Below, in pieces: positions 1 through 64,000 of a stretch of DNA of 64,000 nt. Positions within the stretch are counted from its first letter, which is position 1. Every line of letters begins with the position of its first letter. The notes below the pieces were generated by a model. That model ran no database searches. It saw only the letters and a list, made by a program, of their open reading frames with translations, and had not been told where the DNA came from. The DNA comes from an uncultured Myxococcales bacterium (GTDB lineage Bacteria > Myxococcota_A > UBA9042 > DTJE01), in the NCBI GenBank assembly GCA_903847405.1, contig CAINDP010000007.1, positions 48,969-112,968 on the forward strand. Reading direction: 5' to 3'. The translations under genes and the position numbers were made by a program.

Positions 1-580
1 CGTCGGCACCCCGGTGGAAGGGCGCGTCGGTGCGGCTGCGGCGGCCAGCGTCGGCAAGATCCTGGGCGTCGAGCGCGCCTCCTGGGGCGGGCTGGCGGTG
101 GCGACGGTCCGGTTGGACGGCGGTCTGGTCGTTTCGGCCCTGGCGGTCGTCAACGCCTTCGGCAGCGTCGTGGACCCGCGGACCGGCGGGTTCGTGGCCG
201 GGCCCCACGACGGTCTGGGCGGCTTCGTGGACACCGAGGAGGCGATCCTTGCCGGCGCCCTTTCGGCGCGATTTGCGTCGTCCCCGTCCAACACCACCAT
301 CGGCTTGATCGTGACGAACGGGCGGCTGGACAGCGACCGGTGCTCGCGTGCGGCCTGGATCGCGGCCCAGGCCATGCCGATGTGCCTTCGGCCCGCATGG
401 TCCGCGGTGGACGGCGACACGGTGTTCCTGGCCGCAACCGGCGAGGTCGCGGCAGAGCCCCACGCCGTGGGCATCGCCGCTCGGGAGGCGCTGATGCGCG
501 CCATCGTCCGGGCGGTGACGCTGGCGAACGTTCCGGGCTCCGACGGACCGGGGACCTTGCGATCGGAGGGAATCGGATGA
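1..580 (+). CDS. Peptidase S58 (DmpA/L-aminopeptidase-like) C-terminal fragment. The gene continues upstream of the window.
   Basis: Frame-2 translation gives ...NTTIGLIVTNGRLD...DGDTVFLAATGEV..., which resembles the S58/DmpA family beta-chain. The window starts inside the ORF. The stop TGA at 578-580 overlaps the next start (ATGA). Confidence 0.55.
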   Translation, partial: VGTPVEGRVGAAAAASVGKILGVERASWGGLAVATVRLDGGLVVSALAVVNAFGSVVDPRTGGFVAGPHDGLGGFVDTEEAILAGALSARFASSPSNTTIGLIVTNGRLDSDRCSRAAWIAAQAMPMCLRPAWSAVDGDTVFLAATGEVAAEPHAVGIAAREALMRAIVRAVTLANVPGSDGPGTLRSEGIG

Positions 581-1791
581 GTCGGGCAGGCACGTTCCTG
601 CGTCTGCTGGTGCTGCCCGTCGGAGTGGCCGTGGCCTTCCTGGGGTGCGGCGAAAAGGTGCCGTATCCGCCGACGACCGGGAAGGCGCCCGGGACCCCCC
701 AGGCGTCGGCCCCGGGAACGCCGGCCGGCGGCATCCCGTCGGGGCATGGCCAGGTCGCGGAGCCTGCGCCGCAACCCGTGCCCGAGGCATCGCCGCCCCG
801 CCCGGTGGCCGTGGTCCGGACGCCGGAGGGATCGTTCCTGGTGTCGGCCCGGCGCGGGGGTACCGACCTCGCGGTCCGGAAGGTGCCGGGCCTGGTCCTG
901 GTAGGTGCCGAGGGCGGCGTCAGTGCGGTGCGGGCGGTGCCGGAAACGGCCCGGGCGGCAACCGGGGCGCCGGAGTCCCGCTTTGTCCGCCTGTCCTTCC
1001 GGGCGGACGGCAAGGAGGGGGACGTGCCCCTGCCGGACGCCGCGGATCGACCCGACCTGGTCGCGGCGGCGAAGGCCGATCCCGATCTGGCCGGCGCCTT
1101 CTTCCACCGGGAAACCCTGACCCCTGCCGGCATGTGGGGCGGGAAGGTGGCCTACGTCGCGGCGGTCGAAGGATTCCTGGGAGGGGCGCACCCCTACGCC
1201 TCCCGGCGCCTGCTGGTCGTGGATCTGGCGACCGGGCGTCTGGACGACGCGTCGTCCCGGTTCGCGGGGCATGACCTGGCGGCCGAGGTGCTGGGGAAGG
1301 CCCGGGAAACGACCTGCACCCGCAGGCCGGCCGGCGTCGCCGCGGTCGAGGGCCGTGGCGGCGAGCCTGCCTGGGTCGTCGGCCTGGCCCACGACGTCGA
1401 GTCCTGCGCCGGCGAATTCCGCGTCGCCCGCGTGCCGGGTCCCGGGCCCGAGGGGCCGCGCCCGACGCCGCCCGCCGAGGGCCCCGGGAAGGACGGCGCG
1501 CTGCGCCTGGCCGAGGCCGTGACGGCCGGTCCGGTGGCCGATTGGCGCCTCGCCGGAACGGGTGGGGCCGCGGTTCTCCTGATGGGCGCCGATCGGAACG
1601 ACCGGGCCGCATCGCCCTGGGAGGCTGCCGGCGGACGCCGAGGGGCCGCGGCGGCCCGCGAACTGCGCTTCTGGCAGCCCGGAATGGCCGCACCGGCCGT
1701 CCTGGGCCGAGCCTCTGCGATCCTGTCCGTGCAGTTCCTGGAAGGGACGGGCGATCCGCGGAAGGTTCAGGACGCGCTGGATCGGCTGTAG
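577..1791 (+). CDS. Hypothetical lipoprotein (404 aa), Pro/Ala-rich
   Basis: The ATG at 577 overlaps the upstream stop. The N-terminus MSRAGTFLRLLVLPVGVAVAFLGCGEK has a signal peptide and lipobox (FLGC). The ORF-track start at 340 was rejected as an extension. Confidence 0.55.
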   Translation: MSRAGTFLRLLVLPVGVAVAFLGCGEKVPYPPTTGKAPGTPQASAPGTPAGGIPSGHGQVAEPAPQPVPEASPPRPVAVVRTPEGSFLVSARRGGTDLAVRKVPGLVLVGAEGGVSAVRAVPETARAATGAPESRFVRLSFRADGKEGDVPLPDAADRPDLVAAAKADPDLAGAFFHRETLTPAGMWGGKVAYVAAVEGFLGGAHPYASRRLLVVDLATGRLDDASSRFAGHDLAAEVLGKARETTCTRRPAGVAAVEGRGGEPAWVVGLAHDVESCAGEFRVARVPGPGPEGPRPTPPAEGPGKDGALRLAEAVTAGPVADWRLAGTGGAAVLLMGADRNDRAASPWEAAGGRRGAAAARELRFWQPGMAAPAVLGRASAILSVQFLEGTGDPRKVQDALDRL

Positions 1792-1798
1792 GGAACGG

Positions 1799-4613
1799 TC
1801 AGTCCCCGCCGAATTCCTCGTCCGGCGGTTCGTCGCCGGGCGAAGCATCCCCGCCGGCAGGCGGCTGTACGGCCGCGAAGCGGATGTGCTGCTCGAGTGC
1901 GGCGGCGACCTCGTCCCCGCCGATCCGTTTCCGCCGCTCCATCTCCTCGATCAGCCACTTGACCCGACGCTCGAAGGACGGAGGCACCGCCCCGTCCTCG
2001 ACGTGCTTGTGGAACAAGCGGGGATTCGGAATGATGGTCACCAGGTAGGCGGCCTCCAGCAGCGACAGTTCCGCCGGGCGCTTCGCGAAGTAGTGTCCGG
2101 CCGCCTCGCGCAGGCCCCAGACGTTGGGTCCCCACTCGATGACGTTCAGGTACAGTTCGAGGATCTTCTCCTTGGGCAGGGTCTGCTCCATCTGCCAGGT
2201 CAGGAACACCTCCTGCAACTTGCGCGACATGGTCTTTTCGCGCGACAGGAAGAGGTTCTTGACCAGTTGCTGGGACAGGGTGCTTGCGCCCTGGTAGAAC
2301 CCCCCGCGCTCGATGTTCACCTTGATGGACCTGCGGATGCCGACGGTCGAAAACCCCTTGTGCTGGAAGAAGTTGGCGTCCTCCGAGGTGGTCAGCGCCT
2401 CGACGAGGTATTTCGGCACCTCGGTCAGCGGCACCCATTCCGGGGTCGCCTCGCCGACCATCCGGTCCACGATCGTCCCGTCGCCTTCCTCGATGCGGTG
2501 CAGGAAGACCGTCTGCAGCAGGCCCATGTCCACCGCCTTGCCCAGGTTCAGCGTGGTCATGTCGGCCACGTCCGGGCGGATGTCCATGCGCACGGCGTCG
2601 AGGTTCCCGGTGTCCACGTCCAGGTCCACCGTCGCGGCAAAGGTGCCGGACAGACGCATGCCGTCCAGGGAGCCCAGGACCTCCCGGGGCAGGGCGTCCA
2701 CCAGTTCCTGCGCCGGCAGGCGCTCCACGGCGCCCTTGAAGGAAAAATGGGGCCGTTCCGCCAGGCCCTCCGCGTGCATCTCGAAGGGCATCCGGACCTT
2801 GTCCAGGGAAGCGACTCCCCCGCTCAGGTCCAGTCGCCCGGCGGCCCAGTCGAAGGCCAGCGTGCCTCCCAGCGAGGCCTGGGACAGCCGAAGGGGCGCG
2901 GAGGCCACGGCGGGCAGGTCCAGGACCAGCCCGGCGATCCGCAGCGTTCCCGAAGCGTCGATGCGATGGACCGTGGGATCGAAGTGCAGGGTCCCGTCCG
3001 TCTGGTTCAGCACCGCGTCGCGGGTCCGCAGCCAGCGCGGCATGATGGCGCGGAAGGCGTGCATGGGAAGGTACTGGGCCTTCACGGTCGCCTTGACGTC
3101 CCCGGTGGCCGGGTTCAGCGTCAGGCGGGCCTCGTTGGCGTTCGCGGGGGCCTCGGGGCACTCGAACCGCAACGAGGCCTCGATGGGCCCTCCGGCGGTC
3201 CGTTCCAGTCGTGCCTCCAGGTTCACCAGGGACTGTCCCGGGCGGGCCGCCGTCTGCCCGGGCTCCAGCGTCCGCACGGTCGCGCCGTGGACCTCCAGGC
3301 GGGCCTCGGGGAAGGCCTGGGCCGCCGCGATGATGGCGGCGGTGCCGGACGACAACCGTTCGGCAACGTCCTGGAAGGCGTGCACCATCCGGACCTGCGC
3401 GGTCGGCGCGCCTTGCGGCGGGACCGCGGCCTTCTGCTGCACGGGCTCGCGAGCCTTGACCGCGGGACGCCGGATCGGGGCGCGCGGGTCGTTCCCGGGG
3501 ATCCGATCGGGGCTTCCCGGACCGATCCGGGCCCCGGTGGGCGCCGGTCCGTCCGTCGTTTCGCGCGGCCGTCGCGGCACCGGGGGAAGGTCGGCCAGGA
3601 CCACGTCCACGGACGGTCGCAGGATCTCGACGGCGCGCACGGTCCGCCCCGTCAGGAACCGGCCGGCGAGGGGCGCCAGGGAGGCTGGCAGACGGTCCAG
3701 GATGGCCTTGGGCGCGGGGCCGCCACCGTCGTCCCAGCGCAGGGCGACAGCCTCGGCGCGGACGGTCCACTGGTCGGGCTGCGACCAGGTCGGTCCCAGG
3801 ACCGCGACCTCGCCGGGCGCCCAGGATACGCCGTCGGCCGACACGCTTCCGAAGGGGATCGTCAGCACGACCGCCGGCTGGACCCGGCCCGACACGCGTT
3901 CCAGCGCGCCGGAGCCCAGCAGGGCCTCGATCTCCAGGTGCCGGGCCGTCCCGTCCCCCTCGTCCAGCGACAGATCGGCCACCAGGCGGCGGCGTGCCTG
4001 GACGGATTCGTCCTTCACCGGGGCCAGATCCACGCGGCCCCGATCGACGCGGAAGGTGCGGGTGCCAACGTGGGCGGCCAGGATCACCTGGGCGACCGCC
4101 AGGTCGGGGAGCCTGGACGCCCGGAAACCGGGTTCGGCGTCCGCCTGGGCCGGGGCTGCGTCCCTCCGGTGCAGCAGGGACCGCAGGCGCGCGACCGCGG
4201 CCTCCGGCCCCTCCAGCGGGGCCTCCGGGTCGCCCAGGCGCGCCGCGATCCGCTCCACTGCGACCCGCTCTATCCGGCGCTGGCCCACGAGGAATCCGAA
4301 GGGGTCGACCTCGACCCGGATCCCGTTGATTTCCGCTTCCCAGTCGGAACCGTCGCGCCAGGAAACGCGCTGGATCGTCACGGCCGTGGAACCCTGCAGT
4401 GCGACGCCCTGCACCTCGACCGTTCCGGGCAACCGTCCCGCGAAGCGGGCGATTTCACGGCGCGCCAGGCTGTCCGCGATCCGCGGGAGGACGACGACGG
4501 TGGCTGCGACACCCAGGGCCACCAGCGCCACGACGGCGATGACGACCTGCAGCAGACGACGATAACGGGGAGGTCTGGTGGAGCCGGAGGTGCGGGAGGC
4601 GAGGGAGGTCACT
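1799..4613 (-). CDS. Membrane-anchored 938-aa protein with a C-terminal GT51 peptidoglycan transglycosylase domain
   Basis: The C-terminal ~230 aa carry GT51 motifs (EDANFFQHKGFS, GASTLSQQLVKNLFL, KILELYLNVIEWG). One N-terminal TM helix (LLQVVIAVVALVALGVAATVVVL) is followed by a ~650-aa beta-rich region of unknown family. The GTG start at 4613 overlaps the upstream lipoprotein stop (GTGA). The ORF-track extension to 4714 was rejected because it overlaps the lipoprotein gene. Confidence 0.7.
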
Positions 4614-5037
4614 TCGACTGGGAGCCGCCGCTGGTGGCCGACGCCCAGGCGATGAGGCCGATGAGCGTGCCGGCCAGCGCGACGCCGCCGGCGATCCACA
4701 GGGCGGTCTTCCACGTGGACATGTGGTCGACTTCCGCGTTGTCCTTCAGGCTGTTCACGTCGAGGATGTAGTCACGGTCCGACGCGACCAGCTGCGATTC
4801 GGTCATCTTGAAGTTGAACGGCGTGATCGGATAGCGCTTGCCGCCCTGGGAGCGGACGAAGAGGCGCGTGTCCTCCTTGACCACGATGTCCTTGCCTTCG
4901 GTATCCTTCACGGTCGCCTGGCCGGCCTCCGGGACCTCCTGGAGGTTCCCCAGTTGCGAGCGCGGAACGGTGTACGTGTTGTAGCAACCAAGGCCGAACG
5001 TCGACACGACAAGAACGGCAGCAACCAAGCGCTTCAT
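4609..5037 (-). CDS. Small lipoprotein (142 aa), translationally coupled to the GT51 protein
   Basis: MKRLVAAVLVVSTFGLGCYNT has a signal peptide and lipobox. There is a C-terminal TM/hydrophobic segment. RBS GGAGGGGGG lies upstream of the ATG at 5037. Confidence 0.65.
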   Translation of the reverse strand: MKRLVAAVLVVSTFGLGCYNTYTVPRSQLGNLQEVPEAGQATVKDTEGKDIVVKEDTRLFVRSQGGKRYPITPFNFKMTESQLVASDRDYILDVNSLKDNAEVDHMSTWKTALWIAGGVALAGTLIGLIAWASATSGGSQSK

Positions 5038-5113
5038 CGAAGTCCCCCCTCCGTGCAGAACCAGAAGACCCGGGGCGGATCCTAGTCAACCTCCCCGGAA
5101 AAGAAAAGCCAAA

Positions 5114-5740
5114 TCATGCGTCGCGATCGACGCGCTGTGCACCGGGCCCCGATGTCGAGGCCAACTCCATCGCCAACTGGCTGGGAAGGTCCGGCTCGAA
5201 GCACCGGCGGCACCGGGCTTCGTAGCTGTCCGCGGCGCCGACGACGATGCGATTCTCGCTGGCCATCAGGCGCTGCGTGCGGCTGGCCGCCGCGCCGCAC
5301 CGCATGCAGACGGCCAGCGTCTTCGTCACGTAGTCCGCGACGGCCATCAACTGGGGCACCGGCTCGAAGGGGATCCCGCGGTAGTCCAGGTCCAGGCCCG
5401 CGACGATCACCCGCTTGCCCAGGTTAGCCAACCGCTCGCACACGGCGATGATCCCGCGGTCGAAGAACTGCACCTCGTCGATCCCGACGACCTCGACCCG
5501 ATCGTCCAGCAACCGCATCACGTCCTCGGACGTCCGGGCGACGATGGCATCCAGGGACGCCTCGGAATGCGACACGATGCGGTCCACGGAATACCGGTCG
5601 TCGATGGTCGGCTTGAAGACCTGGACGCGCTGGCGGGCGATGCGGGCGCGCCGCAGCCGGCGGATCAGTTCCTCGCTCTTGCCCGAGAACATCGGGCCGC
5701 AGATGACTTCCAGACCGGCCGTGGGGTTGTAGAAGGACAT
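5114..5740 (-). CDS. tdk: Thymidine kinase
   Basis: MSFYNPTAGLEVICGPMFSGKSEELIRR (P-loop) and a C-terminal zinc ribbon CMRCG...CRRC. ATG at 5740. The ORF-track N-terminal extension to 6181 was rejected. Confidence 0.9.
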   Translation of the reverse strand: MSFYNPTAGLEVICGPMFSGKSEELIRRLRRARIARQRVQVFKPTIDDRYSVDRIVSHSEASLDAIVARTSEDVMRLLDDRVEVVGIDEVQFFDRGIIAVCERLANLGKRVIVAGLDLDYRGIPFEPVPQLMAVADYVTKTLAVCMRCGAAASRTQRLMASENRIVVGAADSYEARCRRCFEPDLPSQLAMELASTSGPGAQRVDRDA

Positions 5741-6786
5741 CAGCCCAGATACCTCGCTTCCAGGAAGGCCCGCAGCCGGGGTTCGCCGCGCACCAGGTCC
5801 AGCGCGACGTCGGCGTGGCCCGGCACGTAGCCGTTCCCGATCAGCAGCGACACGTCCTTGCCCACGCCCTCGGCGCCCAGGGCCGCGGTGGTGAACGAGG
5901 TCGCCATGTTGAAGAAGTACGACGTCCCCCCGTCCCGGGTGGCCAGGACGGTCGCCATTTCGGTGCCGGGGATGTTGGTCGTGTTCAGCACGACGTCCAG
6001 CATGGCGCCGCCGGTCGCGGCGTGCACGGCTTCCAGCACCGTCAGCGGGTTCCGCGCGTCGGACAGGATGCCTTCGTGGATGAAGCCCAGTTCCTTCAAC
6101 AGGTCCAGGGCGTCCGGCCGCACGTCGATCCCGTACACGCGCCCCTCGGGCCCTGCCGCCTTCCGGGCCGCGGCGGCGCACAGCAGCCCGGATTTCCCCG
6201 TGCCCAGGATTCCCACGCGCATGCCGGGGCGGACCAGTCGGAGGGTCTGGGCCGGCGCGCCGGCGACGTCCAGGACCGCCAGGGCCACGTCCCGCGGCAG
6301 GTCATCCGGCAGGCGCACGCCGATGCCCGAGGAAAACAGGATCGCGTAGCCCTCGGCCGCGACCTGGTCCCGGTCCAGGTACACCTTCGTGATGCGCGAC
6401 AGGTGCAGCGGGGTCAGGGACAGCGACACCAGCGTCGCGATGCGATCGCCCACGCGGGCGTCGATCGGCCCGGCATACTCGGCGCCGACCTCCAGCACCG
6501 TGCCCACCAGCATGCCGCCGGAGCCGGTGACCGGGTTGTGCTGCTTGCCCCGCTTGGCGATCGTTTCCAGGATCTGCGCGGCAATCCCGGCCGGGTCGCC
6601 GTCGGCCGCCTGCTTCATCTGGGTGAACGAGGCCGCGTCCACGTTCAGCATCTCGACGTTCACCAGCAGTTCGCTGGGGTGCAGGGGCAGGCTGTTGTCC
6701 AGCCGCCACGCCGCCTGGGGCAGGACACCCCGCGGTTCCAGGACCCGGTGCGTGCCGAAGCGCACGCCCGCCTCATGATTCGTCAT
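5740..6786 (-). CDS. NAD(P)-dependent dehydrogenase resembling L-erythro-3,5-diaminohexanoate dehydrogenase (Kdd family)
   Basis: 348 aa with an N-terminal GTHRVLEPRGVLPQAAW...SFTQ block that I recall from Kdd. Rossmann motif GILGTGKSGLLCAAAARKAAG. The stop overlaps the tdk start. Family name assigned from memory only. Confidence 0.5.
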   Translation of the reverse strand: MTNHEAGVRFGTHRVLEPRGVLPQAAWRLDNSLPLHPSELLVNVEMLNVDAASFTQMKQAADGDPAGIAAQILETIAKRGKQHNPVTGSGGMLVGTVLEVGAEYAGPIDARVGDRIATLVSLSLTPLHLSRITKVYLDRDQVAAEGYAILFSSGIGVRLPDDLPRDVALAVLDVAGAPAQTLRLVRPGMRVGILGTGKSGLLCAAAARKAAGPEGRVYGIDVRPDALDLLKELGFIHEGILSDARNPLTVLEAVHAATGGAMLDVVLNTTNIPGTEMATVLATRDGGTSYFFNMATSFTTAALGAEGVGKDVSLLIGNGYVPGHADVALDLVRGEPRLRAFLEARYLG

Positions 6787-6792
6787 CGTCGT

Positions 6793-7635
6793 TCATCCGT
6801 TTCGAAGTCGCGCCATCACCAGTTGCAGGTCTGCCCACGTCGGCCGCTTGTAGTCGACGTTCCGCAGCAGGGCGGCCGGATGATACGTCACCACCAGGGG
6901 GATGTCACCGCGACGTTGCACCCGTCCCCGCTGTCGCGCGACGCCGTCCGTGCTGCCCGTCAGGGCATGGGACGCCGCGGCCCCCAGGGCGACCAGGAAC
7001 TTCGGCCGCAACAGGCGGATCTGCGCTTCCAGGTAGGGCTGGCACAACCCGGCCTGATCCGGCGTCGGCGTGGCGTTCTCGGGCGGCCTGCACTTCACCA
7101 CGTTCGCGATGTAGCACTCCTCGCGCGTCAGGCCCATGGCCGCGATCATCTTGTCCAGCAACTGGCCCGCGGCGCCCACGAACGGACGCCCCGTGAGGTC
7201 CTCGTCGGCCCCTGGGCCTTCGCCCACGAACATCACGGTCGGCGCGTCGCGGCGGCCCTCCCCGAAGACCGCGTGGGTCCGGGTGGCGTGCAGGGGACAC
7301 CGCGTGCAGACCTTGACCAGGGCCTCGATGGCGTCCAGGTCCTCCGGGAGATCGGGCCCGGCGGACGGGAACGGCGCGCCGTACTGCGGAACGGACGACG
7401 GCCCGGGTCGTTGGGCCGGGGTCACCGGCCGCTCCGGGCGCTCGGTCAGGGGAGGACGGGCGAACTCCGGCGGCGCCGGCGGGGCGGTTCGCGGTGCGGC
7501 GGCGGTCGGCTGGACCGGGGGCGGGACCGGCCGCGGGGGGACGGGCAGGGCGGGCACGTCGCCGGCCTCGGATTCCAGGAAGCGCCGAAGGGCGTCGGCC
7601 GCATCGGCCAGGTGACGCGCGAGCGTGTCGTCCAC
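6793..7635 (-). CDS. Uracil-DNA glycosylase, family 4 (Fe-S type), with a Pro-rich ~100-aa N-terminal extension
   Basis: VKVCTRCPLHATRTHAVFGEG...VMFVGEGPGADED...GRPFVGAAGQLL...VVKCRPPEN are family-4 UDG motifs. GTG start at 7635. An internal start is possible. Confidence 0.75.
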   Translation of the reverse strand: MDDTLARHLADAADALRRFLESEAGDVPALPVPPRPVPPPVQPTAAAPRTAPPAPPEFARPPLTERPERPVTPAQRPGPSSVPQYGAPFPSAGPDLPEDLDAIEALVKVCTRCPLHATRTHAVFGEGRRDAPTVMFVGEGPGADEDLTGRPFVGAAGQLLDKMIAAMGLTREECYIANVVKCRPPENATPTPDQAGLCQPYLEAQIRLLRPKFLVALGAAASHALTGSTDGVARQRGRVQRRGDIPLVVTYHPAALLRNVDYKRPTWADLQLVMARLRNG

Positions 7636-7662
7636 GGGGAGCCCCCGGGGTCCCTCGACCCG

Positions 7663-8892
7663 TCAATGGGTGGTGCCGCCGGACGTCGGCAGCCGTTCGG
7701 CCAACCGGTCCAGCAGGAAGTCGGCCAGGTCGGCCTTGGTCCGGGACGCCACGGTTTCCGTGTCGCGGTCCCGGGAAACCAGGAAGCCTTCGTTCGGCCG
7801 GGCGCCGAACCCGACGCCGTCGCCCACCGGGTTGGCGAACAGCAGGTCCAGCCCCTTTTCGTCCAGCTTGCGGCGGCCCGAGGCCTCGACGTCGTCGGTT
7901 TCGGCGGCGAATCCCAGGACGATCCGACCGGCCAGGGCCGGCCGCAGCGTCAACAGGATGTCCGGTGTCGTCACCAGGTCCAGCGTTGCCGGAAGGTCCT
8001 TCTTGCGTCCCTTGCCGGGCCGGGGAGCGGCCGGTCGCTGGTCGGCCGGCGCGGCCGCCATCACGAGGGCATCGGCGCCCTGGAGCGCCGCCTGCGTCGC
8101 TTCCAGCATCTGCTGGGTCGTCATGACCCGGACCACGGAAATCGAGGCGTCGTCGAACGCCCGCGGCGGGGGCACTTCGGTCGGCCCCAGCACCAGTCGG
8201 ACCCGGGCGCCTCGAACCTGCGCGGCCCGCGCGATTTCGATGCCCATGCGTCCCGTGGACGGGTTGGTGATCAGCCGCACCGGGTCCATCGGTTCCCGGG
8301 TCGGCCCGGCCGTGACCACGATCGTCCGGCCCGCCAGATCCCGGGGGCCCAGGGTCGCCGCGGCCTGCTCCAGGATGTCCTGCGGTTCCGGGAAGCGACC
8401 GGGGCCCACGTCGCCGGACGCCAGGTCCCCGGCCTCGGGGGGCATGACGCGGAAGCGCGAGGGATCCAGCCGGGCCAGGTTCTGCTGGACGGCGTGGCTC
8501 TGCCACATCGCCGTGTGCATGGAAGGCACCAGCAGCACCGGGGCCCGGGACGCCAGCACCACCGCCGACAGAAGGTTGTCCGCGAACCCGCCGGCCAGCC
8601 GCGCCAGCGTCGTGGCCGTGCACGGGGCGATGACGATCAGGTCGCAGGCTCGCGCCATTTCGACGTGCGACACGCCGCCGCCCGTGTGGAAGAAGTCCGC
8701 GTCGGTGCCGACGGGGTTTTCCGTCAGGGCCTCGAAGGTCAGGGGTCCCACGAACTTCGTGGCCGCCTGGGTCATCACGACCCGCACGTCGGCGCCCGCC
8801 TTTCGCAGACCCCGGGCCACGAACCCGACCTTGTAGGCCGCGATTCCGCCCGAGATGCCCAGCAGGATGCGACGGTCCTTCAGCGCTCGCAT
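7663..8892 (-). CDS. coaBC: Bifunctional phosphopantothenoylcysteine decarboxylase / phosphopantothenate-cysteine ligase
   Basis: 409 aa. N-terminal flavoprotein domain (ILLGISGGIAAYK...) and C-terminal CoaB ligase domain (ITNPSTGRMG). Confidence 0.9.
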   Translation of the reverse strand: MRALKDRRILLGISGGIAAYKVGFVARGLRKAGADVRVVMTQAATKFVGPLTFEALTENPVGTDADFFHTGGGVSHVEMARACDLIVIAPCTATTLARLAGGFADNLLSAVVLASRAPVLLVPSMHTAMWQSHAVQQNLARLDPSRFRVMPPEAGDLASGDVGPGRFPEPQDILEQAAATLGPRDLAGRTIVVTAGPTREPMDPVRLITNPSTGRMGIEIARAAQVRGARVRLVLGPTEVPPPRAFDDASISVVRVMTTQQMLEATQAALQGADALVMAAAPADQRPAAPRPGKGRKKDLPATLDLVTTPDILLTLRPALAGRIVLGFAAETDDVEASGRRKLDEKGLDLLFANPVGDGVGFGARPNEGFLVSRDRDTETVASRTKADLADFLLDRLAERLPTSGGTTH

Positions 8893-8899
8893 GGGGTGC

Positions 8900-9946
8900 C
8901 TACTTCTGGAGGATGTGGAATTCGACGCGCCGGTTCACGGCCCGCCCGGCCTCGGTGGAGTTGTCGTCGAGGGGGACTTCGTCACCCATGCCCGCCGCCT
9001 GCAGCCGATCGGGGCCGACCCCCTGGCCGACCAGGTACATCCGCACCGCGTCGGCCCGGGCCTGCGACAGCTTCTGGTTCACCTTCGGCTTTCCGACGGT
9101 GTCGGTGTGTCCCTCGATGCGGATCTTGAACTTCGGGTGATCCAGGATCGCCTGCGCGACCTCGTTCAGCAGTTCGAAGGACTCCTTCTTGATGGCGGCC
9201 TTGCCGGTCTGGAAGAAGACCTTCTGCTTCACCTGGATCTGGTCCTCGGTGATCGCGATCAGGGCGTACGGGCAACCGCTGTTCTCGACGGGTCCGGCCT
9301 CGGTCGGGCAGCGGTCCACGTCGTCGGAAACGCCGTCCTTGTCGCCGTCCTGGATCGGGCAGCCGCGGTTGATGCGGGGGCCGGGAACCGTCGGGCACGA
9401 GTCGTCGGGATCCATCACGCCGTCGGCGTCGGAGTCCTTGACCGGGCATCCGCGGTTGGCGGGTGTCCCCGGCGCGATCGGGCACTGGTCGTCGCCGTCC
9501 TTGACGCCGTCGCCGTCGTTGTCCGGATCCGGGCATCCGTCCTCGTCCTGGAACGAATCGAAGTCCTCGGCCAGGGTGGGGCACTTGTCGTCGCGATCGG
9601 GGATCCCGTCGCCGTCCGCGTCGGGCATGCAGATCGTGTCGCCCGAGCCCTTCCAGCCCTCGCGGACCGCGGCCTCGGCCTCCTCGATGGCGGCCTTGGC
9701 CGGGAACGGTCGTCCGCGGGAGGACTCGTGGCGGGCCCGGGCGATGGCCACCTCGGCCCGGGCCAGGGCCTTCGGAGCGCATGCGTAGAACTGGTCGTGG
9801 TGGTCGGCCATCAGGGCTTCCAGGGCCTTCGTCCGCTGCGCGATCTGGCTGTGACCGACGCAGGCGAGGGCCGACGGCAGCAGGACGACGGCGGCGGCGA
9901 ACACCGCGATGCGGGCGGGGCTCGGGAGGCGGATGGCCTGTTTCAT
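8900..9946 (-). CDS. OmpA-family lipoprotein with thrombospondin type-3 (Ca-binding) repeats
   Basis: Signal peptide and lipobox (MKQAIRLPSPARIAVFAAAVVLLPSALAC). Repeated DADGDGIPDRDDKCP / DNDGDGVKDGDDQCP / DSDADGVMDPDDSCP TSP3 units. C-terminal OmpA domain (NQKLSQARADAV...NRRVEF). ATG at 9946 with RBS GGGAGGAA. The ORF-track extension to 10348 was rejected. Confidence 0.85.
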   Translation of the reverse strand: MKQAIRLPSPARIAVFAAAVVLLPSALACVGHSQIAQRTKALEALMADHHDQFYACAPKALARAEVAIARARHESSRGRPFPAKAAIEEAEAAVREGWKGSGDTICMPDADGDGIPDRDDKCPTLAEDFDSFQDEDGCPDPDNDGDGVKDGDDQCPIAPGTPANRGCPVKDSDADGVMDPDDSCPTVPGPRINRGCPIQDGDKDGVSDDVDRCPTEAGPVENSGCPYALIAITEDQIQVKQKVFFQTGKAAIKKESFELLNEVAQAILDHPKFKIRIEGHTDTVGKPKVNQKLSQARADAVRMYLVGQGVGPDRLQAAGMGDEVPLDDNSTEAGRAVNRRVEFHILQK

Positions 9947-10323
9947 CGCGTTCCTCCCGACCGGCCGTCGGCCGGGGGCACGGCCTTCCCGGAGGGGTCC
10001 CCGGGCGCAGCCTTCCCGCGGGACTCGCGTAGCCGGGCATTCCGGGGTGCCAGGTCCCGCGTGGACGACGCCAGTTGGGCCGCCTTGTCGGCGAACTCCC
10101 GTGCCACATCGAATTCTGCCCGTCCGGCCAGGTCCCGTGCCGCCGTCAGGTATCCGTCGGCCGCGGTGATTTCGTAGGGGCACTCCTTGTCCCATCCACG
10201 GGTGCGGGCCTCGCGCAGGGAATCGTCCGCCCGCGTGATGGCCGAGGAGGCCTGGATCGGGCCGCAGCCGGCGCAGAAGAACGCTGCCAGCCCCAGTCCC
10301 AGGACCACCATCCGCATCGCCAT
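9943..10323 (-). CDS. Small lipoprotein (126 aa), DUF4398-like, coupled to the OmpA gene
   Basis: MAMRMVVLGLGLAAFFCAGC has a signal peptide and lipobox. Helical Ala/Arg-rich body. The stop overlaps the OmpA start (ATGA). Small lipoproteins of this kind commonly precede OmpA-family genes. Confidence 0.55.
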   Translation of the reverse strand: MAMRMVVLGLGLAAFFCAGCGPIQASSAITRADDSLREARTRGWDKECPYEITAADGYLTAARDLAGRAEFDVAREFADKAAQLASSTRDLAPRNARLRESRGKAAPGDPSGKAVPPADGRSGGTR

Positions 10324-10399
10324 CCCCCGTCCCGTGCCCGTAGTTCAATACCAGCCGACCTCCGCGGTGTCAACGCGCCCCCCTTCCTCCCTCCCCACC

Positions 10400-10477
10400 G
10401 TGCACGTGGACGTGGACGTAGACGTCGACGTGGACGTGGACGTAGACGTGGACGTAGACGTGGACGTCGACGACTGC
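10400..10477. repeat. Imperfect hexanucleotide tandem repeat (GT[G/A/C][G/C]AC)x13, intergenic
   Basis: Read directly: gtgcac gtggac gtggac gtagac gtcgac gtggac gtggac gtagac gtggac gtagac gtggac gtcgac. It lies between the lipoprotein start (10323) and the metalloprotease stop (10541). A poly-C/G-rich tract precedes it (10378-10399, minus-strand GGGGAGGGAGGAAGGGGGG). Confidence 0.85.
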
Positions 10478-10540
10478 TTGATTCCCTGTCGGTGGTCTAC
10501 GGTGTGGTGTGTGCGTGTTCCCGATCCGCGCGGTGCAGCG

Positions 10541-13500
10541 TCAGAGCCCCGTACCCGCCGAATACTCGCCGTACTCGAACGAGGCGTGCATCGAGCGGAT
10601 CAGCTCCAGCTTGCCGACCAGGAACTGCAGCGGGTGGAACAGGTAGTTCGTGCGGAGGTCGTCGAAGGTCAGGTCCGCCACGTCCTTCGGGCTGGACGCG
10701 ATGTTCTTGCACTCGTCGATCTCGTTCTGCGTGAAGGTCTTGTTCCGGGCGGGGTCATAGCAACTGAACATGAAGTCGCACTGCTTGACCAGGTCGAACG
10801 CCGGGTAGTACTGGCCGTCCGTCGTGCGGTAGGTCGTGTAGATGCGGCCCGAGAAGATGTCCTCGCAGGTCGCGACCTCGGCGCCCGCCGGCGGGGTGAC
10901 CGCGTACTTTTCACCCTGCAGCCACAGCCGTGTCGTGTCCATGAAGGACTGGTCGTAGTTGTTCACCATCAGGGCCATTCCGTAGTACGCCGCCAGCATC
11001 GGGATGCGGAAGCGGGTCGTCGGGAACGTGTACAGGGGCTCGGGCTCCAGCGAGATGCCGGGCATCGCGGCCTTGAACTGGCCCGTCGGGCAGGCCGCCG
11101 CGTCGTCGTAGCGGAGCAGGCGCGTGGGCACGCTCATCAGGGCGCCGTTGGTCTGCTTGTTGAAGCAGCCCATGTACATGTCGGCGCAGGTCTGGCCCGT
11201 GTACCCGGCCCCGACGCGGTCGGGCTGGGCGAAGGTGACCGGCTGCGTGGTCTCCGGGTGGGTCAGCACGCACCAACCGTACTTGTCGGAGTTGTTCGCC
11301 ATCAGGCCGCCGAACAGGTCGCGCATCTCGTTGCGGAACACGGACGCGTAGTTGATCAGGTACTTCCGGGTGTCCGCCTGGTAGTCCGTCGCCAGGAACC
11401 AGGTCTCGGGATCGGACAGGTACTCGAAGGCCGCGATGCGCTCGTAGATCGAGCCCGAGGAGACGACGGTCGGCTGGTAGCCGCTGTAGTCCCAGTTCGA
11501 GTAGATCGGGCGCGCGCCGGCCTCTTCCATGATCATGATCTGGCCGGTGTAGTTGTTCCGGTTCACCTGGTCCAGCGGCTCGAACCGCTTGGTCTGCCAG
11601 TTGTAGCCGTGGCTGCCCGGCTCGGGACGGCCGAAGGCGCCGGCCATGGTGTTGAACGAGGCGTAGGCCGCCAGGGCGCCCGGCAGACCGCCGTTCAGGT
11701 CCTCTTCCCAGCGCTTGCCGAACTTGCTCTTCCAGAAGTCGCCGTGGTTGTACGTCTGGTAGTTCAGCACCCACCACTGGAAGTGATGGCGCATGTTGTA
11801 GAAGGCGAAGCGCATGCTGCCGTCGTACATCGTGGGCCAGTACGTCGGGTCGTTGTGCCAGTAGCCGCTGAAGATCCACATGTTCTCGTACATTTCGCGC
11901 AGGTTGTTCACGATCTCGAAACTGTCCACGCCTTCGTCGAAGGTCGCGACGGTCGGCAGCCTGTAGGACAGTTCGTCGCCGCCGAACCGGAACGGGACGA
12001 CCGTGTCCGCGATCGAGCAGCGCAGGCCCTCGTGGAGCATCTTGCAGACGCGGTTGCCGGAGCAGTTGGCGCCCTCGCTGGTGCACTTTTCGCCGATGAC
12101 GGCCGCCTTGGGGACGTCGTGGCGCGCATAGATGTTGGCGGTGTCGCCGAACAGGTTCGGGATGTTGGTGGCGTGGATGCGACGCAGGGCGATGCCCAGG
12201 CCTTCGCCGCGCTGGTTGCGCAGGTCGGTCGCCTCGTTGCCCGGGGCGATCTGCAGCGGATCGACCGCGACGTATTCCGCCACGGAGCGCAGGTCCGGCG
12301 GCGTGTTGAACACTTCCATCAGGTTGCCGTAGGCGTACTTGATGGCGGCCGTGTCGTACAGGCCGATGCCCATCCAGGGCATGTTGAACTTGGCGTAGTA
12401 GTCCATGACCGAGGAGTACTGGTACTCGCGCAGGCCGCCGGCGATCTGGGCGGGGGTTTCGCCCCACAGACCCTCGGGCTGGTAGGTGTCGCCGTCCTTG
12501 CGGACCTTCAGATCCCAGTAGCCCGGCTTGAAGTTCAGGGCGTCGCTGGACGCCTCGAAGTTGTGGCGCAGGCCCAGCGTGTGGCCCACTTCGTGGATCG
12601 CGACGCCGTAATAGATCTTCTGGTACAGGTCTTCCTGGACCGTCACCCGCAGCTCGGCCAGCACCGTGTTGAACGCCTTCTGCGTCGCCATCAGGCCCGG
12701 GTTGGTCGTTTCCATCTCCAGCGGGGTGGGGATGTAGGTCGACTCGAAGCCGTAGGGGTTCATGGCGTTGTAGTACGCGAACCGGACGCGCAGCTGCTCG
12801 ATCAGGGCCTCGGTGCTGCAGGGAGCGTCCGCCGTGAAGCCGGTGAAGTCCAGTTCCGCCTGGCCGTTCATGCGCTCGCAGACCGTGACGTCATACTGCG
12901 CCTTGTACTGGTCGGCCAGGTGCAGGACGGCCCCGTCGAAGAAGGTGGCCAGGTCGTAGCCGCGCTTCGACATGCCCATGTAGTACTGGATCATCTTCTT
13001 GCTGCCGCCGACGTTCGCCCAGTTCTTCAGCAGGTACTTTTCGCTGCGGGCGTCGTTCGCCTTGGGGGCCTTGTCGCCCAGGCGCGGGTCCTTGAACAGC
13101 ATGCGCACGTCGTCGCTGACGAACAGGGCCTCGAGGTCGGGGTTGTTGCCCAGGATGGCCATGCGCGCCGCCGAGAAGTTCTGATCGGTCTTCTGGGGCA
13201 GGGTGGCGGTCAGGGCGTCGGCGACCGCGGGGATCACCAGCTTCTGGGCCAGGGCAACGGCCTGGTCATTGGTGAAGCCGGCCTTCCAGTAGGTGGACTG
13301 CTGCAGGCGCTTGGTGCGCATGTCGTCGGAAATGTACTTGCTGTTGGCGATCTCGCGGAAGGACTTGATGCCGGTCAGCAGTTCGATGCGGTCCATCGCG
13401 CGCTGGGCGCCCTGGCGCATCGCGGCGACGTAGTTGTTCGCCGTGGCCGTCACGATGCGGCCGGACAGCGGGTCTGCCGAGGACGGGCCATAGCCGTACA

Positions 13501-14893
13501 GGCCCACCTGGGTCGGGGCGTTGACCGCACTGAGGAAGTTGTAGCGCAGGTCGCCGAGGTGCTTGGCAACCGACAGGTCGCCGCAGATCGCCGGGTTGGT
13601 TTCGGCGGTCAGCGTCCCGTGCGCCGCCAGGTCCGTGGTGTTGTTTTCGCACACCAGGTACATGTGCTCGACCGAAACGGGCTTGCCCTGTTCGTCCAGC
13701 ATGGGCTTGCCGTTGCGGTCATACGCGGGCAGTTCGCCGGGGTTCTTGCCGGTCACCGACAGGACGGTCGCGTCGAAGGCCGTGGACCACTGGATGGCCA
13801 GGTCGATCCCGGACTGGACCAGGTTCGCCGGGTAGCCTTCCGTCAGGGTGTACACGATCGGCTTGACGCCGATGATGACGCCCGCGGCATCGCGCTGGTA
13901 GATGTCGTGGCGGTTCACGTAGCGCTGGACGCCGCCGTAGGTCGTGCCGTAATCCACGTCCCAGCGCAGGCGCTCGCTGCGGAAGTACCCGAAGCGCTCC
14001 ATGTCGAAGTCGGTGAAGTCCTGAGCGTCGTACTTCAGGAAGGCTTCCTCGCGGGCGGGATCGACAGCCAGGAAGGACGTGCGGGTGCGGATGCGCTCGC
14101 TGATGCACTCGTAGATGCCGCCGGAGTACCACGCGTAGTAGTAGCAGAGCGGCACGGTGCCGTAGCCGTCCATGTACTCGGTCTGCGCCTCGAAGATCCA
14201 GTCGTTCACGAAGTCCATGTAGCCGGTCTCGGGATTGATCCGGGACTCCAGTTCGGGCGCCGACTGGGCGTCGTGCAGGATGTTCGGCGCGCCCGTCTGG
14301 CTGAATTCCTGGAACGCGTTGACCGACGAGGGCAGCAGGTCGTTGCCCCAGCCGACGCGCATGGATTCGCGCTGGTACCACAGGCGGTCCGAGGTGTTCT
14401 CCGAAAGGACGTTGGTCTTCTCGCCCGTGTTCGGGTTGTACTCCCAGATCACGTCCAGGTGGCTTTCGATCGGGTACGCCGCCACGGGCGAGTTCTTGTC
14501 CATCCAGACTTCGTTGCCGTTGACGAGGTACGGGGTCCCGTCACGGTTCGTCAGCCGCTGGTCGACGTCGTGGCGCGGGGTTTCCATCCCTTCGCCGATG
14601 ACGAAGCTGTAGACGCGGTAGAAGTACAGCACCTTTTCCTGGATGTCGAAGACGCCGCGCTCCATGACGCCCTGCATTCCCACGAACGAGTACGCCGAGG
14701 CGTAGGGCGCCTCGGTGGTCGTGGACTGCATGAACCATTCCTTGCGCGTGCCGTCCGCGTTGAACAGCAGGTCCGCCTTCTGGCTGACGTTCTGCTGCGT
14801 GCGATCGACGGTACCAATGTCCTGGGCACACCCCGCGGCCAGCGCAGTCAGCGCGAGCAGCGCAGGCAGCATGATCTTCAACGCACGATGCAT
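10541..14893 (-). CDS. Giant lipoprotein zinc metalloprotease, metzincin-like (1450 aa)
   Basis: ATG at 14893 with RBS GGAGGGA. Signal peptide and lipobox MHRALKIMLPALLALTALAAGC. Zinc site AIHEVGHTLGLRHNF (HExxHxxGxxH) with a Met-turn-like YSSVMDYY ~40 aa downstream. Paralogous to the next gene. Confidence 0.85.
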   Translation of the reverse strand: MHRALKIMLPALLALTALAAGCAQDIGTVDRTQQNVSQKADLLFNADGTRKEWFMQSTTTEAPYASAYSFVGMQGVMERGVFDIQEKVLYFYRVYSFVIGEGMETPRHDVDQRLTNRDGTPYLVNGNEVWMDKNSPVAAYPIESHLDVIWEYNPNTGEKTNVLSENTSDRLWYQRESMRVGWGNDLLPSSVNAFQEFSQTGAPNILHDAQSAPELESRINPETGYMDFVNDWIFEAQTEYMDGYGTVPLCYYYAWYSGGIYECISERIRTRTSFLAVDPAREEAFLKYDAQDFTDFDMERFGYFRSERLRWDVDYGTTYGGVQRYVNRHDIYQRDAAGVIIGVKPIVYTLTEGYPANLVQSGIDLAIQWSTAFDATVLSVTGKNPGELPAYDRNGKPMLDEQGKPVSVEHMYLVCENNTTDLAAHGTLTAETNPAICGDLSVAKHLGDLRYNFLSAVNAPTQVGLYGYGPSSADPLSGRIVTATANNYVAAMRQGAQRAMDRIELLTGIKSFREIANSKYISDDMRTKRLQQSTYWKAGFTNDQAVALAQKLVIPAVADALTATLPQKTDQNFSAARMAILGNNPDLEALFVSDDVRMLFKDPRLGDKAPKANDARSEKYLLKNWANVGGSKKMIQYYMGMSKRGYDLATFFDGAVLHLADQYKAQYDVTVCERMNGQAELDFTGFTADAPCSTEALIEQLRVRFAYYNAMNPYGFESTYIPTPLEMETTNPGLMATQKAFNTVLAELRVTVQEDLYQKIYYGVAIHEVGHTLGLRHNFEASSDALNFKPGYWDLKVRKDGDTYQPEGLWGETPAQIAGGLREYQYSSVMDYYAKFNMPWMGIGLYDTAAIKYAYGNLMEVFNTPPDLRSVAEYVAVDPLQIAPGNEATDLRNQRGEGLGIALRRIHATNIPNLFGDTANIYARHDVPKAAVIGEKCTSEGANCSGNRVCKMLHEGLRCSIADTVVPFRFGGDELSYRLPTVATFDEGVDSFEIVNNLREMYENMWIFSGYWHNDPTYWPTMYDGSMRFAFYNMRHHFQWWVLNYQTYNHGDFWKSKFGKRWEEDLNGGLPGALAAYASFNTMAGAFGRPEPGSHGYNWQTKRFEPLDQVNRNNYTGQIMIMEEAGARPIYSNWDYSGYQPTVVSSGSIYERIAAFEYLSDPETWFLATDYQADTRKYLINYASVFRNEMRDLFGGLMANNSDKYGWCVLTHPETTQPVTFAQPDRVGAGYTGQTCADMYMGCFNKQTNGALMSVPTRLLRYDDAAACPTGQFKAAMPGISLEPEPLYTFPTTRFRIPMLAAYYGMALMVNNYDQSFMDTTRLWLQGEKYAVTPPAGAEVATCEDIFSGRIYTTYRTTDGQYYPAFDLVKQCDFMFSCYDPARNKTFTQNEIDECKNIASSPKDVADLTFDDLRTNYLFHPLQFLVGKLELIRSMHASFEYGEYSAGTGL

Positions 14894-14963
14894 CGGAGTC
14901 CCTCCGTTCGCGAGGCCGAGGATCTGGTTCTCACGGTTCCTGTTCATCGCCATCACCTCCGCC

Positions 14964-17900
14964 TCAGATCTTCATCTTGCTGAAGACCTCGTAGACGCCC
15001 CGCATCATGTCGAGGACTTCGACGATGTTGCGGAGTTCCACCTCGGCGGCGGCCTTGTCGGCGCCGGTCGCGGCCTCCCACAGAGCCTTCTGGGCATTGG
15101 CCTTTTCGACCAGCACCACGTTCGGCGAGTACCAGTCCGCGGTGTAGGTCGGTGCCCACACGACGAAGGTCTTGCCGGTGAAGGGATCGCTGAATTCCTG
15201 CGGCACGATCCCGCTGGTGGCCCCGATGTCGTGGCAGTTCCCGTTGCCCTTCAGGCAGACCGTGAACGAATCCAGGAACGACGGGTCGAAGGACGCCGGC
15301 AGGTACGCCATGCCGTAGACCATCATGTACAGCTTCAGGGTGATGTTCTGGATCGACGGCTCGACGCGGGGAGCCGTGCTGGCCGCCACCTCGGTGAGGT
15401 ACGGAGCCGGCACGACCGTTCCGACGATCTCGCCCAGGGTGTCGGTCGCATAGATGCTGCTGTTGCGCGGGTCGAACAGCTTGCGGGGGGCGTAGGTGCC
15501 GCCCTTTTCCGCCGTGCCCGCGAAGATCTGCGGGCTGTCGCTGATGGCGCCGCCGAACAGCTCGGTCAACTGCTTCGGGTACATCGTGTTGAACCCGATC
15601 GAGGTCCCGACGCCGATGTTCAACTGCTCGCCGACGTAGTTGGTCGTGAAGTAGACCGTCGAGTCGGTCAGGGTCATGAGGGCCGCCATCTTCTCCCAGA
15701 ACGAACCGTAGAACTGGGCGTGGTCCCAGAAGAAGTAGCCGGCGCCGTTCCAGAAGGTGGTGTAGGGGTACTTCCCGTCGGACAGCGGGATGTCCAGTTC
15801 GCTGCCCGTCGCGCCGCTGAGGTAGGAGATGTTTTCGAACAGGTTCTTGTCCACGTTCATCTTGTACGAGCCGGGCGCCGGCGAGGCCAGCGTCGAGGCC
15901 AGGATCTCGAAGCCCGTTTCCGACGCGCGCCGCAGGCCGTAGCCCATCAGCTTGGCGTTCGCCCAGACGCCGCGCCAGGAGTAGTTCTTGAGGACGTGGG
16001 AGTACAGCGCGTACAGCATGCCGCAGCCGCGCATGACGTCCATGTAGCGGGTCTGGACGCGGGTCATGTACCCGACCGGGTTGCCGTGGAGGCCGGCGCC
16101 GTAGCGCTCGCGCTTGAAGGCGTCCATCAGGTAGTAGTCGTGCAGCTGGATGCCCATGTTGTGGACGATTTCCAGCGCGTCCACGCCCGTGTCCCACGTG
16201 TAGATGCCGACGTTGCCGGCATACTCGTCACCGCTGAACTTGTAGGGGACCTGGATGTAGGTCCAGTCCAGGTAGGACTGGTAGTAGTTGGTCGTCATGT
16301 TGTGCTCGTCCCGCAGGGACTCGTAGGGCACCGCGGTACGATTGCGGACGCTGTCGCCTTCCGAGCGGTTGGCCTTCTCGCCGATCAGGTTGTTGAAGAA
16401 GTAGAACTGCGAGAAGAAGATGCCGCCGCCCCAGTAGGTCGTGTCCAGGTTGTCCGAGCTCTGGGACTCGCTGTCCTGGCCGTAGCTCTGGTAGTACGTG
16501 TGCACGGCGTTCTGCAGCTTTTCCGTGTCGTTGTACACGTCCACCAGGCCGCCGTAGCCGAACCGGATGGCGGCCTTGTCGTACTTGCCCAGGTCCAGGA
16601 TGTCGCTGTTCCAGCGCTGGCCGTAGTCCATGATGGACGAGACCTGGTAGATGGTCCGGGACTGCTGCGCTTCGCTGTCCGTCAGTTCGGCGCGCGGGAT
16701 GAACGCCATGATCTTGCCGTCGTTCTCGTTCACGACGGGGGTCGTCACGCGGGTCTTGACGCCGTCCTGGCTGCTGTAGCACACGCGGTCGTCGCCGTTG
16801 CAGGTCGAGCCCGCGGGGCAGACGCCGTGGAGGTTGCATCGGGTGATCTCGACGCACTGGCCGGCGATGCAGTCGAAGGTGTCGTACTTCGGGACCGCGG
16901 CGTTGGCGAAGCCGCAGTCCGAGGCCTTCGTGCAGGTTTCGACCTTCTTGGCGCGGCAGAAGTGGCCCTCGCAGTACTGGCCCAGGGCGGCCTCGCACTC
17001 GTCGTTGACCTCGCAGGGTACCGGCTCCTTCACGCGGATGTCGTAGTACTTGTCCGGGTAGTTGAACAGGTCCGTGGACGCCGCGAAGTTGTGCCGCAGG
17101 CCCATCGTGTGGCCGACTTCGTGCTCGACGACGGCCGTGTAGAAGCGCTTCAGGATGCTGCGGGCCAGCATCGGGCCGCTGCTGATGCAGCAGGGGCTGC
17201 CGGTGTCGTTGGCGGGGTCCAGGGCGTCCCACGTCTTTTCGTCGCAGCGCGGGCGGGGGTCGTCGCCGATGCAGGCCCAGGACTGGACCATGCCCAGCAT
17301 GCCTTCGTCGTCGAACTCGCCGTAGCAGTAGGCGTGCTTGCCCAGGTAGATCTGGCGCTCGCGCTCGCGCTTCTGGATGTCCTGGATGTTCGCCCACTCC
17401 AGCGGCGAACCGCTGACGGGGGAGTCGTTGTCCAGGGCGTACTGGACTTCCGAGTTGGTCATCAACTGCTCGTACTGGGTGCCCTTGAGGGCCGCCAGGC
17501 GCTGCTTGCCCAGGGACGGGCTGAGGACCGGAACGGTCGAGGCCAGGGGCGTCCCGATGTTCTTGTCCCGGATGATCTTGAAGATGTCCATCTGGCTGAT
17601 GGGCTTCTGGTTCTGCAGGACCTGCTGCGTCGGATCGAACTGCTGGCGCATGCCGGCAATCGGGTCCAGCGTCTGGGCCGGGGTGCCCTGCGGGGGAGCC
17701 TGCGGGGCCATCATCGCCTGGACTTCGGTCGGGGCGTTCTTGGCCTTGTCCTTGAGGTACGTGCGGATGTTTTCGCCCGTGACGTAGTCCGCCGTGTCCA
17801 GCTTGCCGCTGATCAGGTCGAACAGGTCGCGGTACATGTTGCCGTAGGTCGTCAGCGGGGCGCCATAGATGTTCGCGATGCCCCAGAACACCTGGCCGCT

Positions 17901-20423
17901 GTCCGGATCGGCGGCCGTCGGGCCGTAGCCCAGCGGGGACGAGAACTGCGCCTCGGACACCCACTGGATGCCGGAGTAGCGCGAGTCGCCGATCTTCTTC
18001 ATCGACTGGGCCTGGGTCATCTTCTGGGCCGGGGTCATCTTGGAGGCGCCGGGCAGAAGGTCGATGCAGGGGCTGACGACGGGCAGTTTGGTCATCTGGT
18101 CCGCCGAGGCGTTCTTGATCGTGGCCCACGGGGCGTAGAGGTTCGACGCCCACTCGTCGTCGAACAGGGCGCCGCCTTCCACCTGGGGCGTGTACGTGTT
18201 GCGGCACATGACGAACATGTCGGGCAGGGTCGCCTTGATTTCGTCCAGGCGCGTCCAGTCTTCGGCCGTCATCGGCTGGTCATAGCCGGCGCAGCGGCCC
18301 ACGCCGTCCGCGATGTAGCAGGTCACGTCGCCCTTGGACCCGGCCGGGGCCAGGACCATGCGCTGGGAAACGAAGTCGGCGGGCAGGTTGACGCCGTTGC
18401 CGCCGCCCGAAACGCCCTGGTAGCCGGAGTTGCCGCCGTTCTCGATGGCGTACATGCGCAGGCCGGCGTCGATCGACAGGTCCGCCGTCACGCCCGTCAT
18501 GTTGATGACGCGCAGGCCCTTGATGTCGCTCTTGATGGCCGAGGCCTTCGCCAGCGTGGTGCCGTCGTACGCCAGGGTGACGACCGAGTTCACCGGGCAG
18601 TCGCCGTTGATGGACGCGATCTCGGTGCCGCCTTCCATGACGCTGAACTTCACGTTGCTGGCCGGAAGCACGGAGGCGTGGGCCGGGGTGGCCGGGTCCT
18701 GGGAATCCGCCTTCTTCGTGTTGGGGTCCGCGACCAGGGCGGGGACGCCGGTCAGTGCCGTCGTGCCGTTGACCGCGAGGTCCAGCGTGCGGCCATCGGC
18801 CAGGTTGATCAGGCGGACGCCGCACTTCGACAGCAGGTCGGTCGGGTACTTCCAGTCCGGCACCATGGCCGACGTCCCGCCGGGAAGCGCGACGATGGTC
18901 TGGCCGATGGACGTCCACTGGATCTTGCCGCTGGCGGACTTCGGGAGGTCGCCGTTGCTGGCGTCCAGTTCGAACATGCGGTCCACGAGGGCGTGGGTCG
19001 CGCAGTCGGTATCCGTGGCGCAGGTGCGGACCTGGTTCTGGCCCAGGATGCGGCCCTTTTCTTCCCACAGGTACAGCCACGCGACGGTGTCCTTCAGCGT
19101 GTCGCTCCAGGACTTCGCGGTCCGGTAGGAACCGGTCCACATTTCCGCCTTGATCATGGTGTCCAGTTCGCCTTCCTTCGGGGCTTCCGTCGGCAGGTCC
19201 GCGGACACGTGGTACACGACCGGGCGCAGGCCGCGCTCGGTGTAGGGCAGGGGAGTGCGGGAAACGCAGTTGCCGCGGGTGAACCACGTGTCGGCCTGGC
19301 AGAACTCCTTCACGCCGTTCACGTTGGTCGTGTCGCAGCCCGTGTTCGCCAGATCCTTGAAGCAGGGCTTCGGCGTGCAGACGGCATTCGGGTCGGCCGT
19401 CGGGCAGGTTTCCCCGGCGGCGGTGATCGTGACGGGGGTGTCCTGGAAGGACTTGTCCCAGATGTTCCAGCGGTTGATGAACGACACCTTGCCGGTGTCG
19501 GTCAGGCCGTAGTCTGCGTCATACGTGTTGCGCTCGGTCAGGAAGTAGCCGAACAGGACCTGACGGTCCTCGTTGTGGAAGCGCATCGGCTCGTAGTCCT
19601 GCGCCGGGTCCACCTTGCGGAACGCCGTGCGGAACTTGACGACGGCCGGGGCGCAGTCGCCGGTGGACACGCCGTAGATGTCGCAGGCGCCGGTCGAGGC
19701 CGGGTTGCCCCAGGACTTCGTGACGACGTCGAAGTAGTCGGGAGTGAAGGACGGGGCGTCGGGGTTCGTCGGGTCGTCGGACTGCACGTAGTAGTCGATC
19801 GGCGACTGGTCGATGATGCGGGCCATGAACGTGAAGTCGCTGATCAGGTTCTTGGCCCAGTTGACGCGCATGTACTTGCGCTGCCACCACAGGTTGTCCT
19901 TGGTGTTTTCCTCCAGGACGTTCGACTGCTCACCGGTCTGGGGGTTGTACGCCCGGGTGACGTCGAAGTGGGACAGGACCTGGAAGATGGCCACCGGCTG
20001 TCCGACGTACATCTGGGTGAAGCAGCACAGGCGCGTGGGGTCGGTCAGGTTGTCCTTCCCGTCCACGCACTGGTACAGCTCGCTGTCCTTGTTCGTGCAG
20101 GCGTCGTCCCAGTACTTGAACAACTTCTGCTGGTGCCAGGTCTTTTCCGATCCCTCGACGTACTCGACCGTCGGGTAGGCGATCAGCTTGTCTTCCTGGA
20201 TGTCGAAGACGACCTTGCCGGTGGCGCCGAAATTCATCTCGCCGACGAACGACCATGCCCCGCTGTAGGGGATGTCGATCACGGTTTGATTCATGTACCA
20301 GACGCCCGCGAACTGCTTCTTCGCAAGCTGTTCGTGCTGGGTCCGGTCAATGGTGCCGACGTCCGTGGCGCAACCGCCAAGGGCGGCGAGCGCCAGTCCC
20401 ACCAGGAACCATCGGGCCTTCAT
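14964..20423 (-). CDS. Giant lipoprotein zinc metalloprotease, metzincin-like (1819 aa), paralog of the preceding gene
   Basis: ATG at 20423 with RBS GGGAGG. Lipoprotein signal MKARWFLVGLALAALGGC. Zinc site VEHEVGHTMGLRHNF with Met-turn VSSIMDYG. Shared N-terminal blocks with the 1450-aa paralog (GTIDRTQ, VFDIQEDKL, YNPQTGEQSNVLEENTKDNLWWQRKYMRVNW). A ~370-aa Cys-rich insertion follows the zinc site. Confidence 0.85.
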   Translation of the reverse strand: MKARWFLVGLALAALGGCATDVGTIDRTQHEQLAKKQFAGVWYMNQTVIDIPYSGAWSFVGEMNFGATGKVVFDIQEDKLIAYPTVEYVEGSEKTWHQQKLFKYWDDACTNKDSELYQCVDGKDNLTDPTRLCCFTQMYVGQPVAIFQVLSHFDVTRAYNPQTGEQSNVLEENTKDNLWWQRKYMRVNWAKNLISDFTFMARIIDQSPIDYYVQSDDPTNPDAPSFTPDYFDVVTKSWGNPASTGACDIYGVSTGDCAPAVVKFRTAFRKVDPAQDYEPMRFHNEDRQVLFGYFLTERNTYDADYGLTDTGKVSFINRWNIWDKSFQDTPVTITAAGETCPTADPNAVCTPKPCFKDLANTGCDTTNVNGVKEFCQADTWFTRGNCVSRTPLPYTERGLRPVVYHVSADLPTEAPKEGELDTMIKAEMWTGSYRTAKSWSDTLKDTVAWLYLWEEKGRILGQNQVRTCATDTDCATHALVDRMFELDASNGDLPKSASGKIQWTSIGQTIVALPGGTSAMVPDWKYPTDLLSKCGVRLINLADGRTLDLAVNGTTALTGVPALVADPNTKKADSQDPATPAHASVLPASNVKFSVMEGGTEIASINGDCPVNSVVTLAYDGTTLAKASAIKSDIKGLRVINMTGVTADLSIDAGLRMYAIENGGNSGYQGVSGGGNGVNLPADFVSQRMVLAPAGSKGDVTCYIADGVGRCAGYDQPMTAEDWTRLDEIKATLPDMFVMCRNTYTPQVEGGALFDDEWASNLYAPWATIKNASADQMTKLPVVSPCIDLLPGASKMTPAQKMTQAQSMKKIGDSRYSGIQWVSEAQFSSPLGYGPTAADPDSGQVFWGIANIYGAPLTTYGNMYRDLFDLISGKLDTADYVTGENIRTYLKDKAKNAPTEVQAMMAPQAPPQGTPAQTLDPIAGMRQQFDPTQQVLQNQKPISQMDIFKIIRDKNIGTPLASTVPVLSPSLGKQRLAALKGTQYEQLMTNSEVQYALDNDSPVSGSPLEWANIQDIQKRERERQIYLGKHAYCYGEFDDEGMLGMVQSWACIGDDPRPRCDEKTWDALDPANDTGSPCCISSGPMLARSILKRFYTAVVEHEVGHTMGLRHNFAASTDLFNYPDKYYDIRVKEPVPCEVNDECEAALGQYCEGHFCRAKKVETCTKASDCGFANAAVPKYDTFDCIAGQCVEITRCNLHGVCPAGSTCNGDDRVCYSSQDGVKTRVTTPVVNENDGKIMAFIPRAELTDSEAQQSRTIYQVSSIMDYGQRWNSDILDLGKYDKAAIRFGYGGLVDVYNDTEKLQNAVHTYYQSYGQDSESQSSDNLDTTYWGGGIFFSQFYFFNNLIGEKANRSEGDSVRNRTAVPYESLRDEHNMTTNYYQSYLDWTYIQVPYKFSGDEYAGNVGIYTWDTGVDALEIVHNMGIQLHDYYLMDAFKRERYGAGLHGNPVGYMTRVQTRYMDVMRGCGMLYALYSHVLKNYSWRGVWANAKLMGYGLRRASETGFEILASTLASPAPGSYKMNVDKNLFENISYLSGATGSELDIPLSDGKYPYTTFWNGAGYFFWDHAQFYGSFWEKMAALMTLTDSTVYFTTNYVGEQLNIGVGTSIGFNTMYPKQLTELFGGAISDSPQIFAGTAEKGGTYAPRKLFDPRNSSIYATDTLGEIVGTVVPAPYLTEVAASTAPRVEPSIQNITLKLYMMVYGMAYLPASFDPSFLDSFTVCLKGNGNCHDIGATSGIVPQEFSDPFTGKTFVVWAPTYTADWYSPNVVLVEKANAQKALWEAATGADKAAAEVELRNIVEVLDMMRGVYEVFSKMKI

Positions 20424-20734
20424 TGCAACCTCCCACACCCTTGGACTGCAAGGCGGAAGCGGCCTGCTCCCTGCCTGAAAACCGACGTTATATACCTGCA
20501 AACACTCGGCAAGGGAAGCGGCAATTCGCGTCGCGGTGTCCGGTCTCTTCAATCGCAAGAATCGGGCCAATACCGGGGCCCCCGGGCGCCTTCCGGTGCA
20601 CCGAAAGCGGGGAGCGGGGGGCTTCCGGCCGGATTCGGTTGCGGCGTCACGATCCGGACGGCGTGCGGCCGCGGCTTTCCAAGACCGCGCCGGCGTGCTA
20701 TCAGATCAAGGTGTAAGCGCGGAGTTGCCCCACG

Positions 20735-21082
20735 ATGAGCGAGAATCGAAAATCGATCCGGATCCTCACCGACGCCGTCGTGGACGTCGCCTCCGACACC
20801 GAGGTCGTCCTGTTCCACAAGATTCGCGACCTGGGGGAAGGGGGGATCAGCCTCGAGTTCCCGACCCTGGAGCCGGTGGGCTCCCTGGTGGACCTGTCCA
20901 TCTCGCTGCCGACGCTGGACCGCGTGCTGGAATGTTCGGGGGAGGTCGTGCGGTCGATCCTGTCGCCGATGCCGGTCCTGGGCATCCGCTTCACCGGCCT
21001 GTCGGAGCCGCAGGTCGCGCTGTTGCGTCGGTTCCTGGCGATTCGCGCCGGGAATGGCGAGGGCGACGGGGAGGCTCGATGA
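20735..21082 (+). CDS. PilZ-domain protein (c-di-GMP receptor)
   Basis: 115 aa with RKSIR (RxxxR) and DLGEGGIS (DxSxGG-like) motifs. Confidence 0.75.
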   Translation: MSENRKSIRILTDAVVDVASDTEVVLFHKIRDLGEGGISLEFPTLEPVGSLVDLSISLPTLDRVLECSGEVVRSILSPMPVLGIRFTGLSEPQVALLRRFLAIRAGNGEGDGEAR

Positions 21083-21654
21083 GGACCGACGAGGATCTGC
21101 GCGAGGCGAAGACGGCCGAGGCCCGGGCCCGTCAGGCCGTCGTGAAGATGGCCGTCGAGATCCGGCCGATCCTGGGCGAGGACTTCGTCGAGTTCCCGGC
21201 CTACGAAATCCGTCGGCGCTTCGTATCCGCCCCCGACTTCGCCGCCGGCCTGCCGGACGAGGCCATCGGCCGGCTGAAGTCGATGCTGGCGGCCCGCTCC
21301 CTGGAAGTGCGCGACGCCGTGCTTGCGGCCCTGGCCGACCCGGAGGTCTGGCTGGCCGGCGTCGACAGCGAGGGTCCGGGGAAATCCCTGGCCGAAAACG
21401 GCCGGCTGTGGGCACTGACGGTCCCGGTGGCGGACCTGGTGCGCGAGGTGCTGGCCGCGTTCGGGTTCCCGGCGGGGGACGAGCCGATCGAGTACCGCAT
21501 GCCCATGCGGTTCATCCACAAGAAGTTCCTTCCCGGCCTGGCGGAAAAGTACTGGGCGGCGGTGGCCGATCTGCGGGAGGCGCGGGCCCGGGTGCAGGAA
21601 GCCGAGGAAGGCCGGGTGCGCGAAGCGCTGGGCAAGAGATGGGATCGGATGTGA
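21078..21654 (+). CDS. Hypothetical protein (192 aa), translationally coupled to the PilZ gene
   Basis: The ATG at 21078 overlaps the PilZ stop (ATGA). Helical, charged sequence with no recognised motif. Confidence 0.5.
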
Positions 21655-21663
21655 GGTTCAGAG

Positions 21664-21737
21664 TGGCGAAGGAGGGATTTGAACCCCCGACACGGCGGAT
21701 ATGAGCCGCCTGCTCTGACCAACTGAGCTACTTCGCC
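21664..21737 (-). tRNA. tRNA-Met (anticodon CAT), elongator-type
   Basis: The reverse complement folds as GGCGAAG-TA-GCTC-AGTTGGTC-AGAGC-A-GGCGG-CTCATAT-CCGCC-GTGTC-GGGGG-TTCAAAT-CCCTC-CTTCGCC-A, a cloverleaf with a G1:C72 pair. CCA is not encoded. tRNA-Ile2 (lysidine) cannot be excluded from sequence alone. Confidence 0.85.
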
Positions 21738-21796
21738 GGTCACAAAGGCGGGCGGAATTTACATCCTCGGTCGGGACGCTGTCAAGCGGAGGTGCT

Positions 21797-23320
21797 GTGG
21801 TGAAGGCGCGCATGCTGGTCCTTGCGCTGGTCTGCCTGGGGATGCACGACGTTGCGACCGCCGGTCCGAGGCCGTCCGATGCGGGCGGCGGGGCCACGGT
21901 GGCCGTGATCGACCTGTACCTGAACGGCATCGACGCGGTCGCGACGGGCGACTACGGGAAGGCCGTGGGGAAGGCGCTGTCCGGCAGCGGCTACACCGTC
22001 CTGGATCGGGACGAGGTCGCCAACCGGTTCCGCGCGGTCCTCATCGTCCCGGTCCGCAGGCTGCAGGAAGAGCGCCTTGCCGAACTGGAACGCATGGTCA
22101 GCGAAGGGGACCAACTGGTCTACACGGACCCGAAGGCCGCCGTGGAGGTCCTCAGCAAGGCGCGGGCGCAGCTGGAAGCCATCGGCGACGGCGTGTCGGC
22201 GAACGACAAGGTCCGCAGTGAGTTCCTGAAGACGCAGATGCTGCTGGCACGGTCGCACCTGGACTCGGGGAACGAGGCGCGGGCCGGCGACGTGCTGCGC
22301 GAGGTCCTCCGGGCTTACGGCGACGACCTCGAAGTGTCGGACCGGGACTATCACCCCCGGCTGGTCAAGCTGTTCCAGAAGGTCAAGGCGGGCATGCGCG
22401 CGGAGCGGACGGCGACCGTGTCGGTGCAGACCCCCGAGCCCGGCTGCAACGTGCTGCTGGACGGACGGATCCTCGAGGGGGACACGCCCCGGGAATACAA
22501 GAACCTGTATCCCGGCGCGCACTACCTGCAGGTCCGTTGCGGGACGGTGGACAGCCTGATCCGGCGCGTGACCCTGGGCAAGGAACGCGTGCACCTGCTG
22601 GTGGACGTGTCCTTCGAAGCCGCGCTGGCGGTGGACGCCGGGCACCTGGGCCTGGCCTTCCCCGACGCCCGGACCGCCCAGGCCCGCATGGTGCCGTTCG
22701 CGGCGAAGTTCGGCGAACTGGTGGGGGCGGACCTGGTGGTCGTGCAGGGATTCCTGGACGACGGCTCGCGGTCCGAACTGAAAGGTCTGCTGGTGGACGT
22801 GAAGAAGGGCTCGCAGGTCCGTGCGGCCTCCGTGGCGGCCCGGCCCGGCGTCGTGGCCCAGTCCGGCGTCGGCGCGCTGGTGGACCAGTTGATCGGCGAA
22901 GGCGGCGGCACGGCTGCCCGGTACACGCCGCCCTCGGGCCCGGCGGGCCGCAAGGCGTGGTACGAAAACTACTACGGCTGGATCGCCACCGCGGTGGGCG
23001 TGGGCGGGCTGGCCTGGGGCGCCGTGGAAACGGTGTTCTACTTCGATCATCGTTCGAAGGCGACGAAGGCCTATTCCTTCAGCACGCAGGCGGAAGGCGA
23101 GGCCGAGTATCTGCAGAAGGTCTCGGAAGCCAACAAGGCGAACGACGCGGCCACCTACGCCATCGTCGGCTACTCGGTGGGCGGCGCGGCCCTGGTCACC
23201 GGCGTGGTGCTGTTCGCGCTGACCGATCGCATCTGGCCCGGCTCCGATGCGCCGAAGGCCCTGCTGGTCCCGACGGTGGGCCCGGGCGGCGGCGGGATGC
23301 TGCTGTCGATGCCGTTCTAG
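21797..23320 (+). CDS. Secreted/membrane-anchored PEGA-domain protein (507 aa)
   Basis: The GTG at 21797 follows a GGAGG RBS. Signal peptide MVKARMLVLALVCLGMHDVATA. PEGA-like segment VSVQTPEPGCNVLLDG...GDTPREYKNLYPGAHYLQVRCG. C-terminal TM helix (ATYAIVGYSVGGAALVTGVVLFAL). Confidence 0.7.
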   Translation: MVKARMLVLALVCLGMHDVATAGPRPSDAGGGATVAVIDLYLNGIDAVATGDYGKAVGKALSGSGYTVLDRDEVANRFRAVLIVPVRRLQEERLAELERMVSEGDQLVYTDPKAAVEVLSKARAQLEAIGDGVSANDKVRSEFLKTQMLLARSHLDSGNEARAGDVLREVLRAYGDDLEVSDRDYHPRLVKLFQKVKAGMRAERTATVSVQTPEPGCNVLLDGRILEGDTPREYKNLYPGAHYLQVRCGTVDSLIRRVTLGKERVHLLVDVSFEAALAVDAGHLGLAFPDARTAQARMVPFAAKFGELVGADLVVVQGFLDDGSRSELKGLLVDVKKGSQVRAASVAARPGVVAQSGVGALVDQLIGEGGGTAARYTPPSGPAGRKAWYENYYGWIATAVGVGGLAWGAVETVFYFDHRSKATKAYSFSTQAEGEAEYLQKVSEANKANDAATYAIVGYSVGGAALVTGVVLFALTDRIWPGSDAPKALLVPTVGPGGGGMLLSMPF

Positions 23321-24726
23321 GAGGACTTCTTCTTCGCCTTCCCGGCCTTCTCCGGCTTCGCCGACTTCTTCGCCTTCTTTCCCGCGGGCACGGTCACCGG
23401 CTGGACGGTCCGCCACCAGGCGCCCCGATCGGCCATGAGCGCCTCGATGTCGTCCACGGTCTTCGGCAGCGCTTCCGTCAGGACGCGGCGGCCCTTGTCC
23501 GTCACCAGGACGTCGTCCTCGATCCGGATGCCGATCCCCCGCAGCGCCTTGGGCGTGGCGGGCGCGTCGGCGAAGTACAGCCCCGGCTCGATCGTGATGA
23601 CCATGCCCGCGCGCAGGGGGATCGACGCTCCGTCCACGAAGTACGGTCCCACGTCGTGCACGTCCGAGCCCAGCCAGTGGCCGATGCGGTGCATGAAGTA
23701 CGGGCGGTAGGCGCCGGTTTCGATCAGCGACCTGGGCTTGCCCTTCAGTGCGCCCAGATCGACCAGGCCCTCGACCAGGACCTTCAACCCGGCCTCGTGG
23801 ACCTTCGCGTAGGTCGTGCCCGGCTTGACCGCGGCGATGGCGGCCTCCTGGGCCTTCAGCACCCACTCGTACACCCGGCGCTGGAGGGGGGTGAAGCGGC
23901 CGTTCGTCGGGAAGGTTCGCGAGATGTCCGCGGACATCATGTTCCGTTCGGCGCCCGCGTCGATCAGGACCAGGTCGCCGTCACCCAGGGTCGCGTCGTT
24001 GCGGATGTAGTGCAGGGTGGCCGCATTGGCCCCCGAGGCGCAGATTGTCTCGAAGGCCACGCGGTGCGCGCCGCGCCGGCGGAACTCGAACTCGACCACG
24101 GCGGCCAGCTCGCCCTCGTTCATTCCGGGCGTCGCGGCCTGCATCGCGGCCCGGAAGGCGGCGACGGTGATCGCGCAGGCGTCCTCGATGACCTGGACGT
24201 CGTGGGCGCTCTTGACCACCCGCATGTCCCAGAGGATCGACCGGGGATCGATGATCTGCCAGGGGCCGCACAGCCCCTTCCGGGCCTCGCCCTTCAGGGC
24301 CTCGATGGCCAGGGACACGCGGCCCTCGAAGGCGACGTCGAGTCCGAATTCCAGGTACAGGCGCGGCTGGTTGGTCAACAGGCCGGGAAGACGGTCGAAG
24401 AACAGGGCGCTGTCGTAGGCCTCGTCCGCGCCGAAGTCGCGGATGGCGCCTTCGGTGCCGGCGCGCTTGCCGACCCAGGTTTCCATTTCGGGGTCCCGGG
24501 GGCGCACGAACAGCACGTATTTCCTGTCGGCCCCGCGCTTGACCAGGACGGCCATGGTTTCGGGCTCGTCGAAGCCCGTCAGCAGGAACAGGTCGCTGTT
24601 CGTGCGGTACGGGTGGTCCACGTCGCCGTTGCGGACGTGCACGGGCCAGGACTTGAACACCGCCACGCCGTCTTCCATGGCGTCCAGGAAGCGGGTGCGT
24701 CGATCGGCGAACACGTTGTGGGCCAT
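23317..24726 (-). CDS. pepP: Xaa-Pro aminopeptidase (M24B) with a Lys-rich C-terminal tail
   Basis: ATG at 24726 (MAHNVFADRRTRF...). M24 motifs (HYIRND, LVLIDAGAE, HRIGHWLGSDVHD, GMVITIEPGLY). The tail is ...AGKKAKKSAKPEKAGKAKKKSS. The ORF-track extension to 26100 was rejected. Confidence 0.85.
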   Translation of the reverse strand: MAHNVFADRRTRFLDAMEDGVAVFKSWPVHVRNGDVDHPYRTNSDLFLLTGFDEPETMAVLVKRGADRKYVLFVRPRDPEMETWVGKRAGTEGAIRDFGADEAYDSALFFDRLPGLLTNQPRLYLEFGLDVAFEGRVSLAIEALKGEARKGLCGPWQIIDPRSILWDMRVVKSAHDVQVIEDACAITVAAFRAAMQAATPGMNEGELAAVVEFEFRRRGAHRVAFETICASGANAATLHYIRNDATLGDGDLVLIDAGAERNMMSADISRTFPTNGRFTPLQRRVYEWVLKAQEAAIAAVKPGTTYAKVHEAGLKVLVEGLVDLGALKGKPRSLIETGAYRPYFMHRIGHWLGSDVHDVGPYFVDGASIPLRAGMVITIEPGLYFADAPATPKALRGIGIRIEDDVLVTDKGRRVLTEALPKTVDDIEALMADRGAWWRTVQPVTVPAGKKAKKSAKPEKAGKAKKKSS

Positions 24727-24873
24727 GGCGCGTCCTCGGCGTCGGGAGGGGCAGACGATAGCATGGAGCCGGCTGACCCGGGTAGGCTCGTGATGTCGGG
24801 ACCGGGGGGCGCGAACCCTTGATCGATTGAGGCGGCAGCGATACCCTCCGGCCAGACCGAAAAGGGGTTTTCC

Positions 24874-26244
24874 ATGAAGACGTTCGTCGCTGTAGTCGGG
24901 GTGCTGGTGCTGCTGGCCCTGGCCGTGCCTGTGGCCAACCTCGTGGTCGGAGGCCCCTCCGGAACGGCACTGACGAAGCCCGCCCCGACGGATCCGTCGG
25001 TGGCGAAGGTCTCCGCGGTGCTGGAAACCGGGTGCGCCGACTGCCACGTGGAAGGGGTGGCGCTGCCGTTCTACGGGCGCCTTCCGGTGGCGTCCGGCGT
25101 GGTGTCGAAGGACAAGGCGTCCGGCCTGAAGTTCTTCGACCTGATCGCGGCGCTGCGCCCCGGCGCCGATGGGCCGTCCGAGCCGGGCCTGGCCAAGATC
25201 GAGCGCGAAATCGAGTCGGGCCAGATGCCCCCCGCGCGCTACATCGCGCTGCACTGGAATGCGGCCCTGGGCGGTGGCGACAAGGCGGCCGTGCTGGGAT
25301 GGATCCGGGACGTTCGGGTGGCGCAGTTCGCGCCGGCCGGACTGCCCCGCGAGGTTGCCGTCCGTCCGATCCACCCGATCCCCGCGAAGGTGGCCGTGGA
25401 TCCGGCCCGGGCCGCCCTGGGGTTCGCGCTGTACCATGACAAGCGCCTTTCGGGCGACGACACGCTGTCGTGCGCGTCCTGCCACGACCTGGCCAAGGGC
25501 GGCACGGACCAGGCCCGCGTTTCGACCGGCATCCGGGGCCAGAAGGGCGGCATCAACGCGCCGACCACGTTCAACTCGGCGTACCAGTTCGTGCAGTTCT
25601 GGGACGGTCGCGCGGCGACGCTGCAGGACCAGGCCGCCGGCCCGCCGGAGAACCCCGTCGAGATGGGCGCGAAGTTCGATGACATCGTGGCCAAGCTGAC
25701 CGCGGACGAGGCGTTCAAGGCCCAGTTCCTGGCGGCCTATCCCGAGGGCATCACGAAGGCCACGATCACGGACGCCATCGCCCAGTTCGAGCGGACCCTG
25801 GTCACGCCGGATTCGCCGTTCGACCGGTTCCTGCAGGGGAAGGCGGATGCCCTGACGGCAGCCCAGAAGGCCGGGTGGGACCGGTTCCAGGACAACGGCT
25901 GCCAGACCTGCCACGTGGGGCGCCTGCTGGGTGGTCGGTCCTTCGAGCTGATGGGGCGGACGGGCGACTACTTCAAGGCCCGGAGCGGGGAAACGCCGGC
26001 CGACCTGGGGCGCTTCGCGGTGACGAAGAACGAGGGGGACCGGAACAAGTTCAAGGTCCCGACCCTGCGAAACGTCGCGCTGACGTTCCCCTACTTCCAC
26101 GACGGTTCCGCGGCGGACCTGAAGTCCGCGGTCAAGGTGATGGGCGAATACCAGGTGGGGGCGAAACTGAACGATGTTGATGCTGCCGCGATCGTCGCGT
26201 TCCTGGAATCGCTGACCGGGACGTACCAGGGAAAGTCGCTGTAG
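24874..26244 (+). CDS. Tri-heme cytochrome c peroxidase (YhjA-like), membrane-anchored
   Basis: N-terminal TM helix and three CxxCH motifs (CADCH, CASCH, CQTCH). CCP signature FKVPTLRNVALTFPYFHDGSA. Confidence 0.85.
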   Translation: MKTFVAVVGVLVLLALAVPVANLVVGGPSGTALTKPAPTDPSVAKVSAVLETGCADCHVEGVALPFYGRLPVASGVVSKDKASGLKFFDLIAALRPGADGPSEPGLAKIEREIESGQMPPARYIALHWNAALGGGDKAAVLGWIRDVRVAQFAPAGLPREVAVRPIHPIPAKVAVDPARAALGFALYHDKRLSGDDTLSCASCHDLAKGGTDQARVSTGIRGQKGGINAPTTFNSAYQFVQFWDGRAATLQDQAAGPPENPVEMGAKFDDIVAKLTADEAFKAQFLAAYPEGITKATITDAIAQFERTLVTPDSPFDRFLQGKADALTAAQKAGWDRFQDNGCQTCHVGRLLGGRSFELMGRTGDYFKARSGETPADLGRFAVTKNEGDRNKFKVPTLRNVALTFPYFHDGSAADLKSAVKVMGEYQVGAKLNDVDAAAIVAFLESLTGTYQGKSL

Positions 26245-26259
26245 CGCCCCCGAACAAAC

Positions 26260-27177
26260 CTACGTCAGTTCCAGGAAGCGCTCCTCCAGGCTGTGGCCGC
26301 GGATGACCGAGCCGACGGTGGCGCCGGACTGCAGCAGCGCGGCGAGGGCCTCGGTGATGGCCTCCTCCACGGTGTCGCCCTGGCGCACGCGCAGGGACAC
26401 GCGGAGGGTCAGGCCGTCGGGGGATGCGTTCACGGCGGCGACCCGGGGGCAGGCCTTCAAGGTGACCAGGGAGCCGCTGGCCGTCCTGCCCAGGCGGATC
26501 AGGACCTGCTGGTCCTGCCCGGTCATTTCGGCGATCGACGACTGGGCGACCAGCCTGCCGCGATCGATGATCGCGGCGTGGTCGCACAGGTCCTGGACCT
26601 CGGTCAGGTTGTGGCTGCTGACCAGCACCGTGGCGCGGCCGGCCATCGTCCTGATCATCTGGCGCACGGTGTGGGCATTGCGCGGATCCAGGCCCTCGGT
26701 CGGCTCGTCCAGCAGGACCAGCTCCGGCGAGCCCAGGAACGCCTGGGCGATGCCGAAGCGCTTGGCCATGCCGTGGGACAGGGCCTTCCCGCGGACCTTG
26801 CGGGCCTCGTTCAGATCCACGGCCGCCAGCACGCGATCGGTTTCGCTGCGGGCGCGATCCGCGGGCAGTCCCTGCAGTTCGGCCATGAAGCGCAGGCTGT
26901 CCTCCAGGGTGCGCTCGGGGTGGAACCGCGCGTCCTGGGGCAGGGCGGCCATGCGGTCGCGCGGGAGGTTCGACAGGGGCTGGCCCAGCACCTCGGCGCT
27001 GCCCGACGCCGGCCGGATGAATCCGCACAGCATGGCGAAGGTCGTGGTCTTGCCGGCGCCGTTCGGCCCCAGGAACCCGTAAATCGAGCCCTTCGGCACC
27101 TCGAACGTCAGCGTGTCCACGACGGCGCGGCCGTTGTAGCGCTTGGTCAATCGGTCGGTTCGGATGGCGACGTCCAT
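26260..27177 (-). CDS. ABC transporter ATP-binding protein (ABC-2 type)
   Basis: ATG at 27177 (MDVAIRTDRL...). Walker A GPNGAGKTT, signature LSHGMAKR, Walker B LVLLDEPTEGLD. The ORF-track extension to 29343 was rejected. Confidence 0.85.
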   Translation of the reverse strand: MDVAIRTDRLTKRYNGRAVVDTLTFEVPKGSIYGFLGPNGAGKTTTFAMLCGFIRPASGSAEVLGQPLSNLPRDRMAALPQDARFHPERTLEDSLRFMAELQGLPADRARSETDRVLAAVDLNEARKVRGKALSHGMAKRFGIAQAFLGSPELVLLDEPTEGLDPRNAHTVRQMIRTMAGRATVLVSSHNLTEVQDLCDHAAIIDRGRLVAQSSIAEMTGQDQQVLIRLGRTASGSLVTLKACPRVAAVNASPDGLTLRVSLRVRQGDTVEEAITEALAALLQSGATVGSVIRGHSLEERFLELT

Positions 27178-28070
27178 CAGAGGTCCCTCCACCGCAGGCG
27201 GGCGGATGCGCCCCCCAGGAAGATCAGGCCGAACGCCAGGAACGCCAGCGCGCTGCCCAGGACGTCCAGCAGTTTCGGCGACCACAGGTTCAGTTTGTAG
27301 AAGGACGGCGACAGGAACCCGAGGTCGGCGCTGCTGGACAGGACGCCCAGGCCGATGAGGACGCCGACCATGACCGCCATGGACAGGCCGCCGCCGTCCA
27401 CCAGCGACGACACCAGCGCGGCCAGGGCGATGTAGCAGAAGCCGAAGGGAATCGTCAGCATCCAGAACCGCAGCAGGAGGCCCGCGGCCGGCAGGAGGTC
27501 GAAGGTCGGCAGCTTCATCCAGGCGTACAGGAACAGCGCGACGTTCGCGGCGACCGTCACCGCCAGGAACAGCAGGCCGTGGGACAGCATCTTGCCCAGC
27601 AGCAGGGACGTGCGCGACGTCCGCAGCAGGATGAACCGCGCCGACCGCTGGTTCACCTCCGAGTTGACGATGTCGTAGCTGACCAGGGCGATCAGCAGCG
27701 GCAGGAACGTCAGCGTCGTCCAGAAGAAGCCCAGCAGCACCAGCGGCATGTGCAGCAGGTGGCGGGCGATGGCCTCGTCCCCGCCCGTGATCGACGCGAG
27801 GCCCTCGTACACGTTCGGTGCGTCGGCCTGCATGGAGGCCATGGCCTCGGAGGCGTCGATCGCCGTTCGCGCCGTCTGGATCTTGTCGCCGAACTGGTTT
27901 TCGACCCAGACCAGTGCGCCGCCCGTCGCCAGGGCGCCCGCGAGGTAGATCAGCAGCGCCACGAGGGCACGCCGGGTGCGGATCGCGGTCATCAGGTCGA
28001 AGCGGGCGATCCGCCAGGTATCTTGCAGGACGCGCACGTCGCGCCTCCCCGTCAAAGGACGGCCGATCAT
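27177..28070 (-). CDS. ABC-2 family permease (6 TM)
   Basis: ATG at 28070 (MIGRPLTG...). Multiple TM helices. The stop and the ATPase start share 1 nt (TGATG). Confidence 0.7.
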   Translation of the reverse strand: MIGRPLTGRRDVRVLQDTWRIARFDLMTAIRTRRALVALLIYLAGALATGGALVWVENQFGDKIQTARTAIDASEAMASMQADAPNVYEGLASITGGDEAIARHLLHMPLVLLGFFWTTLTFLPLLIALVSYDIVNSEVNQRSARFILLRTSRTSLLLGKMLSHGLLFLAVTVAANVALFLYAWMKLPTFDLLPAAGLLLRFWMLTIPFGFCYIALAALVSSLVDGGGLSMAVMVGVLIGLGVLSSSADLGFLSPSFYKLNLWSPKLLDVLGSALAFLAFGLIFLGGASARLRWRDL

Positions 28071-28257
28071 ACGGCAGGTCGGGGGGAAGCGCGAAGTTCG
28101 ACGGCGCCGGGCGGCCTTGCCCGGGGGCCGACCGGAATGGATCGGCACGAAAGATGCTTGACAGTCCCTGGAGGGCAGGTCGCCGAGGGTGCAGGCAGGC
28201 CGCCGGGAGACCGCGGACGGGGCGGCAGAAGCGGCCGGGCCCGCGACCCGCAAGGAG

Positions 28258-29616
28258 ATGCCGAGTTTCATGGCGGAACCGCAGGAAGGCCGGCCCGACT
28301 CCGAAAACATTGCGGTATCGACTGCCGAAGTCTGGGCCGAGACGTTCACGCTGTCCTTCCGCGGCGACCTCGAGGACGAGTTCCGGCACGCCCATTTCCT
28401 GCAATCGCTGCCGGTGCTGCGGGTGGCCCTGCTGGTCGGGGCGGCGTTCTACGCGGTGTTCGCCGTTCTGGATCTGCTGGTCGTGTCCCAGAACACTTCG
28501 ATGCTGTGGGGGATCCGGTTCGGCGTCGTGCTGCCGGCCACCCTGCTGCTGTACCTGTTTTCGCGGCGGGCGGGGTTCGAGCGGTGGATGCAGCCGGCGC
28601 TGGCCGCCTGGATCGTGCTGTCCGGGTGGGGCATCGTGGCCATGGTGGCGGTCATCCCGCCCGCCGTCAGCCACGTCTACTACGTCGGCCTGATCCTGGT
28701 GCTGATCATCGGGTACACCTACACGCGGCTGCGCTTCGGCTGGGCCAGCGGCGCCGGCTGGCTGATCGTCATCGCCTACCAGACCGTTGCCGTGGCCATC
28801 GACACGCCCTTGCAGACCCTGCTGATCAACGATTTCTTCTTCATCGGGGCGAACGTCCTGGGGATGCTGTCGTGCCGCGCCATCGAGCAGTATGCCCGGG
28901 ACAACTTCCTGCTGGTGCGGCGGGTCCGGATCGAACAGGAGCGCGTGGCGGCGGCCAATCATGAACTGGCCGAAGTCAATCGGGACCTTGCCCGGCAGGC
29001 CCTGCTGGACGGGTTGACCGGGATTCCGAACCGGCGCTCGTTCGACGGCGCCTTCACGATGGAGTGGGCGCGGATGCAGCGGGAGGGCACGCCGCTGACG
29101 GTCGTGCTGTGCGACATCGATCGCTTCAAGGCCTACAACGACGCCTGCGGGCACCTGGTGGGCGACGACTGCCTCCGGGACGTTGCCGCGGCGGTGTGGG
29201 AGGCGGCTCGACGACCGGCGGACCACGTGGCGCGGTTCGGCGGCGAGGAGTTCGCGCTGATCCTTCCCCACACGGGGCCCGAGGGTGGCCGGCGGGTTGC
29301 CGAGGCCGTCCGGGCCGCGGTGCGCCGAAGGGGCATCCCGCATCCCCGGGCCGCGGTGGACGGGATCGTGACGGTCAGCCTGGGCGTGGCCTCCCTGATC
29401 CCGGTGCCCGAAGTGTCACCGGAAGCGCTTCTGGAAGCCGCCGATCGGGCCATGTACCAGGCGAAATCCCAGGGGCGGGACCGGGTGGTGGCGGCCGAGG
29501 AGTGCAAGCCCGACACCGGGGCATCCGCGCGCGAGTCCCGCTTCCGGCGACGGGAGGAGGGCATGCCGCCGGGCGCCTACCTTCCGAATCCCTCCAAGGA
29601 CCGTCACATCCCGTAG
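28258..29616 (+). CDS. Membrane sensor diguanylate cyclase (GGDEF domain with a GGEEF active site)
   Basis: N-terminal 5-6 TM helices. IPNRRSFD...VVLCDIDRFKAYND...ARFGGEEFALIL are GGDEF motifs. The start is 28258 or 28270. Confidence 0.75.
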   Translation: MPSFMAEPQEGRPDSENIAVSTAEVWAETFTLSFRGDLEDEFRHAHFLQSLPVLRVALLVGAAFYAVFAVLDLLVVSQNTSMLWGIRFGVVLPATLLLYLFSRRAGFERWMQPALAAWIVLSGWGIVAMVAVIPPAVSHVYYVGLILVLIIGYTYTRLRFGWASGAGWLIVIAYQTVAVAIDTPLQTLLINDFFFIGANVLGMLSCRAIEQYARDNFLLVRRVRIEQERVAAANHELAEVNRDLARQALLDGLTGIPNRRSFDGAFTMEWARMQREGTPLTVVLCDIDRFKAYNDACGHLVGDDCLRDVAAAVWEAARRPADHVARFGGEEFALILPHTGPEGGRRVAEAVRAAVRRRGIPHPRAAVDGIVTVSLGVASLIPVPEVSPEALLEAADRAMYQAKSQGRDRVVAAEECKPDTGASARESRFRRREEGMPPGAYLPNPSKDRHIP

Positions 29617-30734
29617 ACCAGCAGCCGGCACTCGATGTCGCCGTTGTACAGGATCTGCCACCGATCCGGGCGCTGGCGGAACGGCCGTTCGATGCTGGGG
29701 GACCCGGCGAGGATGGCCACCGTGTGTCCGCGCATCCGGCGCAGGGTGCCCGCCATCCCTTCGTACAGGGTGCTGTCCGCATCCAGACGGGCGCCGTACG
29801 GCGGGTTGATGATGACGAAACCCGCCGGGCCCAGGGGTTCCAGGGCGGAAATCGGCGCGATGGAGAACCGGGGCTGGACGCCGGCCTTCCGCGCGTTGGC
29901 CCGGGCCAGTTCGACGGCCGCGGGCGCGATGTCGCTGCCGAAGATTTCCGGGATGTCGTCGCGGCGGGCCGCCCGGGCGATGGCGCGGATCTCCTCCATG
30001 CGGGCCGCGGCCGTGGCGTCGTGGCAGGCCCAGCGCTCGAACCCGAAGCGCGTCCTCAACAGGCCCGGGGCGACGTTGGCCGCCCACAGGGAGGCCTCGA
30101 TCGGGATGGTCCCGGATCCGCACATGGGATCCACCAGCGGCGTGACCCGATCCCAGCCCGACAGGCGCAGGATGGCGGCGGCCAGGGTTTCCTTGAGGGG
30201 CGCCTCGAGGTGCTCCGCCCGGTAGCCGCGGCGATGCAGCGATTCGCCCGCCAGATCCAGGTACAGCGTCGCCTTGTCCTCGACGATGTGGACGAACAGC
30301 GCGACGTCCGGATCCTTGCGGTCCACCGAGGGGCGCTCGCCCACGGCGTCGCGGATCTGGTCGACGATCGCGTCCTTCGTCTTCTGCGAAATGAAGCCGG
30401 TGTGCGTGAGGCCTCCGGACCGGCACGACGCGGACACGGCCAGGGTCTGGTGCGGGGTCAGGTAGGGCGACCAGTCCACGGCGCGCACGCCGTCGTACAG
30501 GGCGGCGCCGTCGGGGGCGTCGAACCGGGCCATTTCGGCCAGGATGCGCAGGGCGATGCGCGAGTGCAGGCAGGCATGCCAGGCGTCCTCCCACCGGCCC
30601 TCGAAGTGGACGCCGCCGCGATCGGCGCGGACGTGGAACAGCCGCAGTTCGCGCAGTTCGTCGCGCAGGACGCCTTCGGTCCCCTTGGCGGCGGTGGCGA
30701 AAAAGGCCAGGGGCTTGGGGATTCCGGTCATCAT
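29604..30734 (-). CDS. THUMP-domain class I SAM-dependent RNA (m2G) methyltransferase
   Basis: ATG-ATG at 30734 with a GGAGG RBS. THUMP N-terminal region, GSG SAM motif (DPMCGSGTI), and NPPYG catalytic motif (FVIINPPYGARL). Confidence 0.8.
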   Translation of the reverse strand: MMTGIPKPLAFFATAAKGTEGVLRDELRELRLFHVRADRGGVHFEGRWEDAWHACLHSRIALRILAEMARFDAPDGAALYDGVRAVDWSPYLTPHQTLAVSASCRSGGLTHTGFISQKTKDAIVDQIRDAVGERPSVDRKDPDVALFVHIVEDKATLYLDLAGESLHRRGYRAEHLEAPLKETLAAAILRLSGWDRVTPLVDPMCGSGTIPIEASLWAANVAPGLLRTRFGFERWACHDATAAARMEEIRAIARAARRDDIPEIFGSDIAPAAVELARANARKAGVQPRFSIAPISALEPLGPAGFVIINPPYGARLDADSTLYEGMAGTLRRMRGHTVAILAGSPSIERPFRQRPDRWQILYNGDIECRLLVYGM

Positions 30735-30880
30735 GACGGTCCTCCGTCCACGGGCGGACTGTAGCCGCCGCCGGAGGGTTGTCAAGCCGGCACGATGCCC
30801 GGCCCCCGATGTCCGTGGATGTGGACAGGGGCCGCTGGTCGTGACAATGTCTGCAGTCGACACGGAACGAGGGTGTTTCG

Positions 30881-31942
30881 ATGCGGTCGATCGGTCGCCT
30901 GGTGCTCGCGTTGCCGGCCCTGTGCCTGGTGACGGCCGTTTCCTGCAGCGCGGGCAGCGCCGCGACGGACCTGCCGGGGGACCTGCCGACGGATGTCCCG
31001 GCCGATGTTCCCGGGGACCTGGCTCCCGACGTGCCTCCCGACGTCCCGGTGACGCCCGACCTCCCGCCGGAGGCCACTGCGGACGTGCCGCTGGACGTGC
31101 CGGCCGACGTGGCGCCCGACGCACCCGAACCGGTCCTCCCGGAATTCCTGGGCGGCGATCGTCCGGCGGCCCTGTACGTCCCGGACGACTACGTCGCGTC
31201 GCGGCCCTGGCCTCTCATCGTCCTTCTTCACGGGTACAGCGCCTCGGGCCTGACGGAGGCGGCCTACCTGGGTCTTCCCGAGCGGAGGACGTCGAAGGGG
31301 TTCGTGCTGCTGACGCCCGACGGGATGGTCGACTCGGAAGGCTACCAGTTCTGGAACGCCTTCGATTCGTGCTGCAATTTCGACAACCTGAACGTGGACG
31401 ACGTGGGGTACCTGCGAAAGTTGATTGCCGAGGCGGCTAGCGTTCTGAACATCGATCCGGGCCGGGTGTACCTGCTGGGCCATTCGAACGGCGGGTTCAT
31501 GTCGTTCCGGATGGCCTGCGACGCCTCGGACCTGATCGTAGGCATCGCGTCGATGGCAGGCTCGATCTCCACCAAGGCGGGCGATGCCGAATGCACGCCG
31601 GCGAAACCCGTGTCGGTCCTGGTGATCCACGGGACGGTCGACGACAGCATCGCGTACGGCGGCGAAACGGGAAACCGGCCCTACCTGGGTGCCGAGGCGC
31701 TACTGCAGTGGTGGAAGAACACGGATGAATGCACCCAGGGGCCGACGACGGGGGCCTCCCTGGACGTCGTCGACGATCTGGCGGGTGCGGAAACCACGAC
31801 GACCGGCTTCTCCGGTTGTTCCGCAGGCGCCCGCGTGGACCTGTGGACCATGCAGGGCGGCGGCCACATCCCGGTCCTGACCGAGGCCTTCAAGGACGCC
31901 GTGCTGGACCACCTGCTGTCGATGAGGCGAACCGCACCGTGA
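30881..31942 (+). CDS. Secreted lipoprotein esterase (alpha/beta hydrolase, PHB-depolymerase-like) with an acidic DxP-repeat linker
   Basis: Signal peptide and lipobox MRSIGRLVLALPALCLVTAVSCS. Linker DLPGDLPTDVPADVPGDLAPDVPPDVPVTPDLPPE. Nucleophile elbow LLGHSNGGFM. Confidence 0.75.
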   Translation: MRSIGRLVLALPALCLVTAVSCSAGSAATDLPGDLPTDVPADVPGDLAPDVPPDVPVTPDLPPEATADVPLDVPADVAPDAPEPVLPEFLGGDRPAALYVPDDYVASRPWPLIVLLHGYSASGLTEAAYLGLPERRTSKGFVLLTPDGMVDSEGYQFWNAFDSCCNFDNLNVDDVGYLRKLIAEAASVLNIDPGRVYLLGHSNGGFMSFRMACDASDLIVGIASMAGSISTKAGDAECTPAKPVSVLVIHGTVDDSIAYGGETGNRPYLGAEALLQWWKNTDECTQGPTTGASLDVVDDLAGAETTTTGFSGCSAGARVDLWTMQGGGHIPVLTEAFKDAVLDHLLSMRRTAP

Positions 31943-31943
31943 T

Positions 31944-32027
31944 GAGCCGCCCGAGCACGCAGGCGCAGGCGATGGGATTGCGCAGCAATCTCTCGCCGGA
32001 GCCGGAGTCGACTCGGGCTATTCAATG
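31944..32027. repeat. Intergenic ~84-bp hairpin repeat element, copy A (REP/MITE-like family)
   Basis: gagccgCCCGAGcacgcaggcgcaggcgatgggattgcgcagcaatctctcgccggagccggagtcgaCTCGGGctattcaatg. The ends are inverted (CCCGAG...CTCGGG) with an internal stem GGATTGC/GCAATC. Confidence 0.85.
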
Positions 32028-32111
32028 GAGCCGCCCGAGCACGCAGGCGCAGGCGATGGGATTGCGCAGCAATCTCTCGCCGGAGCCGGAGTCGACTCGG
32101 GCTGTTCAATG
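32028..32111. repeat. Intergenic ~84-bp hairpin repeat element, copy B (tandem with A; 1 mismatch)
   Basis: Identical to copy A except one base (ctattcaatg vs ctgttcaatg). It ends 1 nt before the ATG of the downstream dioxygenase gene. Confidence 0.85.
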
Positions 32112-32112
32112 G

Positions 32113-33042
32113 ATGAACCGCCGCCGGTTCCTGCGACACGGGGTGGCGCTGCTGGGGGCGGCGGCCGGTGTGCCGCTGCTGGCCTGCTCCCGTCCCGCCG
32201 ACCGTCCGGCGAACCCTGCGCAAGGAGGCCCCGGGATGTCCGAACCGACTTCTGCATCCCCGGCCGCGCGCATGCCCGTCCTGTTCGTCGGGCACGGTTC
32301 GCCGATGAACGCCATCGCCGACAACCGGTTCAGCCGCGCCTTCCAGGCCCTGGGAAAGGCTGTGCCGCGCCCCCGGGCGATCCTGTCCGTTTCGGCGCAC
32401 TGGTTCGTCCCGGGGACGTTCCTGACCGACAACCTGCGCCCGCCGACGATCCACGACTTCGGCGGTTTCCCACAGTCTCTGTTCGACATGCAGTATCCCG
32501 CACCGGGGGACCCGGACCTGGCGCGGCGCGTGGTGGCACTGCTGGGAGCGGCGACCGCGTCGCTTCGCGGGGACTGGGGCCTGGACCATGGGACCTGGAC
32601 GGTGCTGCACCACGCCTTCCCCGGGGCCGACGTGCCGGTCGTCCAGTTGAGCATCGACTCCCGCCTGCCGCCTTCGGGTCACCTGCTGCTGGGCCAGGCC
32701 CTGGCGCCACTGCGCGACGAAGGCGTCCTGATCCTGGGCAGCGGAAACATCACGCACAACCTGGCCCATGTCTTCAGCCAGGGCTTCCGGGACGACGCGC
32801 CAACTCCCGACTGGGCGGACGCCTTCGACGCCGACGTGGCGCGGGCCTGCGAACGGCACGACGGCGCGCACCTGGCCCGGGCGATCGACCTGGAAGACGG
32901 ACGCATGTCCCATCCCACGCCGGACCACTACCTGCCACTGCTGTACGTGGCGGGTGCCGCCGCGCCGGGGGACGCCGTGACGTTCCCGATCACCGGGTTC
33001 GACCTGGGTTCCCTGTCGATGCGGGCCGTTCGTTTCGGTTGA
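32113..33042 (+). CDS. DODA-type extradiol ring-cleavage dioxygenase (YgiD family) with a Tat signal peptide
   Basis: MNRRRFLRHGVALLGAAAGVPLLA is a twin-arginine motif. The mature domain begins MPVLFVGHGSPMNA...SAHWF... (class III extradiol dioxygenase). Confidence 0.75.
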   Translation: MNRRRFLRHGVALLGAAAGVPLLACSRPADRPANPAQGGPGMSEPTSASPAARMPVLFVGHGSPMNAIADNRFSRAFQALGKAVPRPRAILSVSAHWFVPGTFLTDNLRPPTIHDFGGFPQSLFDMQYPAPGDPDLARRVVALLGAATASLRGDWGLDHGTWTVLHHAFPGADVPVVQLSIDSRLPPSGHLLLGQALAPLRDEGVLILGSGNITHNLAHVFSQGFRDDAPTPDWADAFDADVARACERHDGAHLARAIDLEDGRMSHPTPDHYLPLLYVAGAAAPGDAVTFPITGFDLGSLSMRAVRFG

Positions 33043-33051
33043 AGCCGGGGA

Positions 33052-33912
33052 TCACATCCAGGCAGACGCATGTTCCGCGGCGAACCGTTCGAAGCCCGCG
33101 GGCGGCCGGCCCAGGATGGCAGCCACGTCGGGGGACACCGGGGCGCAGAAACCGGCCCGGATCAAACGGTAGAACGTGATCAGCCGCTCGACCCACTCCG
33201 GCGGGAAGCCGGCAGCCCCCAGCGCGCCGCGCGCCTGGTCCTCGTCCAGCGGCAGGTAGCGAATCTCCCGCCCGGTCACGCCCGACAGCACCCTGGCGAT
33301 CTGGTGGTGGTCCAGCGCCTCGGGCCCGGTCAGCGTGTAGGCGCGGCCGGCATGCCCCGCGGTGGTCAGGGCCTGGGCCGCGACCGCGGAGATGTCCCGG
33401 GCGTCGATCCAGGAAATGCGCGCATCGGCCGCCGGAAGGCCGAACGTCCCGGTCGTGCGGATGCCGGCCTGCACCGTCCCGGAGGCCAGCATCTGCATGA
33501 ACCAGTTGGGGCGCAGGTGCGTGAACTCCATGCCCGATGCCTCCAGGTACAACTCGATCTTCCGCAGCGCGAAGTCCTCGCGCATCTCGGTCCCCATGGC
33601 GGTGAGGTTCACGACGTGCCGGACGCCCTGGGTCTTCATCGCGTCGATCAGGGGCAGGGCGACCCGGTCGGAATGCTGGTCCCCGGGGCGGGCGATCAGG
33701 AAGACGCGGTCCACGTCCGCCAGGGCAGGGCCGAAGGTCTCCGGTCGCTCCAGGTCGAACGGGACCCACTCCACCGTGTCCCCGGAACGGGACCGGGCCG
33801 CCTGGGGCGACCGCGTGGCTCCCCGCACGGCGCATCCCTTCCGGACCAGGGCCGACACCAGTTCCCCGCCGACCGTTCCCGTGGCGCCCAGGACCAGGAT
33901 TCGTGCCGTCAT
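33052..33912 (-). CDS. NmrA-like / atypical SDR NAD(P)H-binding protein
   Basis: MTARILVLGATGTVGGELV (GxxGxxG). The ATG at 33912 overlaps the TetR stop (ATGA). An alternative start is 33921. Confidence 0.75.
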   Translation of the reverse strand: MTARILVLGATGTVGGELVSALVRKGCAVRGATRSPQAARSRSGDTVEWVPFDLERPETFGPALADVDRVFLIARPGDQHSDRVALPLIDAMKTQGVRHVVNLTAMGTEMREDFALRKIELYLEASGMEFTHLRPNWFMQMLASGTVQAGIRTTGTFGLPAADARISWIDARDISAVAAQALTTAGHAGRAYTLTGPEALDHHQIARVLSGVTGREIRYLPLDEDQARGALGAAGFPPEWVERLITFYRLIRAGFCAPVSPDVAAILGRPPAGFERFAAEHASAWM

Positions 33913-34538
33913 GGTTCCCATTCCTCCTCGAAGAGGGCCTTCAGGCCGGCCAGGTGATACCGGGAGAATCCCGCCACCGCCTGGCGAATCCGGGACTCGT
34001 CGCCGTAGCGGACCAGGATGTCCACGATCGTGTCCACGAGGTGTCGATAGATCCGGGTCAGCGCGAACCGGGTCGTGGGGGGGACCTCCAGATCCGGCTG
34101 CAGCCCCTGGAAATGCGCGATGGCCCGGTCCGCCAGATCGCGCACCAGGGCGTCCGCGAATCCCTCGTGCCGCGTGCCCTGGGACCGCCCCAGCAGCACG
34201 ACGACGCGCAGTCGGTTGCGGATGCAGAACGCCAGCAATTCCTCGGACAGTGCGTGGAACGGCGCGTCCGCCGGCAGGGTGCGAATGTCGTCGACCCCGT
34301 CCAGGGACTGGACCCGACGGTGCAGCCGCAGACCCAGTTCCTCGACGAAAGCGTCGGGGATCACGGCCTGGTAGAGGTCCTTCTTGCCGCCGTGATACCG
34401 GTACAGGTTGCCGGAGGAAACCCCGGCCGCATCGGCGATGTCGGCCATCGACGACGCCCGGTAGCCGTTCCGGGCCAGGACCTTCAGCGCGCCGGCAGCG
34501 ATGCGGTCGCGGACCTCGTCCTTCTGGTACTGGGCCAC
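33909..34538 (-). CDS. TetR-family transcriptional regulator
   Basis: GTG at 34538 (VAQYQKDEVRDRIAAGALKVLARNGYRASSMADIADAAGVSSGNLYRYH, HTH). The ORF-track extension to 35267 was rejected. Confidence 0.75.
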   Translation of the reverse strand: MAQYQKDEVRDRIAAGALKVLARNGYRASSMADIADAAGVSSGNLYRYHGGKKDLYQAVIPDAFVEELGLRLHRRVQSLDGVDDIRTLPADAPFHALSEELLAFCIRNRLRVVVLLGRSQGTRHEGFADALVRDLADRAIAHFQGLQPDLEVPPTTRFALTRIYRHLVDTIVDILVRYGDESRIRQAVAGFSRYHLAGLKALFEEEWEP

Positions 34539-34782
34539 CCGACGCCTCAATAGCGAACCAATGATTCGCAAATACACCCCTGCCGTCCGGGTGTCAACGC
34601 CGGAGGCGCGAAAGCCTGTCAGAGGCGGTGTGCCGTGCGGGCCGGCACTTGTTTCGGCGGGACGAATCCGGTAGACGGTGGAGGGCCCCTGGGCGGCTTC
34701 GGCTCTGCCTGGGCGCTCGGCGAGGGCAGGGCCCGGAAAGGAGGACATCGTGGTTCGGACGGTGAATCGGTGCAACAACGCG

Positions 34783-36408
34783 ATGGGACGGGCGGCGGGA
34801 AGCCTGCTGCTGGCCCTCGTCCTGGCGTCCTGCAGCAAGGCGGGCCCGTCGGCGGAAATCCCGTGCTTCTGCGAGGACGACGTCCCCGTGGATTCCTGGA
34901 TGGAAACGGACGACGGTGCGAACCGGGACATCCCGCTCGCGGACGACGCTCCCTCCATGCCGGACGCCGCCCCCGACCTCCCGGGCGACACCCTCGACCC
35001 GGGCGCCCCGGACGACGGTCCGCCGCCGCCCCTGTGGGACGACCTGGTGGGGACCGGGGAGCCCGTCGGCAACATCGTCGGCGTGGCCAGCCACATGAAC
35101 ACTGCGGAAGGCGCGAACCCCCTGCGCGATTTCGAGTTCGACCAGTACGTCGACTTCCAGGGGTTCAAGATCCGGCGGGGCCTGCGGTGGAGCAATGTCC
35201 AGCCCGACCGGGACACCTGGCGGTTCGACAAGGTCACCGCGGCGGTCACGGGGGCCCAGGAGCACAACGTGCGCCTGCTGCCGCTGCTGGCCTACGGCAA
35301 CGACTGGGCCCAGGACGACCCGGACGCCTACGGGACGCTGCATGTCGCGGACTACGCCGCCTACGCCGGGCGCATGGCCACCGAGTTCTGCGCGACGATC
35401 AAGGACTATGAGCTGTGGAACGAGGAGAACATCACCCGCTTCTGGGACCTCCCCCCGGACCCCGCGATGTACGCCGACATGGTGATCGCGTCCGCGGTGG
35501 CCATCCGCGCCGCCTGCCCCGATGCCCGGGTGGTTTTTGGCGGCATGAGTTCCTACGACGACGTGGACCTGTTCAACACCTGGGGCTACCTGCGCCTGGC
35601 CCTGGCGGCGCGTCCGGAACTGTGCGCGTCCTTCGACGCCCTGGCCCTGCACCCGTACACGTGGTTCCAGTTCGATCCGCCCGAGCACGACGCGCAGGTG
35701 TCGTTCGACGTCACCAAGCCCAGCCAGACCCGCATGACGACCATCGCGCGGGAGATCCTGGCCGCCGCGGGATGCGCGCAGAAGCCGATCCTGTTCACGG
35801 AGGTCGGCTGGCCCAGCTACGAACTGTCCGAGGACAAGGTCGCGCAGTACGCGGCCCGCAGCCTGCTGCTGTCGGCCCGGGACGGCGTCGAGGGATGGTA
35901 CTGGTACACGTTCTGGGACGATGCGCCCGACGCGTCGGGAATCCGTCCGCACGAAAACTACTTCGGCCTGTGGGGCTGGCCGGGCGCGGACGATTCCGTG
36001 CGCCGACCCAAGCCGGCCTGGAACGCGGTGAAGACGGCGGGGATGCTGCTGCGCGGATACCGGTTCGCCCGGGATCTGGGCACCGCCCTGGGCCTGCCCA
36101 ACGACGTGTATGTCCTGGCCTTCGTGGACGACGCGGGCCGGATCGCACTGGCACTGTGGGACGGTCGGGAAACGCCCGACATCACGCTGGACGGGGACGA
36201 GGCCGGCGGGCCGGACACGACCTATGCCCTGGCCTTGCCGCTGCCGGCCTGCACGACCGCCACGCACCTGGTCGACATGAACGGCGAACCCCAGGCGGCG
36301 CTGCCGGCCGGCCCGACCGCGTCCCTGCTCCTGACTCCCCAGGTCCAGTACCTCACCGTCGACTGCGACCCGGCCCCGCCCGCCGCCCGCCGCCCCTCCG
36401 GGAAATGA
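34783..36408 (+). CDS. Lipoprotein glycoside hydrolase, clan GH-A (TIM barrel, cellulase-like)
   Basis: Signal and lipobox MGRAAGSLLLALVLASCS. Acidic Pro-rich linker. Acid/base motif YELWNEENI and nucleophile motif ILFTEVGWPS ~130 aa apart. Confidence 0.7.
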   Translation: MGRAAGSLLLALVLASCSKAGPSAEIPCFCEDDVPVDSWMETDDGANRDIPLADDAPSMPDAAPDLPGDTLDPGAPDDGPPPPLWDDLVGTGEPVGNIVGVASHMNTAEGANPLRDFEFDQYVDFQGFKIRRGLRWSNVQPDRDTWRFDKVTAAVTGAQEHNVRLLPLLAYGNDWAQDDPDAYGTLHVADYAAYAGRMATEFCATIKDYELWNEENITRFWDLPPDPAMYADMVIASAVAIRAACPDARVVFGGMSSYDDVDLFNTWGYLRLALAARPELCASFDALALHPYTWFQFDPPEHDAQVSFDVTKPSQTRMTTIAREILAAAGCAQKPILFTEVGWPSYELSEDKVAQYAARSLLLSARDGVEGWYWYTFWDDAPDASGIRPHENYFGLWGWPGADDSVRRPKPAWNAVKTAGMLLRGYRFARDLGTALGLPNDVYVLAFVDDAGRIALALWDGRETPDITLDGDEAGGPDTTYALALPLPACTTATHLVDMNGEPQAALPAGPTASLLLTPQVQYLTVDCDPAPPAARRPSGK

Positions 36409-36489
36409 TGTCCGGATGAAACTGGTCTGCCGGGGGTTGCAGTGGCATGATGCCCCTGGAACCGGACCACTCGTCACCGGGGAACGCCC

Positions 36490-37092
36490 ATGAGGTGCCC
36501 GTTCTGCGCGGAAGAAATCCAGGACGCGGCGATTCTGTGCCGGTTCTGCGGCGCCAGTCGGGCGGACGGCACCTGGAAACCGGCGGCGATGCGGAACTCG
36601 TTCGCCCTGCCGCCGAAACCCCTCGCCGGGGCCGGCACGCTGCGCTTGGCGGGCGTGTTCTTCCTGGTGTCCGCCGGCATCGAACTGTATTCGATGGGTT
36701 CGGGGGTCCCCCTGGCGGGGGCGGTTCGCGCCGGCTTCGTGGCGACCGCGTACCATTCGCTGTTCGCCGCGATCTACGTCGCGATGGCCGTCGCGCTGAT
36801 GGCGCTGCGCCCCTGGGGAGTCCCGGTGTTCCTGGGCGGCACCGCGCTGTACGTGGTGGATCGCCTGGCATACGTGCTGTCGGCGGCGACGATCCAGGCC
36901 TCGGTCGCCCAGGCAACGGACGAGTTGGCGGTGCTGGGATCCGGCCTGGAAGGCATGGACGAGCTGCTGGATGCCGGCACCCTGATCCAGTTTGAACGGA
37001 TGAAGACCGCTGCGGTCATCGCCTGCTGGCTGGGCTTCGCCCTCTACGTCTACCTCAAGCGCCCGCTCTTCCACGGTCCGGCCAGGGACTGA
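36490..37092 (+). CDS. Zinc-ribbon membrane protein (200 aa), hypothetical
   Basis: MRCPFCAEEI...CRFCG zinc ribbon followed by ~4 TM helices. Confidence 0.55.
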   Translation: MRCPFCAEEIQDAAILCRFCGASRADGTWKPAAMRNSFALPPKPLAGAGTLRLAGVFFLVSAGIELYSMGSGVPLAGAVRAGFVATAYHSLFAAIYVAMAVALMALRPWGVPVFLGGTALYVVDRLAYVLSAATIQASVAQATDELAVLGSGLEGMDELLDAGTLIQFERMKTAAVIACWLGFALYVYLKRPLFHGPARD

Positions 37093-37113
37093 GGTCGCCG
37101 CCGATCGCACCGC

Positions 37114-38118
37114 TCAAGGCGTCATCATCCGCGTCCAGTCCAGGGCCTTGCGCCACGTGCAGTTCGCGCACTGTGCCACGGGCAGGGCGTTGGGCCCCTC
37201 GGACCGGGGCCCGCCAGGACACGCGAACAGGATGCGGGCGGGCTTCCGGCTGGAGTCGAGGAGGAAGCCGGCCAGTTCCTCGGCGAACCGCGCCGGGTGC
37301 AGGAGGTGGGGGAAATGCCCCCCGCCCGGAAAGACCGACAGGGTCGCCCCGTGGAACCGCTGCAGCGCCATCCGGCCGTGGCTGACCGGGATCACGCGAT
37401 CGTCATCGCCCCAGAACAGCGCGACCTGCGGCAGGGACTCGGCCGCGGCGACCTCGCGACAGGTCTGCATGTACTGGCCGAACACGTCGATGACCCCGCG
37501 AACGGTCCGGGCGAAGGACATCCCGCTGCCCGGCAGGCTGTTCATCCGCACGATTTCCTCGATCTCCACGGGCTCCGGATTGCCGAAGTTGTGCAGATCG
37601 CCCTTCATGGCCATGCGGGTGCCGATCCCCATCGCCGCGGGCGTGTACAGCACCTCCAGGTACCGGATGGCGGCCAGGCGCAGGCCCAGCATGACCTCGC
37701 GACCCAGGCCGCCCGCGGCCACCAGCGCCATCCGATCCACCCGCGGACGGTGGGTCAGCACCATCCACTGGGCGATGCCGCCTCCGTAGGAATGTCCGCA
37801 GAAATGTGCCTGGGCCAGCCCGATGGCATCCATCCACTGGTCCAGGATGTCCGTGAACCAGCCCAGCGTGTACGGGGCGTCGGGACGTCCGGACTCGCCG
37901 AACCCCGGCAGATCGGGAATCAGGACGCGGAACCGCCGGGCCAGAAGGGGGGCGGTGCGCCGCCAGGTGCGGCCCGAGTCGCCGATTCCGTGCAACAGGA
38001 TCAGGGGCTCGCCCGAACCCGTTTCGGCCCACGCGACCTCGGTTCCGTCCACGGTCGTCCGGTGGCGGGTGCCCAGGGGCGGGAGGCCGATCCTGCCGAC
38101 GTCGCCGGTCCCTTGCAT
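37114..38118 (-). CDS. Alpha/beta-fold hydrolase
   Basis: ATG at 38118 (MQGTGDVGRIG...). HGIGDSG, nucleophile elbow GHSYGGGIA, C-terminal His. The ORF-track extension to 38217 runs through repeat copy C and was rejected. Confidence 0.8.
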   Translation of the reverse strand: MQGTGDVGRIGLPPLGTRHRTTVDGTEVAWAETGSGEPLILLHGIGDSGRTWRRTAPLLARRFRVLIPDLPGFGESGRPDAPYTLGWFTDILDQWMDAIGLAQAHFCGHSYGGGIAQWMVLTHRPRVDRMALVAAGGLGREVMLGLRLAAIRYLEVLYTPAAMGIGTRMAMKGDLHNFGNPEPVEIEEIVRMNSLPGSGMSFARTVRGVIDVFGQYMQTCREVAAAESLPQVALFWGDDDRVIPVSHGRMALQRFHGATLSVFPGGGHFPHLLHPARFAEELAGFLLDSSRKPARILFACPGGPRSEGPNALPVAQCANCTWRKALDWTRMMTP

Positions 38119-38134
38119 GGACTCACCTGCCGAT

Positions 38135-38218
38135 GTTCCTCCCGAGCGCGCAGGCGCAGGCGATGGGTTTCCGCAGGAAACTCTCGCCGAAGACGAAGTC
38201 GCCTCGGGCCTTTCCACT
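38135..38218. repeat. Intergenic ~84-bp hairpin repeat element, copy C (variant subfamily)
   Basis: ctCCCGAGcgcgcaggcgcaggcgatgggtttccgcaggaaactctcgccgaagacgaagtcgcCTCGGGcctttccactg. The inner stem is GGTTTCC/GGAAAC, i.e. compensatory double substitutions relative to copies A/B/D. Confidence 0.85.
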
Positions 38219-38309
38219 GATCCGAAATGTGGGCCTTTCCCTTACCGGAGGCAAGGCGACGCGGAGCACAGCGAGAATGGATGGGCGCGGGCGATGTCGG
38301 TGGGCCGGA

Positions 38310-39356
38310 TCACTTCACGAGGGGTACGCGGACGATGGGACCGGGGCGGACGATGAGGTGGTCGAGGCCCGCGAAGGTCTCGCCGTCGATGACGGGGTCC
38401 AGGACCTCGCCGTCCCGCGCGCGGACCTCCAGGGACTCGCCCGGGAACTCGTGCCACGTGCCGCCGGGGATCGGCCGGCCCGCGACCAGCCAGATCCACT
38501 TCCAGGAGGCCTCGCTGGGGGTCAGTGCACCCGCGACCAGGTGCAGCTTGCCCGGGAGGCCCGCGAACGGGAACAGCTTCATCGTGCCGAAGTCGACGTC
38601 CACGGAGCCGACGTGCAGGCCCTGGTAGGATTCGTACGGCAGGACCTTTCCGTCCGCCACGACGTGTGCGCGGGTGCCGGACATCATGTCCCGGCTGTGG
38701 TCCTTCCACCGTTCCATCCAGGGGAAGCCGTGATACGGAACGAAGGACATCAGGTGCCCGGTCCCCACCTTGACCGCGATCTGGATGATGGTCCAGGGGT
38801 TCGGGTTTGCGGCCTCGTAGTATTTTTCGAAGAACTTCTGCCCGATGCCGCCGACGGCGGTGGCGAATCCCAGGCGGCGGAAGCCCATCGAGCCTTCCGG
38901 ATCCCCCACCCGGTGGCCGACGACCTCCAGCGTGGGCAGGTCGGCGGTCGTGAAGGCGCGGCCGGACCGGACCCCGTCCACGAGGATGCGGATGATCCGG
39001 CTGGAACTGCTGCGGATCCCGGCCTTGCGGGCGACGAAGTCGATGGTGCCGCCGTTGGCCGGAACCAGGAAGTAGGGGAACGGGGAACGGCGATCCCAGA
39101 CTCCGCGATCCTCGAGGACCGAGGCGCCCTCGTTGACCAGGCAGTTCAACGTTCCGTCGCCGCCGTCGGCGACCCAGTACCTGCAGCCGGCATCGATGAA
39201 TTCCTCCACCACGCCGCGGATTTCGCCCAGGCTGCCGGTGGCCCGCACCAGGACGTCCCCGCCCAGCGCCGCACTCAGTCGCTGGACGCGGCCGGTGCCT
39301 GCGCGGTTCCGTCGGGACTTCAGGTTGGTGATGATCCCGATGCTTGCCGCCACCAT
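38310..39356 (-). CDS. Diacylglycerol-kinase-catalytic-domain (DAGK_cat/YegS-like) lipid kinase family protein
   Basis: 348 aa with ...WVADGGDGTLNCLVN... (GGDGT motif). Confidence 0.7.
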   Translation of the reverse strand: MVAASIGIITNLKSRRNRAGTGRVQRLSAALGGDVLVRATGSLGEIRGVVEEFIDAGCRYWVADGGDGTLNCLVNEGASVLEDRGVWDRRSPFPYFLVPANGGTIDFVARKAGIRSSSSRIIRILVDGVRSGRAFTTADLPTLEVVGHRVGDPEGSMGFRRLGFATAVGGIGQKFFEKYYEAANPNPWTIIQIAVKVGTGHLMSFVPYHGFPWMERWKDHSRDMMSGTRAHVVADGKVLPYESYQGLHVGSVDVDFGTMKLFPFAGLPGKLHLVAGALTPSEASWKWIWLVAGRPIPGGTWHEFPGESLEVRARDGEVLDPVIDGETFAGLDHLIVRPGPIVRVPLVK

Positions 39357-39450
39357 GGCTCCTTCCGGTCGCCGCGATTTATCGCAGAGGGGTGGTCCGG
39401 ACGCAAGCCTGAACTGTGCGGAGAGTGCTGCCCGGCGGCACCGGGGCCCG

Positions 39451-39759
39451 TCAGTGATTCACGCGGTCGCTCCCGGCGGGGACGAAATCATTCCACCACA
39501 CGATCGCCGCCGCCTGGTCCTCCAGGCGCTGGATCTCCGAAACGTTCATGGACAGCAGGATGGCCACCTCCTGCCGGGTGCGGGCCACCGACGTGCCGAT
39601 CGCATACCGCAGTCGCAGCACCGCCTCCTGCCGGGGGGACAGCAGGGCCAGCCGGGACCGGAGGGCGTCGTCCACCGGCTGCCCCAGGGGGCCCGTGAAG
39701 GGGCGGGGATCCAGGCTCAGCGGACCCCGGTGCGTATCGTGGAGCGTGACATGCGCCAT
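39451..39759 (-). CDS. Stand-alone sigma-70 region-4-like HTH protein (102 aa)
   Basis: LSPRQEAVLRLRYAIG...TRQEVAILLSMNVSEIQRLEDQA resembles sigma-70 region 4 / LuxR-type HTH. There are no region-2 motifs. Confidence 0.5.
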   Translation of the reverse strand: MAHVTLHDTHRGPLSLDPRPFTGPLGQPVDDALRSRLALLSPRQEAVLRLRYAIGTSVARTRQEVAILLSMNVSEIQRLEDQAAAIVWWNDFVPAGSDRVNH

Positions 39760-40105
39760 TTCACCGTCTCCAGAAGATGTGCAAGGATCGAACGCTACCC
39801 CGGCGACCGTACGGCAGGAATCAGTGCCATTCCCGGTTGTTGCGTAAGGGATACCCCTAGCGGCCGCCCGTGGTCGGCGCCAGCACGCTGAGATTCCTGT
39901 TCATGCAGGATCCTCCCACGCGAAATCACCAGGGATTCGGGCATGGACGGCGCGCCTGTCAACCGGCGGACAATTGCCCGGAAACACAGGGCGAACGTGC
40001 CCCTGGGATGGCGGGACGGCATCCCGGGCGGCCGGGGTTCGTCCGCGCCGGGATCGGCGTTGCATCCGTCACCGGGAATCTCGTAGGATCCCCCCCGACG
40101 AGGGA

Positions 40106-42004
40106 ATGATGCAGACCATGCCCGGGGAAGGGACGCAGGGGACAGGCCGCGCCGGGCGGGACGTTGCGCCTTACGCCGGCGCGATCGCCTTCGCGTTGAT
40201 CCTGTGCGTCTACGCGGCGCTGTTTCCGGTGCCCCGTGGGGACCGCGTGGGGGGCGACGGGTTCTACACCTGGATTTTCGCCCGATCGCTGGCCCTGGAC
40301 GGGGACCTCGACCTGGCGAACGACTACGGGACCTGCGGGGATCCCTGGCGGCAGGGGGGCGACGAGGGCGGCGGGCGTCCGGCGAATCCCTTCTACCTGG
40401 GCCCGGCCCTCCTGTGGGCGCCGCTGCTGGCCATCGTCAAGACGGTGCAACCGCTTCCTCCCGACGCGTCGCCCCGGTGGAAGGACGCCTGCGCGGGGCC
40501 CTGGGCGGACACCACGCTGGCGTTGACGCCGCTGATCGCCGCCTTGACCGCCCTGATGGGCTTCCTGCTGGCGCGGCGCTTCTGCGGTCCCTGGACGTCG
40601 GCTGCCGCGATGCTGGTCGTCGGCCTGGGCTCGGCGCTGATGCACTGGGGCGCGATGGTCGTCCAGTACTCCCACGCCTACGCGGCCTTCGGAGTGGCGG
40701 TGGGCGTCCTGGCGTGGGTGCGGGCTGCGGAGGTTCCGGCCTCCCGGTGGCGCTGGTTGCTGGCCGGGGTCGGGATCGGGTTCGCGGCGCTGATGCGCAG
40801 CCAGGCGATGGTCCTGCTGCTGGCCCCCGCCATCACGCTGGGGATCCGCCTGGTCGCCGATCTGCGGGCGCGGCGGAACCCCGTGCCGTGCATCGTGGCC
40901 GGCGGCCTGGTCCTGGCCGGGTTCGCGTCCCTGTTCTGGATCCAGGTCGCGGCCAACGTGGCCCTCTATGGCAAACCCTTCGTCATCCCCCAGGGGGCGA
41001 CGTACCTGCAACTGGCCCACGCCCACCCGTTCCTGACGCTGTTCGCCGCGCGCAACGGGCTGCTGACCTGGCACCCGCTGTTGTGGCTGGGCTTCATCGG
41101 GATCGGGATCATGATCGCCCGGCGTTCCAGCCGCGCACTGGGGATTGCCCTGTGGGTGCCCCTCGCGATCGACCTGTACGTCAACTCGGCGGCCCTCGAC
41201 TGGCACGGGGCCGCATCGTTCGGGGCGCGCAGGCTGGTGAGCCTGTCGGCGCCGCTGGTCGCCACGACCGCCCTGTGCCTGGGGGTTCTGTGGCGCTGGC
41301 TTTCGGCGACCCGGTTGCGGCTGGGGCTGTTTGCCGCCGCGGGATGGCTGCTGCCCTGGTTCGTGATCGGCGTGGGCATGTCCATCGGGGACATCCAGGG
41401 GGACATCCCGAACGACAAGGCGGTCCCGATGGCCGATCTGTACCCGGCCGGCCTGAAGAAGGCCCTGCAGGTCACCCATCGCGCCGTCGGGAACCCCGCG
41501 GCCTGGCCCGCGTCGCTGCCGTTCGCGGTCCGTTACGGCGTGGCACCGGGGCGCTTCGACTTCTTCACCGGTGGCGGGATGTTCCGTCATACCTACCGGC
41601 CGGTGAAACTGGCGGGAGCGAACACGATCGATTTCAAGGCCCGCGAGGTGGATGACCTCCTGGTCGAGGGCCTGGAACGGCAGCCCGCAGGCGTGCGGCT
41701 GCAGGAAGGCGTTCGCGGCCGCTTCCTGGTGGAACTGGAGTGGCCCTTCGTGACGCACGTGTCCGTCACCGCGAAGCCGTCCTGCGGCCGGACCGTCGCC
41801 CTGACGATCGTCGTCGGCCAGTTCACGTGCCGCACCGACGTGGGCGTCCTGGGGTTTCCCGCGGAGGGGGCGTCGGTCGAAATCGCGGTTCCCGAGGGGG
41901 CCTTCGACTCGGGCGTCAACGAGGTTGTTCTGGAAGCCGACGGGGATCTGGTCCTGGAATCCTGGACGTGGGTCGATCGGGGAGTGCACGACACCAGTTT
42001 GTGA
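40106..42004 (+). CDS. Polytopic membrane protein, GT-C-fold glycosyltransferase-like (ArnT/PMT-like), 632 aa
   Basis: ATG-ATG at 40106. ~11 TM helices. N-terminal loop motif GDGFYTWIFARSLALDGDLDLANDY. C-terminal ~200-aa soluble domain. Confidence 0.6.
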   Translation: MMQTMPGEGTQGTGRAGRDVAPYAGAIAFALILCVYAALFPVPRGDRVGGDGFYTWIFARSLALDGDLDLANDYGTCGDPWRQGGDEGGGRPANPFYLGPALLWAPLLAIVKTVQPLPPDASPRWKDACAGPWADTTLALTPLIAALTALMGFLLARRFCGPWTSAAAMLVVGLGSALMHWGAMVVQYSHAYAAFGVAVGVLAWVRAAEVPASRWRWLLAGVGIGFAALMRSQAMVLLLAPAITLGIRLVADLRARRNPVPCIVAGGLVLAGFASLFWIQVAANVALYGKPFVIPQGATYLQLAHAHPFLTLFAARNGLLTWHPLLWLGFIGIGIMIARRSSRALGIALWVPLAIDLYVNSAALDWHGAASFGARRLVSLSAPLVATTALCLGVLWRWLSATRLRLGLFAAAGWLLPWFVIGVGMSIGDIQGDIPNDKAVPMADLYPAGLKKALQVTHRAVGNPAAWPASLPFAVRYGVAPGRFDFFTGGGMFRHTYRPVKLAGANTIDFKAREVDDLLVEGLERQPAGVRLQEGVRGRFLVELEWPFVTHVSVTAKPSCGRTVALTIVVGQFTCRTDVGVLGFPAEGASVEIAVPEGAFDSGVNEVVLEADGDLVLESWTWVDRGVHDTSL

Positions 42005-42015
42005 GGAGCCGCGAC

Positions 42016-42507
42016 CTACAGGTACCGCTTCAGCAGCTTCTTGCCCTGGGGGTCCAGGGCGCGGGTATCCAGCACGCGATACCGGACCCCTTCGGCGTCG
42101 GAAATCAGCACGCCGTTCAATCCCAGGCGCCGCACGTGGTCCTCGCTGGTCAGCACGAAGCGGACCTCGCCGCGATCCGTTTCCACGTGCCACGCGGTGG
42201 GCTCGGACCCCTGCGAGATGTCCAGGATGCGGCGGATGGTCGGCACGAACTCGCGGCGGGACAGTTCCTGCTCCAGCAGGCTCCGCACGCCCGGATCCAG
42301 GTCGGCCAGGTCGGTGATGCAGGCCACCTCGTGGCCCTGCGGGTCGCACAGCGAAACGCGCTGCGTGGGCGAGGTGAACGGGAAGCAGCGCACGGGGACC
42401 ACGTTCACCACGGGCGCGGCGCCCGGCAGTGCCATGACCATGCGGCCGAAGGCATCGACGTGCAGCGCCAGAGCGGCGGCGTCACCAGAGGTCAGGTCCG
42501 TGGTCAC
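42016..42507 (-). CDS. Small conserved protein, DUF1854-like (163 aa), coupled to the ABC exporter
   Basis: The GTG at 42507 overlaps the ABC exporter stop (GTGA). Proteins of this type usually neighbour ABC exporters. Confidence 0.55.
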   Translation of the reverse strand: MTTDLTSGDAAALALHVDAFGRMVMALPGAAPVVNVVPVRCFPFTSPTQRVSLCDPQGHEVACITDLADLDPGVRSLLEQELSRREFVPTIRRILDISQGSEPTAWHVETDRGEVRFVLTSEDHVRRLGLNGVLISDAEGVRYRVLDTRALDPQGKKLLKRYL

Positions 42508-44858
42508 GGCGACTCCTTCCGCGACGGTTCGGCGCGCAACAGGGCCTGGGGCGGCAACGGCTCGACCGGAGCGCCCTCGCCGGGGTGCTCCATTTCATGG
42601 CGCGACTGCGCCTCGTACAGGCTGCGGTACAGCCCGTCGGCGGCGATCAACTGCTCGTGGCTGCCCGTTTCGACGATGCGTCCGCCGTCCAGCACGACGA
42701 TTCTATCCGCGTTGCGCAGGGTGCTCAGGCGGTGCGCGATGGCCAGCGTGGTGCGGCCGCGGACCAGGTTGTCCAGGGCTTCCTGGATCTGGATTTCGGT
42801 CTGCGTGTCCACCGACGACGTCGCCTCGTCCAGGATCAGCAGGCGCGGGTCGATCAGCAGCGCCCGGGCGATGCTGATGCGCTGGCGCTCGCCGCCCGAC
42901 AGGGTCTGGCCGCGCTCCCCGACGATGCTGTCATAGCCGTCGGGCAACTGCAGGATGAACTCGTGGGCCCGGGCGGCACGGGCGGCGGCGATGATCTCGT
43001 CGTGCGACGCCGCGGGCCGGCCGTAGGCGATGTTTTCGGCGATGGTCCCGTAGAACAGGAACGGGTCCTGCAGCACGATGCCGATGTTGCGGCGGTACTC
43101 CAGCGTCGGGAACGACCGGATGTCCTTGCCGTCCACCAGGATCGAGCCGTCCGTCACGTCGTAGAACCGGCAGATCAGGTTCAACAGCGTGGTCTTGCCG
43201 GCGCCGGTGGGCCCCACGACGCCGACCATCTCGCCGGGGCGGATCGTGATGCTGACGTCGTCCAGGATGCGGCGGTTGCCGAAGCGGAAGCCCACGTTCC
43301 GCAGTTCGACCTCGCCCTTCAAGCGTCCCGGGGAAACGGGGTTCGCCGGCTCGGCGACGCTGGGCGCCCGGTCCAGGACCTCGAAGATGCGCTGGGCGCT
43401 GGCGGCCGCACGCTGGGTGCTGCCCGCCATGCGGGTCATCGATTCCAGGCGGCCGTAGAACCGCGCGATGTACGCCAGGAACGCGGTCAGCACGCCGACG
43501 GTGATCACCTGGTCGAACACGCGCCAGGCGCCGAAGGCCCAGGCGACCACCAGTCCCATCTGGTTCAGCATGGCGACCATGGGCCAGAAGAACGTCCAGA
43601 CGCGGTTGACGCGGTCGTTCGCGGCCACGATGCGGTCGTTGGAGGCCTTGAACCGTTCGACCTCGCGCCGTTCCTGGGCGAAGGCCTTCACGACGCGGAC
43701 GCCGGGAATGGTGTCGGACAGGATCGAGGTCATTTCGTCCCAGGCGCGGTAGCCCCGGGCGAAGCCCTCGGACAGCCGGGTCCGGGTGGTATACGTCAGC
43801 CAGGCGACGCCCGGGAAGGTGCACAGCGTCGCCGCGGCCAGCAACGGATCCATGTAGAACAGCATGGCCGCGATGCCGACGATCATCAGGGCGTCGGCCG
43901 TGAAGTCCGTCAGGGTATCGGAAAGGAAGTAGCAGATGCGGTCCGAGTCGGTGCTGATGCGCGTCACCAGATCGCCCGTGCGCTTGGCGCTGAAGTAGTC
44001 CAGGGACAGGGAATGCACGTGGGCGTACGTCGTGTTGCGCAGGTCCGCGCTGATGCGCTCGGACAGGCGGGCCAGCACCCAGCCCTGTCCCCATCCGAGG
44101 CCCCAGGCCGCCAGGCCGGACCCGATCATTCCCAGGAGGTACCACGGCACCATCGCGAAGGGTTCGTGCGCCTTCTCCCGCAGGGATTCCAGGCGGGCCT
44201 CCCTGGCCACTTCGCCGATCGTCGGGTCGTCGCGGGCGATTTTCACCTGCTCCTGGTAGGGGGCGAAGATGTCGTCCACCAGGGGCCACGTCAGCAGCGG
44301 CGGGATCAGTCCCGCCGCGGTCGAGGTCAGGGTCAGGCACAGGCCCAGGGCCAGCCACGCCAGGTGGGGGCGCGCGAAGCGCAGCAGCCGGAACAGGGTG
44401 CCGACGCGCGGGGGTTCCTCGGGCTGGACCGTTTCCGGGACCTCCAGGTCGGCCTCCTGGCCGGCCGTCGCCGAAGGGACCTGTCGCTCCGCCCGGAGGC
44501 CGGCGAACACGTCGAGGACCGATGCGACCCCCTTCGCCCGGCCGAGGGTGTAGTGCCAGCGACCCAGGAGGCCGTCGGCTCCCAGGGCTTCCAGCGTGCC
44601 CAGGCCGCCGCGATCCGTTGCCGTCAGGCCGGTGACGGCCTCCAGGGGCCAGGCGCGGAAACCGGTGCGCGCGGCCAGGTCGTCCATCGCGATCAGGCGG
44701 CGCTCGGTGAGCGCGACGATGCCCTCGCGGAAGGCCCGGGACGGGTCCAGATCCAGACGGAAGGAGGCCAGGATCCGCTCGCCCGGATCGAGGTGCGGGG
44801 CGAGGATCGCAAGCGAGGGATGGAGGGCGTTGTTGCGACGTTCGGTGCTGTCGTTCAA
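42504..44858 (-). CDS. ABC exporter (fused 6-TM permease + ATPase, MsbA type) with an N-terminal bacterial PH-like domain
   Basis: Walker A GPTGAGKTT, signature LSGGERQR, Walker B LILDEATSSVD. TM domain with an ABC-exporter fold. N-terminal GERILASFRLDL...GIVALTERRLIA (bPH-like). The start is uncertain (TTG at 44858, or ATG at 44687). The ORF-track extension to 45191 crosses repeat copy D and was rejected. Confidence 0.75.
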   Translation of the reverse strand: MNDSTERRNNALHPSLAILAPHLDPGERILASFRLDLDPSRAFREGIVALTERRLIAMDDLAARTGFRAWPLEAVTGLTATDRGGLGTLEALGADGLLGRWHYTLGRAKGVASVLDVFAGLRAERQVPSATAGQEADLEVPETVQPEEPPRVGTLFRLLRFARPHLAWLALGLCLTLTSTAAGLIPPLLTWPLVDDIFAPYQEQVKIARDDPTIGEVAREARLESLREKAHEPFAMVPWYLLGMIGSGLAAWGLGWGQGWVLARLSERISADLRNTTYAHVHSLSLDYFSAKRTGDLVTRISTDSDRICYFLSDTLTDFTADALMIVGIAAMLFYMDPLLAAATLCTFPGVAWLTYTTRTRLSEGFARGYRAWDEMTSILSDTIPGVRVVKAFAQERREVERFKASNDRIVAANDRVNRVWTFFWPMVAMLNQMGLVVAWAFGAWRVFDQVITVGVLTAFLAYIARFYGRLESMTRMAGSTQRAAASAQRIFEVLDRAPSVAEPANPVSPGRLKGEVELRNVGFRFGNRRILDDVSITIRPGEMVGVVGPTGAGKTTLLNLICRFYDVTDGSILVDGKDIRSFPTLEYRRNIGIVLQDPFLFYGTIAENIAYGRPAASHDEIIAAARAARAHEFILQLPDGYDSIVGERGQTLSGGERQRISIARALLIDPRLLILDEATSSVDTQTEIQIQEALDNLVRGRTTLAIAHRLSTLRNADRIVVLDGGRIVETGSHEQLIAADGLYRSLYEAQSRHEMEHPGEGAPVEPLPPQALLRAEPSRKESP

Positions 44859-44935
44859 GGGGGCCCCACTGCAGCCGCGCCGCAGTTTACTTCCACCGGG
44901 GCCGTGAGTAAAATGCCGCCCGCGGCCGTCCGACG

Positions 44936-45019
44936 GAGCCGCCCGAGCACGCAGGCGCAGGCGAGCGGATTGCGCAGCAATCTCTCGCCGAAGACGAAGT
45001 CGCCTCGGGCCTTTCCACT
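44936..45019. repeat. Intergenic ~84-bp hairpin repeat element, copy D (in the divergent promoter region)
   Basis: gagccgCCCGAGcacgcaggcgcaggcgagcggattgcgcagcaatctctcgccgaagacgaagtcgcCTCGGGcctttccactg. The 5' half resembles copies A/B and the 3' half resembles copy C. Confidence 0.85.
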
Positions 45020-45111
45020 GGACGCGTACCGGGGCGTTCCGGCGTTGGCGCGATGTCCCAGGGGGCTGGGCGCGGCGCCGGGGTTCAGATCCCTTCATGT
45101 CGAAGGAAACC

Positions 45112-47760
45112 ATGGAATTCCAGCGAATTCTGGCACTGAAGGGACCCAATCTCTGGTCGCGGCGCACCTGCCTGGAAGCCTGGGTGGACATCGGTCCGCT
45201 GCAGGATTCGCCGTCGAACCTGCTGCCCGGCCTGTACGAGCGTCTGTCCGCCTGGCTGCCGGGCCTGATCGAGCACCGGTGCGGCGTCGGGGAGCGGGGC
45301 GGCTTCCTGATGCGCCTGCGCGACGGGACCTACGCCGCCCACATGCTGGAACACGTGGCCATCGAACTGCAGAACCTGGCGGGCACGCCGGTCGGGTTCG
45401 GCAAGGCCCGGGAAACCTCGCGGCCCGGCCTGTACAAGGTCGCCATCCGGTACCGCAACGAAACAGTGGCGCGGGCCTGTCTGGATGCGGGACGGGACCT
45501 GCTGCTGGCGGCCATCCACGACCATCCGTACGACGTGGCCGACACCGTCGCCCGGCTGCGGGACGTGGCCGACGGCGCCTGCCTGGGCCCCAGCACGGCG
45601 GCCATCGTCGATGCGGCCGAGGCGCGGGGCATCCCGACGCACCGCCTGACCGACGCCAGCCTGGTCCAGTTGGGCCAGGGCGCCCGGCAGCACCGGATCT
45701 GGACGGCCGAAACCGATCGCACCGGCGCGATCGGCGAGTGGATCGCCTCGGACAAGGACATGACCAAGCGCCTGCTGCAGGCGTGCGGCGTGCCGATCCC
45801 CGAGGGCCGCCTGGTGGACGGCGCGGAAGACGCCTGGGTGGCCGCGCAGTCGGTGGGGCTGCCCGTCGTCGTCAAGCCCCGGGACGCCAACCACGGGCGG
45901 GGCGTCTTCACGGACCTGTCGTCCCGCGAGGAAATCGAAAACGCCTACGCCGTCGCGGTGAACGAGGGCAGCGGGGTGATCGTCGAGCGCTTCGTCCGCG
46001 GCAACGAGCACCGCCTGCTGGTCGTCGGCCACAGCATGGTGGCGGCCGCCCGGGGCGAAACCGCGTGGGTCGTCGGGGACGGGCGCTCCACGGTGCGGGA
46101 CCTGGTGACCTCGCAGATCGATTCGGATCCGCGACGCGGGTTGGGCGAGGACTTCCCCCTGAACTTCATCGAACTGGACGACCCGGTGGTGATGCTGGAC
46201 ATGCGGCGCCAGGGGTATTCGGCCGATTCGGTGCCTGCCGACGGCGCCCGGGTGATGGTCCAGCGCAACGGGAACGTGGCGTTCGACGTCACGGACATCG
46301 TGCATCCCCGCGTCGCCGCCAGCGTGGTCCTGGCGGCCCGGGTGGTCGGCCTGGACGTGGCCGGCATCGACATCGTCGCCGAGGACATCACGCGTCCGCT
46401 GGAAGAGCAGGGCGGTGCCGTGGTCGAGGTCAACGCGGGCCCCGGCCTGTCGATGCACCTCAAGCCCGCCGCCGGGACCCCCCGGCCGGTCGGGGAAGCG
46501 ATCGTGGACAGCCTGTTCGCCCCCGGCGAATCGGGCCGGATCCCCCTGGTCTGCGTGACCGGCACCAGCGGCAAGACCGTGGTGACGCGCCTGGTCGCCC
46601 ACCTGCTGCGGGCTGACGGGCGCCACGTGGGCCTGGCGTGCAGCGACGGCCTGTACCTGGATTCCCGGGTGATCGAAACGTGCGATCGCGCGGACGCCCC
46701 GGGCGCACGCAAGGCGCTGATGAACCCCTCCGTCGACGCGGCGGTGCTGGAGGCGGGCGGCCCCAGCATCCTGCGCGAGGGCCTGGGCTTCGACCGGTGC
46801 GACGTGGCGGTAGTGACCAACATCGGGCAGGGCGATCACCTGGGGCTGCACGACATCCAGTCGCCCGACGCCCTGTACTCGGTGAAGCGTTGCGCGGTGG
46901 ACGTGGTGCTGCCGACGGGGACCGCCGTGCTGAATGCCGCCGACCCCCTGGTGGCGGAAATGGCGTCCCTGTCCGCCGGCGCGGTGATCTTCTTCGCGCT
47001 GGACGCGGGCCACCCGATCCTGGGGGCCCATCGGGCTGCGGGCGGGCGTGCCGTGACGGTCCGCGACGGTCGCGTGGTCCTGGCCGAGGGGGACGTGGAA
47101 ACGCCCATCGCGGACGTTTCCGCCTTGCCGTTGGCCCACGGGGGGCGCGTTCCGTTCCAGGTCGAAAACGTGCTGGCGGCGGCGGCGGCGGGCTGGGCGC
47201 TGGGCCTGTCTCCCGCGGCGCTGGGCGCGGGTGTCCTGTCGTTCGACCGCGATGGCCGCGAACTCCCCGGCCGCTTCACCTGCATGGAACATGACGGGGC
47301 GACCGTCGTGATCGACGCGGTCCGCAACCCGGTGTCCGGCGGGGCCCTGGCGACGGCCCTGGATCACTTCCCCGCCAGGCGCAGGACCCTCGTCTGTGTC
47401 CCGGGGATCCTGCGGCGCGACGCCGATCTGGAGGACCTGGGCCGGATCCTGGGCGCCGCCTTCGATCGCATCGTCTTCTGCGGTTCGGAACCGGCGTCGC
47501 AGGAGGAGGACGCCGCTGCGGCAACAAGAATTGTCGATGCCTTGCAACCTTCCACCGGGTCGCTCCGTACACCCCTTCGACGCGGGGCCTTATCGGGCGG
47601 ACGGGCGGTTGAAATCGTGCAGGTTCCGGGGCATCACGAGGCCGTCGAGGCCGCCCTGGACACGCTGGAGGTCGGCGATCTGCTGGTCCTCCAGGCCGAC
47701 GAATATCATCCCGGGTCCACCGTCGATCAGGTCCGCGAATGGATGGTACGGCACGCCTAG
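45112..47760 (+). CDS. cphA: Cyanophycin synthetase
   Basis: ATG at 45112 with RBS GAAGGAAA. N-domain (LKGPNLWSRRT, TRETSRPGLYKV). ATP-grasp (LGPSTAAIV, VVVKPRDANHGRGV, IVERFVRGNEHRLLVV, VEVNAGPGLSMH). Mur-ligase domain (VTGTSGKTVVTRL, GDHLGL). Confidence 0.9.
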   Translation: MEFQRILALKGPNLWSRRTCLEAWVDIGPLQDSPSNLLPGLYERLSAWLPGLIEHRCGVGERGGFLMRLRDGTYAAHMLEHVAIELQNLAGTPVGFGKARETSRPGLYKVAIRYRNETVARACLDAGRDLLLAAIHDHPYDVADTVARLRDVADGACLGPSTAAIVDAAEARGIPTHRLTDASLVQLGQGARQHRIWTAETDRTGAIGEWIASDKDMTKRLLQACGVPIPEGRLVDGAEDAWVAAQSVGLPVVVKPRDANHGRGVFTDLSSREEIENAYAVAVNEGSGVIVERFVRGNEHRLLVVGHSMVAAARGETAWVVGDGRSTVRDLVTSQIDSDPRRGLGEDFPLNFIELDDPVVMLDMRRQGYSADSVPADGARVMVQRNGNVAFDVTDIVHPRVAASVVLAARVVGLDVAGIDIVAEDITRPLEEQGGAVVEVNAGPGLSMHLKPAAGTPRPVGEAIVDSLFAPGESGRIPLVCVTGTSGKTVVTRLVAHLLRADGRHVGLACSDGLYLDSRVIETCDRADAPGARKALMNPSVDAAVLEAGGPSILREGLGFDRCDVAVVTNIGQGDHLGLHDIQSPDALYSVKRCAVDVVLPTGTAVLNAADPLVAEMASLSAGAVIFFALDAGHPILGAHRAAGGRAVTVRDGRVVLAEGDVETPIADVSALPLAHGGRVPFQVENVLAAAAAGWALGLSPAALGAGVLSFDRDGRELPGRFTCMEHDGATVVIDAVRNPVSGGALATALDHFPARRRTLVCVPGILRRDADLEDLGRILGAAFDRIVFCGSEPASQEEDAAAATRIVDALQPSTGSLRTPLRRGALSGGRAVEIVQVPGHHEAVEAALDTLEVGDLLVLQADEYHPGSTVDQVREWMVRHA

Positions 47761-47811
47761 GCGTGTCGCGTGTGTTCGACGCCGATCGTGGCTGGACAGG
47801 GAAAGCCCCCG

Positions 47812-50433
47812 ATGGAAGTCACCCGCATCCGAGCCCTCCGCGGCCCGAACCTGTGGTCGCGCCGGACGGTCCTGGAAGCCATCGTTTCACTGACGGACGA
47901 ACAGCGCCAGATCCTGGCGCGGCCGGGGTTCGAGGAGCGCCTGCGCGAGCGGATGCCCAGCCTGGGCCGTCTGCCTCCCACGGGCGAACCCGGCGCGTTC
48001 AGCCTGGCCCACGTCCTGGAAAGGGTCGCCCTGGGGCTGCAGGCCCAGGCCGGGTGCCCCGTCTTCTTCAGTCGGACCGCGATGACGGTCGAGGAAGGCG
48101 TCTACCAGGTCGTGGTCGAATACGCGGTCGAGGAGGTCGGGCGGCTGGCGCTGGACCAGGCGCAGACCCTCTGCGACGCCGCGCTGGACGGACAGCCCTA
48201 CGACGTCGTCGACGCCCTGCTGCGACTGCGGGCCCTGGACGAGGAGATCCGCCTGGGGCCGTCGACGGGATCGATCGTCCGTGCGGCCCTGTCCCGCGGG
48301 ATTCCCATCCGCCGCCTGAACGAAGGCAGCCTGGTGCAGTTCGGCTGGGGCGTGAAGCAGCACCGGATCCTGGCGGCCGAAACGGACCACACCAGCGCCA
48401 TCGCCGAATCGATCGCCCAGGACAAGGAACTGACCAAGATGCTGCTGGAGGCGGCCGGCGTGCCGGTGCCCCGGGGGCGTCCCGTGACCGATGCCGAGGA
48501 CGCCTGGGAGGCCGCGCAGGAAGTCGGCCTGCCCGTGGTCGTCAAGCCGCGCAACGGCAGCCAGGGACGCGGCGTCGCCGTGAACCTGACCACCCGCGAG
48601 GCGGTCGCCGCCGCATACGTCGCGGCCGAGCAGGTCACCAGCGAGGTCCTCGTCGAGCGGTTCATGCCGGGCCGGGACTTCCGCCTGCTGGTGATCGGCG
48701 GACGCCTGGTCGCAGCGGCCCGTCGCGAGCCCCCTGAGGTTGTCGGGGACGGCGAGCGGACCATCCGCCAGTTGGTGGACGAAGTGAACGCCGATCCGCG
48801 GCGCAGCGACGGCCATGCGACGTCGTTGACCCGGATCCCGCTGGACGCGATCGGCCTGGCCGTCCTGGCCGAACAGAACTGCACTCCGGAAACGGTTCCC
48901 GCCCACGGCGTGCGCGTCCTGCTGCGCGGCAACGCGAACCTCAGCACCGGCGGGACGGCGACGGACGTCACCGACCAGGTCCATCCGGACGTGGCGGCCG
49001 GGGCCGTGGATGCGGCCAAGGTCATCGGCCTGGACATCTGTGGCGTGGACGTCATCTGCCAGGACATCTCCCGTCCCCTGCAGGAGCAGTCCGGCGGCGT
49101 CGTGGAAGTCAACGCGGCTCCGGGGTTCCGCATGCACCTGGATCCTTCCTACGGGAAGGGCCGGCCGGTGGGCGAGGCGGTCGTGTCCACGATGTTTGCC
49201 GAGGGCGACGACGGCCGCATCCCGCTGGTGGCCGTATCCGGCACCAACGGCAAGACGACCACGGTCCGCCTGGTTTCGCACCTGCTGAAGGCCCGGGGCC
49301 AGTGCGTGGGCATGACCTGTTCCGACGGGATCTACGTGGACGCACGGCGCATCGACGACGGGGACTGCAGCGGTCCCAAGAGCGCCCGGGCGATCCTGCT
49401 GCACCCGGACGTCGAGGCGGCCGTGTTCGAAACCGCACGGGGCGGGATCCTGCGCGAGGGCCTCGCCTTCGACAAGTGCGACGTGGCCGTGGTCACGAAC
49501 GTCGGGACCGGCGATCACCTCGGGCTGTCGTTCATCACGACGGTCGATGATCTGGCGGTCATCAAGCGCGTGATCGTCGAAAACGTGGCGCCCACGGGCG
49601 TCGCGGTTCTGAACGCGGCCGATCCCCTGGTGGCGCCCATGGCCGAGGCGTGCCCGGGGACGGTGACGTTCTTCGCCCCGAACGCGGACAACGCGGTCCT
49701 CGCCGCGCATCGCAGTGCCGGTGGACGCGTGGTGTTCGTGGACGGTTCCGACATCGTCGCCGTCGAGGGCGCGACCGAGGAGCGCATCGCCCTGGCGTCC
49801 ATCCCGATCACCCGCGACGGGTGCGTGCGCTTCCAGGTCGAAAACGCGATGGCCTCCATCGGGGCCGCCTGGGCGTTGAAGGTCGACTGGGCCACCATCC
49901 GCACCGGGCTGGGGACCTTCGTCAACGACATCCAGACCGCGCCCGGGCGCTTCAACATCCTGGACTACAGGGCCGCGATGGTGATCGCGGACTACGGCCA
50001 CAATCCGGACGCCATCCTTGCCCTGGTGGACGCGGTCGAGCGCATGCCGTCCCGGCGCCGCATCGCGGTGATCAGCGCCGCCGGCGATCGCCGGGACGTG
50101 GACATCCGGCGCCAGACCGAAATCCTGGGCGAGGCCTTCGACGAAATCATCCTGTACCAGGACGCCTGCCAGCGCGGCCGCGAGGACGGCGAGGTCGTGG
50201 CGCTGCTGCGCGAAGGCCTCAGCCATGCGCATCGCGTGTCGGAGGTGTCCGAGATCCGGGGCGAGTTCCTGGCCATCGAAACGGCCCTGGGCCGCCTGGC
50301 TCCGGGCGACCTGGCCTTGATCCTGATCGATCAGATCGAGGAGTCCCTGGCGCTGCTGGAACGTGCGATCCAGGGTGCGCCGCTGCGCGCCGAAGAGGGC
50401 GCGGCCGGGAACCTGGAAGCCGCGTGCGGATGA
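47812..50433 (+). CDS. cphA: Second cyanophycin synthetase paralog (cphA'-type)
   Basis: ATG at 47812 (MEVTRIRALRGPNLWSRRT). VVVKPRNGSQGRGV, DPRRSDGH, VEVNAAPGFRMH, VSGTNGKTTTVRL, GDHLGL. It starts 52 bp after the first cphA. Confidence 0.9.
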   Translation: MEVTRIRALRGPNLWSRRTVLEAIVSLTDEQRQILARPGFEERLRERMPSLGRLPPTGEPGAFSLAHVLERVALGLQAQAGCPVFFSRTAMTVEEGVYQVVVEYAVEEVGRLALDQAQTLCDAALDGQPYDVVDALLRLRALDEEIRLGPSTGSIVRAALSRGIPIRRLNEGSLVQFGWGVKQHRILAAETDHTSAIAESIAQDKELTKMLLEAAGVPVPRGRPVTDAEDAWEAAQEVGLPVVVKPRNGSQGRGVAVNLTTREAVAAAYVAAEQVTSEVLVERFMPGRDFRLLVIGGRLVAAARREPPEVVGDGERTIRQLVDEVNADPRRSDGHATSLTRIPLDAIGLAVLAEQNCTPETVPAHGVRVLLRGNANLSTGGTATDVTDQVHPDVAAGAVDAAKVIGLDICGVDVICQDISRPLQEQSGGVVEVNAAPGFRMHLDPSYGKGRPVGEAVVSTMFAEGDDGRIPLVAVSGTNGKTTTVRLVSHLLKARGQCVGMTCSDGIYVDARRIDDGDCSGPKSARAILLHPDVEAAVFETARGGILREGLAFDKCDVAVVTNVGTGDHLGLSFITTVDDLAVIKRVIVENVAPTGVAVLNAADPLVAPMAEACPGTVTFFAPNADNAVLAAHRSAGGRVVFVDGSDIVAVEGATEERIALASIPITRDGCVRFQVENAMASIGAAWALKVDWATIRTGLGTFVNDIQTAPGRFNILDYRAAMVIADYGHNPDAILALVDAVERMPSRRRIAVISAAGDRRDVDIRRQTEILGEAFDEIILYQDACQRGREDGEVVALLREGLSHAHRVSEVSEIRGEFLAIETALGRLAPGDLALILIDQIEESLALLERAIQGAPLRAEEGAAGNLEAACG

Positions 50434-50538
50434 CGCGTTCCGTTCCGCCCGCATGATTCCCCGCATCTCACGTTGACGCCGCACCCCGCAAGCGTTTCAA
50501 TGCCCCGGTACGAATTGGATGTGTTGCCGGGAGGCCCC

Positions 50539-52443
50539 ATGAAGTTCCTGAAGACGGTTCTGTGGATCGCGATCGCCCTGGTGGGGGCCTTTTCGTACGC
50601 GGTGATCACCCGGCTGGTGAACCCGGACGAGCCGATCAACGCCCTGTGGCTGGTCGTCGCCGCCGCCTGTACCTACGTGCTGGCGTACCGGTTCTACGGC
50701 GCCTTCCTGGCCTCGAAGGTCTTTGCGCTGGACGATCGCAGCCCGACCCCGGGCGTGCGGTTCGCCGACGGCCGCGACTTTCACCCGACGAACAAGTGGG
50801 TGCTGTTCGGGCACCACTTCGCCGCCATCGCGGGCGCGGGTCCGCTGATCGGCCCGGTGCTGGCCGCCCAGTTCGGCTACCTGCCGGGCGCCCTGTGGCT
50901 GCTGCTGGGGGCGGTGTTCGCCGGCGCGGTCCACGACTTCGTCATCCTGGTCGCGTCGATCCGCCATGACGGGTGCTCGCTGGCGGAAATCGCCCGCCGG
51001 GAGGTCGGCCCGGTCGCGGGCGTGGCCGCGTCGCTGGCGACCCTGTTCATCGTGGTGGTCGCGCTGGCGGGCCTGGGACTGGCCGTCGTGAACGCGCTGG
51101 CGCACAGCCCCTGGGGTACCTTCACGATCGCCAGCACCATCCCGATCGCGCTGTTCATGGGCCTGTACATGTACAAGATCCGGCCCGGCAAGGTGGTCGA
51201 AACGACCGTGATCGGCGTCACGCTGTTGATCCTGGCCGTGGTGTTCGGGCACGACGTCGCGAATTCCGAGGCGGCCGGGTGGTTCACGCTGCAGCGGAAC
51301 ACGCTGGTCTTCGCGATGGCGGCCTACGGGTTCATCGCGTCGGTGCTGCCGGTGTGGATGCTGCTGTGCCCGCGGGATTACCTCAGCACGTACATGAAAC
51401 TGGGGACGATCTTCCTGCTGGCCGCCGGCATCCTGTTCCTGGCGCCCGACCTGAAGATGCCTGCGACGACGCAGTTCATGGACGGCTCGGGGCCGGTGAT
51501 CCCCGGCTCGGTGTTCCCGTTCATGTTCATCACGATCGCGTGCGGCGCGGTGTCCGGTTTCCACGCGCTGGTCGCGTCGGGCACGACGCCGAAGATGATC
51601 AAGCGGGAGTCCGACGCGCTGGCGATCGGATACGGGGCGATGCTGGTCGAGGGCTTCGTGTCGATGATGGCGCTGATCGCCGCCAGTTGCCTGATCCCCG
51701 GCGACTACTTCGCGATCAACTCGATGCTCAGCGTGGACGCGCTGACGCAGTTGGGCTTTGCGCCCGAGCGGATCCACGAACTGTCGCAGATGGTCGGGAC
51801 CGACGTGATGAACCGGCCGGGCGGCGCGGTGTCGCTGGCGGTGGGCATGGCGTCGATTTTTTCGTCCCTGCCCGGGATGAAGGGCCTGATGGCCTACTGG
51901 TACAACTTCGCGCTGATGTTCGAGGCGCTGTTCATCCTGACCACGGTGGACACGGGGACCCGCGTGGCGCGCTTCCTGGTGCAGGAGATGGGCGGGTACT
52001 TCTACAAGCCCCTGGGGCGGCACGCGTGGATTCCGGGGACGCTGCTTTCCAGCACGCTGGTCGTGGGGGCCTGGAGCTACATGATCTACACGGGCAGCAT
52101 CGCGACGATCTGGCCGATGTTCGGGGTGGCGAACCAGTTGCTGGCGGCCATCGCGCTGTCGGTGGGGACCTCGGTCATGTTCCGGATGGGGAAGGCGAAG
52201 TACACGCCGATCACGATCGTCCCGATGGCCTTCATGGTCGTCACGACGCTGACGGCTTCGGTGGAACTGGTCCAGCGGTATTGGGCCGAGGCCGCAGCGA
52301 AACCGGAGTTGGCGTTCACGTTGCGGCTGGACGCGGTGCTGGTGGGGATCGTCGCGTGCCTGGTCGTGGTCATCCTGGTCGATTCGATCCGCCGGTGGCG
52401 GGGGTACATGGCGGCCGGGCCCAAGAGGCCGGTCGTGGCGTAA
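50539..52443 (+). CDS. cstA: Carbon starvation protein A (CstA family peptide/pyruvate transporter)
   Basis: ATG at 50539 with RBS GGGAGG. 634 aa, ~16 TM. CstA blocks (WVLFGHHFAAIAGAGPLIGPVLAAQFGYLPG, GNVLWALDSLTTG-like FMFITIACGAVSGFHALVASGTTPKM). Confidence 0.9.
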   Translation: MKFLKTVLWIAIALVGAFSYAVITRLVNPDEPINALWLVVAAACTYVLAYRFYGAFLASKVFALDDRSPTPGVRFADGRDFHPTNKWVLFGHHFAAIAGAGPLIGPVLAAQFGYLPGALWLLLGAVFAGAVHDFVILVASIRHDGCSLAEIARREVGPVAGVAASLATLFIVVVALAGLGLAVVNALAHSPWGTFTIASTIPIALFMGLYMYKIRPGKVVETTVIGVTLLILAVVFGHDVANSEAAGWFTLQRNTLVFAMAAYGFIASVLPVWMLLCPRDYLSTYMKLGTIFLLAAGILFLAPDLKMPATTQFMDGSGPVIPGSVFPFMFITIACGAVSGFHALVASGTTPKMIKRESDALAIGYGAMLVEGFVSMMALIAASCLIPGDYFAINSMLSVDALTQLGFAPERIHELSQMVGTDVMNRPGGAVSLAVGMASIFSSLPGMKGLMAYWYNFALMFEALFILTTVDTGTRVARFLVQEMGGYFYKPLGRHAWIPGTLLSSTLVVGAWSYMIYTGSIATIWPMFGVANQLLAAIALSVGTSVMFRMGKAKYTPITIVPMAFMVVTTLTASVELVQRYWAEAAAKPELAFTLRLDAVLVGIVACLVVVILVDSIRRWRGYMAAGPKRPVVA

Positions 52444-52967
52444 CGCGGTTCCCGTCACCTTGGGGGGCCGGGTCTCGGGGGTGCCCCTCCGGGGACGGCG
52501 TGCCCGGGGGCGTTGCCCCCGTTCCCGCCTCTGTCCTCGCCGGCGGCTCTTCATTATTTCCCCCTCAAGGTGCCGCCGGCTGCGGAGCCCCTCCGGAGCA
52601 CTCCCGAACCCGGCCCGCGGTCGTTCTTTGGGGGCAGGGACGGGCGGGAGCTGTGCCGGACCAGGTTCCCGGCCGGTGTTCGATCCCGCGGATCCGGCCA
52701 CCGGATGAAATTCGTTAGGGACTGTCACGCGGATGGCAGGTCGAAACAACTTTGCGGAGGGCATGTCCGGACCGAGGGAGGGACGGACGATTCCGGTGGG
52801 GGGCAAATTCCGGTGGATGAAGGGACGAAATGTTCTTCTGGGGGTCTCCACAACGCAGTGGAGGGGACGAGATGTTTCCGCCGACTGCACCTTCGCGTGA
52901 AGGAAGGCGCCAAGGATTCACTTAGGGGCTTGAACCGTCGGGAAAGCGGGCATGCGACCGCCGGACC

Positions 52968-53618
52968 TCACCGCTCGTAAGGCGACGGGTTTGTCGGGAA
53001 CAGGAACGACACGCCCAACGCCAGGGACAGGTCCACGTCGATGCGGTTCGTTCCGGGGAACCTCGTGCGGTGGATGTGGCTGTCCACGTCGATGCGGATC
53101 GCCAGCCACGACAGGCCGGTGTAGAAGCGCACGCCGCCGCCCACCAGTCCGTAGGCGTCCCAGCGGCGGTCCAGGAGGATCGCGCCGACGCCCACGGTCA
53201 GGTACAGATCCATTTCGACCAGGATGCTGCCCAGGCGCATGGCCACGGGGTTCGACAGGGCGGTCTCGGCGTCCAGCATGTGCACGTCGGGCTCGGACGC
53301 CGCAGCCTGCAGCGCGGTACTCCCGCCGACCCGCGAGTACCCGTACTGCACGCCCACGGCCCAGGCCGGATCCAGGTGCAGCCACAGGCGCCCGCCGGTC
53401 AGGAACGTGCTGCCCATGGAGCGCCCCAGGTAGGTGCCGCCAAAGGGCACCAGTTCCAGTTGCAGGTGGTGGCGGTGACGGTACGCGTCGTCCAGGATGG
53501 GCGGGATCGCCCGGATATCGGGGGATGCGACAGGGAGGGACGCCGGTTCCGCCGCCGCCGCCGCCAGGGGCGCCGCCCAGATCGCGCACGCGACGAAACC
53601 CATCAGAACGCGGGTCAT
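52968..53618 (-). CDS. Putative small outer-membrane beta-barrel protein (216 aa)
   Basis: Signal peptide MTRVLMGFVACAIWAAPLAAAAA. Alternating amphipathic strands. C-terminal aromatic-rich ...LGVSFLFP. Confidence 0.5.
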   Translation of the reverse strand: MTRVLMGFVACAIWAAPLAAAAAEPASLPVASPDIRAIPPILDDAYRHRHHLQLELVPFGGTYLGRSMGSTFLTGGRLWLHLDPAWAVGVQYGYSRVGGSTALQAAASEPDVHMLDAETALSNPVAMRLGSILVEMDLYLTVGVGAILLDRRWDAYGLVGGGVRFYTGLSWLAIRIDVDSHIHRTRFPGTNRIDVDLSLALGVSFLFPTNPSPYER

Positions 53619-53772
53619 CGCTGCACCGCCTTCGCTGGTGTGATCCAGGAATGCGCATCGAACGGGCGGGGGTCAACGTCCGGTGGCAGGGGACTGCACG
53701 AAGGACGCTTGGCGTTGCGCCGCGCCTTCTGGTAAGGACCAGTTCCGGACCCTGGGGTCGGGAGGAAACGCC

Positions 53773-54675
53773 GTGGACCTGCCGCCATACCATCCGTTCC
53801 GCTCCGCCCGGGCGAAGGCCCGGTATCTTGCCGCGTACGACGTCCGCGCCGCGCGCTGGCCTGTTCCGTGCCGGGACGCGTGGATCGACACCTCGTTCGG
53901 CCGGACCTACGCCCGGGTCAGCGGTTCGGACGACGCCCCGCCGCTGGTCCTGCTGCCCGGGATCGGCGCGACGTCGCTGATGTGGTCGCTGATGGTCGCG
54001 GATCTGTCGCAGCGGCACCGGGTGATCGCGGTGGACAGCATCTTCGACCACGGTCGCAGCGTCTGGTCGCGCCCTCTGCGTTCCGCGGCCGACTACGTGC
54101 GCTGGCTGGACGACCTGTTCGACGGCCTGGGGCTTCCCGGCGGGATCGACCTGGTGGCCGCGTCCTACGGGGGGTGGATGGCCGCCGAATACGCGCTGCA
54201 GCGTCCCGAACGGCTGCGTCGGCTGGTGCTGATCGCCCCGGTGGGCGCGGTCCTGCGCCTGGGACCCGCGTTCATGGCGCGCGCGATGCTGGCCCAGGTG
54301 CCGACGCGGGCCTGCTTCCGGCAGTTCATGGCGTGGCTGGCGGCGGACCTTGCGCGCGGCGACGCGGCCGACCGGGAGATCTTCGAGGAGATGGTGGACG
54401 ACGGGTACACGGCGATGCGCTGGTTCAAGCCCCGGCGGCCGGTCTACCCCCGACGCCTGGCCGACCGCGAGTGGGCCGCCCTGGCCGTGCCCACCCTGTT
54501 CCTGGTGGGCGCAGACGATCGCCTGTTCCCGCCTGCCAGGGCCATCGAGCGCTTGCACCGCGTCGCCCCCGGGATCCGGACCGACGTCGTCCCCGGGGCC
54601 GGCCACGACATGTTCGCGACGAAGCCCGGCGACGTCAGTGCGCGCATCCTGCGGTTCCTGGAACCCTTCCCGTGA
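53773..54675 (+). CDS. Alpha/beta-fold hydrolase (300 aa)
   Basis: GTG at 53773, 6 nt after RBS GGGAGGAAA. LLPGIGATS, nucleophile elbow AASYGGWMA, C-terminal GAGHDM. Confidence 0.75.
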   Translation: MDLPPYHPFRSARAKARYLAAYDVRAARWPVPCRDAWIDTSFGRTYARVSGSDDAPPLVLLPGIGATSLMWSLMVADLSQRHRVIAVDSIFDHGRSVWSRPLRSAADYVRWLDDLFDGLGLPGGIDLVAASYGGWMAAEYALQRPERLRRLVLIAPVGAVLRLGPAFMARAMLAQVPTRACFRQFMAWLAADLARGDAADREIFEEMVDDGYTAMRWFKPRRPVYPRRLADREWAALAVPTLFLVGADDRLFPPARAIERLHRVAPGIRTDVVPGAGHDMFATKPGDVSARILRFLEPFP

Positions 54676-54872
54676 GCCCGCCGGGAAAATGGGGACAGAA
54701 AATGGGGACAGACACCGATTTCCAGGAAATCGGTGTCTGTCCCCATTTTCGGAACGCGCTCGATGACGCGGTTCTGCGCGCTGGGCAGCGCCGACGCATT
54801 GATCCCCTCGGCCCCCCGGTCTACCATGCTGCATCCGGGGCGGGGGTGCCGTCCCGTCGATGGGGGGCAAGA

Positions 54873-55193
54873 ATGCCTGGCGCAGCCCGAATCGGTGACA
54901 AGTCGCAGTGCCCGGCGGACGTCCATGGCTGCCCGGCGTGCGTCCACTCGGTGGTGGGACCGGCGATCATCGGATCGCCGGACGTGTTGATCAACAACCT
55001 GCCCGCCGTGCGGGTCGGGGACATGGGGATCCACGCGGTGTGCTGCGGCCCGAACACCTGGACCGCGGTGATGGGCTCGGCCACGGTGCTGATCAACGGC
55101 AAGCCGGCCCATCGGCAGAACGACATGGACCAGCACTGCGGCGGCGTTGGCAAGATGATCGAGGGCAGTCCGGATGTCCAGATCGGGGGTTGA
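54873..55193 (+). CDS. PAAR-domain protein (106 aa)
   Basis: Three PAAR repeats: MPGAARIGD.., GSPDVLINNLPAVRVGD.., GSATVLINGKPAHRQND.., ending GSPDVQIGG. The stop TGA is immediately followed by the next ATG (TGAATG). Confidence 0.75.
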   Translation: MPGAARIGDKSQCPADVHGCPACVHSVVGPAIIGSPDVLINNLPAVRVGDMGIHAVCCGPNTWTAVMGSATVLINGKPAHRQNDMDQHCGGVGKMIEGSPDVQIGG

Positions 55194-58100
55194 ATGCGCA
55201 AGAACGACTATTTCCCTTACGACATCCAGATTTCCGAGGTCCAGTGGGATCGACTGGGACTGGGCAAGGTCCGGGCCGAACTGCGGGCCCTGGGCGAGGT
55301 CCCGGACGTCGTCTTCCTGCGGCACACCGCAGCGCGGATGAACCGGATGGCCGAGCCGGGCACCCGGCCCGCCCACGCGCGCCTGATGAACCTGTATGCC
55401 CTGCTGACCCGCATCGAGCGGTACGTGGTGGACAATTACGCGGAAACGATGCATCCCGGCATCCTGGGGCGCGCAGAGGACGACGCCCGGCGCCAGACCT
55501 CGGCGGAGGACGTTACGTCCGCCCAGCAGGGCTTCGCCCGCTACTTCCCGCCGGTGACTGTCCTGGACGGGGTGGAGCCGCCCCAGGACTACCTGGCGCC
55601 CCGCGAGGATGCCGCCCGCCGCCGGGACCGCATGGTGCGGGAGTTCCTGCTGCTGCGCGTCGCGGCCGAGAACCCGGCCGTGGACGACTTCCGCGTGCTG
55701 CTGGATGACGGCCGCATGGCCGCGGCGACGCCCTTCCGGAAGGTGGCCCGGGCGCTGGAAACCAGCCTTCGCCGCGCGCCGGCCCTGGGGCCCCTGGGCA
55801 TGACGCTTCCCGACCTGCTGCGGGCGCCGATCCTGGCGTCGCCGCACTCGCTGGAAGGGCAGGTCGAGTACGTCCGCGATCACTGGCAGGGCATCCTGCC
55901 GCCGGAACTGCTGCGGGAAATCCTGACCGCCTTCGAGATGATCCGCGAGGAGGAACGGGAGTGGGGCGGCGGCACCGCCGGCCCGCCCCAGGTCCTGGAG
56001 TTCGGCGGCCGCGACGCCCTGGCCGGGTACCCGGAGGTCGAGGCCTTTTCCCGGGACGCGGACTGGATGTCCAACGTCGTGCTGATCGCGAAGATGGTCT
56101 ATGTGTGGCTGGACCAGTTGACCAAGCGCTACGGCCGTCCCATCCAGCGCCTGGACGAGGTCCCCGATGACGAACTGGACCGCCTGGCCCGGTGGGGGTT
56201 CACGGGCCTGTGGCTGATCGGCCAGTGGGAGCGGTCCCCGGCCTCCCAGCGGATCAAGCAGATCGCGGGCAACCCGGACGCCATCGCTTCCGCCTATTCC
56301 CTGTACGACTACCAGGTCGCCTGGGACCTGGGCGGCGAGGAGGCTCTGGCCAACCTGAAGGAACGCCTGGCCCGTCGCGGGATCCGCCTGGCCAGCGACA
56401 TGGTGCCCAACCACACGGGGATCTACTCGCGCTGGACCGTCGAGCACCCCGAATGGTACGTGCAACTGGACTACCCCCCGTACCCGGCCTACCAGTTCAC
56501 CGGACCGGACCTGTCCTTCGACGGGCGCGTCAGCATGCGCATCGAGGACGGCTACTGGGAAAAGCGCGACGCCGCCGTGGTGTTCCAGCACGTGGACAAC
56601 CAGACCGGGCGGGTGCGGTACATCTACCACGGCAACGACGGCACCAGCACGCCCTGGAACGACACGGCGCAGTTGAACTACCTGCTGCCCGAGGTCCGCG
56701 AGGCGGTCATCCAGACGATCCTGCAGGTGGCCCGCCGCAGCCCGATCATCCGGTTCGACGCGGCCATGACGCTGGCCAAGAAGCACTACCAGCGCCTGTG
56801 GTTCCCCCAGCCCGATCAGCCCAGCGGCGTCCCGTCCCGGGCCGAGCACGGCATGACGCGGGCGGAATTCGACCACGTCTTCCCGATCGAGTTCTGGCGC
56901 CAGGTCGTGGACCGCGTCGCGGCCGAGGCGCCCGACACGCTGCTGCTGGCCGAGGCCTTCTGGCTGATGGAGGGCTACTTCGTCCGGACGCTGGGGATGC
57001 ACCGCGTCTACAACAGCGCGTTCATGAACATGCTGAAGCTGGAGGACAACGCCAACTACCGGCTGACGATCAAGAACGTGCTGGAGTTCAACCCGGAAAT
57101 CCTGAAGCGCTTCGTCAACTTCATGAACAACCCCGACGAGTTGACCGCGGTCGAGCAGTTCGGGAAGGAAGGCAAGTACATCGGCGCCGCGGTGCTGCTG
57201 GTCACGATGCCCGGCCTGCCCATGTTCGGGCACGGCCAGATCGAGGGCTTCCACGAAAAGTACGGCATGGAGTACCGGCGCGCCCGTTGGGACGAGCCGA
57301 TCGACGAGCACCTGGTGCACCAGCACGAGTCCTGCATCTTCCCGCTGATGCGCAAGCGGTACCTGTTCAGCGGGTCCGAAAATTTCGCGTTCTACGACTT
57401 CTTCGCGGGCGACTCGGTCAACGAGGACGTGTTCGCGTATTCGAACCGCGCCGGGGACGAACGAGGCCTGATCCTGTACCACAACCGGTACGCGACCACC
57501 TCGGGCTGGATCCGGACGTCCACCGCGGTTTCCCGGAAGAATGCCGGGGGCGACGCGGCGCTGGTGCAGACGTCGCTGGGCGACGCCCTGGGATTCAATC
57601 CGGACGGGCGCTTCTACTACGCGTTCAAGGACTGGGGCAGCGGCGAGGAGTTCCTGCGCTCGGGCCGGGAACTGGTCGAAAAGGGCCTGTTCGTCGAACT
57701 GGGCGCATACGAATACAAGGCGTTCCTGGACTTCCGGGAGATTCGCGACGACGACTTCGGCACCTGGGGGCGCCTGCACCACCGCCTGGGCGGGGCGCCG
57801 GTCGTCAGCCTGGACGACGAGATCAAGATCGTGCGGTACGAGCCCGTGCACGTCGCCCTGGCCGCGTTCCACGAGGAGGCCCGGGACGCCTTGGCCGCGA
57901 TGTTCGACGCGACGGCCAAGCCTGCCGCCCGTCGGGCCGCCGCCGGCCCCGTGGCTGGGCGGGCGCGGGAACTGCGCGCTGCTCTGGCGGCGCAGAGGGG
58001 TGTTCCGTCCGACGCCGCGGCGGAAGCGGTCGGGGCCGAGGCCTTCACCGCCCGCCTGGACGCCGCCCTGGCGCCGATCGAACCGGCGGGCACCGAGCCG

Positions 58101-58598
58101 GAGCGCCTGCTGCTGCTGACCTGGCTGGCGATCGTCACGTCCACGGGAAGTGCCGAGGACGAGGCGCCTGCCGTCCCGGCGACGTGGCTGGACGAACTGG
58201 GGCTGTCGCGCGCCATCGACCTGGCGGGCGCTCGGGGCGCGCACCTGGCGGGATCGGTGCTGCTGAAGATCCTGCTGGCGAACCGCCGCCTGCTGGGGGA
58301 CTTGACCGGTGCGGACCTGGCGTCCGGGATGGCGCGCCTGTTCGCGGATGCGACGGCGAGGACCGCGATGGGCGTGCATGCCAGCGACGGGGTCGAGTGG
58401 TTCCACCAGGAGAGCTTCGCGGAGGTCGTCCGCTGGCTGTGGCTGGCGACGCGGGTCGATGCGGGTCGCCTGCCCGGTCCCGGGGACGACGTGGCGGTGG
58501 ACGGCATCCTGGAGGCGGCCCGCGTGGCCGGGTTCCGGTCCGATCGCTTCCTGGCGGCGCTGGATGGGGCGGTGGCCCGTCCGGGCGAGGTCGGATAG
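55194..58598 (+). CDS. Large (1134 aa) GH13-family (alpha-amylase-like) enzyme with ~300-aa N-terminal and ~350-aa Ala-rich C-terminal extensions
   Basis: GH13 blocks GFTGLWLIGQWERSP, YSLYDYQVAWDLGGEEALANL, region I DMVPNHTG, region II IIRFDAAMTLAKK, region III LLLAEAFW, region IV FVNFMNNPDE. No signal peptide. Confidence 0.8.
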   Translation: MRKNDYFPYDIQISEVQWDRLGLGKVRAELRALGEVPDVVFLRHTAARMNRMAEPGTRPAHARLMNLYALLTRIERYVVDNYAETMHPGILGRAEDDARRQTSAEDVTSAQQGFARYFPPVTVLDGVEPPQDYLAPREDAARRRDRMVREFLLLRVAAENPAVDDFRVLLDDGRMAAATPFRKVARALETSLRRAPALGPLGMTLPDLLRAPILASPHSLEGQVEYVRDHWQGILPPELLREILTAFEMIREEEREWGGGTAGPPQVLEFGGRDALAGYPEVEAFSRDADWMSNVVLIAKMVYVWLDQLTKRYGRPIQRLDEVPDDELDRLARWGFTGLWLIGQWERSPASQRIKQIAGNPDAIASAYSLYDYQVAWDLGGEEALANLKERLARRGIRLASDMVPNHTGIYSRWTVEHPEWYVQLDYPPYPAYQFTGPDLSFDGRVSMRIEDGYWEKRDAAVVFQHVDNQTGRVRYIYHGNDGTSTPWNDTAQLNYLLPEVREAVIQTILQVARRSPIIRFDAAMTLAKKHYQRLWFPQPDQPSGVPSRAEHGMTRAEFDHVFPIEFWRQVVDRVAAEAPDTLLLAEAFWLMEGYFVRTLGMHRVYNSAFMNMLKLEDNANYRLTIKNVLEFNPEILKRFVNFMNNPDELTAVEQFGKEGKYIGAAVLLVTMPGLPMFGHGQIEGFHEKYGMEYRRARWDEPIDEHLVHQHESCIFPLMRKRYLFSGSENFAFYDFFAGDSVNEDVFAYSNRAGDERGLILYHNRYATTSGWIRTSTAVSRKNAGGDAALVQTSLGDALGFNPDGRFYYAFKDWGSGEEFLRSGRELVEKGLFVELGAYEYKAFLDFREIRDDDFGTWGRLHHRLGGAPVVSLDDEIKIVRYEPVHVALAAFHEEARDALAAMFDATAKPAARRAAAGPVAGRARELRAALAAQRGVPSDAAAEAVGAEAFTARLDAALAPIEPAGTEPERLLLLTWLAIVTSTGSAEDEAPAVPATWLDELGLSRAIDLAGARGAHLAGSVLLKILLANRRLLGDLTGADLASGMARLFADATARTAMGVHASDGVEWFHQESFAEVVRWLWLATRVDAGRLPGPGDDVAVDGILEAARVAGFRSDRFLAALDGAVARPGEVG

Positions 58599-58602
58599 GC
58601 GA

Positions 58603-59805
58603 TCAGCCGACCGCGGTGATGCTGCCCGCGATGCTCCGCGCGACGACGTCCGCCAGCAGGCCCAGGCGCAGCCCGGCGCGGCCCCGCCCGATCCGGGGGG
58701 CCGGGGCGCCGACGTGGCCCTCGTGCCACACTTCCAGCGAACCGACGTGGCGCTTCGACAGGTCCCGCAGGAACTGCCGGATGTCGATCCGCTGTTCGGG
58801 CAGCGTCCCGCCTTCGCCCAGCAGCATGCCGGTGTAGTGGCACCCCCAGGACAGCAGCACGTCGTCCGGCCGCAGGAAGGCCGTCCAGCGGGCCAGGAAG
58901 GCGTCGAAGGGCTCGCCTGCCAGGATGTCGTCCGCCGGGATCTCGGCGTGGAGGTGTGCCGAGGGCGCCATGGCGTGCCGCGGGGCCAGCACGGCCTGGA
59001 AGGTTTCGCCCGTGGCGGGACGGACCGCGACCCAGTGGACCAGTTCGTCGGGGAGGCCCGTGGCGTCCTTCCGGGGCCAGGCGTTCGCCTCCCCGGCGAC
59101 ACAGACGAGGTTCGCAGATCGTTCCACCAGCGTCGCCAGGGCCGGGGGAGGCGGCGGAGGCTGGCTGTTCCGGATCCTTCGGCGGGGCGAATGGAACTGC
59201 TCCGCATGCTGCACCTGGAACTCCACCATCGAGCGGAAGGGGGCCAGCAACCGGAGAGCCCCGGCCGGGTCGTCCTCCAGGACGCCCAGGACGTAGGACA
59301 GTGCCTCGATCGTGGACACGCAGTCCTCGTGGGGCTCGCGGCGGATGCGGTACTCGCTGGCGGCGGGCGGGCGGAACGCATAGCGGGGCAGGGCGGCCAG
59401 CCGGGGGTTGCGGTGGACCAGCTTGGCGGCCTGGGACCACGTGCCGTCCAGCACCACCAGGGTCACGGGACCTTTCGGCGGCGTGCGCAGGATGTCCGGC
59501 GCGTCGGGGCCGGGAAACAGCAGCACCGGGGGGCGCGCGGGGTCCGACAGCGTCGCCTGCAGGGCCGCGACGTCGTCCCATTCGATGCCGACGTGCAGCT
59601 CCGAGTTGGGCAGGCACAGGTGGGCCATGCGGGCCGTGCCGATGGCGACCCGGACCTCCCGGGGGTGCTGCAGGAACACGACCCGCGTGCGGGTGGGAAC
59701 CGAGGGAAGGTCCGCGCACCAGCACGCCACGGCGGGCCGTCGGCATCGCCGGCAGACCGGGCGATCCTGCGTCGTCCCGCTTTCCTGCAAAACCTTCTGC
59801 GCCAC
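58603..59805 (-). CDS. tapT: DTW-domain tRNA-uridine aminocarboxypropyltransferase (TapT-like) fused to an uncharacterised ~190-aa C-terminal domain
   Basis: GTG at 59805, 5 nt after GGGAGG. N-terminal Cys cluster CRRCRRPAVACWC and DTW motif LVVLDGTWSQAAKL. The extra C-terminal region is ...LVCVAGEANAWPRKDATGLPDELVHWVAV... The ORF-track extension to 60153 was rejected. Confidence 0.7.
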   Translation of the reverse strand: MAQKVLQESGTTQDRPVCRRCRRPAVACWCADLPSVPTRTRVVFLQHPREVRVAIGTARMAHLCLPNSELHVGIEWDDVAALQATLSDPARPPVLLFPGPDAPDILRTPPKGPVTLVVLDGTWSQAAKLVHRNPRLAALPRYAFRPPAASEYRIRREPHEDCVSTIEALSYVLGVLEDDPAGALRLLAPFRSMVEFQVQHAEQFHSPRRRIRNSQPPPPPPALATLVERSANLVCVAGEANAWPRKDATGLPDELVHWVAVRPATGETFQAVLAPRHAMAPSAHLHAEIPADDILAGEPFDAFLARWTAFLRPDDVLLSWGCHYTGMLLGEGGTLPEQRIDIRQFLRDLSKRHVGSLEVWHEGHVGAPAPRIGRGRAGLRLGLLADVVARSIAGSITAVG

Positions 59806-60091
59806 GTCGCCCTCCCTGGCCGGCGGAAGCCTACACGCGCGCCCGGGGGATCTCAAGCACTCGGCCGGCCGTCCGGTGGACCGATCCGCGGGACGGCGAC
59901 GCGTCGATGACGGCGACCCTGCGGAGGTTCCTCGGGAAGTGCGCCCCGGACTGCCCCTGCGCCCCGGCGGCGCTAGAATCGGGATGAACCGCATCGAAAT
60001 GTCCGGCCCCGGGGGAGAAACCCGCCAGGCGCCCGCGGTTCGGCTGTGCGCGGTACCAGGCCGGGCCTCGAGGCCCGACGGGAGGTGCGTC

Positions 60092-60583
60092 ATGGCGATA
60101 TGTCCGAAGCTCAAGAGGTTCCTGGGCGAACGAGGAGTCCGGTACGAGGTCATCGACCACCCGCTTGCCTACGCCGCGTCCGACGTCGCCCGCACCAGCC
60201 ACATCGGGCCACGCATGCTGGTGAAGGCCGTGGTGGTCGACGCCGACGGCAAGCCCTGGATGGTGGCGGTCGCCGCGACCCAGAAGGTCAACCTGCGGAA
60301 GGTGGCCGAGGCGCTGGGAGTGCGCCATGCCCGGCTGGAAAAGGAAAGCGACCTCGCGGTCCTCTTCGGCGATTGCGAGCCGGGCGCCATGCCGCCGTTC
60401 GGGAATCTTTACGGCATGAAGGTGGTCGCAGACCCGGTGCTGTACATGGACCGCGATATCGCCTTCAACGCCGGAGACCACACCACCGTGGTGAAGATGG
60501 CCTTCGAGGACTTCGAGCGCCTGGTCCAGCCCCTGCAGGCGGAGGTCACGGGGGAACTGGACGACGATCTGTACAGCCGCTGA
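60092..60583 (+). CDS. YbaK/ProX-family aminoacyl-tRNA deacylase-like protein
   Basis: ATG at 60092 with RBS GGGAGG. 163 aa. MLVKAVVVDADGKPWMVAVAATQKVNLRKVAEALG is typical of the YbaK/ProX editing domain. Confidence 0.7.
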   Translation: MAICPKLKRFLGERGVRYEVIDHPLAYAASDVARTSHIGPRMLVKAVVVDADGKPWMVAVAATQKVNLRKVAEALGVRHARLEKESDLAVLFGDCEPGAMPPFGNLYGMKVVADPVLYMDRDIAFNAGDHTTVVKMAFEDFERLVQPLQAEVTGELDDDLYSR

Positions 60584-60742
60584 CCTGGTCGCCGACCTTC
60601 GCCGCATCTTCCGATGTCGCTGGTGGAATCGGTGCTTTGGGCGCGACCGTGTGGACAATCCCCCGGTGCAGAAGGAAGATTCGGCCTGTCGGACCCGGAT
60701 TGTCCTGGTGGTCGGGCGGGAGCCGCCCGGGAGATGAGCGTC

Positions 60743-62137
60743 ATGGAACGTGATCCCTTGCTGCGAGCCCAGGAGGCTGCCCCGTCCCGGAAGCCCGCCG
60801 AGGCGGACCAGGGGGCTTCCCGCGGCAACGCGATGCGCAAATCCCTGCTGGGACTGTCCTACGACGAGCAGCGGGCGCGGCTGTCCCCCTCCTCGGCGGA
60901 AAGCGGCGCCCAGGAGTCGATCGTTTCGGTGATCTCGCCCGGTGCGGGACCCAACATGACCAATGCCGCCGACACGCTGCCGTCCACGAAAGCGCCCCCG
61001 GCCGGCGGGGCTGCGCCTGCAGGGACCGGCACCCTGGGTTCCGGGGCCCGGCCCATGCTGCGCACGGGGTCCAGCGGTGATTCCGTCATCGAACTGCAGA
61101 GCCTGCTGAACCACACGGACGAGGTGAACCAGAGCCTGCACGTGGACGGGCAGTTCGGTCCCCTGACCCTGAACGCCGTGCGGCAGTTCCAGGCGGCGCA
61201 CCCACCCCTGGTCGTGGACGGCGTGGTCGGTCCCCTGACCTGGGGGGCCCTGGACGGCACCCCGGGCGAGGCCCAGGCGCCCGAACCGGTCGCGAAGAAA
61301 CTGTACGAACGCGGCACCGACGCCTACGAGAAGGGCGATTTCGCCCATGCGTACGACCTGTTCACCAGCGCCGACGAACACGTCCACCTGCCGGCCCTCA
61401 CCTTCGATCGGGCGCAGTCCCTGCGGCGCCTGGGCGCCCGGTCCGAGGAGGCCATCGCCCTGTACGAGCAGTATGTCGCCGAGGGCGGCGCCCGGTCTGC
61501 CGAAGCCGCGGGCTACATCGTGGAACTGAAGGGCCCGGGGAAATCGGGCGACGAGGCGGCGGACGCCCACGGGGCCCGGGCCCTCTGGGACAAGGGGCGC
61601 ACGCTGTACGAGGCCGGCGACTATTCACACGCCTACGAGGAGTTCACCAAGGCCGACCAGGTGGAGCATCGGGCGGCCCTCACGTTCGATCGCGCCCAGG
61701 CCCTGAAGAAGATGGGCGGCCGGAGGGAGGAGGCGATCGCCCTGTACGATCAGTACATCGCCGAGGGAACAGGGTCGCGACTCCACGACGCGATCAACAG
61801 CGTCGCCGAGATGCGCGGACCCTCCAAGACCGGCGTGGAAGAGGTGGATGCGGCTGCGGCGAAGGACCTGTACCGGCGCGGGTCGGCGCTGTACGACGCC
61901 GGCGACTATGCCCACGCCTTTGACGAGTTCACCAAGTCCGACAACGTCGCGCACCGCGTGGCCAGCACCTTCAACCGCGCCCAGGCGCTGCGGATGCTGG
62001 GCGGCCGGCGCGACGAGGCCATCGCGCTGTACGAGGCCTATCTGGCCGAGGGCGGCGGGACCCGGGAAGGCGAGGCGCGATTCTACCGGGACGAACTGCG
62101 GACCCAGGGGGCGTCGGCCCCGCCGAAAGCGGTGTGA
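60743..62137 (+). CDS. Peptidoglycan-binding (PG_binding_1) protein with three TPR-like repeats
   Basis: GDSVIELQSLLN...DGQFGPLTLNAVRQFQAAH...DGVVGPLTWGAL (PGBD). Three ~75-aa repeats of LYERGTDAYEKGDFAHAYDLFT...LTFDRAQSLRRLG..EEAIALYEQYVAEGG. The start is 60743 (RBS GGGAG, 9 nt) or 60734. Confidence 0.65.
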   Translation: MERDPLLRAQEAAPSRKPAEADQGASRGNAMRKSLLGLSYDEQRARLSPSSAESGAQESIVSVISPGAGPNMTNAADTLPSTKAPPAGGAAPAGTGTLGSGARPMLRTGSSGDSVIELQSLLNHTDEVNQSLHVDGQFGPLTLNAVRQFQAAHPPLVVDGVVGPLTWGALDGTPGEAQAPEPVAKKLYERGTDAYEKGDFAHAYDLFTSADEHVHLPALTFDRAQSLRRLGARSEEAIALYEQYVAEGGARSAEAAGYIVELKGPGKSGDEAADAHGARALWDKGRTLYEAGDYSHAYEEFTKADQVEHRAALTFDRAQALKKMGGRREEAIALYDQYIAEGTGSRLHDAINSVAEMRGPSKTGVEEVDAAAAKDLYRRGSALYDAGDYAHAFDEFTKSDNVAHRVASTFNRAQALRMLGGRRDEAIALYEAYLAEGGGTREGEARFYRDELRTQGASAPPKAV

Positions 62138-62192
62138 CGCCGTGGCGCGCAGTTTGCTACGGAAGACGGTGTCTCGTGAGGGAGAGCCGATC

Positions 62193-62588
62193 ATGGGAAC
62201 CAGGGGCCCGAACATCGAAAAGATGGACGCACAGATCAAGGAATGGGGCGCCAAGATCGAGTCGCTCCTGGCCAGGGCCGAGATGGCCGGGGAGCACGTG
62301 AGGGCGGACTACCGGCGGCAGGTCGAGGAACTGAAGGCCAAGAGGCTGGATGCCCAGGCCCGGCTGAACGAGTTCAAGGCGGCGGGCGGGGAGGCATGGG
62401 AGGCCTTCCGGACGGGCCTCGAGGGTGCGTGGAAGGACCTGGAAACCTCGCTGAAGGACATCCGGCACGAGGACGCCAGCCCGAAGCCGCCGACGCGCCT
62501 CGTGAATCCGCACACGCCGCCGCCCTCGTCGGGGTTCCATGCCGCGATCCCGAAGCCCCAGGCCCGGCACCGGACGTCCCACCGCTAG
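62193..62588 (+). CDS. Hypothetical coiled-coil protein (131 aa)
   Basis: ATG at 62193 with RBS GGGAGAG. MDAQIKEWGAKIESLLARAEMAGEHVRADYRRQVEELKAKRLDAQARLNEF... has a heptad-like pattern. Confidence 0.5.
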   Translation: MGTRGPNIEKMDAQIKEWGAKIESLLARAEMAGEHVRADYRRQVEELKAKRLDAQARLNEFKAAGGEAWEAFRTGLEGAWKDLETSLKDIRHEDASPKPPTRLVNPHTPPPSSGFHAAIPKPQARHRTSHR

Positions 62589-62610
62589 GCCCGGGAAGCG
62601 CTTCCGGGGC

Positions 62611-62901
62611 CTACTCCGTCGCCGCGTAGGCGCCGAAATCGAACCGTTCCCACTCGAAGTCCACCAGTTCCCGCACGACGGTTTCGGTCTGCTCGCTGTC
62701 GGGCCCGTCGGGGGGCGTGATCTGGATGGCCGTTTCCAGGCCTTCGCCGTCCTCCACCATGACCGACACGCGGGCGGTCGGGAACCGGCCCGTGATGGCG
62801 TCGCGCACCCGGGCGGCGAAGTCGTCCGCCAGACGGTCCAGATCGTATTCCCCGTCGGTTGGCACCAGGTTGCCGGCCCATAGAACGATCGAAATCCTCA
62901 T
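62611..62901 (-). CDS. Hypothetical small protein (96 aa)
   Basis: Its amino-acid composition is not GC-biased (E/D/F/W-rich). RBS GGGAGG upstream of the ATG at 62901. Confidence 0.5.
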   Translation of the reverse strand: MRISIVLWAGNLVPTDGEYDLDRLADDFAARVRDAITGRFPTARVSVMVEDGEGLETAIQITPPDGPDSEQTETVVRELVDFEWERFDFGAYAATE

Positions 62902-62973
62902 GATCCTTGCCTCCCGTGAACCGCTCAGCCCAGCCGCAGATGGCCGGTGAACAGGGTCTCCCCCAATCGGCCT

Positions 62974-63363
62974 TCACGGCCCGTTCGCGTGCCCCTCGAC
63001 GTCCGCGGGTGCGCGCATTGCCTGGACAAACGCCGCGACGGCCGGTGCGGCCGCGGCCAGGACCGCAGACGCGGCGTTGATCATGCGCAGGTTCCGTTCC
63101 ACACCGTGGGCCAGTTCGCCGATCACCGACAGGAGGTCCGCGATGTTCTTTTCCCCGCCCTCCAGTCCCCGGCTCAATGTTTCGACCCGCGTGGCGATGA
63201 CCTCGACCTTGGCCAGGGTCGGCGCCAGTTGGTCGCCCAGGCTTTCGATCCGGCGCGCCGCGCGGAACAGCGCCATCGACAGCATCAGGAGGGCCGGCAT
63301 CAGGGCACCGACGAGGACGGACGCCAGAACGACCAGAACCACCTGCCACGTTTCCATTCGCAT
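62974..63363 (-). CDS. DUF948-like membrane protein (129 aa)
   Basis: ATG at 63363 (MRMETWQVVLVVLASVLVGALMPALLMLSMALF, a TM helix) then a coiled-coil body. The ORF-track extension to 63702 was rejected. Confidence 0.55.
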   Translation of the reverse strand: MRMETWQVVLVVLASVLVGALMPALLMLSMALFRAARRIESLGDQLAPTLAKVEVIATRVETLSRGLEGGEKNIADLLSVIGELAHGVERNLRMINAASAVLAAAAPAVAAFVQAMRAPADVEGHANGP

Positions 63364-63625
63364 TCCTGCCGTGGGGCCTGGGGAGGGAACGTTGCAACCG
63401 CTGTGCCATCGCCGGATGCGGGCCCTTTCGACACCCCCGCGCGCCGTATGCGGGGGTGCGCACCCGGGACCGCCGGGGCCACCCTTGGGCCGGGGCGCAC
63501 GAACTCCATCGGATTGACTGCATTCCAGTCGTTTTGATGAAGTCCGGCCCGACGGAGTCGGCGGAGCCTCCCCGGCGGCGGTTCTTCCGATCCGGGTCGA
63601 TTTCATCAGAATGAATGAGGGGAAG

Positions 63626-63901
63626 TCAGTTCCTGGAGGCGTGGCGTGCGGCGGGGTGGGCAGCCTCTGCCGGACCCTCGTCCAGCGCTTCCCGGGCCGC
63701 ATGGGACGCCTGCTTCAGCGCCTCGGGGACCCGCGCCAGGGTGTCCTTCGCGGTGTCCACATAGCCTGCGATCTGCCGGCGGGTTTCGCGGCCCGACCGG
63801 GGCGCCAGCAGCAGTGCGACGGCCGCTCCGACGGCGGCGCCGCCCAGGGCAGCCAGCACCACCGTGCCCGTTCCGTGTCCGACCTTGTCTTGTGCGTCCA
63901 T
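63626..63901 (-). CDS. YtxH-like small membrane/stress protein (91 aa)
   Basis: N-terminal hydrophobic segment VVLAALGGAAVGAAVALLLAPRSG followed by a charged helix. Confidence 0.5.
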   Translation of the reverse strand: MDAQDKVGHGTGTVVLAALGGAAVGAAVALLLAPRSGRETRRQIAGYVDTAKDTLARVPEALKQASHAAREALDEGPAEAAHPAARHASRN

Positions 63902-63930
63902 GAGGTCCTCCGTGCGATGGGGCAGGGCGC

Positions 63931-64000
63931 CTACTTCGTCACTTCCTTCAGCGCGTGCTTCGCGTCCTGGACCGCGCCCTTCACCGCGTGCTTGACGTCG
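63931..64000 (-). CDS. 3' end of a small CsbD-like/Lys-rich protein. The gene continues beyond the window.
   Basis: The reverse-complement translation ends ...DVKHAVKGAVQDAKHALKEVTK, with stop TAG at 63931-63933. Confidence 0.3.
   Translation of the reverse strand, partial: DVKHAVKGAVQDAKHALKEVTK

Follow-up and report, generated by a model that had tools for sequence, protein, structure and literature searches.

We analysed a 64,000-nucleotide stretch of DNA (the window) from an uncultured Myxococcales bacterium, in which a large gene encodes a protein that joins an AsmA-like region to a peptidoglycan glycosyltransferase domain of family GT51, and a small gene directly upstream encodes a predicted lipoprotein. 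The features of the locus are as follows.

4609..5037, minus strand: gene for the 142-aa partner, with signal peptide, lipobox Cys18 (codon 4984-4986) and a periplasmic domain of ~90 aa
4636-4707, minus strand: predicted C-terminal TM helix of the partner, aa ~111-134 (hydropathy scan)
4609..4612, minus strand: GTGA start/stop overlap, the TGA of the partner (4611-4609) lying on the GTG of the fusion gene
1799..4612, minus strand: AsmA-like/GT51 fusion gene, GTG start 4612-4610, TGA stop 1801-1799, 937 aa
4484..4555, minus strand: N-terminal TM anchor, aa ~20-43, the sole hydrophobic 19-mer stretch of the protein, conserved in all relatives
3593..4432, minus strand: beta block A, aa ~61-340, N-terminal part of the AsmA-like/DUF748 domain
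3404..3583, minus strand: Pro/Ala-rich disordered linker, aa ~344-403, with pLDDT <50 at aa 355-388; length and composition vary in the family
2453..3403, minus strand: helix aa 404-433 and beta block B, aa ~438-720, with GT51 following immediately; AF2 pLDDT 92-98
1892..2476, minus strand: GT51 peptidoglycan glycosyltransferase domain, aa ~713-907 (Pfam PF00912, Transgly)
2381-2383, minus strand: codon of catalytic E744
2210-2212, minus strand: codon of catalytic E801
1802..1891, minus strand: acidic, Pro-rich disordered C-terminal tail, aa 908-937, with low pLDDT at aa 920-937

The fusion gene and its lipoprotein partner

The original prediction of a 938-aa membrane protein was right as to the membrane, and the length is 937 aa. 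Several lines of evidence support this reading frame. GC3 lies between 0.82 and 0.93 in each 100-codon block of the ORF, an identical 937-aa product (P0001) from an independent gene caller is present in a public collection, and six full-length relatives align with the protein end to end (alignment A1). The N-terminal 715 aa are kept in homologues at 79% to 26% identity, with the same start and TM helix. Independent contigs from many samples show this architecture too, as does the cultured isolate Lujinxingia litoralis (WP_111730153.1). Directly before the GT51 domain there is neither a TM helix nor a start codon context. Given the GC3 pattern, the conserved N-terminus and the identical independent gene call, a true start much further downstream, which would leave an ordinary MtgA of ~250 aa, is excluded. 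A longer ORF of 971 aa, from 4714, was also rejected; it would overlap the lipoprotein gene by ~100 nt and has no support from homologues. Long spurious ORFs are common on all strands of a 72% GC genome and nothing else speaks for an annotation artefact, whether by such a downstream start or by a frameshift or assembly-error fusion; set against the points above, an N-terminal region predicted to fold at pLDDT 88 (AF2) and an NCBIfam MtgA equivalog score below its cutoff (TIGR02070, 163.3 bits vs 182.65), this reading is refuted and retains practically no probability.

The small partner gene is preceded by a GGAGG-like RBS. The GTGA overlap between its stop and the GTG of the fusion gene, which had been claimed earlier, can be read directly in the sequence (...TCG AAG TGA CCT...), and relatives show either an overlap of 1-17 nt or a gap of 12-30 nt between the two genes. 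Through this overlap, translation of the fusion gene is coupled to that of a small and highly conserved protein with a lipobox cysteine and a C-terminal TM helix. A total of 115 homologous clusters of the partner were found; all of 28 homologues share C18-Y19, and a hydrophobic segment at the C-terminus is conserved among them. No Pfam or NCBIfam family matched the partner (E<=0.1) or its 115 clusters. Because the partner carries this helix, we place it provisionally at the inner membrane, the helix implying inner-membrane rather than outer-membrane residence. Regarding the proposal of a two-component module, the pairing is real: it recurs at 16 of the 19 loci, and at least three of the gene neighbourhoods concerned are unrelated. 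It is not universal, since two distant family members (L013 and L014) have upstream genes without homology to the lipoprotein, and within 6 kb of one lipoprotein homologue (L017) there is no GT51 gene.

Domains of the fusion protein

The fusion protein is a bitopic envelope protein with an Arg-rich cytoplasmic N-terminus (aa 1-19), one TM anchor, ~660 periplasmic residues and a C-terminal GT51 domain. A Kyte-Doolittle scan of the whole protein gave a single TM segment at about aa 17-49, which the AF2 model, built from an 84-sequence alignment, places within a long helix (aa 16-60); in an earlier model from 6 sequences, the GT51 domain had reached a pLDDT of 63.6. The reversed order originally proposed, with a TM helix, a long beta-rich region and then GT51, was borne out by the Pfam match, the hydropathy scan and AF2. 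In alignment A1 the linker columns are gapped and poorly conserved, and in other members the linker is Lys/Arg-rich or Ala/Glu-rich, while P917, P929 and E933 of the C-terminal tail are invariant in the six close relatives.

PF00912 matched aa 713-891 at E 1.6e-52 (178 bits vs a cutoff of 27), the alignment running from position 3 to position 177 of the 178 in the profile, and the domain has the lysozyme-like, all-helical GT51 fold. The catalytic-region motifs, earlier described as intact, are all five present: EDANFFQHKG (E744), GASTLSQQ, RKLQE (E801), KEKILELYLN and RRVKWL, with motif residues E744-D745...H751, G775-Q782, R797-K798-E801, K814...Y821-N823 and R883. The presence of both E744 and E801 disposes of the suspicion that the catalytic Glu might be missing, and among 134 family members both glutamates and all five motifs are invariant or at least 90% conserved. 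The transpeptidase family PF00905 had no match in the fusion protein, in which 46 residues (aa 892-937) remain after the Pfam GT51 match. The C-terminal domain is a complete GT51, both catalytic glutamates included, and no transpeptidase domain accompanies it. In MtgA (S. aureus, PDB 3VMQ/3HZS) and in the GT domain of class A PBPs (Aquifex aeolicus PBP1a, PDB 2OQO), GT51 stands right after the N-terminal TM helix, whereas here ~660 AsmA-like residues lie between the anchor and a C-terminal GT51. The protein also differs from the ~240-aa MtgA architecture in its 937 aa, with GT51 ~670 residues past the TM helix, and the class A PBP model TIGR02074 (PBP1A, NCBIfam) scored, like the equivalog of MtgA, below its cutoff (176.7 bits vs 508.75), the GT part alone being matched.

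The central region was expected to be beta-rich, and AF2 predicted ~33 beta strands at high pLDDT between aa 64 and 719. In block A the strands cover aa 64-338, with pLDDT mostly 82-98, and the DUF748, AsmA and YhdP matches of relatives fall here. Block B is the best-conserved non-catalytic part of the family: in most of the 150 matches listed for the N-terminal profile, the best-matching stretch is positions ~390-714 or ~536-714, and in the family alignment G656 never varies, while P642, G691 and G720 hardly do. For the window protein itself, DUF748 (PF05359) gave a weak match at aa 13-164 (13.5 bits, E 0.018), and the consensus of its 19-member clade gave 23.1 bits (E 2.4e-5). Since both lie below the cutoff of 50, its assignment goes by transitive homology. 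Seven homologues (P0085, P0116, P0159, P0031, P0047, P0054 and P0033) match DUF748 above threshold at 55-63 bits, and they match the N-terminal profile of the window protein at E 1e-25 to 1e-36. In addition, 35 of 50 members match DUF748 at E<=0.01, and the family consensus matches DUF748, YhdP and AsmA strongly, that of 84 members reaching 97.9 bits for DUF748 and 31.3 for AsmA (cutoff 29.8). By these results the ~660-residue region belongs to the AsmA-like (DUF748, repeating-beta-groove) superfamily, with two beta blocks, both folded with confidence in the model, around a disordered loop; AsmA-like had been among the options put forward for a domain search, and it is through homologues that membership was recovered.

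Searched against PDB sequences, the N-terminal profile had no match at E<=10. A fold search with the beta region was non-specific, TonB-dependent receptors and porins scoring equal or higher, and BLTP and TamB matches dropped from the top 60 with the better model. The suggestion of a scaffold or carbohydrate-binding region found no support: no carbohydrate-binding, SPOR or LysM family matched the window protein (Pfam), none of these nor any PG-binding family matched any of 50 members, and a carbohydrate-binding, SPOR or LysM identity was rejected for this reason.

Family range and relation to known systems

The fusion protein is not a one-off, and its family comprises several hundred sequence clusters. 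A word-indexed search with the full protein returned six full-length relatives, and one with a diverse 15-sequence N-terminal profile returned the same six proteins; an exhaustive profile search found the same architecture in at least 400 clusters. Wherever a member carries a source name, it stems from a Myxococcota-type MAG or from Bradymonadales, and further look-ups of clusters yielded Myxococcota and Myxococcales names alone. Two MAGs with relatives bear the putative labels 'Oligoflexales' and 'Pseudomonadota'. A literature search found no description of the AsmA-like plus GT51 architecture or of its family, and no characterised AsmA-like protein is known, in the searchable literature or otherwise, to bear an enzymatic domain.

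As in AsmA-like or repeating-beta-groove proteins (PF05359, AsmA PF05170, YhdP PF13116, YdbH and TamB), a single N-terminal signal-anchor TM helix is followed by an elongated periplasmic beta-sheet domain. RBG repeats typically have, as here, a disordered segment that loops out between beta blocks together with a helix. Family members further resemble AsmA and YhdP in matching these profiles in their N-terminal parts, and DUF748 above threshold. The arm is shorter than the YhdP, TamB and YdbH bridges, and the window protein, at 13.5 bits, is divergent compared with typical AsmA-like members.

Lipoproteins also accompany peptidoglycan synthases in the LpoA/LpoB concept, these being outer-membrane lipoprotein activators of class A PBPs; here too a synthase would be functionally linked with a lipoprotein and with an element reaching part of the way across the periplasm. 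In contrast to LpoA/LpoB, with which there is no sequence or fold relationship, the spanning element lies within the synthase and the lipoprotein is apparently anchored in the inner membrane. A second comparison is offered by E. coli YdbH-YnbE(-YdbL), in which an AsmA-like protein is encoded in an operon with a small lipoprotein, YnbE, of 61 aa, and YdbH is too short to span the periplasm (PMC11126948). In both systems the AsmA-like gene adjoins a small lipoprotein gene and the pairing is evolutionarily conserved. Unlike YnbE, however, the present partner is encoded upstream, has 142 aa, matches no Pfam family and carries a C-terminal TM helix, which would imply an inner-membrane seat and not an outer-membrane extension of the groove. 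No YdbL-like gene is present. The general gene arrangement alone is thus shared, the partner being neither homologous to YnbE nor apparently of the outer membrane.

Proposed function and alternative readings

We lean, with modest confidence, towards a monofunctional lipid II polymerase (glycan-strand synthase) equipped with an AsmA-like lipid-handling arm and a lipoprotein partner or regulator. In such a protein, the arm, a presumed hydrophobic beta-groove anchored in the inner membrane by its N-terminal end, would replace the TM helix that directly precedes GT51 in MtgA and class A PBPs. It may handle lipid for the catalytic domain and position that domain, and may in this way couple glycan polymerisation to periplasmic and outer-envelope architecture. 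The small lipoprotein, which its C-terminal helix would keep at the inner membrane, is a putative membrane-side partner or regulator. Outside the catalytic domain, conservation is highest in the GT51-adjacent block, an argument that GT51 and the distal end of the arm probably work as one unit. Several points weigh against this reading, namely the sub-cutoff DUF748 scores of the window protein and its clade, the non-specific structural matches of the beta region, and the loci in which the partner or the synthase is missing from the pair. In addition, GT51 enzymes are known to use lipid II that is embedded in the membrane, the jaw subdomain itself sitting in the bilayer; for a GT51 660 residues from its anchor, substrate access is puzzling.

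In another reading, which we regard as unlikely on the whole, the groove ends at the GT51 jaw and is a conduit or holder of undecaprenyl-linked precursors. Both lipid II and the growing chain would have their undecaprenyl tails carried along it, away from the inner membrane, the distal GT51 would polymerise lipid II at sacculus height, ~100 A or more above the membrane, undecaprenyl-PP would slide back down the groove, and the tail-anchored lipoprotein would gate entry at the membrane end. This idea is purely inferential, neither an energy source nor a mechanism of lipid II extraction is evident, no GT51 enzyme is known to work off the membrane, and the 60-aa disordered segment could hinge GT51 back to the membrane.

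A passive spacer or scaffold, as the original prediction had it, would bind no lipid, and would tether or space an ordinary MtgA-like enzyme or bind glycan or envelope proteins. The weak DUF748 score of the window protein and structural matches that are generic curved beta sheets would suit it, and we know of no demonstrated transport role for the short E. coli AsmA paralogues. We nevertheless think it rather unlikely, since ~180 residues next to GT51 stay recognisable across hundreds of clusters, which would be unexpected for a mere spacer; the strong profile matches of the family consensus and the lack of glycan-binding families in the 50 members examined count against it as well.

It is quite improbable, in our view, that the protein is a phospholipid-transport bridge of the AsmA/YhdP type whose C-terminal GT51 is not a main polymerase and docks the bridge in or through peptidoglycan by binding glycan. 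The C-terminus is indeed the end at which TamB and YdbH meet their outer partners. The catalytic glutamates and five motifs, though, are invariant or nearly so in the 134 members, making a mere binding role unlikely, the ~660-aa arm is shorter than YdbH, itself too short for the periplasm, and the TM helix of the partner points to the inner and not the outer membrane.

GT51 polymerases are thought to act at the membrane surface beside their own TM helix, and AsmA-like proteins are at present discussed only as passive phospholipid bridges. A conserved and widespread fusion with strictly conserved catalytic residues and a dedicated small partner suggests either that beta-groove proteins may handle polyprenyl-linked cell-wall precursors, or that a built-in arm may let some diderm bacteria couple glycan-strand synthesis to periplasmic and outer-envelope geometry. 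If the arm proved to be a spacer alone, the finding would be a taxon-specific MtgA variant; if the conduit reading were true, no bridge-like lipid-transfer protein before this one would have borne an enzyme, and no GT51 synthase before it would have worked off the membrane. With Lujinxingia litoralis (Bradymonadales) as a cultured member, the fusion family is directly testable, and either of the two suggested outcomes would extend what bridge-like lipid-transfer proteins and monofunctional glycosyltransferases are known to do.

Reading frame and surroundings of the fusion gene

The fusion gene and its partner lie on the reverse strand, in a window of about 72% G+C over 64 kb.

Features of the window
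About 340-1791, forward strand: ORF convergent with the 3' end of the fusion gene, containing a lipobox-like 'VAVAFLGCGEK'
1799-4612, reverse strand: fusion gene, GTG at 4612 to TGA at 1799-1801, 937 aa
4609-5037, reverse strand: partner gene, 142 aa, its stop overlapping the fusion start in ...TCG AAG TGA CCT...
5114-10348, reverse strand: tightly packed run upstream of the pair (OmpA-like with TSP_3 repeats, CoaBC, family-4 UDG, KDD_N dehydrogenase, thymidine kinase)
10541-14956 and 14964-20570, reverse strand: tandem giant ORFs of 1471 and 1868 aa, sole Pfam match about 30 residues of Met-zincin DUF4953
45097-47760 and 47770-50433, forward strand: tandem 887-aa paralogues of cyanophycin-synthetase architecture (Cyanophycin_syn N-domain, ATP-grasp, Mur ligase M and C)
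50473-52443: CstA carbon-starvation transporter gene, after the 887-aa tandem pair
60614-62137, forward strand: 507-aa protein whose sole recognised domain is PG_binding_1 (aa 154-213)

The coordinates and the GTGA overlap in the original prediction agree with the sequence, and both motifs that it quoted, EDANFF and GASTLSQQL, are present; its length of 938 aa is corrected by count to 937 aa. The reversed domain order that it described also stands, as an ordinary MtgA read from a downstream start was ruled out on several grounds. First, GC3 is 0.82-0.93 in all 100-codon blocks of the fusion ORF. Second, an identical 937-aa product is found in public collections, as are five more full-length relatives (44-79% identity), the N-terminus being aligned alike. 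Third, a relative from a low-GC MAG, 26% identical, has the same layout as the window protein, and the structure model predicts a confident fold for the N-terminal region. An annotation artefact, in which the ORF as called is not real, is refuted and retains next to no probability.

The pair forms the end of the same-strand run at 5114-10348, which is kept in the window's clade; these neighbours are of housekeeping type, and nothing evident links them functionally with the pair. In relatives, a 1454-1545 aa homologue of the giant ORFs heads the same syntenic block, and a 320-392 aa unannotated gene occupies the position of the convergent ORF. The latter ORF had no match in Pfam or NCBIfam and, given the lipobox-like motif within it, its true start is probably internal.

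The GT51 domain and the AsmA-like arm

By sequence, the C-terminal domain of the fusion protein is a complete, bona fide GT51 enzyme domain. Pfam Transgly matches aa 713-891 with 178 bits (cutoff 27), and phmmer on PDB sequences retrieved the glycosyltransferase domain of Aquifex aeolicus PBP1a (2OQO, 6.4e-32). GT51 motifs 1-5 are all there (E744; G775-Q782; R797-K798-E801; K814...Y821-N823; R883), with residues invariant or at least 90% conserved among 134 family members. A transpeptidase domain was not found in the fusion protein, and its NCBIfam scores fall under the cutoffs for MtgA (163 vs 183) and PBP1A (177 vs 509). By architecture and equivalog score, it is no orthologue of MtgA and also differs from class A PBPs.

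Alone, the window protein matches DUF748 weakly and under threshold (aa 13-164, 13.5 bits, E 0.018). An arm profile was built from the N-terminal 715 residues of six close relatives, GT51 residues excluded, and an exhaustive search of 1.84 billion cluster representatives returned 412 clusters with E<=1e-3, 103 of them reaching E<=1e-10. Across 50 diverse matches, Pfam identified Transgly in every one, DUF748 in 35 (best 9e-21), AsmA in 11, YhdP in two and a YdbH-like family in one. Seven singly scanned relatives passed the DUF748 gathering cutoff (55-63 bits), with alignments running from the N-terminus to aa 572-658. For the N-terminal region, a majority consensus drawn from 84 members scored 97.9 bits with DUF748, 38 with YhdP and 31.3 with AsmA (cutoff 29.8), and the consensus of the window's 19-member clade 23.1 bits with DUF748 (E 2.4e-5). 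Together with the profile-profile comparison that ties DUF748 to AsmA, TamB and DUF3971 (Heinz et al., 2015; PMC4494059), these matches assign the arm, by transitive homology at the family level, to a divergent AsmA-like (repeating-beta-groove) domain.

Layout of the fusion protein ahead of GT51 in the structure model
aa 16-60: long helix with TM segment
aa 64-338: beta block A
aa ~344-403 (window 3404-3583, reverse strand): disordered Pro/Ala-rich linker
aa 404-433: helix between linker and block B
aa 438-719: beta block B, continuous into GT51

Linker composition differs among relatives, being extremely Lys/Arg-rich in P0031 and Ala/Glu-rich with more than 100 residues in P0054. Among the best 150 of the 412 arm-profile matches, one or both of two GT51 motif patterns lay about 200 residues before the C-terminus in 144 of 148 sequences, and for most the best-matching stretch was profile positions ~390-714 or ~536-714, which marks the block adjoining GT51 as the most conserved non-catalytic part of the family by this measure.

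Family members are named only "hypothetical protein", "transglycosylase domain-containing protein" or "biosynthetic peptidoglycan transglycosylase" at source, although precomputed database annotation of some already reads "DUF748, Transgly"; full-text literature searches found no paper describing or discussing the AsmA-like/GT51 architecture. The few named sequences come from Myxococcota, Myxococcales and "Deltaproteobacteria" MAGs, Bradymonadaceae and Lujinxingiaceae, including one cultured species, Lujinxingia litoralis (WP_111730153.1, 1128 aa), and the genomes nearest to the window are uncultured freshwater "Myxococcales" MAGs. Members also occur in MAGs labelled 'Oligoflexales bacterium' (L012, DUVQ01000158.1) and 'Pseudomonadota bacterium' (L014, JBDRIT010000025.1). 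The former label may be imprecise, because the synteny of L012 is fully of Myxococcota type (KDD_N, TK, lipoprotein, fusion gene, DnaJ, Peptidase_S58).

The partner lipoprotein

The partner has a signal peptide that closes with a lipobox (…FGLG-C18-Y), followed by a domain of about 90 aa whose core (FVRSxGGKRYPITPFNFxMTxSQLVASDRDYIL) is highly conserved; a hydrophobic helix at aa ~111-134 makes up its C-terminal part. It had no family match in Pfam or NCBIfam, and its homologues form 115 clusters, none named; among 28 aligned homologues, C18 and Y19 never vary. With both lipobox and C-terminal TM helix, the partner would be kept in the inner membrane, its small domain in the periplasm.

By tblastn, the gene immediately upstream of the fusion gene is the partner at 16 of 19 loci, a small and partly phylogenetically redundant sample. 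For two distant fusion genes (L013, L014), the upstream genes are unrelated to the partner, and at L017 the lipoprotein occurs with no GT51 gene inside 6 kb. At this last locus, the homologue (P0257, L017:6001-6411, 47% identity) is followed by an alpha-amylase gene, and a gene 3 kb downstream (L017:9470-10822) weakly matches YkuD (L,D-transpeptidase). Fusion gene and partner occur together in no fewer than three neighbourhoods that are otherwise unrelated, TK...DnaJ in the window's clade, PlsB/DUF507 (L015) and Lcl_C/CT398 (L019), which argues for a functional link of partner and fusion protein beyond mere shared synteny. Identity of L012 to the window is 65% in the lipoprotein, 68% in GT51 and only 26% in the arm. 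In addition, a partner subgroup of 164-174 aa (e.g., L015:6001-6498), in which a charge-rich insertion of ~25 residues follows the conserved LQS motif (lipoprotein-family alignment A8), is paired with DUF748/GT51 proteins of 964-1007 aa in the PlsB/DUF507 neighbourhood.

Possible roles of the pair

The pair thus combines a TM-anchored, AsmA-like, beta-rich periplasmic arm and a C-terminal GT51 domain of strictly conserved catalytic residues with a translationally coupled, conserved lipoprotein. We lean slightly towards a monofunctional lipid II polymerase, whose catalytic domain would be carried on, and act jointly with, a lipid-groove arm in the place normally taken by an adjoining TM helix; the arm would position the enzyme and probably handle lipid, and the lipoprotein would be its partner on the membrane side. 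The boldest reading, that the groove delivers undecaprenyl-linked substrates to GT51 well above the membrane, seems rather unlikely to us; scaled from YdbH (869 aa, ~180 Å; PMC11126948), the ~600 ordered residues would give an arm of roughly 120-130 Å. A passive spacer or scaffold is slightly less likely again. A phospholipid bridge using GT51 as a peptidoglycan dock is quite improbable, as the catalytic residues are invariant.

E. coli YdbH-YnbE (PMC11126948) sets a precedent for an AsmA-like protein that depends on a lipoprotein encoded in its operon. The likeness is confined to the general arrangement, whereas the window's partner is unrelated and anchored differently. Both building blocks, GT51 and AsmA-like, are already known; the joining of the two in one protein, the placing of GT51 at the C-terminus and the new partner family are uncharacterised.

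Follow-up and report, generated by a model that had tools for sequence, protein, structure and literature searches.

The stretch of DNA analysed here, which we call the window, is 64,000 nucleotides long, has a G+C content of 69.3%, and carries four copies of a repeat of about 84 nucleotides. Two of these, copy A (31944 to 32027, + strand) and copy B (32028 to 32111, + strand), occupy the spacer from the stop codon of a putative esterase gene (30881 to 31942, + strand; Pfam PF00756) to the ATG of a gene for a LigB-type extradiol (4,5-DOPA) dioxygenase with the twin-arginine N-terminus MNRRRFL (32113 to 33042, + strand; Pfam PF02900). The esterase gene, which is also present in a second assembly, ends just 5' of copy A. 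This 84-nucleotide unit consists of the 6-nucleotide leader GAGCCG, a 68-nucleotide core (31950 to 32017) that begins 8 nucleotides past the esterase stop codon (31940 to 31942), and the 10-nucleotide tail CTATTCAATG. The core of copy B (32034 to 32101) ends 11 nucleotides ahead of the dioxygenase ATG. As an earlier note on this DNA had described, copies A and B are direct tandem duplicates, arranged head to tail with a period of 84 nucleotides and differing at one base (99% identity), and a single base separates the end of copy B at 32111 from the ATG at 32113.

Copy C (38135 to 38218, + strand; core 38141 to 38208) is 80% identical to copy A and is flanked by two minus-strand genes, to both of which it is antisense. 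One of these encodes an alpha/beta hydrolase (37114 to 38118, - strand); its ATG, on the strand opposite to core C, lies 23 nucleotides from where that core begins, and its 334-amino-acid model recurs in the second assembly. The other gene (38310 to 39356, - strand; GC3 0.89) has no Pfam match and no assigned function, and its stop codon is located approximately 100 nucleotides beyond core C. Copy D (44936 to 45019, + strand; core 44942 to 45009), with 87% identity to copy A, resides in a divergent region between an ABC transporter gene on the minus strand and the cyanophycin synthetase gene cphA (45097 to 47760, + strand; Pfam PF18921, with Mur ligase and ATP-grasp domains), which is downstream of the copy and begins with an ATG 88 nucleotides away. 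Exact protein look-ups returned no record for the dioxygenase read from the ATG at 32113, nor for cphA. The nearest named homologues of the dioxygenase belong to Polyangia, Byssovorax, Archangium and Pyxidicoccus (66-72% identity), and in relatives that are more distant (P0002 and P0009) the dioxygenase genes have other gene neighbourhoods. Judged from the nearest homologues and from the title of a metagenome-assembled genome (MAG) described below, the host lineage is Myxococcota.

Searches of the window recovered the same four copies by two routes. The 23-nucleotide 5' box CCCGAGCRCGCAGGCGCAGGCGA, with 3 mismatches allowed, matches four times, and shuffled sequences are expected to yield 0.00 matches. 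A covariance model built from 21 copies and run with filters off detected no further copies in the window; A, B, C and D score 102.3, 95, 97.3 and 98.9 bits, respectively (95-102 bits overall), and unrelated sequence scores at most 17 bits. The earlier count of four copies, all in the + orientation, was therefore borne out, and the inverted hexamers CCCGAG...CTCGGG said to bound them are present in 4/4. The internal stem-loop that had been given for every copy, GGATTGC-GCA-GCAATC, is found in A, B and D, but copy C carries GGTTTCC-GCA-GGAAAC, which differs by two compensatory changes. Thus, both apical-stem variants, GGATTGC and GGTTTCC, are represented in the window, and each recurs in other genomes. 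By the gene calls made in this analysis, all four window copies are intergenic.

Predicted fold of the repeat unit

Units of this family are 81-85 nucleotides long and share a strongly conserved core of 68 nucleotides, CCCGAG...CTCGGG, which is predicted to fold (as ssDNA or RNA) into one long imperfect hairpin. The core is preceded by a leader of about 6 nucleotides that depends on the subfamily (GAGCCG, GTTCCT, TTCTCC, TCCCGG or CATCCA), and is followed by a tail of 7-10 nucleotides with the consensus (C/T)ATCCA. In the predicted fold, the outer stem CCCGAG(CAC)/(GU-C-G)-CUCGGG comprises 7 base-pairs plus three more that form across two bulges on the 3' side. A conserved, purine-rich internal loop, in which GCAGGCGCA faces GRAGMCGRA, leads to the inner stem GGCGA/UCGCC, a one-base bulge, and an apical stem of 7-8 pairs with a 3-nucleotide loop. 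The arms of the inner hairpin conform to the consensus GGCGA-N-GGNUUNC/GNAANCU-UCGCC, and the apical triplet varies without constraint (GCA, GAA, ACA, AAG, AGG, ACC). Predicted stabilities range from -33 to -44 kcal/mol, with copy A folding as RNA at -43.9 kcal/mol (z = -4.1).

To evaluate this structure, an alignment of 21 copies drawn from the window, one Myxococcales MAG and lake metagenomes was used. The predicted pairs are held in 96.7% of alignment cells, compared with 31-47% in controls with the 3' partners displaced by 1-3 columns. The covariation score of 0.159 exceeds the shuffled mean of 0.056 and was reached by 0/500 shuffles. Compensatory changes affecting both sides were observed at five pairs: columns 6-75 (GC, CG, UA, AU and GU), columns 11-70 (AU to GC), columns 14-65 (AU, GU and GC), columns 34-46 (AU and UA, in 10 and 11 copies), and columns 37-43 (GC and CG, in 11 and 10 copies). 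The top strand is predicted to fold more stably than its complement in 21/21 copies with RNA parameters and in 19/21 with DNA parameters, with a mean difference of approximately 3 kcal/mol.

In the search pattern used to retrieve the metagenome copies of this alignment, the 5' box and most of the 3' loop were specified and both stems were left free. That these copies do not vary in their 5' and 3' boxes is therefore partly a product of the search. A helical version of the internal loop, with alternating C-G and G.A pairs, was considered and is not claimed, because columns 56, 59 and 62 change without compensation. No Rfam family was found when the window was searched at gathering thresholds and the segment 31900-32150 at E <=10; only a tRNA and matches at the level of chance were returned.

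Dispersal, gain and loss of units

A genome collection was scanned with the loose pattern CGCAGGCGCAGGCGA-N16-28-TCGCCG, for which the matches listed are mostly chance occurrences in unrelated high-GC genomes, and the loci were sorted into true copies by BLAST. Among the matches listed, true copies reside at three unrelated loci of the MAG CAIOFV01 ('uncultured Myxococcales bacterium MJ-time_bin-5834'), one of which is a tandem pair with a period of 85 nucleotides. A stricter pattern, with the stems left free, matches nine JGI metagenome contigs. Protein searches with six-frame translations of the element revealed more copies in ENA assemblies (L124/L125 and L127), although few matches were obtained, probably because Arg-rich frames crowded the candidate list. 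The name of the L125 contig refers to BUCK21 lake-metagenome samples. When 1.84 billion representatives of protein clusters were searched with a profile, 8 matches were obtained, of which about half are low-complexity noise and approximately four are true, and a plasmid collection and viral contigs contained no match to the element. The family therefore looks small in public data. Arrays hold 1-3 units, always as direct repeats, with periods of 81-85 nucleotides; for example, L115 has two units and L122 has three, both with a period of 81.

The earlier note had proposed that dispersal in other genomes and conservation of structure would be informative checks. Both were run: copies are located at unrelated loci in the Myxococcales MAG, in the nine metagenome contigs and in ENA assemblies, and base-pairing is far above controls, with five compensatory pairs. 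Neither outcome refutes the idea put forward in the note.

Mobility of the element is shown directly by orthologous sites that are filled in one sequence and empty in another. The loci L039 and L119 are collinear, with 72-82% identity. At the start of argG (argininosuccinate synthase), the empty site in L119 reads ATGCCTGAG|CCGATCGTC. The L039 argG gene carries exactly 81 extra nucleotides after codon 3, consisting of CCCATCCA, the core and GACAT. The ribosome-binding site GGAGG and the ATG remain upstream of this insert, whose 27 codons include no stop, and the gene stays open. A second such site is found in glpD (glycerol-3-phosphate dehydrogenase). In the 575-amino-acid GlpD protein P0121, an antisense reading of the element gives SIERPEATPAPARDCCAIRSPAPACSGG, and these 28 residues (84 nucleotides) are absent from a 94% identical orthologue of 547 amino acids (P0125) and from five further orthologues. 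The empty site in the P0125 contig is GGGCGAGGG|CTCCCGGAGGAC, and the filled junction is deduced from the protein sequence. In principle, the 'empty' argG and glpD sites could have lost the element by precise deletion instead of preserving the ancestral state. The A/B locus also differs between assemblies. The second assembly has the same genes and spacing, except that the interval from esterase to dioxygenase is 84 nucleotides shorter, corresponding to one unit instead of two. This difference could reflect either real copy-number variation or the collapse of a short-read assembly.

Other loci record the decay of units and their involvement in rearrangements. In L127, an intact unit is accompanied by one with an internal deletion, and L118 carries a partial duplicate (21 nucleotides) of the 3' end of the element. 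L055, L114 and L118 have matching sequence on one flank but not on the other, with breakpoints at the ends of the element, an arrangement that recombination among dispersed copies would produce. Collectively, these loci show that units are gained or lost at precise sites, are amplified locally into direct tandem arrays, decay through internal deletion and truncation, and coincide with rearrangement breakpoints. They also show that units persist at the least harmful sites, which are the spacers between genes, the vicinity of a start or stop codon, and in-frame positions inside coding sequence.

Approximately 18 independent loci are now available, at roughly nine of which the element is in the sense orientation relative to the local gene and at six of which it is antisense. 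These loci bear on the possibility that the element is a cis-regulatory leader RNA, such as a riboswitch, a thermometer or a protein-binding leader, which acts on the downstream gene and whose tandem copies are cooperative. Conserved unpaired nucleotides that adjoin covarying stems would fit such an RNA, as would the copies (B, L114/L118 and L116) that end 6-25 nucleotides ahead of a same-strand start codon, and a weak promoter-like site, of a kind occurring at chance frequency, is present just upstream of copy D (44886-44914). However, the downstream genes are unrelated (LigB dioxygenase, cphA, a TolC-type outer-membrane efflux protein, DUF4838 and GH114), and a search for a common function among genes downstream of copies revealed none. 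Copies at C, GlpD, P0122, L117 and L119 are antisense to genes, and some are inside coding sequence. Tandem copies are recent duplicates (99% identical) and their number varies between assemblies of the A/B locus, the element has no Rfam match, and the conservation of its loops is partly imposed by the search pattern. A regulatory leader is thus largely refuted, and we consider it highly improbable.

Another explanation holds that the element serves the host as a REP-type hairpin, which stabilises upstream mRNA, terminates or insulates transcription, or binds a nucleoid protein, and which was spread by recombination or duplication and not by a transposase of its own. Copies A/B, L102, L115, L116 and L127b lie just past a stop codon between co-directional genes, and the hairpin is very stable with a conserved structure, as this explanation would predict. 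The element does not resemble an intrinsic terminator, a function suggested in the earlier note. Of six terminator-like sites in 31500-45500, none is inside an element and their number equals the shuffled level, and a scan for promoter and terminator consensus sequences found nothing inside the elements. Moreover, approximately 40% of copies either lie within coding sequence or run antisense to the local gene, where a function at mRNA ends would make no sense, and single units have inserted cleanly at new sites. We regard such a service to the host as quite unlikely to be the main explanation, although it is compatible with a mobile repeat. Among the three readings offered in the earlier note, namely a stabilising or terminating hairpin, a transposase-binding site and a small mobile element, it is the mobile one that is backed directly, because orthologous sites are filled in one case and empty in the other.

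Copies within coding sequences

The intergenic location noted for the window copies holds for all four, but it is not a rule of the family, since other genomes carry in-frame coding copies. The 68-nucleotide core is free of stop codons in all six frames in every copy. The argG insert is read in sense frame 2, as is the copy in the dioxygenase model P0001, and the GlpD insert is read in antisense frame 1. In-frame copies are mostly antisense, in frame R1, and encode a Pro/Ala/Ser-rich, linker-like peptide (PEATPAPAR..SPAPACSGG). At L117, for example, the element is antisense within a single open reading frame of 985 amino acids, between a shikimate dehydrogenase (AroE) part and EPSP synthase (AroA). 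The second element of L119 forms the last ~28 residues of ArgG, ending ...PSPAPACPGKKEAR*, also antisense. A diverged copy is in frame and antisense in P0122, a small Cys/His-rich secreted protein, and half a copy, likewise antisense, is in frame in P0249, a DsbD-like membrane protein. In a poor AlphaFold model of P0121 (mean pLDDT 58.6), the insert is a coil (pLDDT <50) between two helices, a position that is only suggestive of the insert being tolerated in folded GlpD.

These coding copies raise the question of whether the repeat is a coding module, that is, a cassette for a peptide of 27-28 amino acids maintained by selection, with the intergenic copies as pseudogenised remnants. Unit lengths of 81 and 84 nucleotides are divisible by three, the core lacks stops in six frames, and several proteins carry the repeat in frame, all of which would be expected of such a cassette. 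However, the coding copies do not share one frame and strand: argG and P0001 use sense frame 2, and GlpD uses antisense frame 1. Units in one array are spaced at 85 nucleotides, and most copies are intergenic. The compensatory stem changes preserve the hairpin and alter the peptide from DCCAIR to VSFGNP, and GC3 in the reading frame of the repeat is approximately 68%, compared with 81-94% in flanking genes. Because frames and strands are heterogeneous, this explanation is largely refuted, and we assign it almost no likelihood.

The behaviour of the element in genes is instead reminiscent of Rickettsia palindromic elements (RPEs; Ogata et al. 2000 and 2002, summarised in PMC10969869). Like RPEs, it is a small palindrome that occurs both in intergenic regions and in frame within unrelated housekeeping genes, where it adds a peptide and leaves the frame intact. 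In the present family, such insertions are seen in GlpD, at either end of ArgG, at the AroE-AroA junction and in the DsbD-like membrane protein. In contrast with the reduced, AT-rich, intracellular alphaproteobacterium that hosts RPEs, the host here is a free-living Myxococcota bacterium with a large genome of 69% GC. The units are also shorter (81-85 nucleotides versus roughly 100-150 bp), and most copies are intergenic, with coding insertions in the minority. RPEs are treated as an analogue and not as a family to which the element belongs, the likeness being one of behaviour. The family provides a compact, well-bounded case of a hairpin repeat that enters housekeeping enzymes in frame in a free-living bacterium, a trait best known from Rickettsia.

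A bolder proposal is that the element extends 'protein-coding palindromes' beyond Rickettsia, as a second case that arose independently in free-living Myxococcota with large genomes. On this view, selection has shaped it for survival inside genes, it actively remodels proteins, and it moves as ssDNA through a hairpin-recognising HUH enzyme. Units of 81/84 nucleotides, a core without stops in six frames, and an antisense reading that yields a flexible Pro/Ala/Ser linker would all support survival within genes. If this proposal is true, the element supplies the linker of the AroE-AroA fusion as well as new N- and C-terminal tails. We judge it unlikely.

Translation of the element also affects annotation. 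The earlier warning that the repeats are easily misannotated as coding proved apt. The public dioxygenase model of this locus, P0001, starts 29 codons upstream and translates through one unit, such that MSRPSTQAQAMGLRSNLSPEPESTRAVQW precedes MNRRRF; this 29-amino-acid N-terminus is a false extension. Likewise, a gene call through an intergenic copy has given a peroxiredoxin (P0124) an Arg/Leu-rich extension. The element has therefore already been translated into database proteins, including P0001, the extension of this peroxiredoxin, and spurious small open reading frames. A family model would allow annotators of Myxococcota MAGs to mask the element and to correct start codons. In addition, tandem copies that are 99% identical could plausibly cause contigs to collapse or break.

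Relation to known repeat families and a candidate mobilising enzyme

The explanation that best accounts for these data, to which we give a probability of roughly 0.8, is that the four repeats are a non-autonomous mobile palindromic repeat, similar to REP sequences or MITEs, with in-frame insertions like those of RPEs. The earlier suggestion of a REP- or MITE-like mobile element is upheld by the filled and empty orthologous sites, but the REP tags GTAG and CGTC and a target-site duplication are lacking. The repeat is assigned to none of the named families, because it has neither the tags nor the inverted-pair organisation of REPs, its 68-nucleotide core has an asymmetric conserved loop, and the terminal inverted repeats and target-site duplication of MITEs are absent. 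It is a previously undescribed family of freshwater Myxococcota, and a known sort of element rather than a new kind of system. The literature searched contained no description of a Myxococcota REP or MITE of this sort. An 87-bp repeat is said to have been reported from Myxococcus xanthus by Fujitani and colleagues in 1991.

REP sequences and REPINs are mobilised by RAYT (TnpA-REP) tyrosine transposases (PMC3337134, PMC3733652, PMC8266576). A REP unit has 20-40 nucleotides, one end of which bears GTAG or CGTC as an unpaired tag, and REPs inside genes are on record (PMC3733652). REPs are numerous and mostly extragenic, are organised as inverted pairs (REPINs or BIMEs), and typically flank the RAYT gene; the window has 4 copies in 64 kb. 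The element described here resembles these sequences in being an imperfect palindrome whose mismatches and bulges are conserved and whose copies are scattered close to the ends of genes and occasionally inside them. It likewise forms a stable single-strand hairpin without target-site duplication, and its hairpin of ~70 nucleotides is near the size of a REPIN. However, the 21-copy alignment reveals no GTAG, CGTC or their complements at the foot of the hairpin, and the core has 68 nucleotides. The two arms are not copies of one REP of 20-40 nucleotides, because they are interrupted by a conserved, asymmetric internal loop of 12/14 nucleotides. Units within arrays are joined head to tail, and the only inverted pair, at L127, is separated by 600 bp. 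The suggested check for a RAYT gene gave a negative result among the genes of the 64-kb window (Pfam).

Bacterial MITEs include Correia/NEMIS, ERIC, RUP and BOX (review PMC10969869). Like them, the element is short, non-coding and structured, is polymorphic for presence or absence at orthologous sites, can be fused in frame with host open reading frames, and occurs close to promoters and start codons. Its inverted repeat is subterminal, in contrast with that of MITEs. In the L039 insert, the termini are not inverted repeats, and the insert reaches 8 nucleotides and 5 nucleotides beyond the CCCGAG/CTCGGG hexamers. A target-site duplication, another MITE trait, was not detectable at 14 loci: flanking 4-mers are shared at 9/14 loci and 5-mers at 2/14, compared with 58% and 22%, respectively, in mismatched-pair controls. 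At most, an ambiguous CC is duplicated in the filled/empty pair L039/L119. The flanking repeats GAT, GATGA, GACG and CC were considered as candidate target-site duplications and rejected, as mismatched-pair controls share k-mers equally often. Transposition as a DDE-type MITE is disfavoured because the insert ends are not inverted repeats and no target-site duplication was detected.

The remaining comparison is with IS200/IS605 elements, which employ single-strand, hairpin-recognising HUH/Y1 transposition and have palindrome-associated derivatives (PMC6006769), and with the related activity of RAYT (PMC8266576). The element shares with such derivatives a subterminal hairpin flanked by asymmetric ends, the lack of a target-site duplication, and a difference between the strands in how well they fold, a likeness of anatomy only. 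The hairpin, together with the invariant 5' box CGCAGGCGCAGGCGA, would be the structure recognised by an enzyme that acts in trans, for which a single-strand, hairpin-recognising HUH/Y1 protein (RAYT or IS200/IS605-like) is a candidate. This enzyme class is the leading candidate because the true ends of the element lack terminal inverted repeats and there is no target-site duplication; that it indeed moves the element is possible but, in our estimate, doubtful.

Three weak pointers agree with an HUH/Y1 enzyme. IS200/IS605-type elements insert 3' of a specific short target, and in the orientation of the element described here GAG^CC is found at both known empty sites (n=2). The top strand is the one predicted to fold better, and in all four window copies this strand is on the G-rich strand (GC skew +0.037). 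A claim of strand-specific, replication-coupled insertion is weakened, however, because copies of opposite orientation lie less than 700 bp apart in L127. Pfam searches detected no transposase domains, and thus no TnpA, among the genes of the 64-kb window, a result that counts against the HUH/Y1 proposal.

For the mobile repeat favoured here, the copies in the window would be intergenic passengers, and any effects on the dioxygenase, hydrolase and cphA genes would be side effects, conceivably exerted through a structured 5' leader or an antisense structure. By following filled and empty sites through lake time-series metagenomes, it should be possible to watch the element move and to find its transposase.

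Homology breakpoints and decayed units at element copies

Three related contigs outside the window each carry a copy of the ~84-nt hairpin element (L055:2833-2909, L114:1554-1631 and, on the minus strand, L118:461-546), and they are homologous to each other on one side only of this common copy. In common they have either the upstream flank, which contains a porin gene, or the downstream flank with its outer-membrane efflux gene, and the homology ends where the element does. Because the breakpoints coincide with the element ends, the sequences suggest that these loci were rearranged by recombination between dispersed copies. Decayed and inverted units were observed in another contig, L127, where an intact unit is immediately followed by one whose central hairpin is deleted (928-977; CCCGAGCGCGCAGGCGC|GTGCCGAAGCCGACTCGGG). 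The contig contains a third, oppositely oriented copy at the beginning of a GGDEF gene, at a distance of 600 bp.

Element units and a possible hexamer repeat in predicted proteins

The public model of the LigB-type dioxygenase, P0001 (338 aa; NCBI/JGI/ENA), derives from a second assembly of the locus and was compared with window positions 31942-33042. The start codon of this model is the ATG overlapping the stop codon of the esterase gene, and the model carries 29 additional N-terminal residues, corresponding to one translated element unit, ahead of the twin-arginine signal; the start is probably mis-called. The interval between the esterase and dioxygenase genes holds one unit in this assembly versus two in the window.

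P0009, which is a dioxygenase homologue encoded in another assembly, starts with a false N-terminus (MHVYVYVHVHVYVYVHV) resembling the translation of a repeat similar to a hexamer microsatellite in the window. This microsatellite, (GTSGAC) x 12 at 10400-10472, begins GTGCAC GTGGAC GTGGAC GTAGAC GTCGAC and is intergenic, with an OmpA-family gene on one side and a large Met-zincin gene on the other. Given this resemblance, hexamers of the (GTSGAC) type may represent a second dispersed simple-repeat family of these genomes.

The element also forms the junction preceding the EPSP synthase part of a single ORF in contig L117 (8736-11693, minus strand) that encodes type I dehydroquinase, shikimate dehydrogenase and EPSP synthase domains. 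This ORF may encode a true multi-domain Aro protein, or the stop-free element may have joined two separate genes.

Copy D, large ORFs and other repeats of the window

The sole sigma-70-like promoter match in 31500-45500, TTTACT-17-TAAAAT at 44886-44914, occurs at chance frequency and is located ~20 nt upstream of copy D (44936-45019). If this match acts as a promoter, copy D would open the cphA leader. Two neighbouring cyanophycin-synthetase paralogues (45097-47760 and 47761-50433) share DNA stretches that are ~70% identical (repeat families D2, D5 and D7; spacing ~2670 nt), and the second is directly followed by a gene for a CstA carbon-starvation transporter (50434-52443).

Two very large neighbouring minus-strand ORFs, of 1476 and 1913 aa (10541-14971 and 14964-20705), yield a short Met-zincin (DUF4953) motif as their sole Pfam signal and have a GC1 of 0.56-0.58, which is unusually low for the genome. 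Three 166-nt direct repeats at 61320-62052 (71-78% identical, ~283 nt apart) lie within a gene (60584-62137) whose product has peptidoglycan-binding and TPR domains, and they are probably ordinary intragenic domain repeats.

Follow-up and report, generated by a model that had tools for sequence, protein, structure and literature searches.

Copy C of a short repeat in an uncultured Myxococcales genome differs from its three sister copies at two base pairs of a hairpin stem, each flipped on both arms so that pairing is retained. This raises the question of whether the hairpin is selected and, if so, at which level the selection acts. We addressed this question starting from the 64,000-nucleotide stretch of DNA that contains the four copies (hereafter the window) and then in the wider family to which they belong. 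The original prediction, which had been made from the letters of the window, held that the paired changes in copy C support a selected hairpin. Interspersed hairpin repeats have been well studied in gamma-proteobacteria and in a few pathogens, and in the literature that we searched we found no such repeat described in Myxococcota; a search for myxobacterial REP or MITE elements returned nothing relevant. An 87-bp repeat was reportedly described in Myxococcus xanthus in 1991.

Four copies of one repeat family in the window

A repeat search of the 64-kb window, which has a GC content of about 70%, recovered a single family with four direct copies of 84 nt, each of them on the + strand (Table 1). 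For a 41-nt piece of the repeat, zero matches were expected in shuffled sequence, and the four-copy pattern is far beyond chance. Alignment of the copies with MAFFT confirmed the inner stems that had been described, GATTGC-GCA-GCAATC in A, B and D and GTTTCC-GCA-GGAAAC in C, with both changed pairs flipped and complementarity kept (A–T to T–A at columns 28/40 and G–C to C–G at columns 31/37). It likewise confirmed that the 3′ half, CTCTCGCCGAAGACGAAGTCGCCTCGGGCCTTTCCACTG, is identical in C and D, whereas A and B instead have GGAGCCGGAGTCGACTCGGGCT(A/G)TTCAATG. We set the unit boundaries from the leader and tail profile and took the core scores from cmsearch. A covariance model scored the four cores at 87–95 bits on the + strand (E of about 1e-16 to 1e-18), compared with 17–25 bits for the same cores on the reverse strand, and its search of the 64-kb window found no further significant copy beside A–D. 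One additional match, at 34422–34474 (E = 0.08), lies inside coding sequence and is unrelated to the repeat.

The 170 nt that separate the stop of an esterase-like gene (31942) from the ATG (32113) of a Tat-signal LigB-type dioxygenase (Pfam LigB) are taken up entirely by units A and B: unit A starts 4 nt past the esterase stop codon (TGA, 31940–31942), and the tail of unit B stops 2 nt before the dioxygenase ATG. Copy C was correctly placed between two minus-strand genes, an alpha/beta-hydrolase (37114–38118) and a 348-aa ORF (38310–39356) whose stop codon, on the minus strand, is at 38310 beside the copy. Its distance upstream of the hydrolase had been given as 13 nt and needs correcting, as the hydrolase ATG (38118–38116) is 16 nt from the first nucleotide of copy C and 22 nt from the core. 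The copy would indeed be read antisense on the hydrolase transcript, and unit C is antisense to both of its neighbours. Unit D is 78–93 nt upstream of the first of two cyanophycin-synthetase paralogues (ATG 45097 or 45112). The genes beside A/B, C and D have unrelated functions.

Table 1 Repeat copies, units and related sites in the window
Feature	Position	Strand	Details
Copy A	31944–32027	+	Repeat search
Copy B	32028–32111	+	In tandem with A, 1 nt different, period 84 nt
Copy C	38135–38218	+	Repeat search
Copy D	44936–45019	+	Repeat search
Unit A	31946–32026	+	Leader 31946–31949, 68-nt hairpin core 31950–32017, tail 32018–32026; 94.5 bits
Unit B	32030–32110	+	Core 32034–32101; 94.5 bits
Unit C	38137–38217	+	Core 38141–38208; majority type II inner stem; 92 bits
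Unit D	44938–45018	+	Core 44942–45009; type I inner stem with the 3′ arm and tail of C (mosaic); 87.1 bits
Inner hairpin of unit C	38165–38183	+	GGGTTTCC-GCA-GGAAACTC; core columns 25–43; from fold
Unoccupied orthologous site	5036–5091		Junction near 5058–5065; blastn, alignment and flank projection

A lineage-specific family of about 100 copies

The hydrolase protein beside copy C was found on several lake-metagenome contigs that share 99.9% identity with the window. When one genome per species was scanned with a 5′-arm pattern that left the inner hairpin free, 36 stretches matched. Twenty-three of these were real, all of them in one metagenome-assembled genome (MAG), uncultured Myxococcales bacterium MJ-time_bin-5834, where many lie at contig ends; in the other genomes of the scan only the searched pattern matched, and there was no real repeat. 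Because this MAG is about 82–85% identical to the window where the two are syntenic, the window represents a related species. A metagenome scan with an independent 3′-arm pattern added 71 further loci, and nhmmer over all collected loci brought the family to about 120 units with 90 distinct 68-nt cores. Essentially all of these come from a single Myxococcales MAG and a small number of metagenomes. As the 5′ pattern is present in only 31% of the 3′-ascertained units, the 25–30 matches to this pattern imply that the assembled part of the MAG holds about 80–100 units. The density in the window is 4 units per 64 kb, and we estimate that genomes of this uncultured Myxococcota lineage each carry of the order of 100 copies.

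We found no true match among the viral contigs and plasmids searched, and a phage or plasmid origin was rejected on this ground. At the Rfam gathering threshold, the sole match in the 64-kb window was a tRNA (21664–21737), and a permissive Rfam scan of the A/B region returned only chance matches of about 15 bits; a known Rfam RNA family was thus discarded at both thresholds.

Anatomy of the unit

Conservation of the flanks around the 68-nt core is limited to positions −4 (YCCG) through +9 (CCSATCCAA), which gives a unit of about 81 nt, in agreement with the tandem periods. Each unit consists of the 4-nt leader YCCG, a 68-nt imperfect hairpin and the asymmetric 9-nt tail CCSATCCAA, and units occur singly or in tandem arrays of two or three with periods of 81–85 nt. 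The outer stem, CCCGAGC/GNCTCGGG, pairs columns 1–9 with 58–68 and has two bulges on the 3′ side; it forms an inverted repeat of 6–9 bp, the sole terminal inverted repeat of the unit. In the middle of the hairpin, the isolated pairs 13–54 and 15–52 are part of a stretch in which Watson–Crick pairs alternate with A·G/G·A juxtapositions. Pairs 11–56 and 14–53 of a hand-drawn helix were dropped, as they are unpaired in 50 and 31 of 70 cores, respectively. Above this stretch are a lower stem, GGCGA/TCGCC (columns 19–23 with 44–48), a fixed one-base bulge at column 24 and an inner stem of 8 bp (columns 25–32 with 36–43) that includes a fixed G26·U42 wobble. The apical loop has three bases, G-N-A in most copies. 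The inner hairpin of unit C conforms to this plan: it has 8 pairs, one of them the conserved wobble, and C–G closes its G-N-A triloop. The C(GNA)G triloop is known as an unusually stable DNA mini-hairpin. The inner stem found in copy C (type II) is the majority type, present in 53 of the 70 cores.

Some variation in length was also observed. A six-member subfamily carries an insertion of 15 nt in the 5′ arm, and the inserted sequence forms a small hairpin of its own, GGCGGC-CGA-GCCGCC (loci L074 448, L099 1555, L086 2330, L057 3368, L069 2978 and L087 1273). Across the tandem arrays, periods of 81 nt (9 cases) and 84 nt (7 cases) are more frequent than periods of 82, 83 and 85 nt (6 in total). 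Multiples of three are thus over-represented, with some redundancy among the loci counted. An intrinsic terminator was considered and rejected, given that the tail CCSATCCAA has no T-run and copies are depleted in convergent spacers.

Compensatory change maintains the hairpin on one strand

We assessed covariation in 70 distinct gapless cores, which had been collected with retrieval patterns that left the inner stem and columns 8 and 59 unconstrained. Standard pairing was present in 92.4% of cells, compared with 32–49% when the partners were slid by 1–3 columns, and none of 500 column shuffles reached the observed covariation score. Clean double-sided exchange was found at three pairs: 8–59 (G–C in 41 cores, A–U in 28, G–U in 1 and none unpaired), 28–40 (U–A in 53, A–U in 16, U–G in 1 and none unpaired) and 31–37 (C–G in 45, G–C in 17, U–G in 2 and 6 unpaired). 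The only recurrent breakage of the stem was a small GTTTGT...GGAAAC subfamily (6 of 70 cores). Rarer exchanges were U–A to C–G at pair 30–38 in two cores with different stem backgrounds, and a C–G replacement at pair 29–39 in one core. When no structure was supplied, RNAalifold drew the same long hairpin with 23 pairs, 6 of them with double-sided compensation, and the highest normalised mutual information fell on the base pairs 28–40 (1.0) and 8–59 (0.91). The proposal of a selected hairpin is therefore supported by the covariation of 28–40, 31–37 and 8–59 and by RNAalifold; across the 70 cores we did not see the substitutions occurring independently with pairing not preserved.

Mismatches indicate which strand folds. 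In the supported helices, G·U occurred about 101 times and A·C twice (32 versus 2 without the fixed 26–42 wobble, G26·U42 being present in 69 of 70 cores), and this asymmetry identifies the folding strand as CCCGAG...CTCGGG-tail, the + strand of the window. The hairpin is kept by compensatory change on this one strand, and the family offers a clean natural covariation data set, in which a 68-nt hairpin combines three fully exchanged pairs with a 100-to-2 wobble asymmetry. Folding energies were less uniform. As RNA, A and B fold very stably (−44 and −48 kcal/mol, z of −4 to −5), whereas the RNA folds of C and D are unexceptional relative to GC-matched shuffles (z of −1.7 and −1.5), as are their DNA folds (z of −1.2 and −0.8). 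As C and D have unexceptional energies, the structural evidence is the covariation of the family and not the stability of single copies. Between orthologous copies of different strains, 9 of 12 substitutions fell at the 22 unpaired positions and 3 at paired positions, a small and partly redundant sample that hints at some constraint in place.

One explanation for covariation does without structural selection. Arm-to-arm mismatch correction or template switching in a snap-back palindrome would leave complementary changes as an artefact of copying or repair, and a few master copies would then spread these haplotypes, so that covariation would reflect descent. The two inner-stem changes are nearly fully linked (normalised mutual information of 0.90 between columns 28 and 37), hence very few events are represented, and identical cores at separate loci, together with the mosaic of C and D, show gene conversion or recent copying at work. 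Several observations nevertheless make this explanation improbable. Column 8 is coupled to its partner at 0.91, whereas its coupling to the stem columns is only about 0.5 and to other variable columns does not exceed 0.5; the A–U pair at 8–59 occurs with both stem types, and in none of the 70 cores is this pair broken. The C–G replacements at 30–38, in two backgrounds, and at 29–39 are independent. Correction of one arm by the other should also erase the non-complementary A·G/G·A positions and the bulge, which persist, and the 100-to-2 excess of G·U over A·C is predicted by selection for folding.

The flips seen in copy C can be placed in this history. Their compensated nature was correctly recognised, but they are not an event in C itself, which carries the majority type; given the tight linkage of 28–40 and 31–37, the flip represents one old subfamily split. 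The flips mark two old subfamilies, with one or two ancient compensated events and several rarer independent ones. That there are at least two subfamilies with recombination between them, as had been proposed, is supported by modules that form mosaics and by the presence of A–U at 8/59 in combination with both stem types.

A different kind of constraint would come from a protein-binding site in duplex DNA, such as a palindromic operator or a site for a nucleoid protein or gyrase, as proposed for BIMEs. Such a site would suit a palindromic element that lies near promoters and starts and is depleted in convergent spacers, and the type I stem region has a sigma-54-like GGC-N8-TTGC spacing. However, stem bases change while complementarity stays, the opposite of sequence-specific recognition of a duplex; the majority type II has no TTGC; and a strand asymmetry of wobbles is meaningless for duplex DNA. 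This explanation is already disfavoured, and we give it very little credence. The sigma-54 spacing itself, that of the −24/−12 elements, was observed in AGGCGATGGGATTGCG at 31967–31982 and 44959–44974, both in type I units. A sigma-54 promoter was rejected as the conserved function of the family, because the majority type II lacks the TTGC of GGC-N8-TTGC.

Orientation and genomic setting

We next consider how the units are oriented relative to genes, whose strands were called from codon-position GC. After normalisation to the folding strand, arrays between co-directional genes were sense in 30 cases and antisense in 17, and a further 15 arrays lay in divergent and 3 in convergent spacers, so convergent spacers are depleted of copies (3 of 65). 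Many copies occupy tight spacers, with 5–25 nt from stop to core and 7–30 nt from core to start, and some unit tails run directly into AAGGAG-ATG; antisense copies sit as tightly in their spacers as sense copies. Folding energy did not differ between sense (−35.2 kcal/mol) and antisense (−35.4 kcal/mol) copies (p = 0.94). Relative to local GC skew, the element strand showed a weak bias (33 to 19, p = 0.07, short loci); copies A–D are all on the G-rich strand, and in a manual tally neighbouring arrays on one contig had the same orientation in about 10 of 13 cases. Hairpins at 2–30 nt from start codons likely affect the expression of many genes, including the hydrolase beside C.

The main rival to selection for propagation is an RNA-level role in operon transcripts. 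The hairpin, lying within operons and 5′ leaders, would act there as an exonuclease barrier, processing site, stabiliser or translation modulator, and selection on RNA function at each site would keep the stem. Roles at the mRNA level have been reported for REP/BIME, ERIC and Correia elements. Consistent with such a role, the wobble pattern is confined to one strand, G26·U42 and the bulge at column 24 are fixed, A and B form very stable RNA folds, many copies occupy operon spacers next to start codons, convergent spacers are depleted (3 of 65) with a mild excess of sense copies (30 to 17), and substitutions between orthologous copies fall mostly at unpaired positions. By contrast, more than one-third of the co-directional copies, including C, are antisense and are equally well paired, and on antisense transcripts the G·U pairs turn into A·C mismatches. 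Furthermore, the neighbouring genes have no common function, no Rfam family matches, and presence and copy number vary among close relatives, which is not expected of a required regulatory element. We therefore regard host-level RNA function as unlikely, if still a serious competitor. The term 'selected' in the original prediction had left the level of selection unstated; because sense and antisense copies are equally well paired, selection at the level of element propagation fits better than a function in mRNA at each site.

The A/B locus suggests yet another possibility, a translated, MIRU-like repeat. In this case the 28-codon units A and B would form an N-terminal extension or a small coupling ORF, with a SRPSTQAQAMGLRSNLSPEPESTRAIQW peptide as the product. 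The esterase stop overlaps an ATG (TGATG, 31940–31944), from which the reading stays in frame through both units into the dioxygenase, the frame being open from 31942; on another contig, a gene caller ran the LigB ORF through one unit, giving 338 aa; and array periods of 81 and 84 nt dominate. However, at a GC content of 70% the sequence is open in all three + frames, so an open frame is no evidence of translation. Periods of 82, 83 and 85 nt are found in other arrays, copies occur in both orientations (17 co-directional antisense) and also far from ORFs, the dioxygenase has its own Tat-type N terminus, MNRRRFL, directly after unit B, and the variation tracks base-pairing and not codon structure. 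A coding repeat was rejected on the basis of the three open frames in GC-rich DNA and the periods that are not multiples of three, and we consider it the least credible of the alternatives weighed here. The other contig, LRLL39An, was compared with 31942–33042 of the window, and its 338-aa LigB ORF was called from the ATG that overlaps the esterase stop. This ORF is 28 codons shorter than the two-unit reading of the window, indicating that the number of units at the LigB locus varies between assemblies. The repeat can thus mislead gene callers in the choice of start codons, as in the dioxygenase ORF extended through a unit.

Turnover of units and arrays

Occupancy and unit number differ between related genomes. 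The related MAG has one unit (L021, 3114–3190; also L044) at a site that is empty in the window (Table 1), and this filled/empty pair shows at most a diverged, ambiguous repeat of about 10 nt. Loci L099 and L084, whose flanks are 97–98% identical, differ by exactly one period, and the difference is bounded by two direct copies of the 3′ arm plus tail, of which the 'empty' allele keeps one; this is a unit-register deletion. At another site, L031 has two units and L065 has three. Units are near-identical within an array, arrays differ among themselves, and identical 68-nt cores occur at separate loci of one MAG. As tandem arrays vary between strains, they could serve as typing markers.

A direct repeat on the 5′ side was present in only 9 of 85 arrays, and thus no fixed-length target-site duplication was found. 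A long target-site duplication, which L021, L013, L025 and L030 had suggested, was rejected, the repeats in these 9 of 85 arrays being partial or internally deleted units. At the filled/empty pairs, neither a conserved cleavage motif nor a regular target-site duplication was established. We also observed internally deleted units, at L060 (about 4990–5040, − strand) and L047 (upstream of 1676), in which CCCGAGCGCG is joined directly to GAGACGGAGCCGACTCGGG and the whole central hairpin is missing, as expected from palindrome-mediated deletion.

Copies C and D, 6.8 kb apart, have a common haplotype of 3′ arm and tail and differ in their inner stems and in pair 8–59. This haplotype was noticed in no other listed core when these were read by eye, and the mosaic fits local gene conversion or template switching. 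Several metagenome contigs switch genomic context inside the repeat (L042 versus L007, 2829–2908, and L030, 3811–3889; L002, 1–50; L001, 6526–6700). In contig L042, for example, an identical 68-nt core connects the left flank of one MAG site with the right flank of a second site. At least some of these contigs are probably assembly chimeras, and others may reflect real recombination. The repeat breaks and chimerises metagenome assemblies of the lineage.

A proposed REPIN-like mode of propagation

REPINs are REP doublets mobilised by RAYT/TnpA-REP tyrosine transposases; they form long hairpins with frequent compensatory changes, occur in tandem clusters that include the flanks and have an asymmetric single-stranded tail (Bertels and Rainey 2011, PMC3116915). 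The present repeat resembles them in many respects. Its unit falls in the same size range (about 70–110 nt) and is one long imperfect hairpin in single-stranded DNA or RNA; compensatory stem changes are common; copies are extragenic, lineage-specific and number about 1e2–1e3; and near-identical units, flanks included, form tandem clusters with an asymmetric single-stranded tail and with singlet or partial remnants. Unlike in REPINs, the arms are not short palindromes and pair only at alternate positions in the middle, where A·G/G·A juxtapositions are regularly spaced, and there are in addition the fixed G·U and the G-N-A triloop. The 5′ side lacks a GTAG-like tetranucleotide and has the leader YCCG followed by CCCGAG, no RAYT gene was found among the ORFs near copies, and the host belongs to the Myxococcota, whereas the classical cases are in Gammaproteobacteria. 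A GTAG-like tetranucleotide lies at the 5′ foot of REP hairpins, and RAYT is a single-copy Y1 HUH transposase gene that is typically flanked by the repeats. Because no RAYT was found in the roughly 790 kb screened and short palindromic REPs and the GTAG foot are absent, we do not file the repeat as a REPIN and propose only that it works like one.

Other known elements share fewer of these features. Hairpin-type MITEs, such as Correia/NEMIS in Neisseria, ERIC/IRU in enterobacteria and RUP/BOX in pneumococcus, are co-transcribed with genes as long mRNA hairpins and can alter the expression of neighbours. The repeat is similarly a non-autonomous palindromic element of about 100 nt close to genes. 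Hairpin-type MITEs have long terminal inverted repeats, defined target-site duplications (TA for Correia) and links to IS families, whereas the repeat has only the 6–9 bp outer stem and no regular duplication was found. MIRUs, the mycobacterial interspersed repetitive units reportedly described by Supply et al. in 1997, are matched by the tandem units of 50–100 nt that fill intercistronic gaps of operons and vary in number between strains and, at A/B, by the upstream stop that overlaps a start codon and the units in frame. What defines MIRUs is a small ORF that runs in the direction of the operon, and they do not form long hairpins; by contrast, the repeat occurs in both orientations, with periods beyond multiples of three and variation ruled by base-pairing. 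PATEs and other elements derived from IS200–IS605 ends carry strand-specific single-stranded DNA hairpins for a Y1 HUH transposase, are linked to the lagging-strand template and insert with no target duplication. The repeat shares the strand-specific hairpin. In PATEs, each end, left and right, has its own distinct subterminal hairpin, and the target is a conserved tetra- or pentanucleotide, whereas the repeat has one long hairpin and a weak GC-skew orientation bias.

Taken together, we consider it moderately probable that copy C is a member of a lineage-specific, non-autonomous REPIN/MITE-like repeat whose hairpin is needed for its own propagation. A unit would have to fold as a single strand to be copied, and the hairpin would be kept for that purpose, presumably because a trans-acting enzyme recognises it, as for REPINs and IS200/IS605-derived elements. 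Copies that lose the fold would stop propagating, so that the population would look 'selected' wherever a copy lands. Each of the two inner-stem types would go back to its own compensated master copy, mosaics such as C/D may have arisen by gene conversion between neighbouring copies, and effects of a strong hairpin 2–30 nt from start codons on neighbouring genes would probably be by-products. Copying through a single strand would explain the equal structure in both orientations, the unrelated neighbours and the occupancy that differs between relatives. The C(GNA)G triloop, as a stable DNA motif, leans towards single-strand copying; as a counterpoint, fixed features such as the G·U wobble and the bulge are also characteristic of functional RNAs.

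To look for a candidate enzyme, we divided about 790 kb of sequence surrounding some 100 sites into 3920 ORF fragments and screened these by phmmer with approximate sequences of IS608 TnpA, IS200 TnpA and an E. coli RAYT. All matches had E > 1; with approximate queries, the absence of a RAYT is a weak negative. There is a small chance that the family instead propagates by a mechanism undescribed for bacterial repeats, or that it constitutes some 100 dispersed functional structured RNAs that set the expression of many operons. In the former case, a non-RAYT enzyme or a reverse-transcription route might recognise the single-stranded hairpin by its fixed G·U, bulge, regularly spaced A·G/G·A and C(GNA)G triloop; myxobacteria are rich in retrons. 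The repeat is a new family of a known kind and not a new kind of system or principle. It could help to distinguish whether the form of such repeats reflects their own replication or their use by the host.

Other repeated sequences in the window

The window contains further repeats of other kinds. Downstream of unit D are two adjacent cyanophycin-synthetase paralogues of 887 aa each (45097–47757 and 47770–50430, + strand), with a Cyanophycin_syn N-domain, an ATP-grasp domain and a Mur-ligase domain, and this pair explains the direct repeats D2, D5 and D8 with their spacing of 2.67 kb. At about 9300–9630 (− strand), repeats with a period of 87 nt lie in an ORF and encode Asp-rich, thrombospondin-type-3-like calcium-binding motifs (DxDxDGxxDxxDxCP). 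A 12-nt tandem repeat of about 7 CGTGGACGTAGA-like copies at 10399–10482 would read (VD)n on the + strand or (ST)n on the − strand. Finally, one ORF at 61320–62060 (+ strand) contains three repeats of about 94 aa that by eye are possibly TPR-like (GDYxHAYxxFTKAD...ALTFDRAQAL...EEAIALY), and these account for repeat D1 with its spacing of 282–285 nt.

Follow-up and report, generated by a model that had tools for sequence, protein, structure and literature searches.

The 64,000 bp of DNA from an uncultured Myxococcales bacterium that were analysed here (the window) encode a genuine ABC exporter and a DUF1854 partner protein, both of which had been catalogued before. Their conserved neighbours are two divergently transcribed cyanophycin synthetase genes, missed by an earlier reading of the same DNA made from the sequence alone. 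The exporter, the DUF1854 protein and the synthetases CphA′ and CphA on balance probably form one functional module that exports the CphA/CphA′ product, as genomic context and the work of Price et al. (bioRxiv 10.1101/072470) suggest. This export hypothesis is already published and also built into the NCBIfam names of the protein families. The additions made here are modest, namely the assignment of the exporter N-terminal domain to a predicted PH fold and the identification of an LSTGG-loop deletion in the ABC-proximal CphA paralog, and they leave the overall published picture unchanged.

The exporter gene is found in the minus strand (42504..44858) within an ORF that spans 42504-45191. It codes a fused permease-ATPase of 784 amino acids, a half-transporter, starting at TTG 44858 and ending with a TGA stop codon (42504-42506). 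The protein scores 1003.9 bits (E = 5e-302) with NCBIfam model NF052233, "cyanophycin metabolism-associated ABC transporter", whose curated equivalog cut-off is 880 bits for the whole protein. It belongs to this family both by score and by its genomic association with cyanophycin synthetase genes. Note that the family name claims "associated" only. The transmembrane domain (residues ~161-470; 43449..44378, minus strand) has hydrophobic segments from residue 166 and matches Pfam ABC_membrane (5e-44, residues 235-469). The nucleotide-binding domain (residues ~515-757; 42588..43316, minus strand) matches ABC_tran (7e-35, residues 532-681) and features intact ATPase motifs: Walker A at 549, LSGGE at 653, Walker B with the catalytic Glu at 673-678 and the H-loop at 708. 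Solved ABCB-type exporters resemble the core of the protein from residue ~173 on in a sequence search of the PDB, the closest solved sequence relatives being multidrug and peptide-type exporters. The protein is an ABCB-type (type IV fold) half-transporter and, having intact ATPase motifs, presumably works as a homodimer. Its scores lie below the cut-offs for the MsbA lipid A flippase (TIGR02203, 440 versus 602; NF008381, 340 versus 867) and for the HlyB/PCAT class (TIGR01846, 390 versus 725; TIGR01193, 274 versus 524); its N-terminal domain has a predicted PH fold and not a C39 fold.

Initiation at TTG 44858 is supported on four counts. The third-position GC content changes from 0.65-0.70 upstream of this codon to 0.81-0.97 downstream, the public gene call P0001 is identical to the 784-aa protein, the nearest homologues have a Met aligned to the TTG (MNDTFDRR in P0002 versus LNDSTERR in the exporter), and the N-terminal segment noticed by the sequence-only reading is kept in all 120 homologues listed. 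That reading had conceded that a start at the downstream ATG 44687 would remove the segment. Such a start would cut through a conserved domain, and both the homologue alignment and the third-position GC argue against it. Starts further upstream (45098-45191) were rejected because they lie in sequence with non-coding codon statistics and overlap the start of cphA.

The exporter stop codon overlaps the GTG initiation codon of the gene for the DUF1854 protein (163 aa; 42016..42507, minus strand). The junction reads ...GGAAGGAGTCGCCGTGACC..., with GTGA common to the TGA stop and the GTG start, and a Shine-Dalgarno sequence (GGAAGGAG) is positioned 7 nt upstream of the GTG. The small protein matches Pfam DUF1854 (PF08909) with E = 6.3e-44 (149.4 bits versus a cut-off of 26.8). 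The earlier proposal of a DUF1854-like protein translationally coupled to the exporter is therefore correct. It scores 171.6 bits (cut-off 150) with NF052234, "cyanophycin metabolism-associated DUF1854 family protein", and belongs to NF052234/PF08909 both by score and by its position after the ABC gene. It is soluble, with no TM-like segment, and its translation is coupled to that of the exporter. DUF1854 is in some genomes fused C-terminal of the nucleotide-binding domain, as in the natural fusion P0105 where it forms the C-terminus of the ABC protein, and it should therefore also lie on the cytoplasmic face. We predict that it is a cytoplasmic accessory subunit of the exporter. Its position recalls Wzt, the ATPase of the O-antigen ABC transporter, whose C-terminal beta-rich carbohydrate-binding domain recognises the polymer: DUF1854 likewise follows the nucleotide-binding domain, whether fused to it or encoded by the coupled gene. 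However, the Wzt transporters form another class, in which the permease is a separate protein, and the AlphaFold2 model of the DUF1854 protein (pLDDT 90.4) has no significant relative among solved structures. The sequence search of the PDB with this protein also gave nothing meaningful.

The tandem cphA pair is transcribed divergently from the exporter and DUF1854 genes. The intergenic region (44859..45096) carries the sole sigma-70-like match of the neighbourhood (TTTACT-17-TAAAAT at 44886-44914, plus strand), a putative promoter by consensus match only. The ABC-proximal gene (45097..47760, plus strand) codes a CphA′-like paralog of 887 aa that scores 1119 bits with NF010623 and 834.7 bits with TIGR02068, below the cut-off of 850. 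It lacks the LSTGG of the ATP-grasp motif and has DAVRNP instead of DYGHNP. The distal gene (47770..50433, plus strand) codes a canonical CphA1-type cyanophycin synthetase, also of 887 aa, which scores 980.7 bits with TIGR02068 (cut-off 850), matches the solved CphA1 structures 7wac (7e-195) and 7lg5 (4e-186), and keeps NANLSTGG, GTNGKTT and DYGHNP. The two copies are 47% identical to each other. The same LSTGG-loop deletion is found in the ABC-proximal copy of 10 other two-gene loci.

Conservation of this organization was surveyed in 80 loci on genome contigs from Myxococcota, Planctomycetota, Chromatiaceae and Burkholderiales. Of 66 testable loci, 64 have the ABC gene directly upstream of the DUF1854 gene and in the same orientation. 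The small protein is thus recurrent beside ABC exporters, as had been proposed, and the possibility also raised then that its ORF would be unconserved at this position is dismissed. The overlap between the ABC stop and the DUF1854 start measures 1-8 nt in 27/71 loci, a gap of 0-30 nt separates them in 22/71, and the genes are fused in 1/71. In 44 of 50 loci a divergent cphA is found no more than 10 kb upstream of the ABC gene. The trio of ABC, DUF1854 and cphA genes is conserved over the four distant bacterial groups, and an all-against-all ORF comparison over the loci identified no other gene conserved across taxa. This includes genes for a membrane-fusion protein, an outer-membrane factor or a cyanophycinase, none of which is a conserved neighbour across taxa in the surveyed loci. 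The ~1-kb gap between the ABC and cphA genes of the Planctomycete loci likewise holds no extra conserved gene, conservation there being confined to the gene ends. The closest locus belongs to an uncultured Myxococcales MAG, with an ABC protein 86% identical to the exporter.

The survey also bears on the proposal that the ABC and DUF1854 genes form one envelope-glycoconjugate export module with two other ORFs of the window. The first (39974-42004, plus strand) is convergent with the DUF1854 gene at a distance of 11 nt and has a multi-pass membrane architecture compatible with a GT-C glycosyltransferase; the second (39451-39759, minus strand) resembles sigma region 4. The ORFs exist as described, but their annotations are weak: the former scores 15.4 bits with the NCBIfam glycosyltransferase LA_3751/LA_3752 model (cut-off 200), with no Pfam match at E up to 0.01 and no sequence relative in the PDB, and the latter scores 19.4 bits with Sigma70_r4 (cut-off 24.1). 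Adjacency in the window speaks for a common module, as does the presence of the GT-C-like gene beside the pair in the closest relative (L001) too. However, L001 is so closely related that its synteny with the window extends further (CstA, DAGK-like, hydrolase), and it is the single locus out of 80 where the GT-C-like gene recurs. The sigma-region-4 ORF recurs in 0/80. The GT-C-like gene is moreover convergent with the DUF1854 gene and therefore not co-transcribed with it. The glycoconjugate module is largely refuted by this neighbourhood survey and we give it hardly any credence; the annotation is corrected to a cyanophycin-linked export module. The alternative wording of the same proposal, peptide export, fared better. 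Export of a poly-amino acid made without the ribosome, at present the leading hypothesis, is not far from it.

Price et al. (bioRxiv 10.1101/072470) proposed, on the basis of cofitness, an ABC exporter that has DUF1854 as a subunit and the CphA/CphA′ polymer as substrate; the families concerned are now NCBIfam models NF052233 and NF052234. All four genes were cofit in two betaproteobacteria. Motility and stress phenotypes were also described, as was the absence of cyanophycinase from these lineages. The clusters of Cupriavidus basilensis 4G11 (RR42_RS04420) and Acidovorax sp. 3H11 encode the same two protein families as the window, in the same order (the ABC gene followed by DUF1854, with a divergent tandem pair of cphA genes), and with the same degenerate motif in the ABC-proximal cphA paralog. 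They differ from the copy described here, which is found in a Myxococcota-type genome and has a full-length CphA′ (887 aa), whereas the Burkholderiales CphA′ is truncated. A cphA-cphA-ABC cluster is also present in activated-sludge genomes (PMC10687191). Our search of the literature for later experimental work on the exporter found none beyond Price et al. and one metagenomic mention.

In the export mechanism that we favour, CphA and its degenerate paralog CphA′ would synthesize, at the membrane, a poly(Asp-Arg) polymer or oligomer resembling cyanophycin. Docking of this product, or of the synthetase itself, would fall to the PH-like domain, to DUF1854 or to both, and ATP hydrolysis would drive the product into the periplasm or envelope. 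There its role would be in the envelope or outside the cell, and not that of a nitrogen reserve in the cytoplasm. According to Price et al. (bioRxiv 10.1101/072470), the CphA/CphA′ pair of Cupriavidus that had been examined before made no cyanophycin, and the product may therefore differ from it. Several observations count against export of a polymer: a branched chain of tens of kDa is bulky for a half-transporter dimer, no conserved membrane-fusion or outer-membrane partner is encoded nearby, cphA is missing within 10 kb in 6/50 loci, and DUF1854 is found without the ABC gene in 2/66. More tentatively, the cyanophycin-type polymer of many non-cyanobacterial groups (Myxococcota, Planctomycetota, purple sulfur bacteria and Burkholderiales) might be a secreted or envelope poly-amino acid. 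A hetero-enzyme of CphA and CphA′ would then feed the polymer straight into an exporter devoted to it, in which the PH-like domain and the DUF1854 subunit would form a novel type of cytoplasmic gate for polymer docking. The exporter family is widespread. If the export hypothesis is true, non-cyanobacterial cyanophycin biology will have to be rethought, with the polymer as envelope or extracellular material and not as a storage granule, and cyanophycin secretion might become usable for recovering nitrogen and making biopolymers.

The exporter might instead move a small molecule of cyanophycin turnover (the beta-Asp-Arg dipeptide, short oligomers released by the synthetases, or arginine), balancing the pool or feeding neighbouring cells, with the PH-like domain and DUF1854 as regulatory sensors. 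Small amphipathic compounds or peptides are the usual cargo of ABCB-type half-transporters, the closest solved relatives found here being of the multidrug and peptide type, and such a cargo would fit the lack of a conserved outer-membrane or periplasmic partner. A gene of the CstA family, whose proteins are implicated in uptake of peptide or pyruvate, is also found directly after cphA in the window and in L001. However, its conservation ends at this closest relative. Genes for a cyanophycinase or dipeptidase are missing from those conserved across the loci, which leaves no local source of dipeptide, and the cofitness with both synthetases and the envelope-type phenotypes fit a polymer somewhat better. 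Transport of a small molecule is rather unlikely.

The N-terminal domain of the exporter (residues ~20-126; 44481..44801, minus strand) is predicted with high confidence to fold as a seven-stranded beta sandwich capped by a C-terminal helix. Structure comparison matched this model with PH-superfold structures only, and on fold and structural matches the domain is confidently predicted to be a PH-like superfold. Together with the start at TTG 44858, this prediction upholds the earlier description of a fused exporter with an N-terminal PH-like domain. The family to which it had been linked, bPH_2 (PF03703), is a different matter: no match to the exporter N-terminus was found at E up to 10, and none at E up to 1 among 54 family members. 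The nearest Pfam family is bPH_3 (PF14470), with 13.4 bits (E = 0.11) for the exporter domain, below the gathering cut-off of 23 bits, and with scattered sub-threshold matches (E up to 1) in 13 of the 54 homologues, the best at 1.9e-4. The domain is likely a remote relative of bPH_3 that by the curated threshold lies outside this family, and its nearest PH branch is bPH_3/GRAM. It shares the seven strands and C-terminal helix cap with bPH_3 (YokE-like), GRAM, TFIIH-p62 and Vps36-GLUE domains. The sequence search of the PDB with the domain gave nothing meaningful, and a relationship to DUF1854 was rejected (profile-profile comparison probability 0.6%). The domain is found throughout the exporter family. 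A profile search of 1.84 billion representatives gave 945 matches; among the best 150, 42 reach into the exporter transmembrane domain and the remainder are mostly short pieces, several of them ending where TM1 begins. The family motif DRGGLGTLEA, in the strand 5-6 hairpin, is specific to the exporter family and its DRGGLG hairpin is invariant. This hairpin of the PH-fold domain and the LSTGG loop that is systematically missing from the ABC-proximal synthetase paralog provide handles for experiments.

By the known topology of its exporter class the PH-like domain is cytoplasmic. HlyB-type ABC proteins of type I secretion (C39-like domain) and bacteriocin exporters (C39 peptidase) are likewise half-transporters of the exporter fold with an added cytoplasmic domain at the N-terminus, which in them binds the cargo. 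Their cargo-docking domains offer the most useful analogy to the PH-like domain, with the differences that their fold is C39 instead of PH and that the locus family described here has no conserved membrane-fusion or outer-membrane partner. The exporter, carrying two cytoplasmic modules of protein-interaction type, might alternatively transport no product and instead anchor the CphA/CphA′ enzyme to the membrane or regulate it with the energy of ATP, the PH-like domain and DUF1854 holding the synthetase or a granule at the membrane. The strict genetic link to the synthetases, and to nothing extracellular, would suit this role. We consider it improbable because the catalytic ATPase motifs and the full six-helix exporter domain are kept across distant phyla, arguing for transport, and we know of no precedent for ABCB-type exporters as pure anchors. 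The architecture also resembles that of IrtAB, an importer that combines the exporter fold with an N-terminal cytoplasmic domain. Uptake of cyanophycin fragments or of primers for the synthetases would be in line with the frequent primer requirement of CphA1 enzymes described in PMC9262961; the canonical cphA copy of the window is, according to the same paper, of a type that is usually self-priming. Importers with an exporter fold are rare and no conserved periplasmic binding protein or extracellular cyanophycinase is encoded nearby, making import very improbable.

The linker joining the PH-like domain to TM1 (residues ~127-160; 44379..44480, minus strand) is flexible. It is acidic and proline-rich, with low pLDDT at the C-terminal end of the model. 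The exporter has no zinc-ribbon motif in this position, nor has any of the 120 close homologues listed, whereas a CxxC...CxxC zinc-ribbon is found there in Planctomycete, Chromatiaceae and some Burkholderiales members of the family.

On the minus strand, 42016-44858 contains two coding regions whose codon bias is clear (GC3 ~0.9). The first, the ABC gene, encodes a fused permease-ATPase of 784 amino acids, and its maximal ORF extends to 45191. Its start was placed at TTG 44858 because the third-position GC rises from 0.65-0.70 to 0.81-0.97 precisely at this position, the public gene call of identical sequence (homologous protein P0001) has the same start, the closest homologues carry their first Met at the aligned position, and any start further upstream is ruled out by overlap with the start of a cyanophycin synthetase gene (cphA) on the opposite strand. 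ATG 44687, named in the sequence-only reading as the start that would remove the N-terminal domain, was rejected since it would truncate a domain conserved in 120 of 120 homologues among the matches listed. The second gene (42507-42016, 163 amino acids) starts at a GTG that overlaps the ABC stop (42504) in GTGA, and a ribosome-binding site (GGAAGGAG) is found 7 nt upstream of this GTG. The fused permease-ATPase, the small ORF and their overlap are thus as first described.

Pfam places ABC_membrane and ABC_tran domains in the ABC protein, whose Walker A, LSGGE, Walker B-Glu and H-loop motifs are all intact; from residue ~173 on it resembles solved ABCB-type exporters. It scores 1003.9 bits with the NCBIfam equivalog NF052233 (cyanophycin metabolism-associated ABC transporter; cut-off 880) and is far under the cut-offs of the NCBIfam MsbA, HlyB-type, bacteriocin, glucan and CydCD exporter models. 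Its motifs mark it as a catalytically competent half-transporter of the exporter fold, and it carries two extra cytoplasmic modules. With all these motifs retained, a scaffold or regulator role of the complex seems very unlikely; import is less likely still. The DUF1854-like assignment of the small protein was borne out by HMM search (Pfam DUF1854, 6.3e-44; NCBIfam NF052234, cyanophycin metabolism-associated DUF1854 family protein, 171.6 bits for a cut-off of 150). The homologous protein P0105 is a natural 970-aa fusion in which DUF1854 is placed after the nucleotide-binding domain.

We fetched 80 genomic loci with DUF1854 relatives from Myxococcales, Planctomycetota, Chromatiaceae and Burkholderiales; the closest (L001) belongs to an uncultured Myxococcales MAG whose ABC protein has 86% identity. 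Of the 66 loci with enough sequence, 64 have the ABC gene immediately upstream of DUF1854 and in the same orientation, in agreement with the earlier claim that the small ORF recurs beside ABC exporters. The ABC stop and DUF1854 start (71 loci) overlap by 1-8 nt in 27 cases, and are at most 30 nt apart in 22; in one the two genes are fused. In 44 of 50 loci, at least one divergent cphA lies no more than 10 kb away. The ABC exporter is genetically locked to cyanophycin synthetases in four distant lineages. All-against-all ORF comparison across the loci revealed no further gene conserved across taxa, including any membrane-fusion component, outer-membrane component or cyanophycinase. Two loci depart from this arrangement, L015 (8633-10477) and L023: here DUF1854 comes after DsbB and a gene for a DsbA-like thioredoxin, its start overlapping, and the 10 kb upstream contain no ABC exporter. 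In at least 10 Planctomycete loci (L020, 5329-8472, minus strand; also L027, L031, L038, L052, L065, L070, L073, L075, L076) a convergent subtilase gene (Peptidase_S8 + PPC domain, 1000-1450 aa) directly follows DUF1854, which could reflect lineage synteny or a secreted partner.

The conserved partners in the window, overlooked in the sequence-only reading, are two cphA genes encoding 887 aa each (45097-47760 and 47770-50433, plus strand), divergent from the ABC gene and starting 238 nt from it. The proximal synthetase (834.7 bits, just short of the CphA equivalog cut-off of 850) is missing LSTGG, five residues of the ATP-grasp motif (NANLSTGG in full), and carries DAVRNP in place of the DYGHNP of the canonical copy. 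The same loop deletion is found in the proximal cphA of ten other two-gene loci of Myxococcales and Burkholderiales (L001, L004, L007, L010, L011, L035, L049, L050, L061, L066); distal and single-copy cphA genes retain the ATP-grasp and DYGHNP motifs. This recurrence suggests a conserved CphA/CphA' pair with division of labour, the proximal paralog being a putative non-canonical CphA' subunit. Burkholderiales proximal genes also show a C-terminal truncation and, in some, a degenerate P-loop. In Chromatiaceae (L014, L025, L029, L044) the two genes seem complementary rather than duplicated: the distal cphA keeps the ATP-grasp motifs and lacks the Mur-ligase C-terminal motif (L014, L025, L029; complete in L044), and the proximal one lacks the ATP-grasp motifs and keeps GTNGKTT and DYGHNP (L014, L025, L044). 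The second cphA is followed 40 nt later, in the same orientation, by a gene for a CstA-family (carbon starvation protein A) transporter (50473-52443, plus strand), an association otherwise found in L001 only. A single sigma-70-like promoter match, predicted from consensus (TTTACT-17-TAAAAT, 44886-44914, plus strand), is present in 39300-45300; it lies in the ABC/cphA intergenic region, in an AT-rich spot of a ~70% GC genome.

The AlphaFold2 model of the N-terminal domain of the ABC protein, built from 54 diverse homologues (pLDDT 89.9), shows a PH fold: seven strands, with a long helix at the C-terminal end. The bacterial-PH-like reading holds for the fold and fails for family bPH_2, whose HMM gave no match; the bPH_3 score is below the cut-off as well (13.4 bits versus 23), and by these thresholds the domain belongs to no curated bPH family. 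Weak bPH_3 matches in 13 of the 54 homologues, and a few to Vps36-GLUE, PH_TFIIH and GRAM, leave a relation to bPH_3 remote, if any. Most characteristic of the domain is the invariant hairpin DRGGLGTLEA (strands 5-6). When 1.84 billion representative proteins were searched with a profile of the domain, 945 matched; among the best 150, 42 reach into the exporter transmembrane domain and the remainder are mostly short pieces, several stopping where TM1 begins, a pattern that fits fragments of the same ABC family. The known topology of exporters of this class places the domain in the cytoplasm; an acidic, proline-rich linker tethers it, and in other clades a CxxC...CxxC zinc-ribbon takes the place of this linker. 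This CxxC-x(10-12)-CxxC element between PH-like domain and TM1 occurs in many family members (ABC genes of L014, L021, L025, L033, L035, L061, L066; representatives P0156-P0305); neither the window protein nor any of the 120 close (Myxococcota-type) homologues among the matches listed has it.

The ABC and DUF1854 genes are Myxococcota-type members of an already curated family for which a functional hypothesis has been published. What is added here is small: the assignment of a PH fold, a zinc-ribbon specific to certain clades and the loop deletion of CphA'. From cofitness in two betaproteobacteria, Price et al. (bioRxiv 10.1101/072470) put forward DUF1854 as a subunit of an ABC exporter of the CphA/CphA' polymer; they also noted the lack of cyanophycinase in these lineages. 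The cphA-cphA-ABC cluster was noted in activated-sludge genomes too (PMC10687191). We lean, by a little, towards an exporter that carries the CphA product out; dipeptides or short oligomers are an unlikely cargo. For export of the CphA product, the PH-like domain and/or DUF1854 may serve as a docking site for the nascent product or for the synthetase, at the entrance on the cytoplasmic side, by analogy with the docking domains at the N-terminus of HlyB-type exporters and the polymer-binding domain appended to Wzt.

The proposed grouping with the neighbouring GT-C-like and sigma-region-4 genes found no support, because the GT-C-like gene is convergent with DUF1854 (gap 11 nt) and recurs among related loci in L001 only, the sigma-region-4 ORF recurs in none, and both annotations are weak (Sigma70_r4, 19.4 bits for a cut-off of 24.1). 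The CstA, DAGK-like and hydrolase genes, too, are common to L001 and the window, and the GT-C-like gene, like them, is in L001 by simple synteny. The glycoconjugate module built on these genes is thus hardly credible. The 102-aa sigma ORF (39451-39759, minus strand), flanked by the GT-C-like and DAGK-like genes, is missing from the syntenic interval of L001, which measures only ~130 nt. For two adjacent very large ORFs with strong codon bias elsewhere in the window (10541-14956 and 14964-20570, minus strand; 1471 and 1868 aa), the sole Pfam match is a short Met-zincin (DUF4953) motif.
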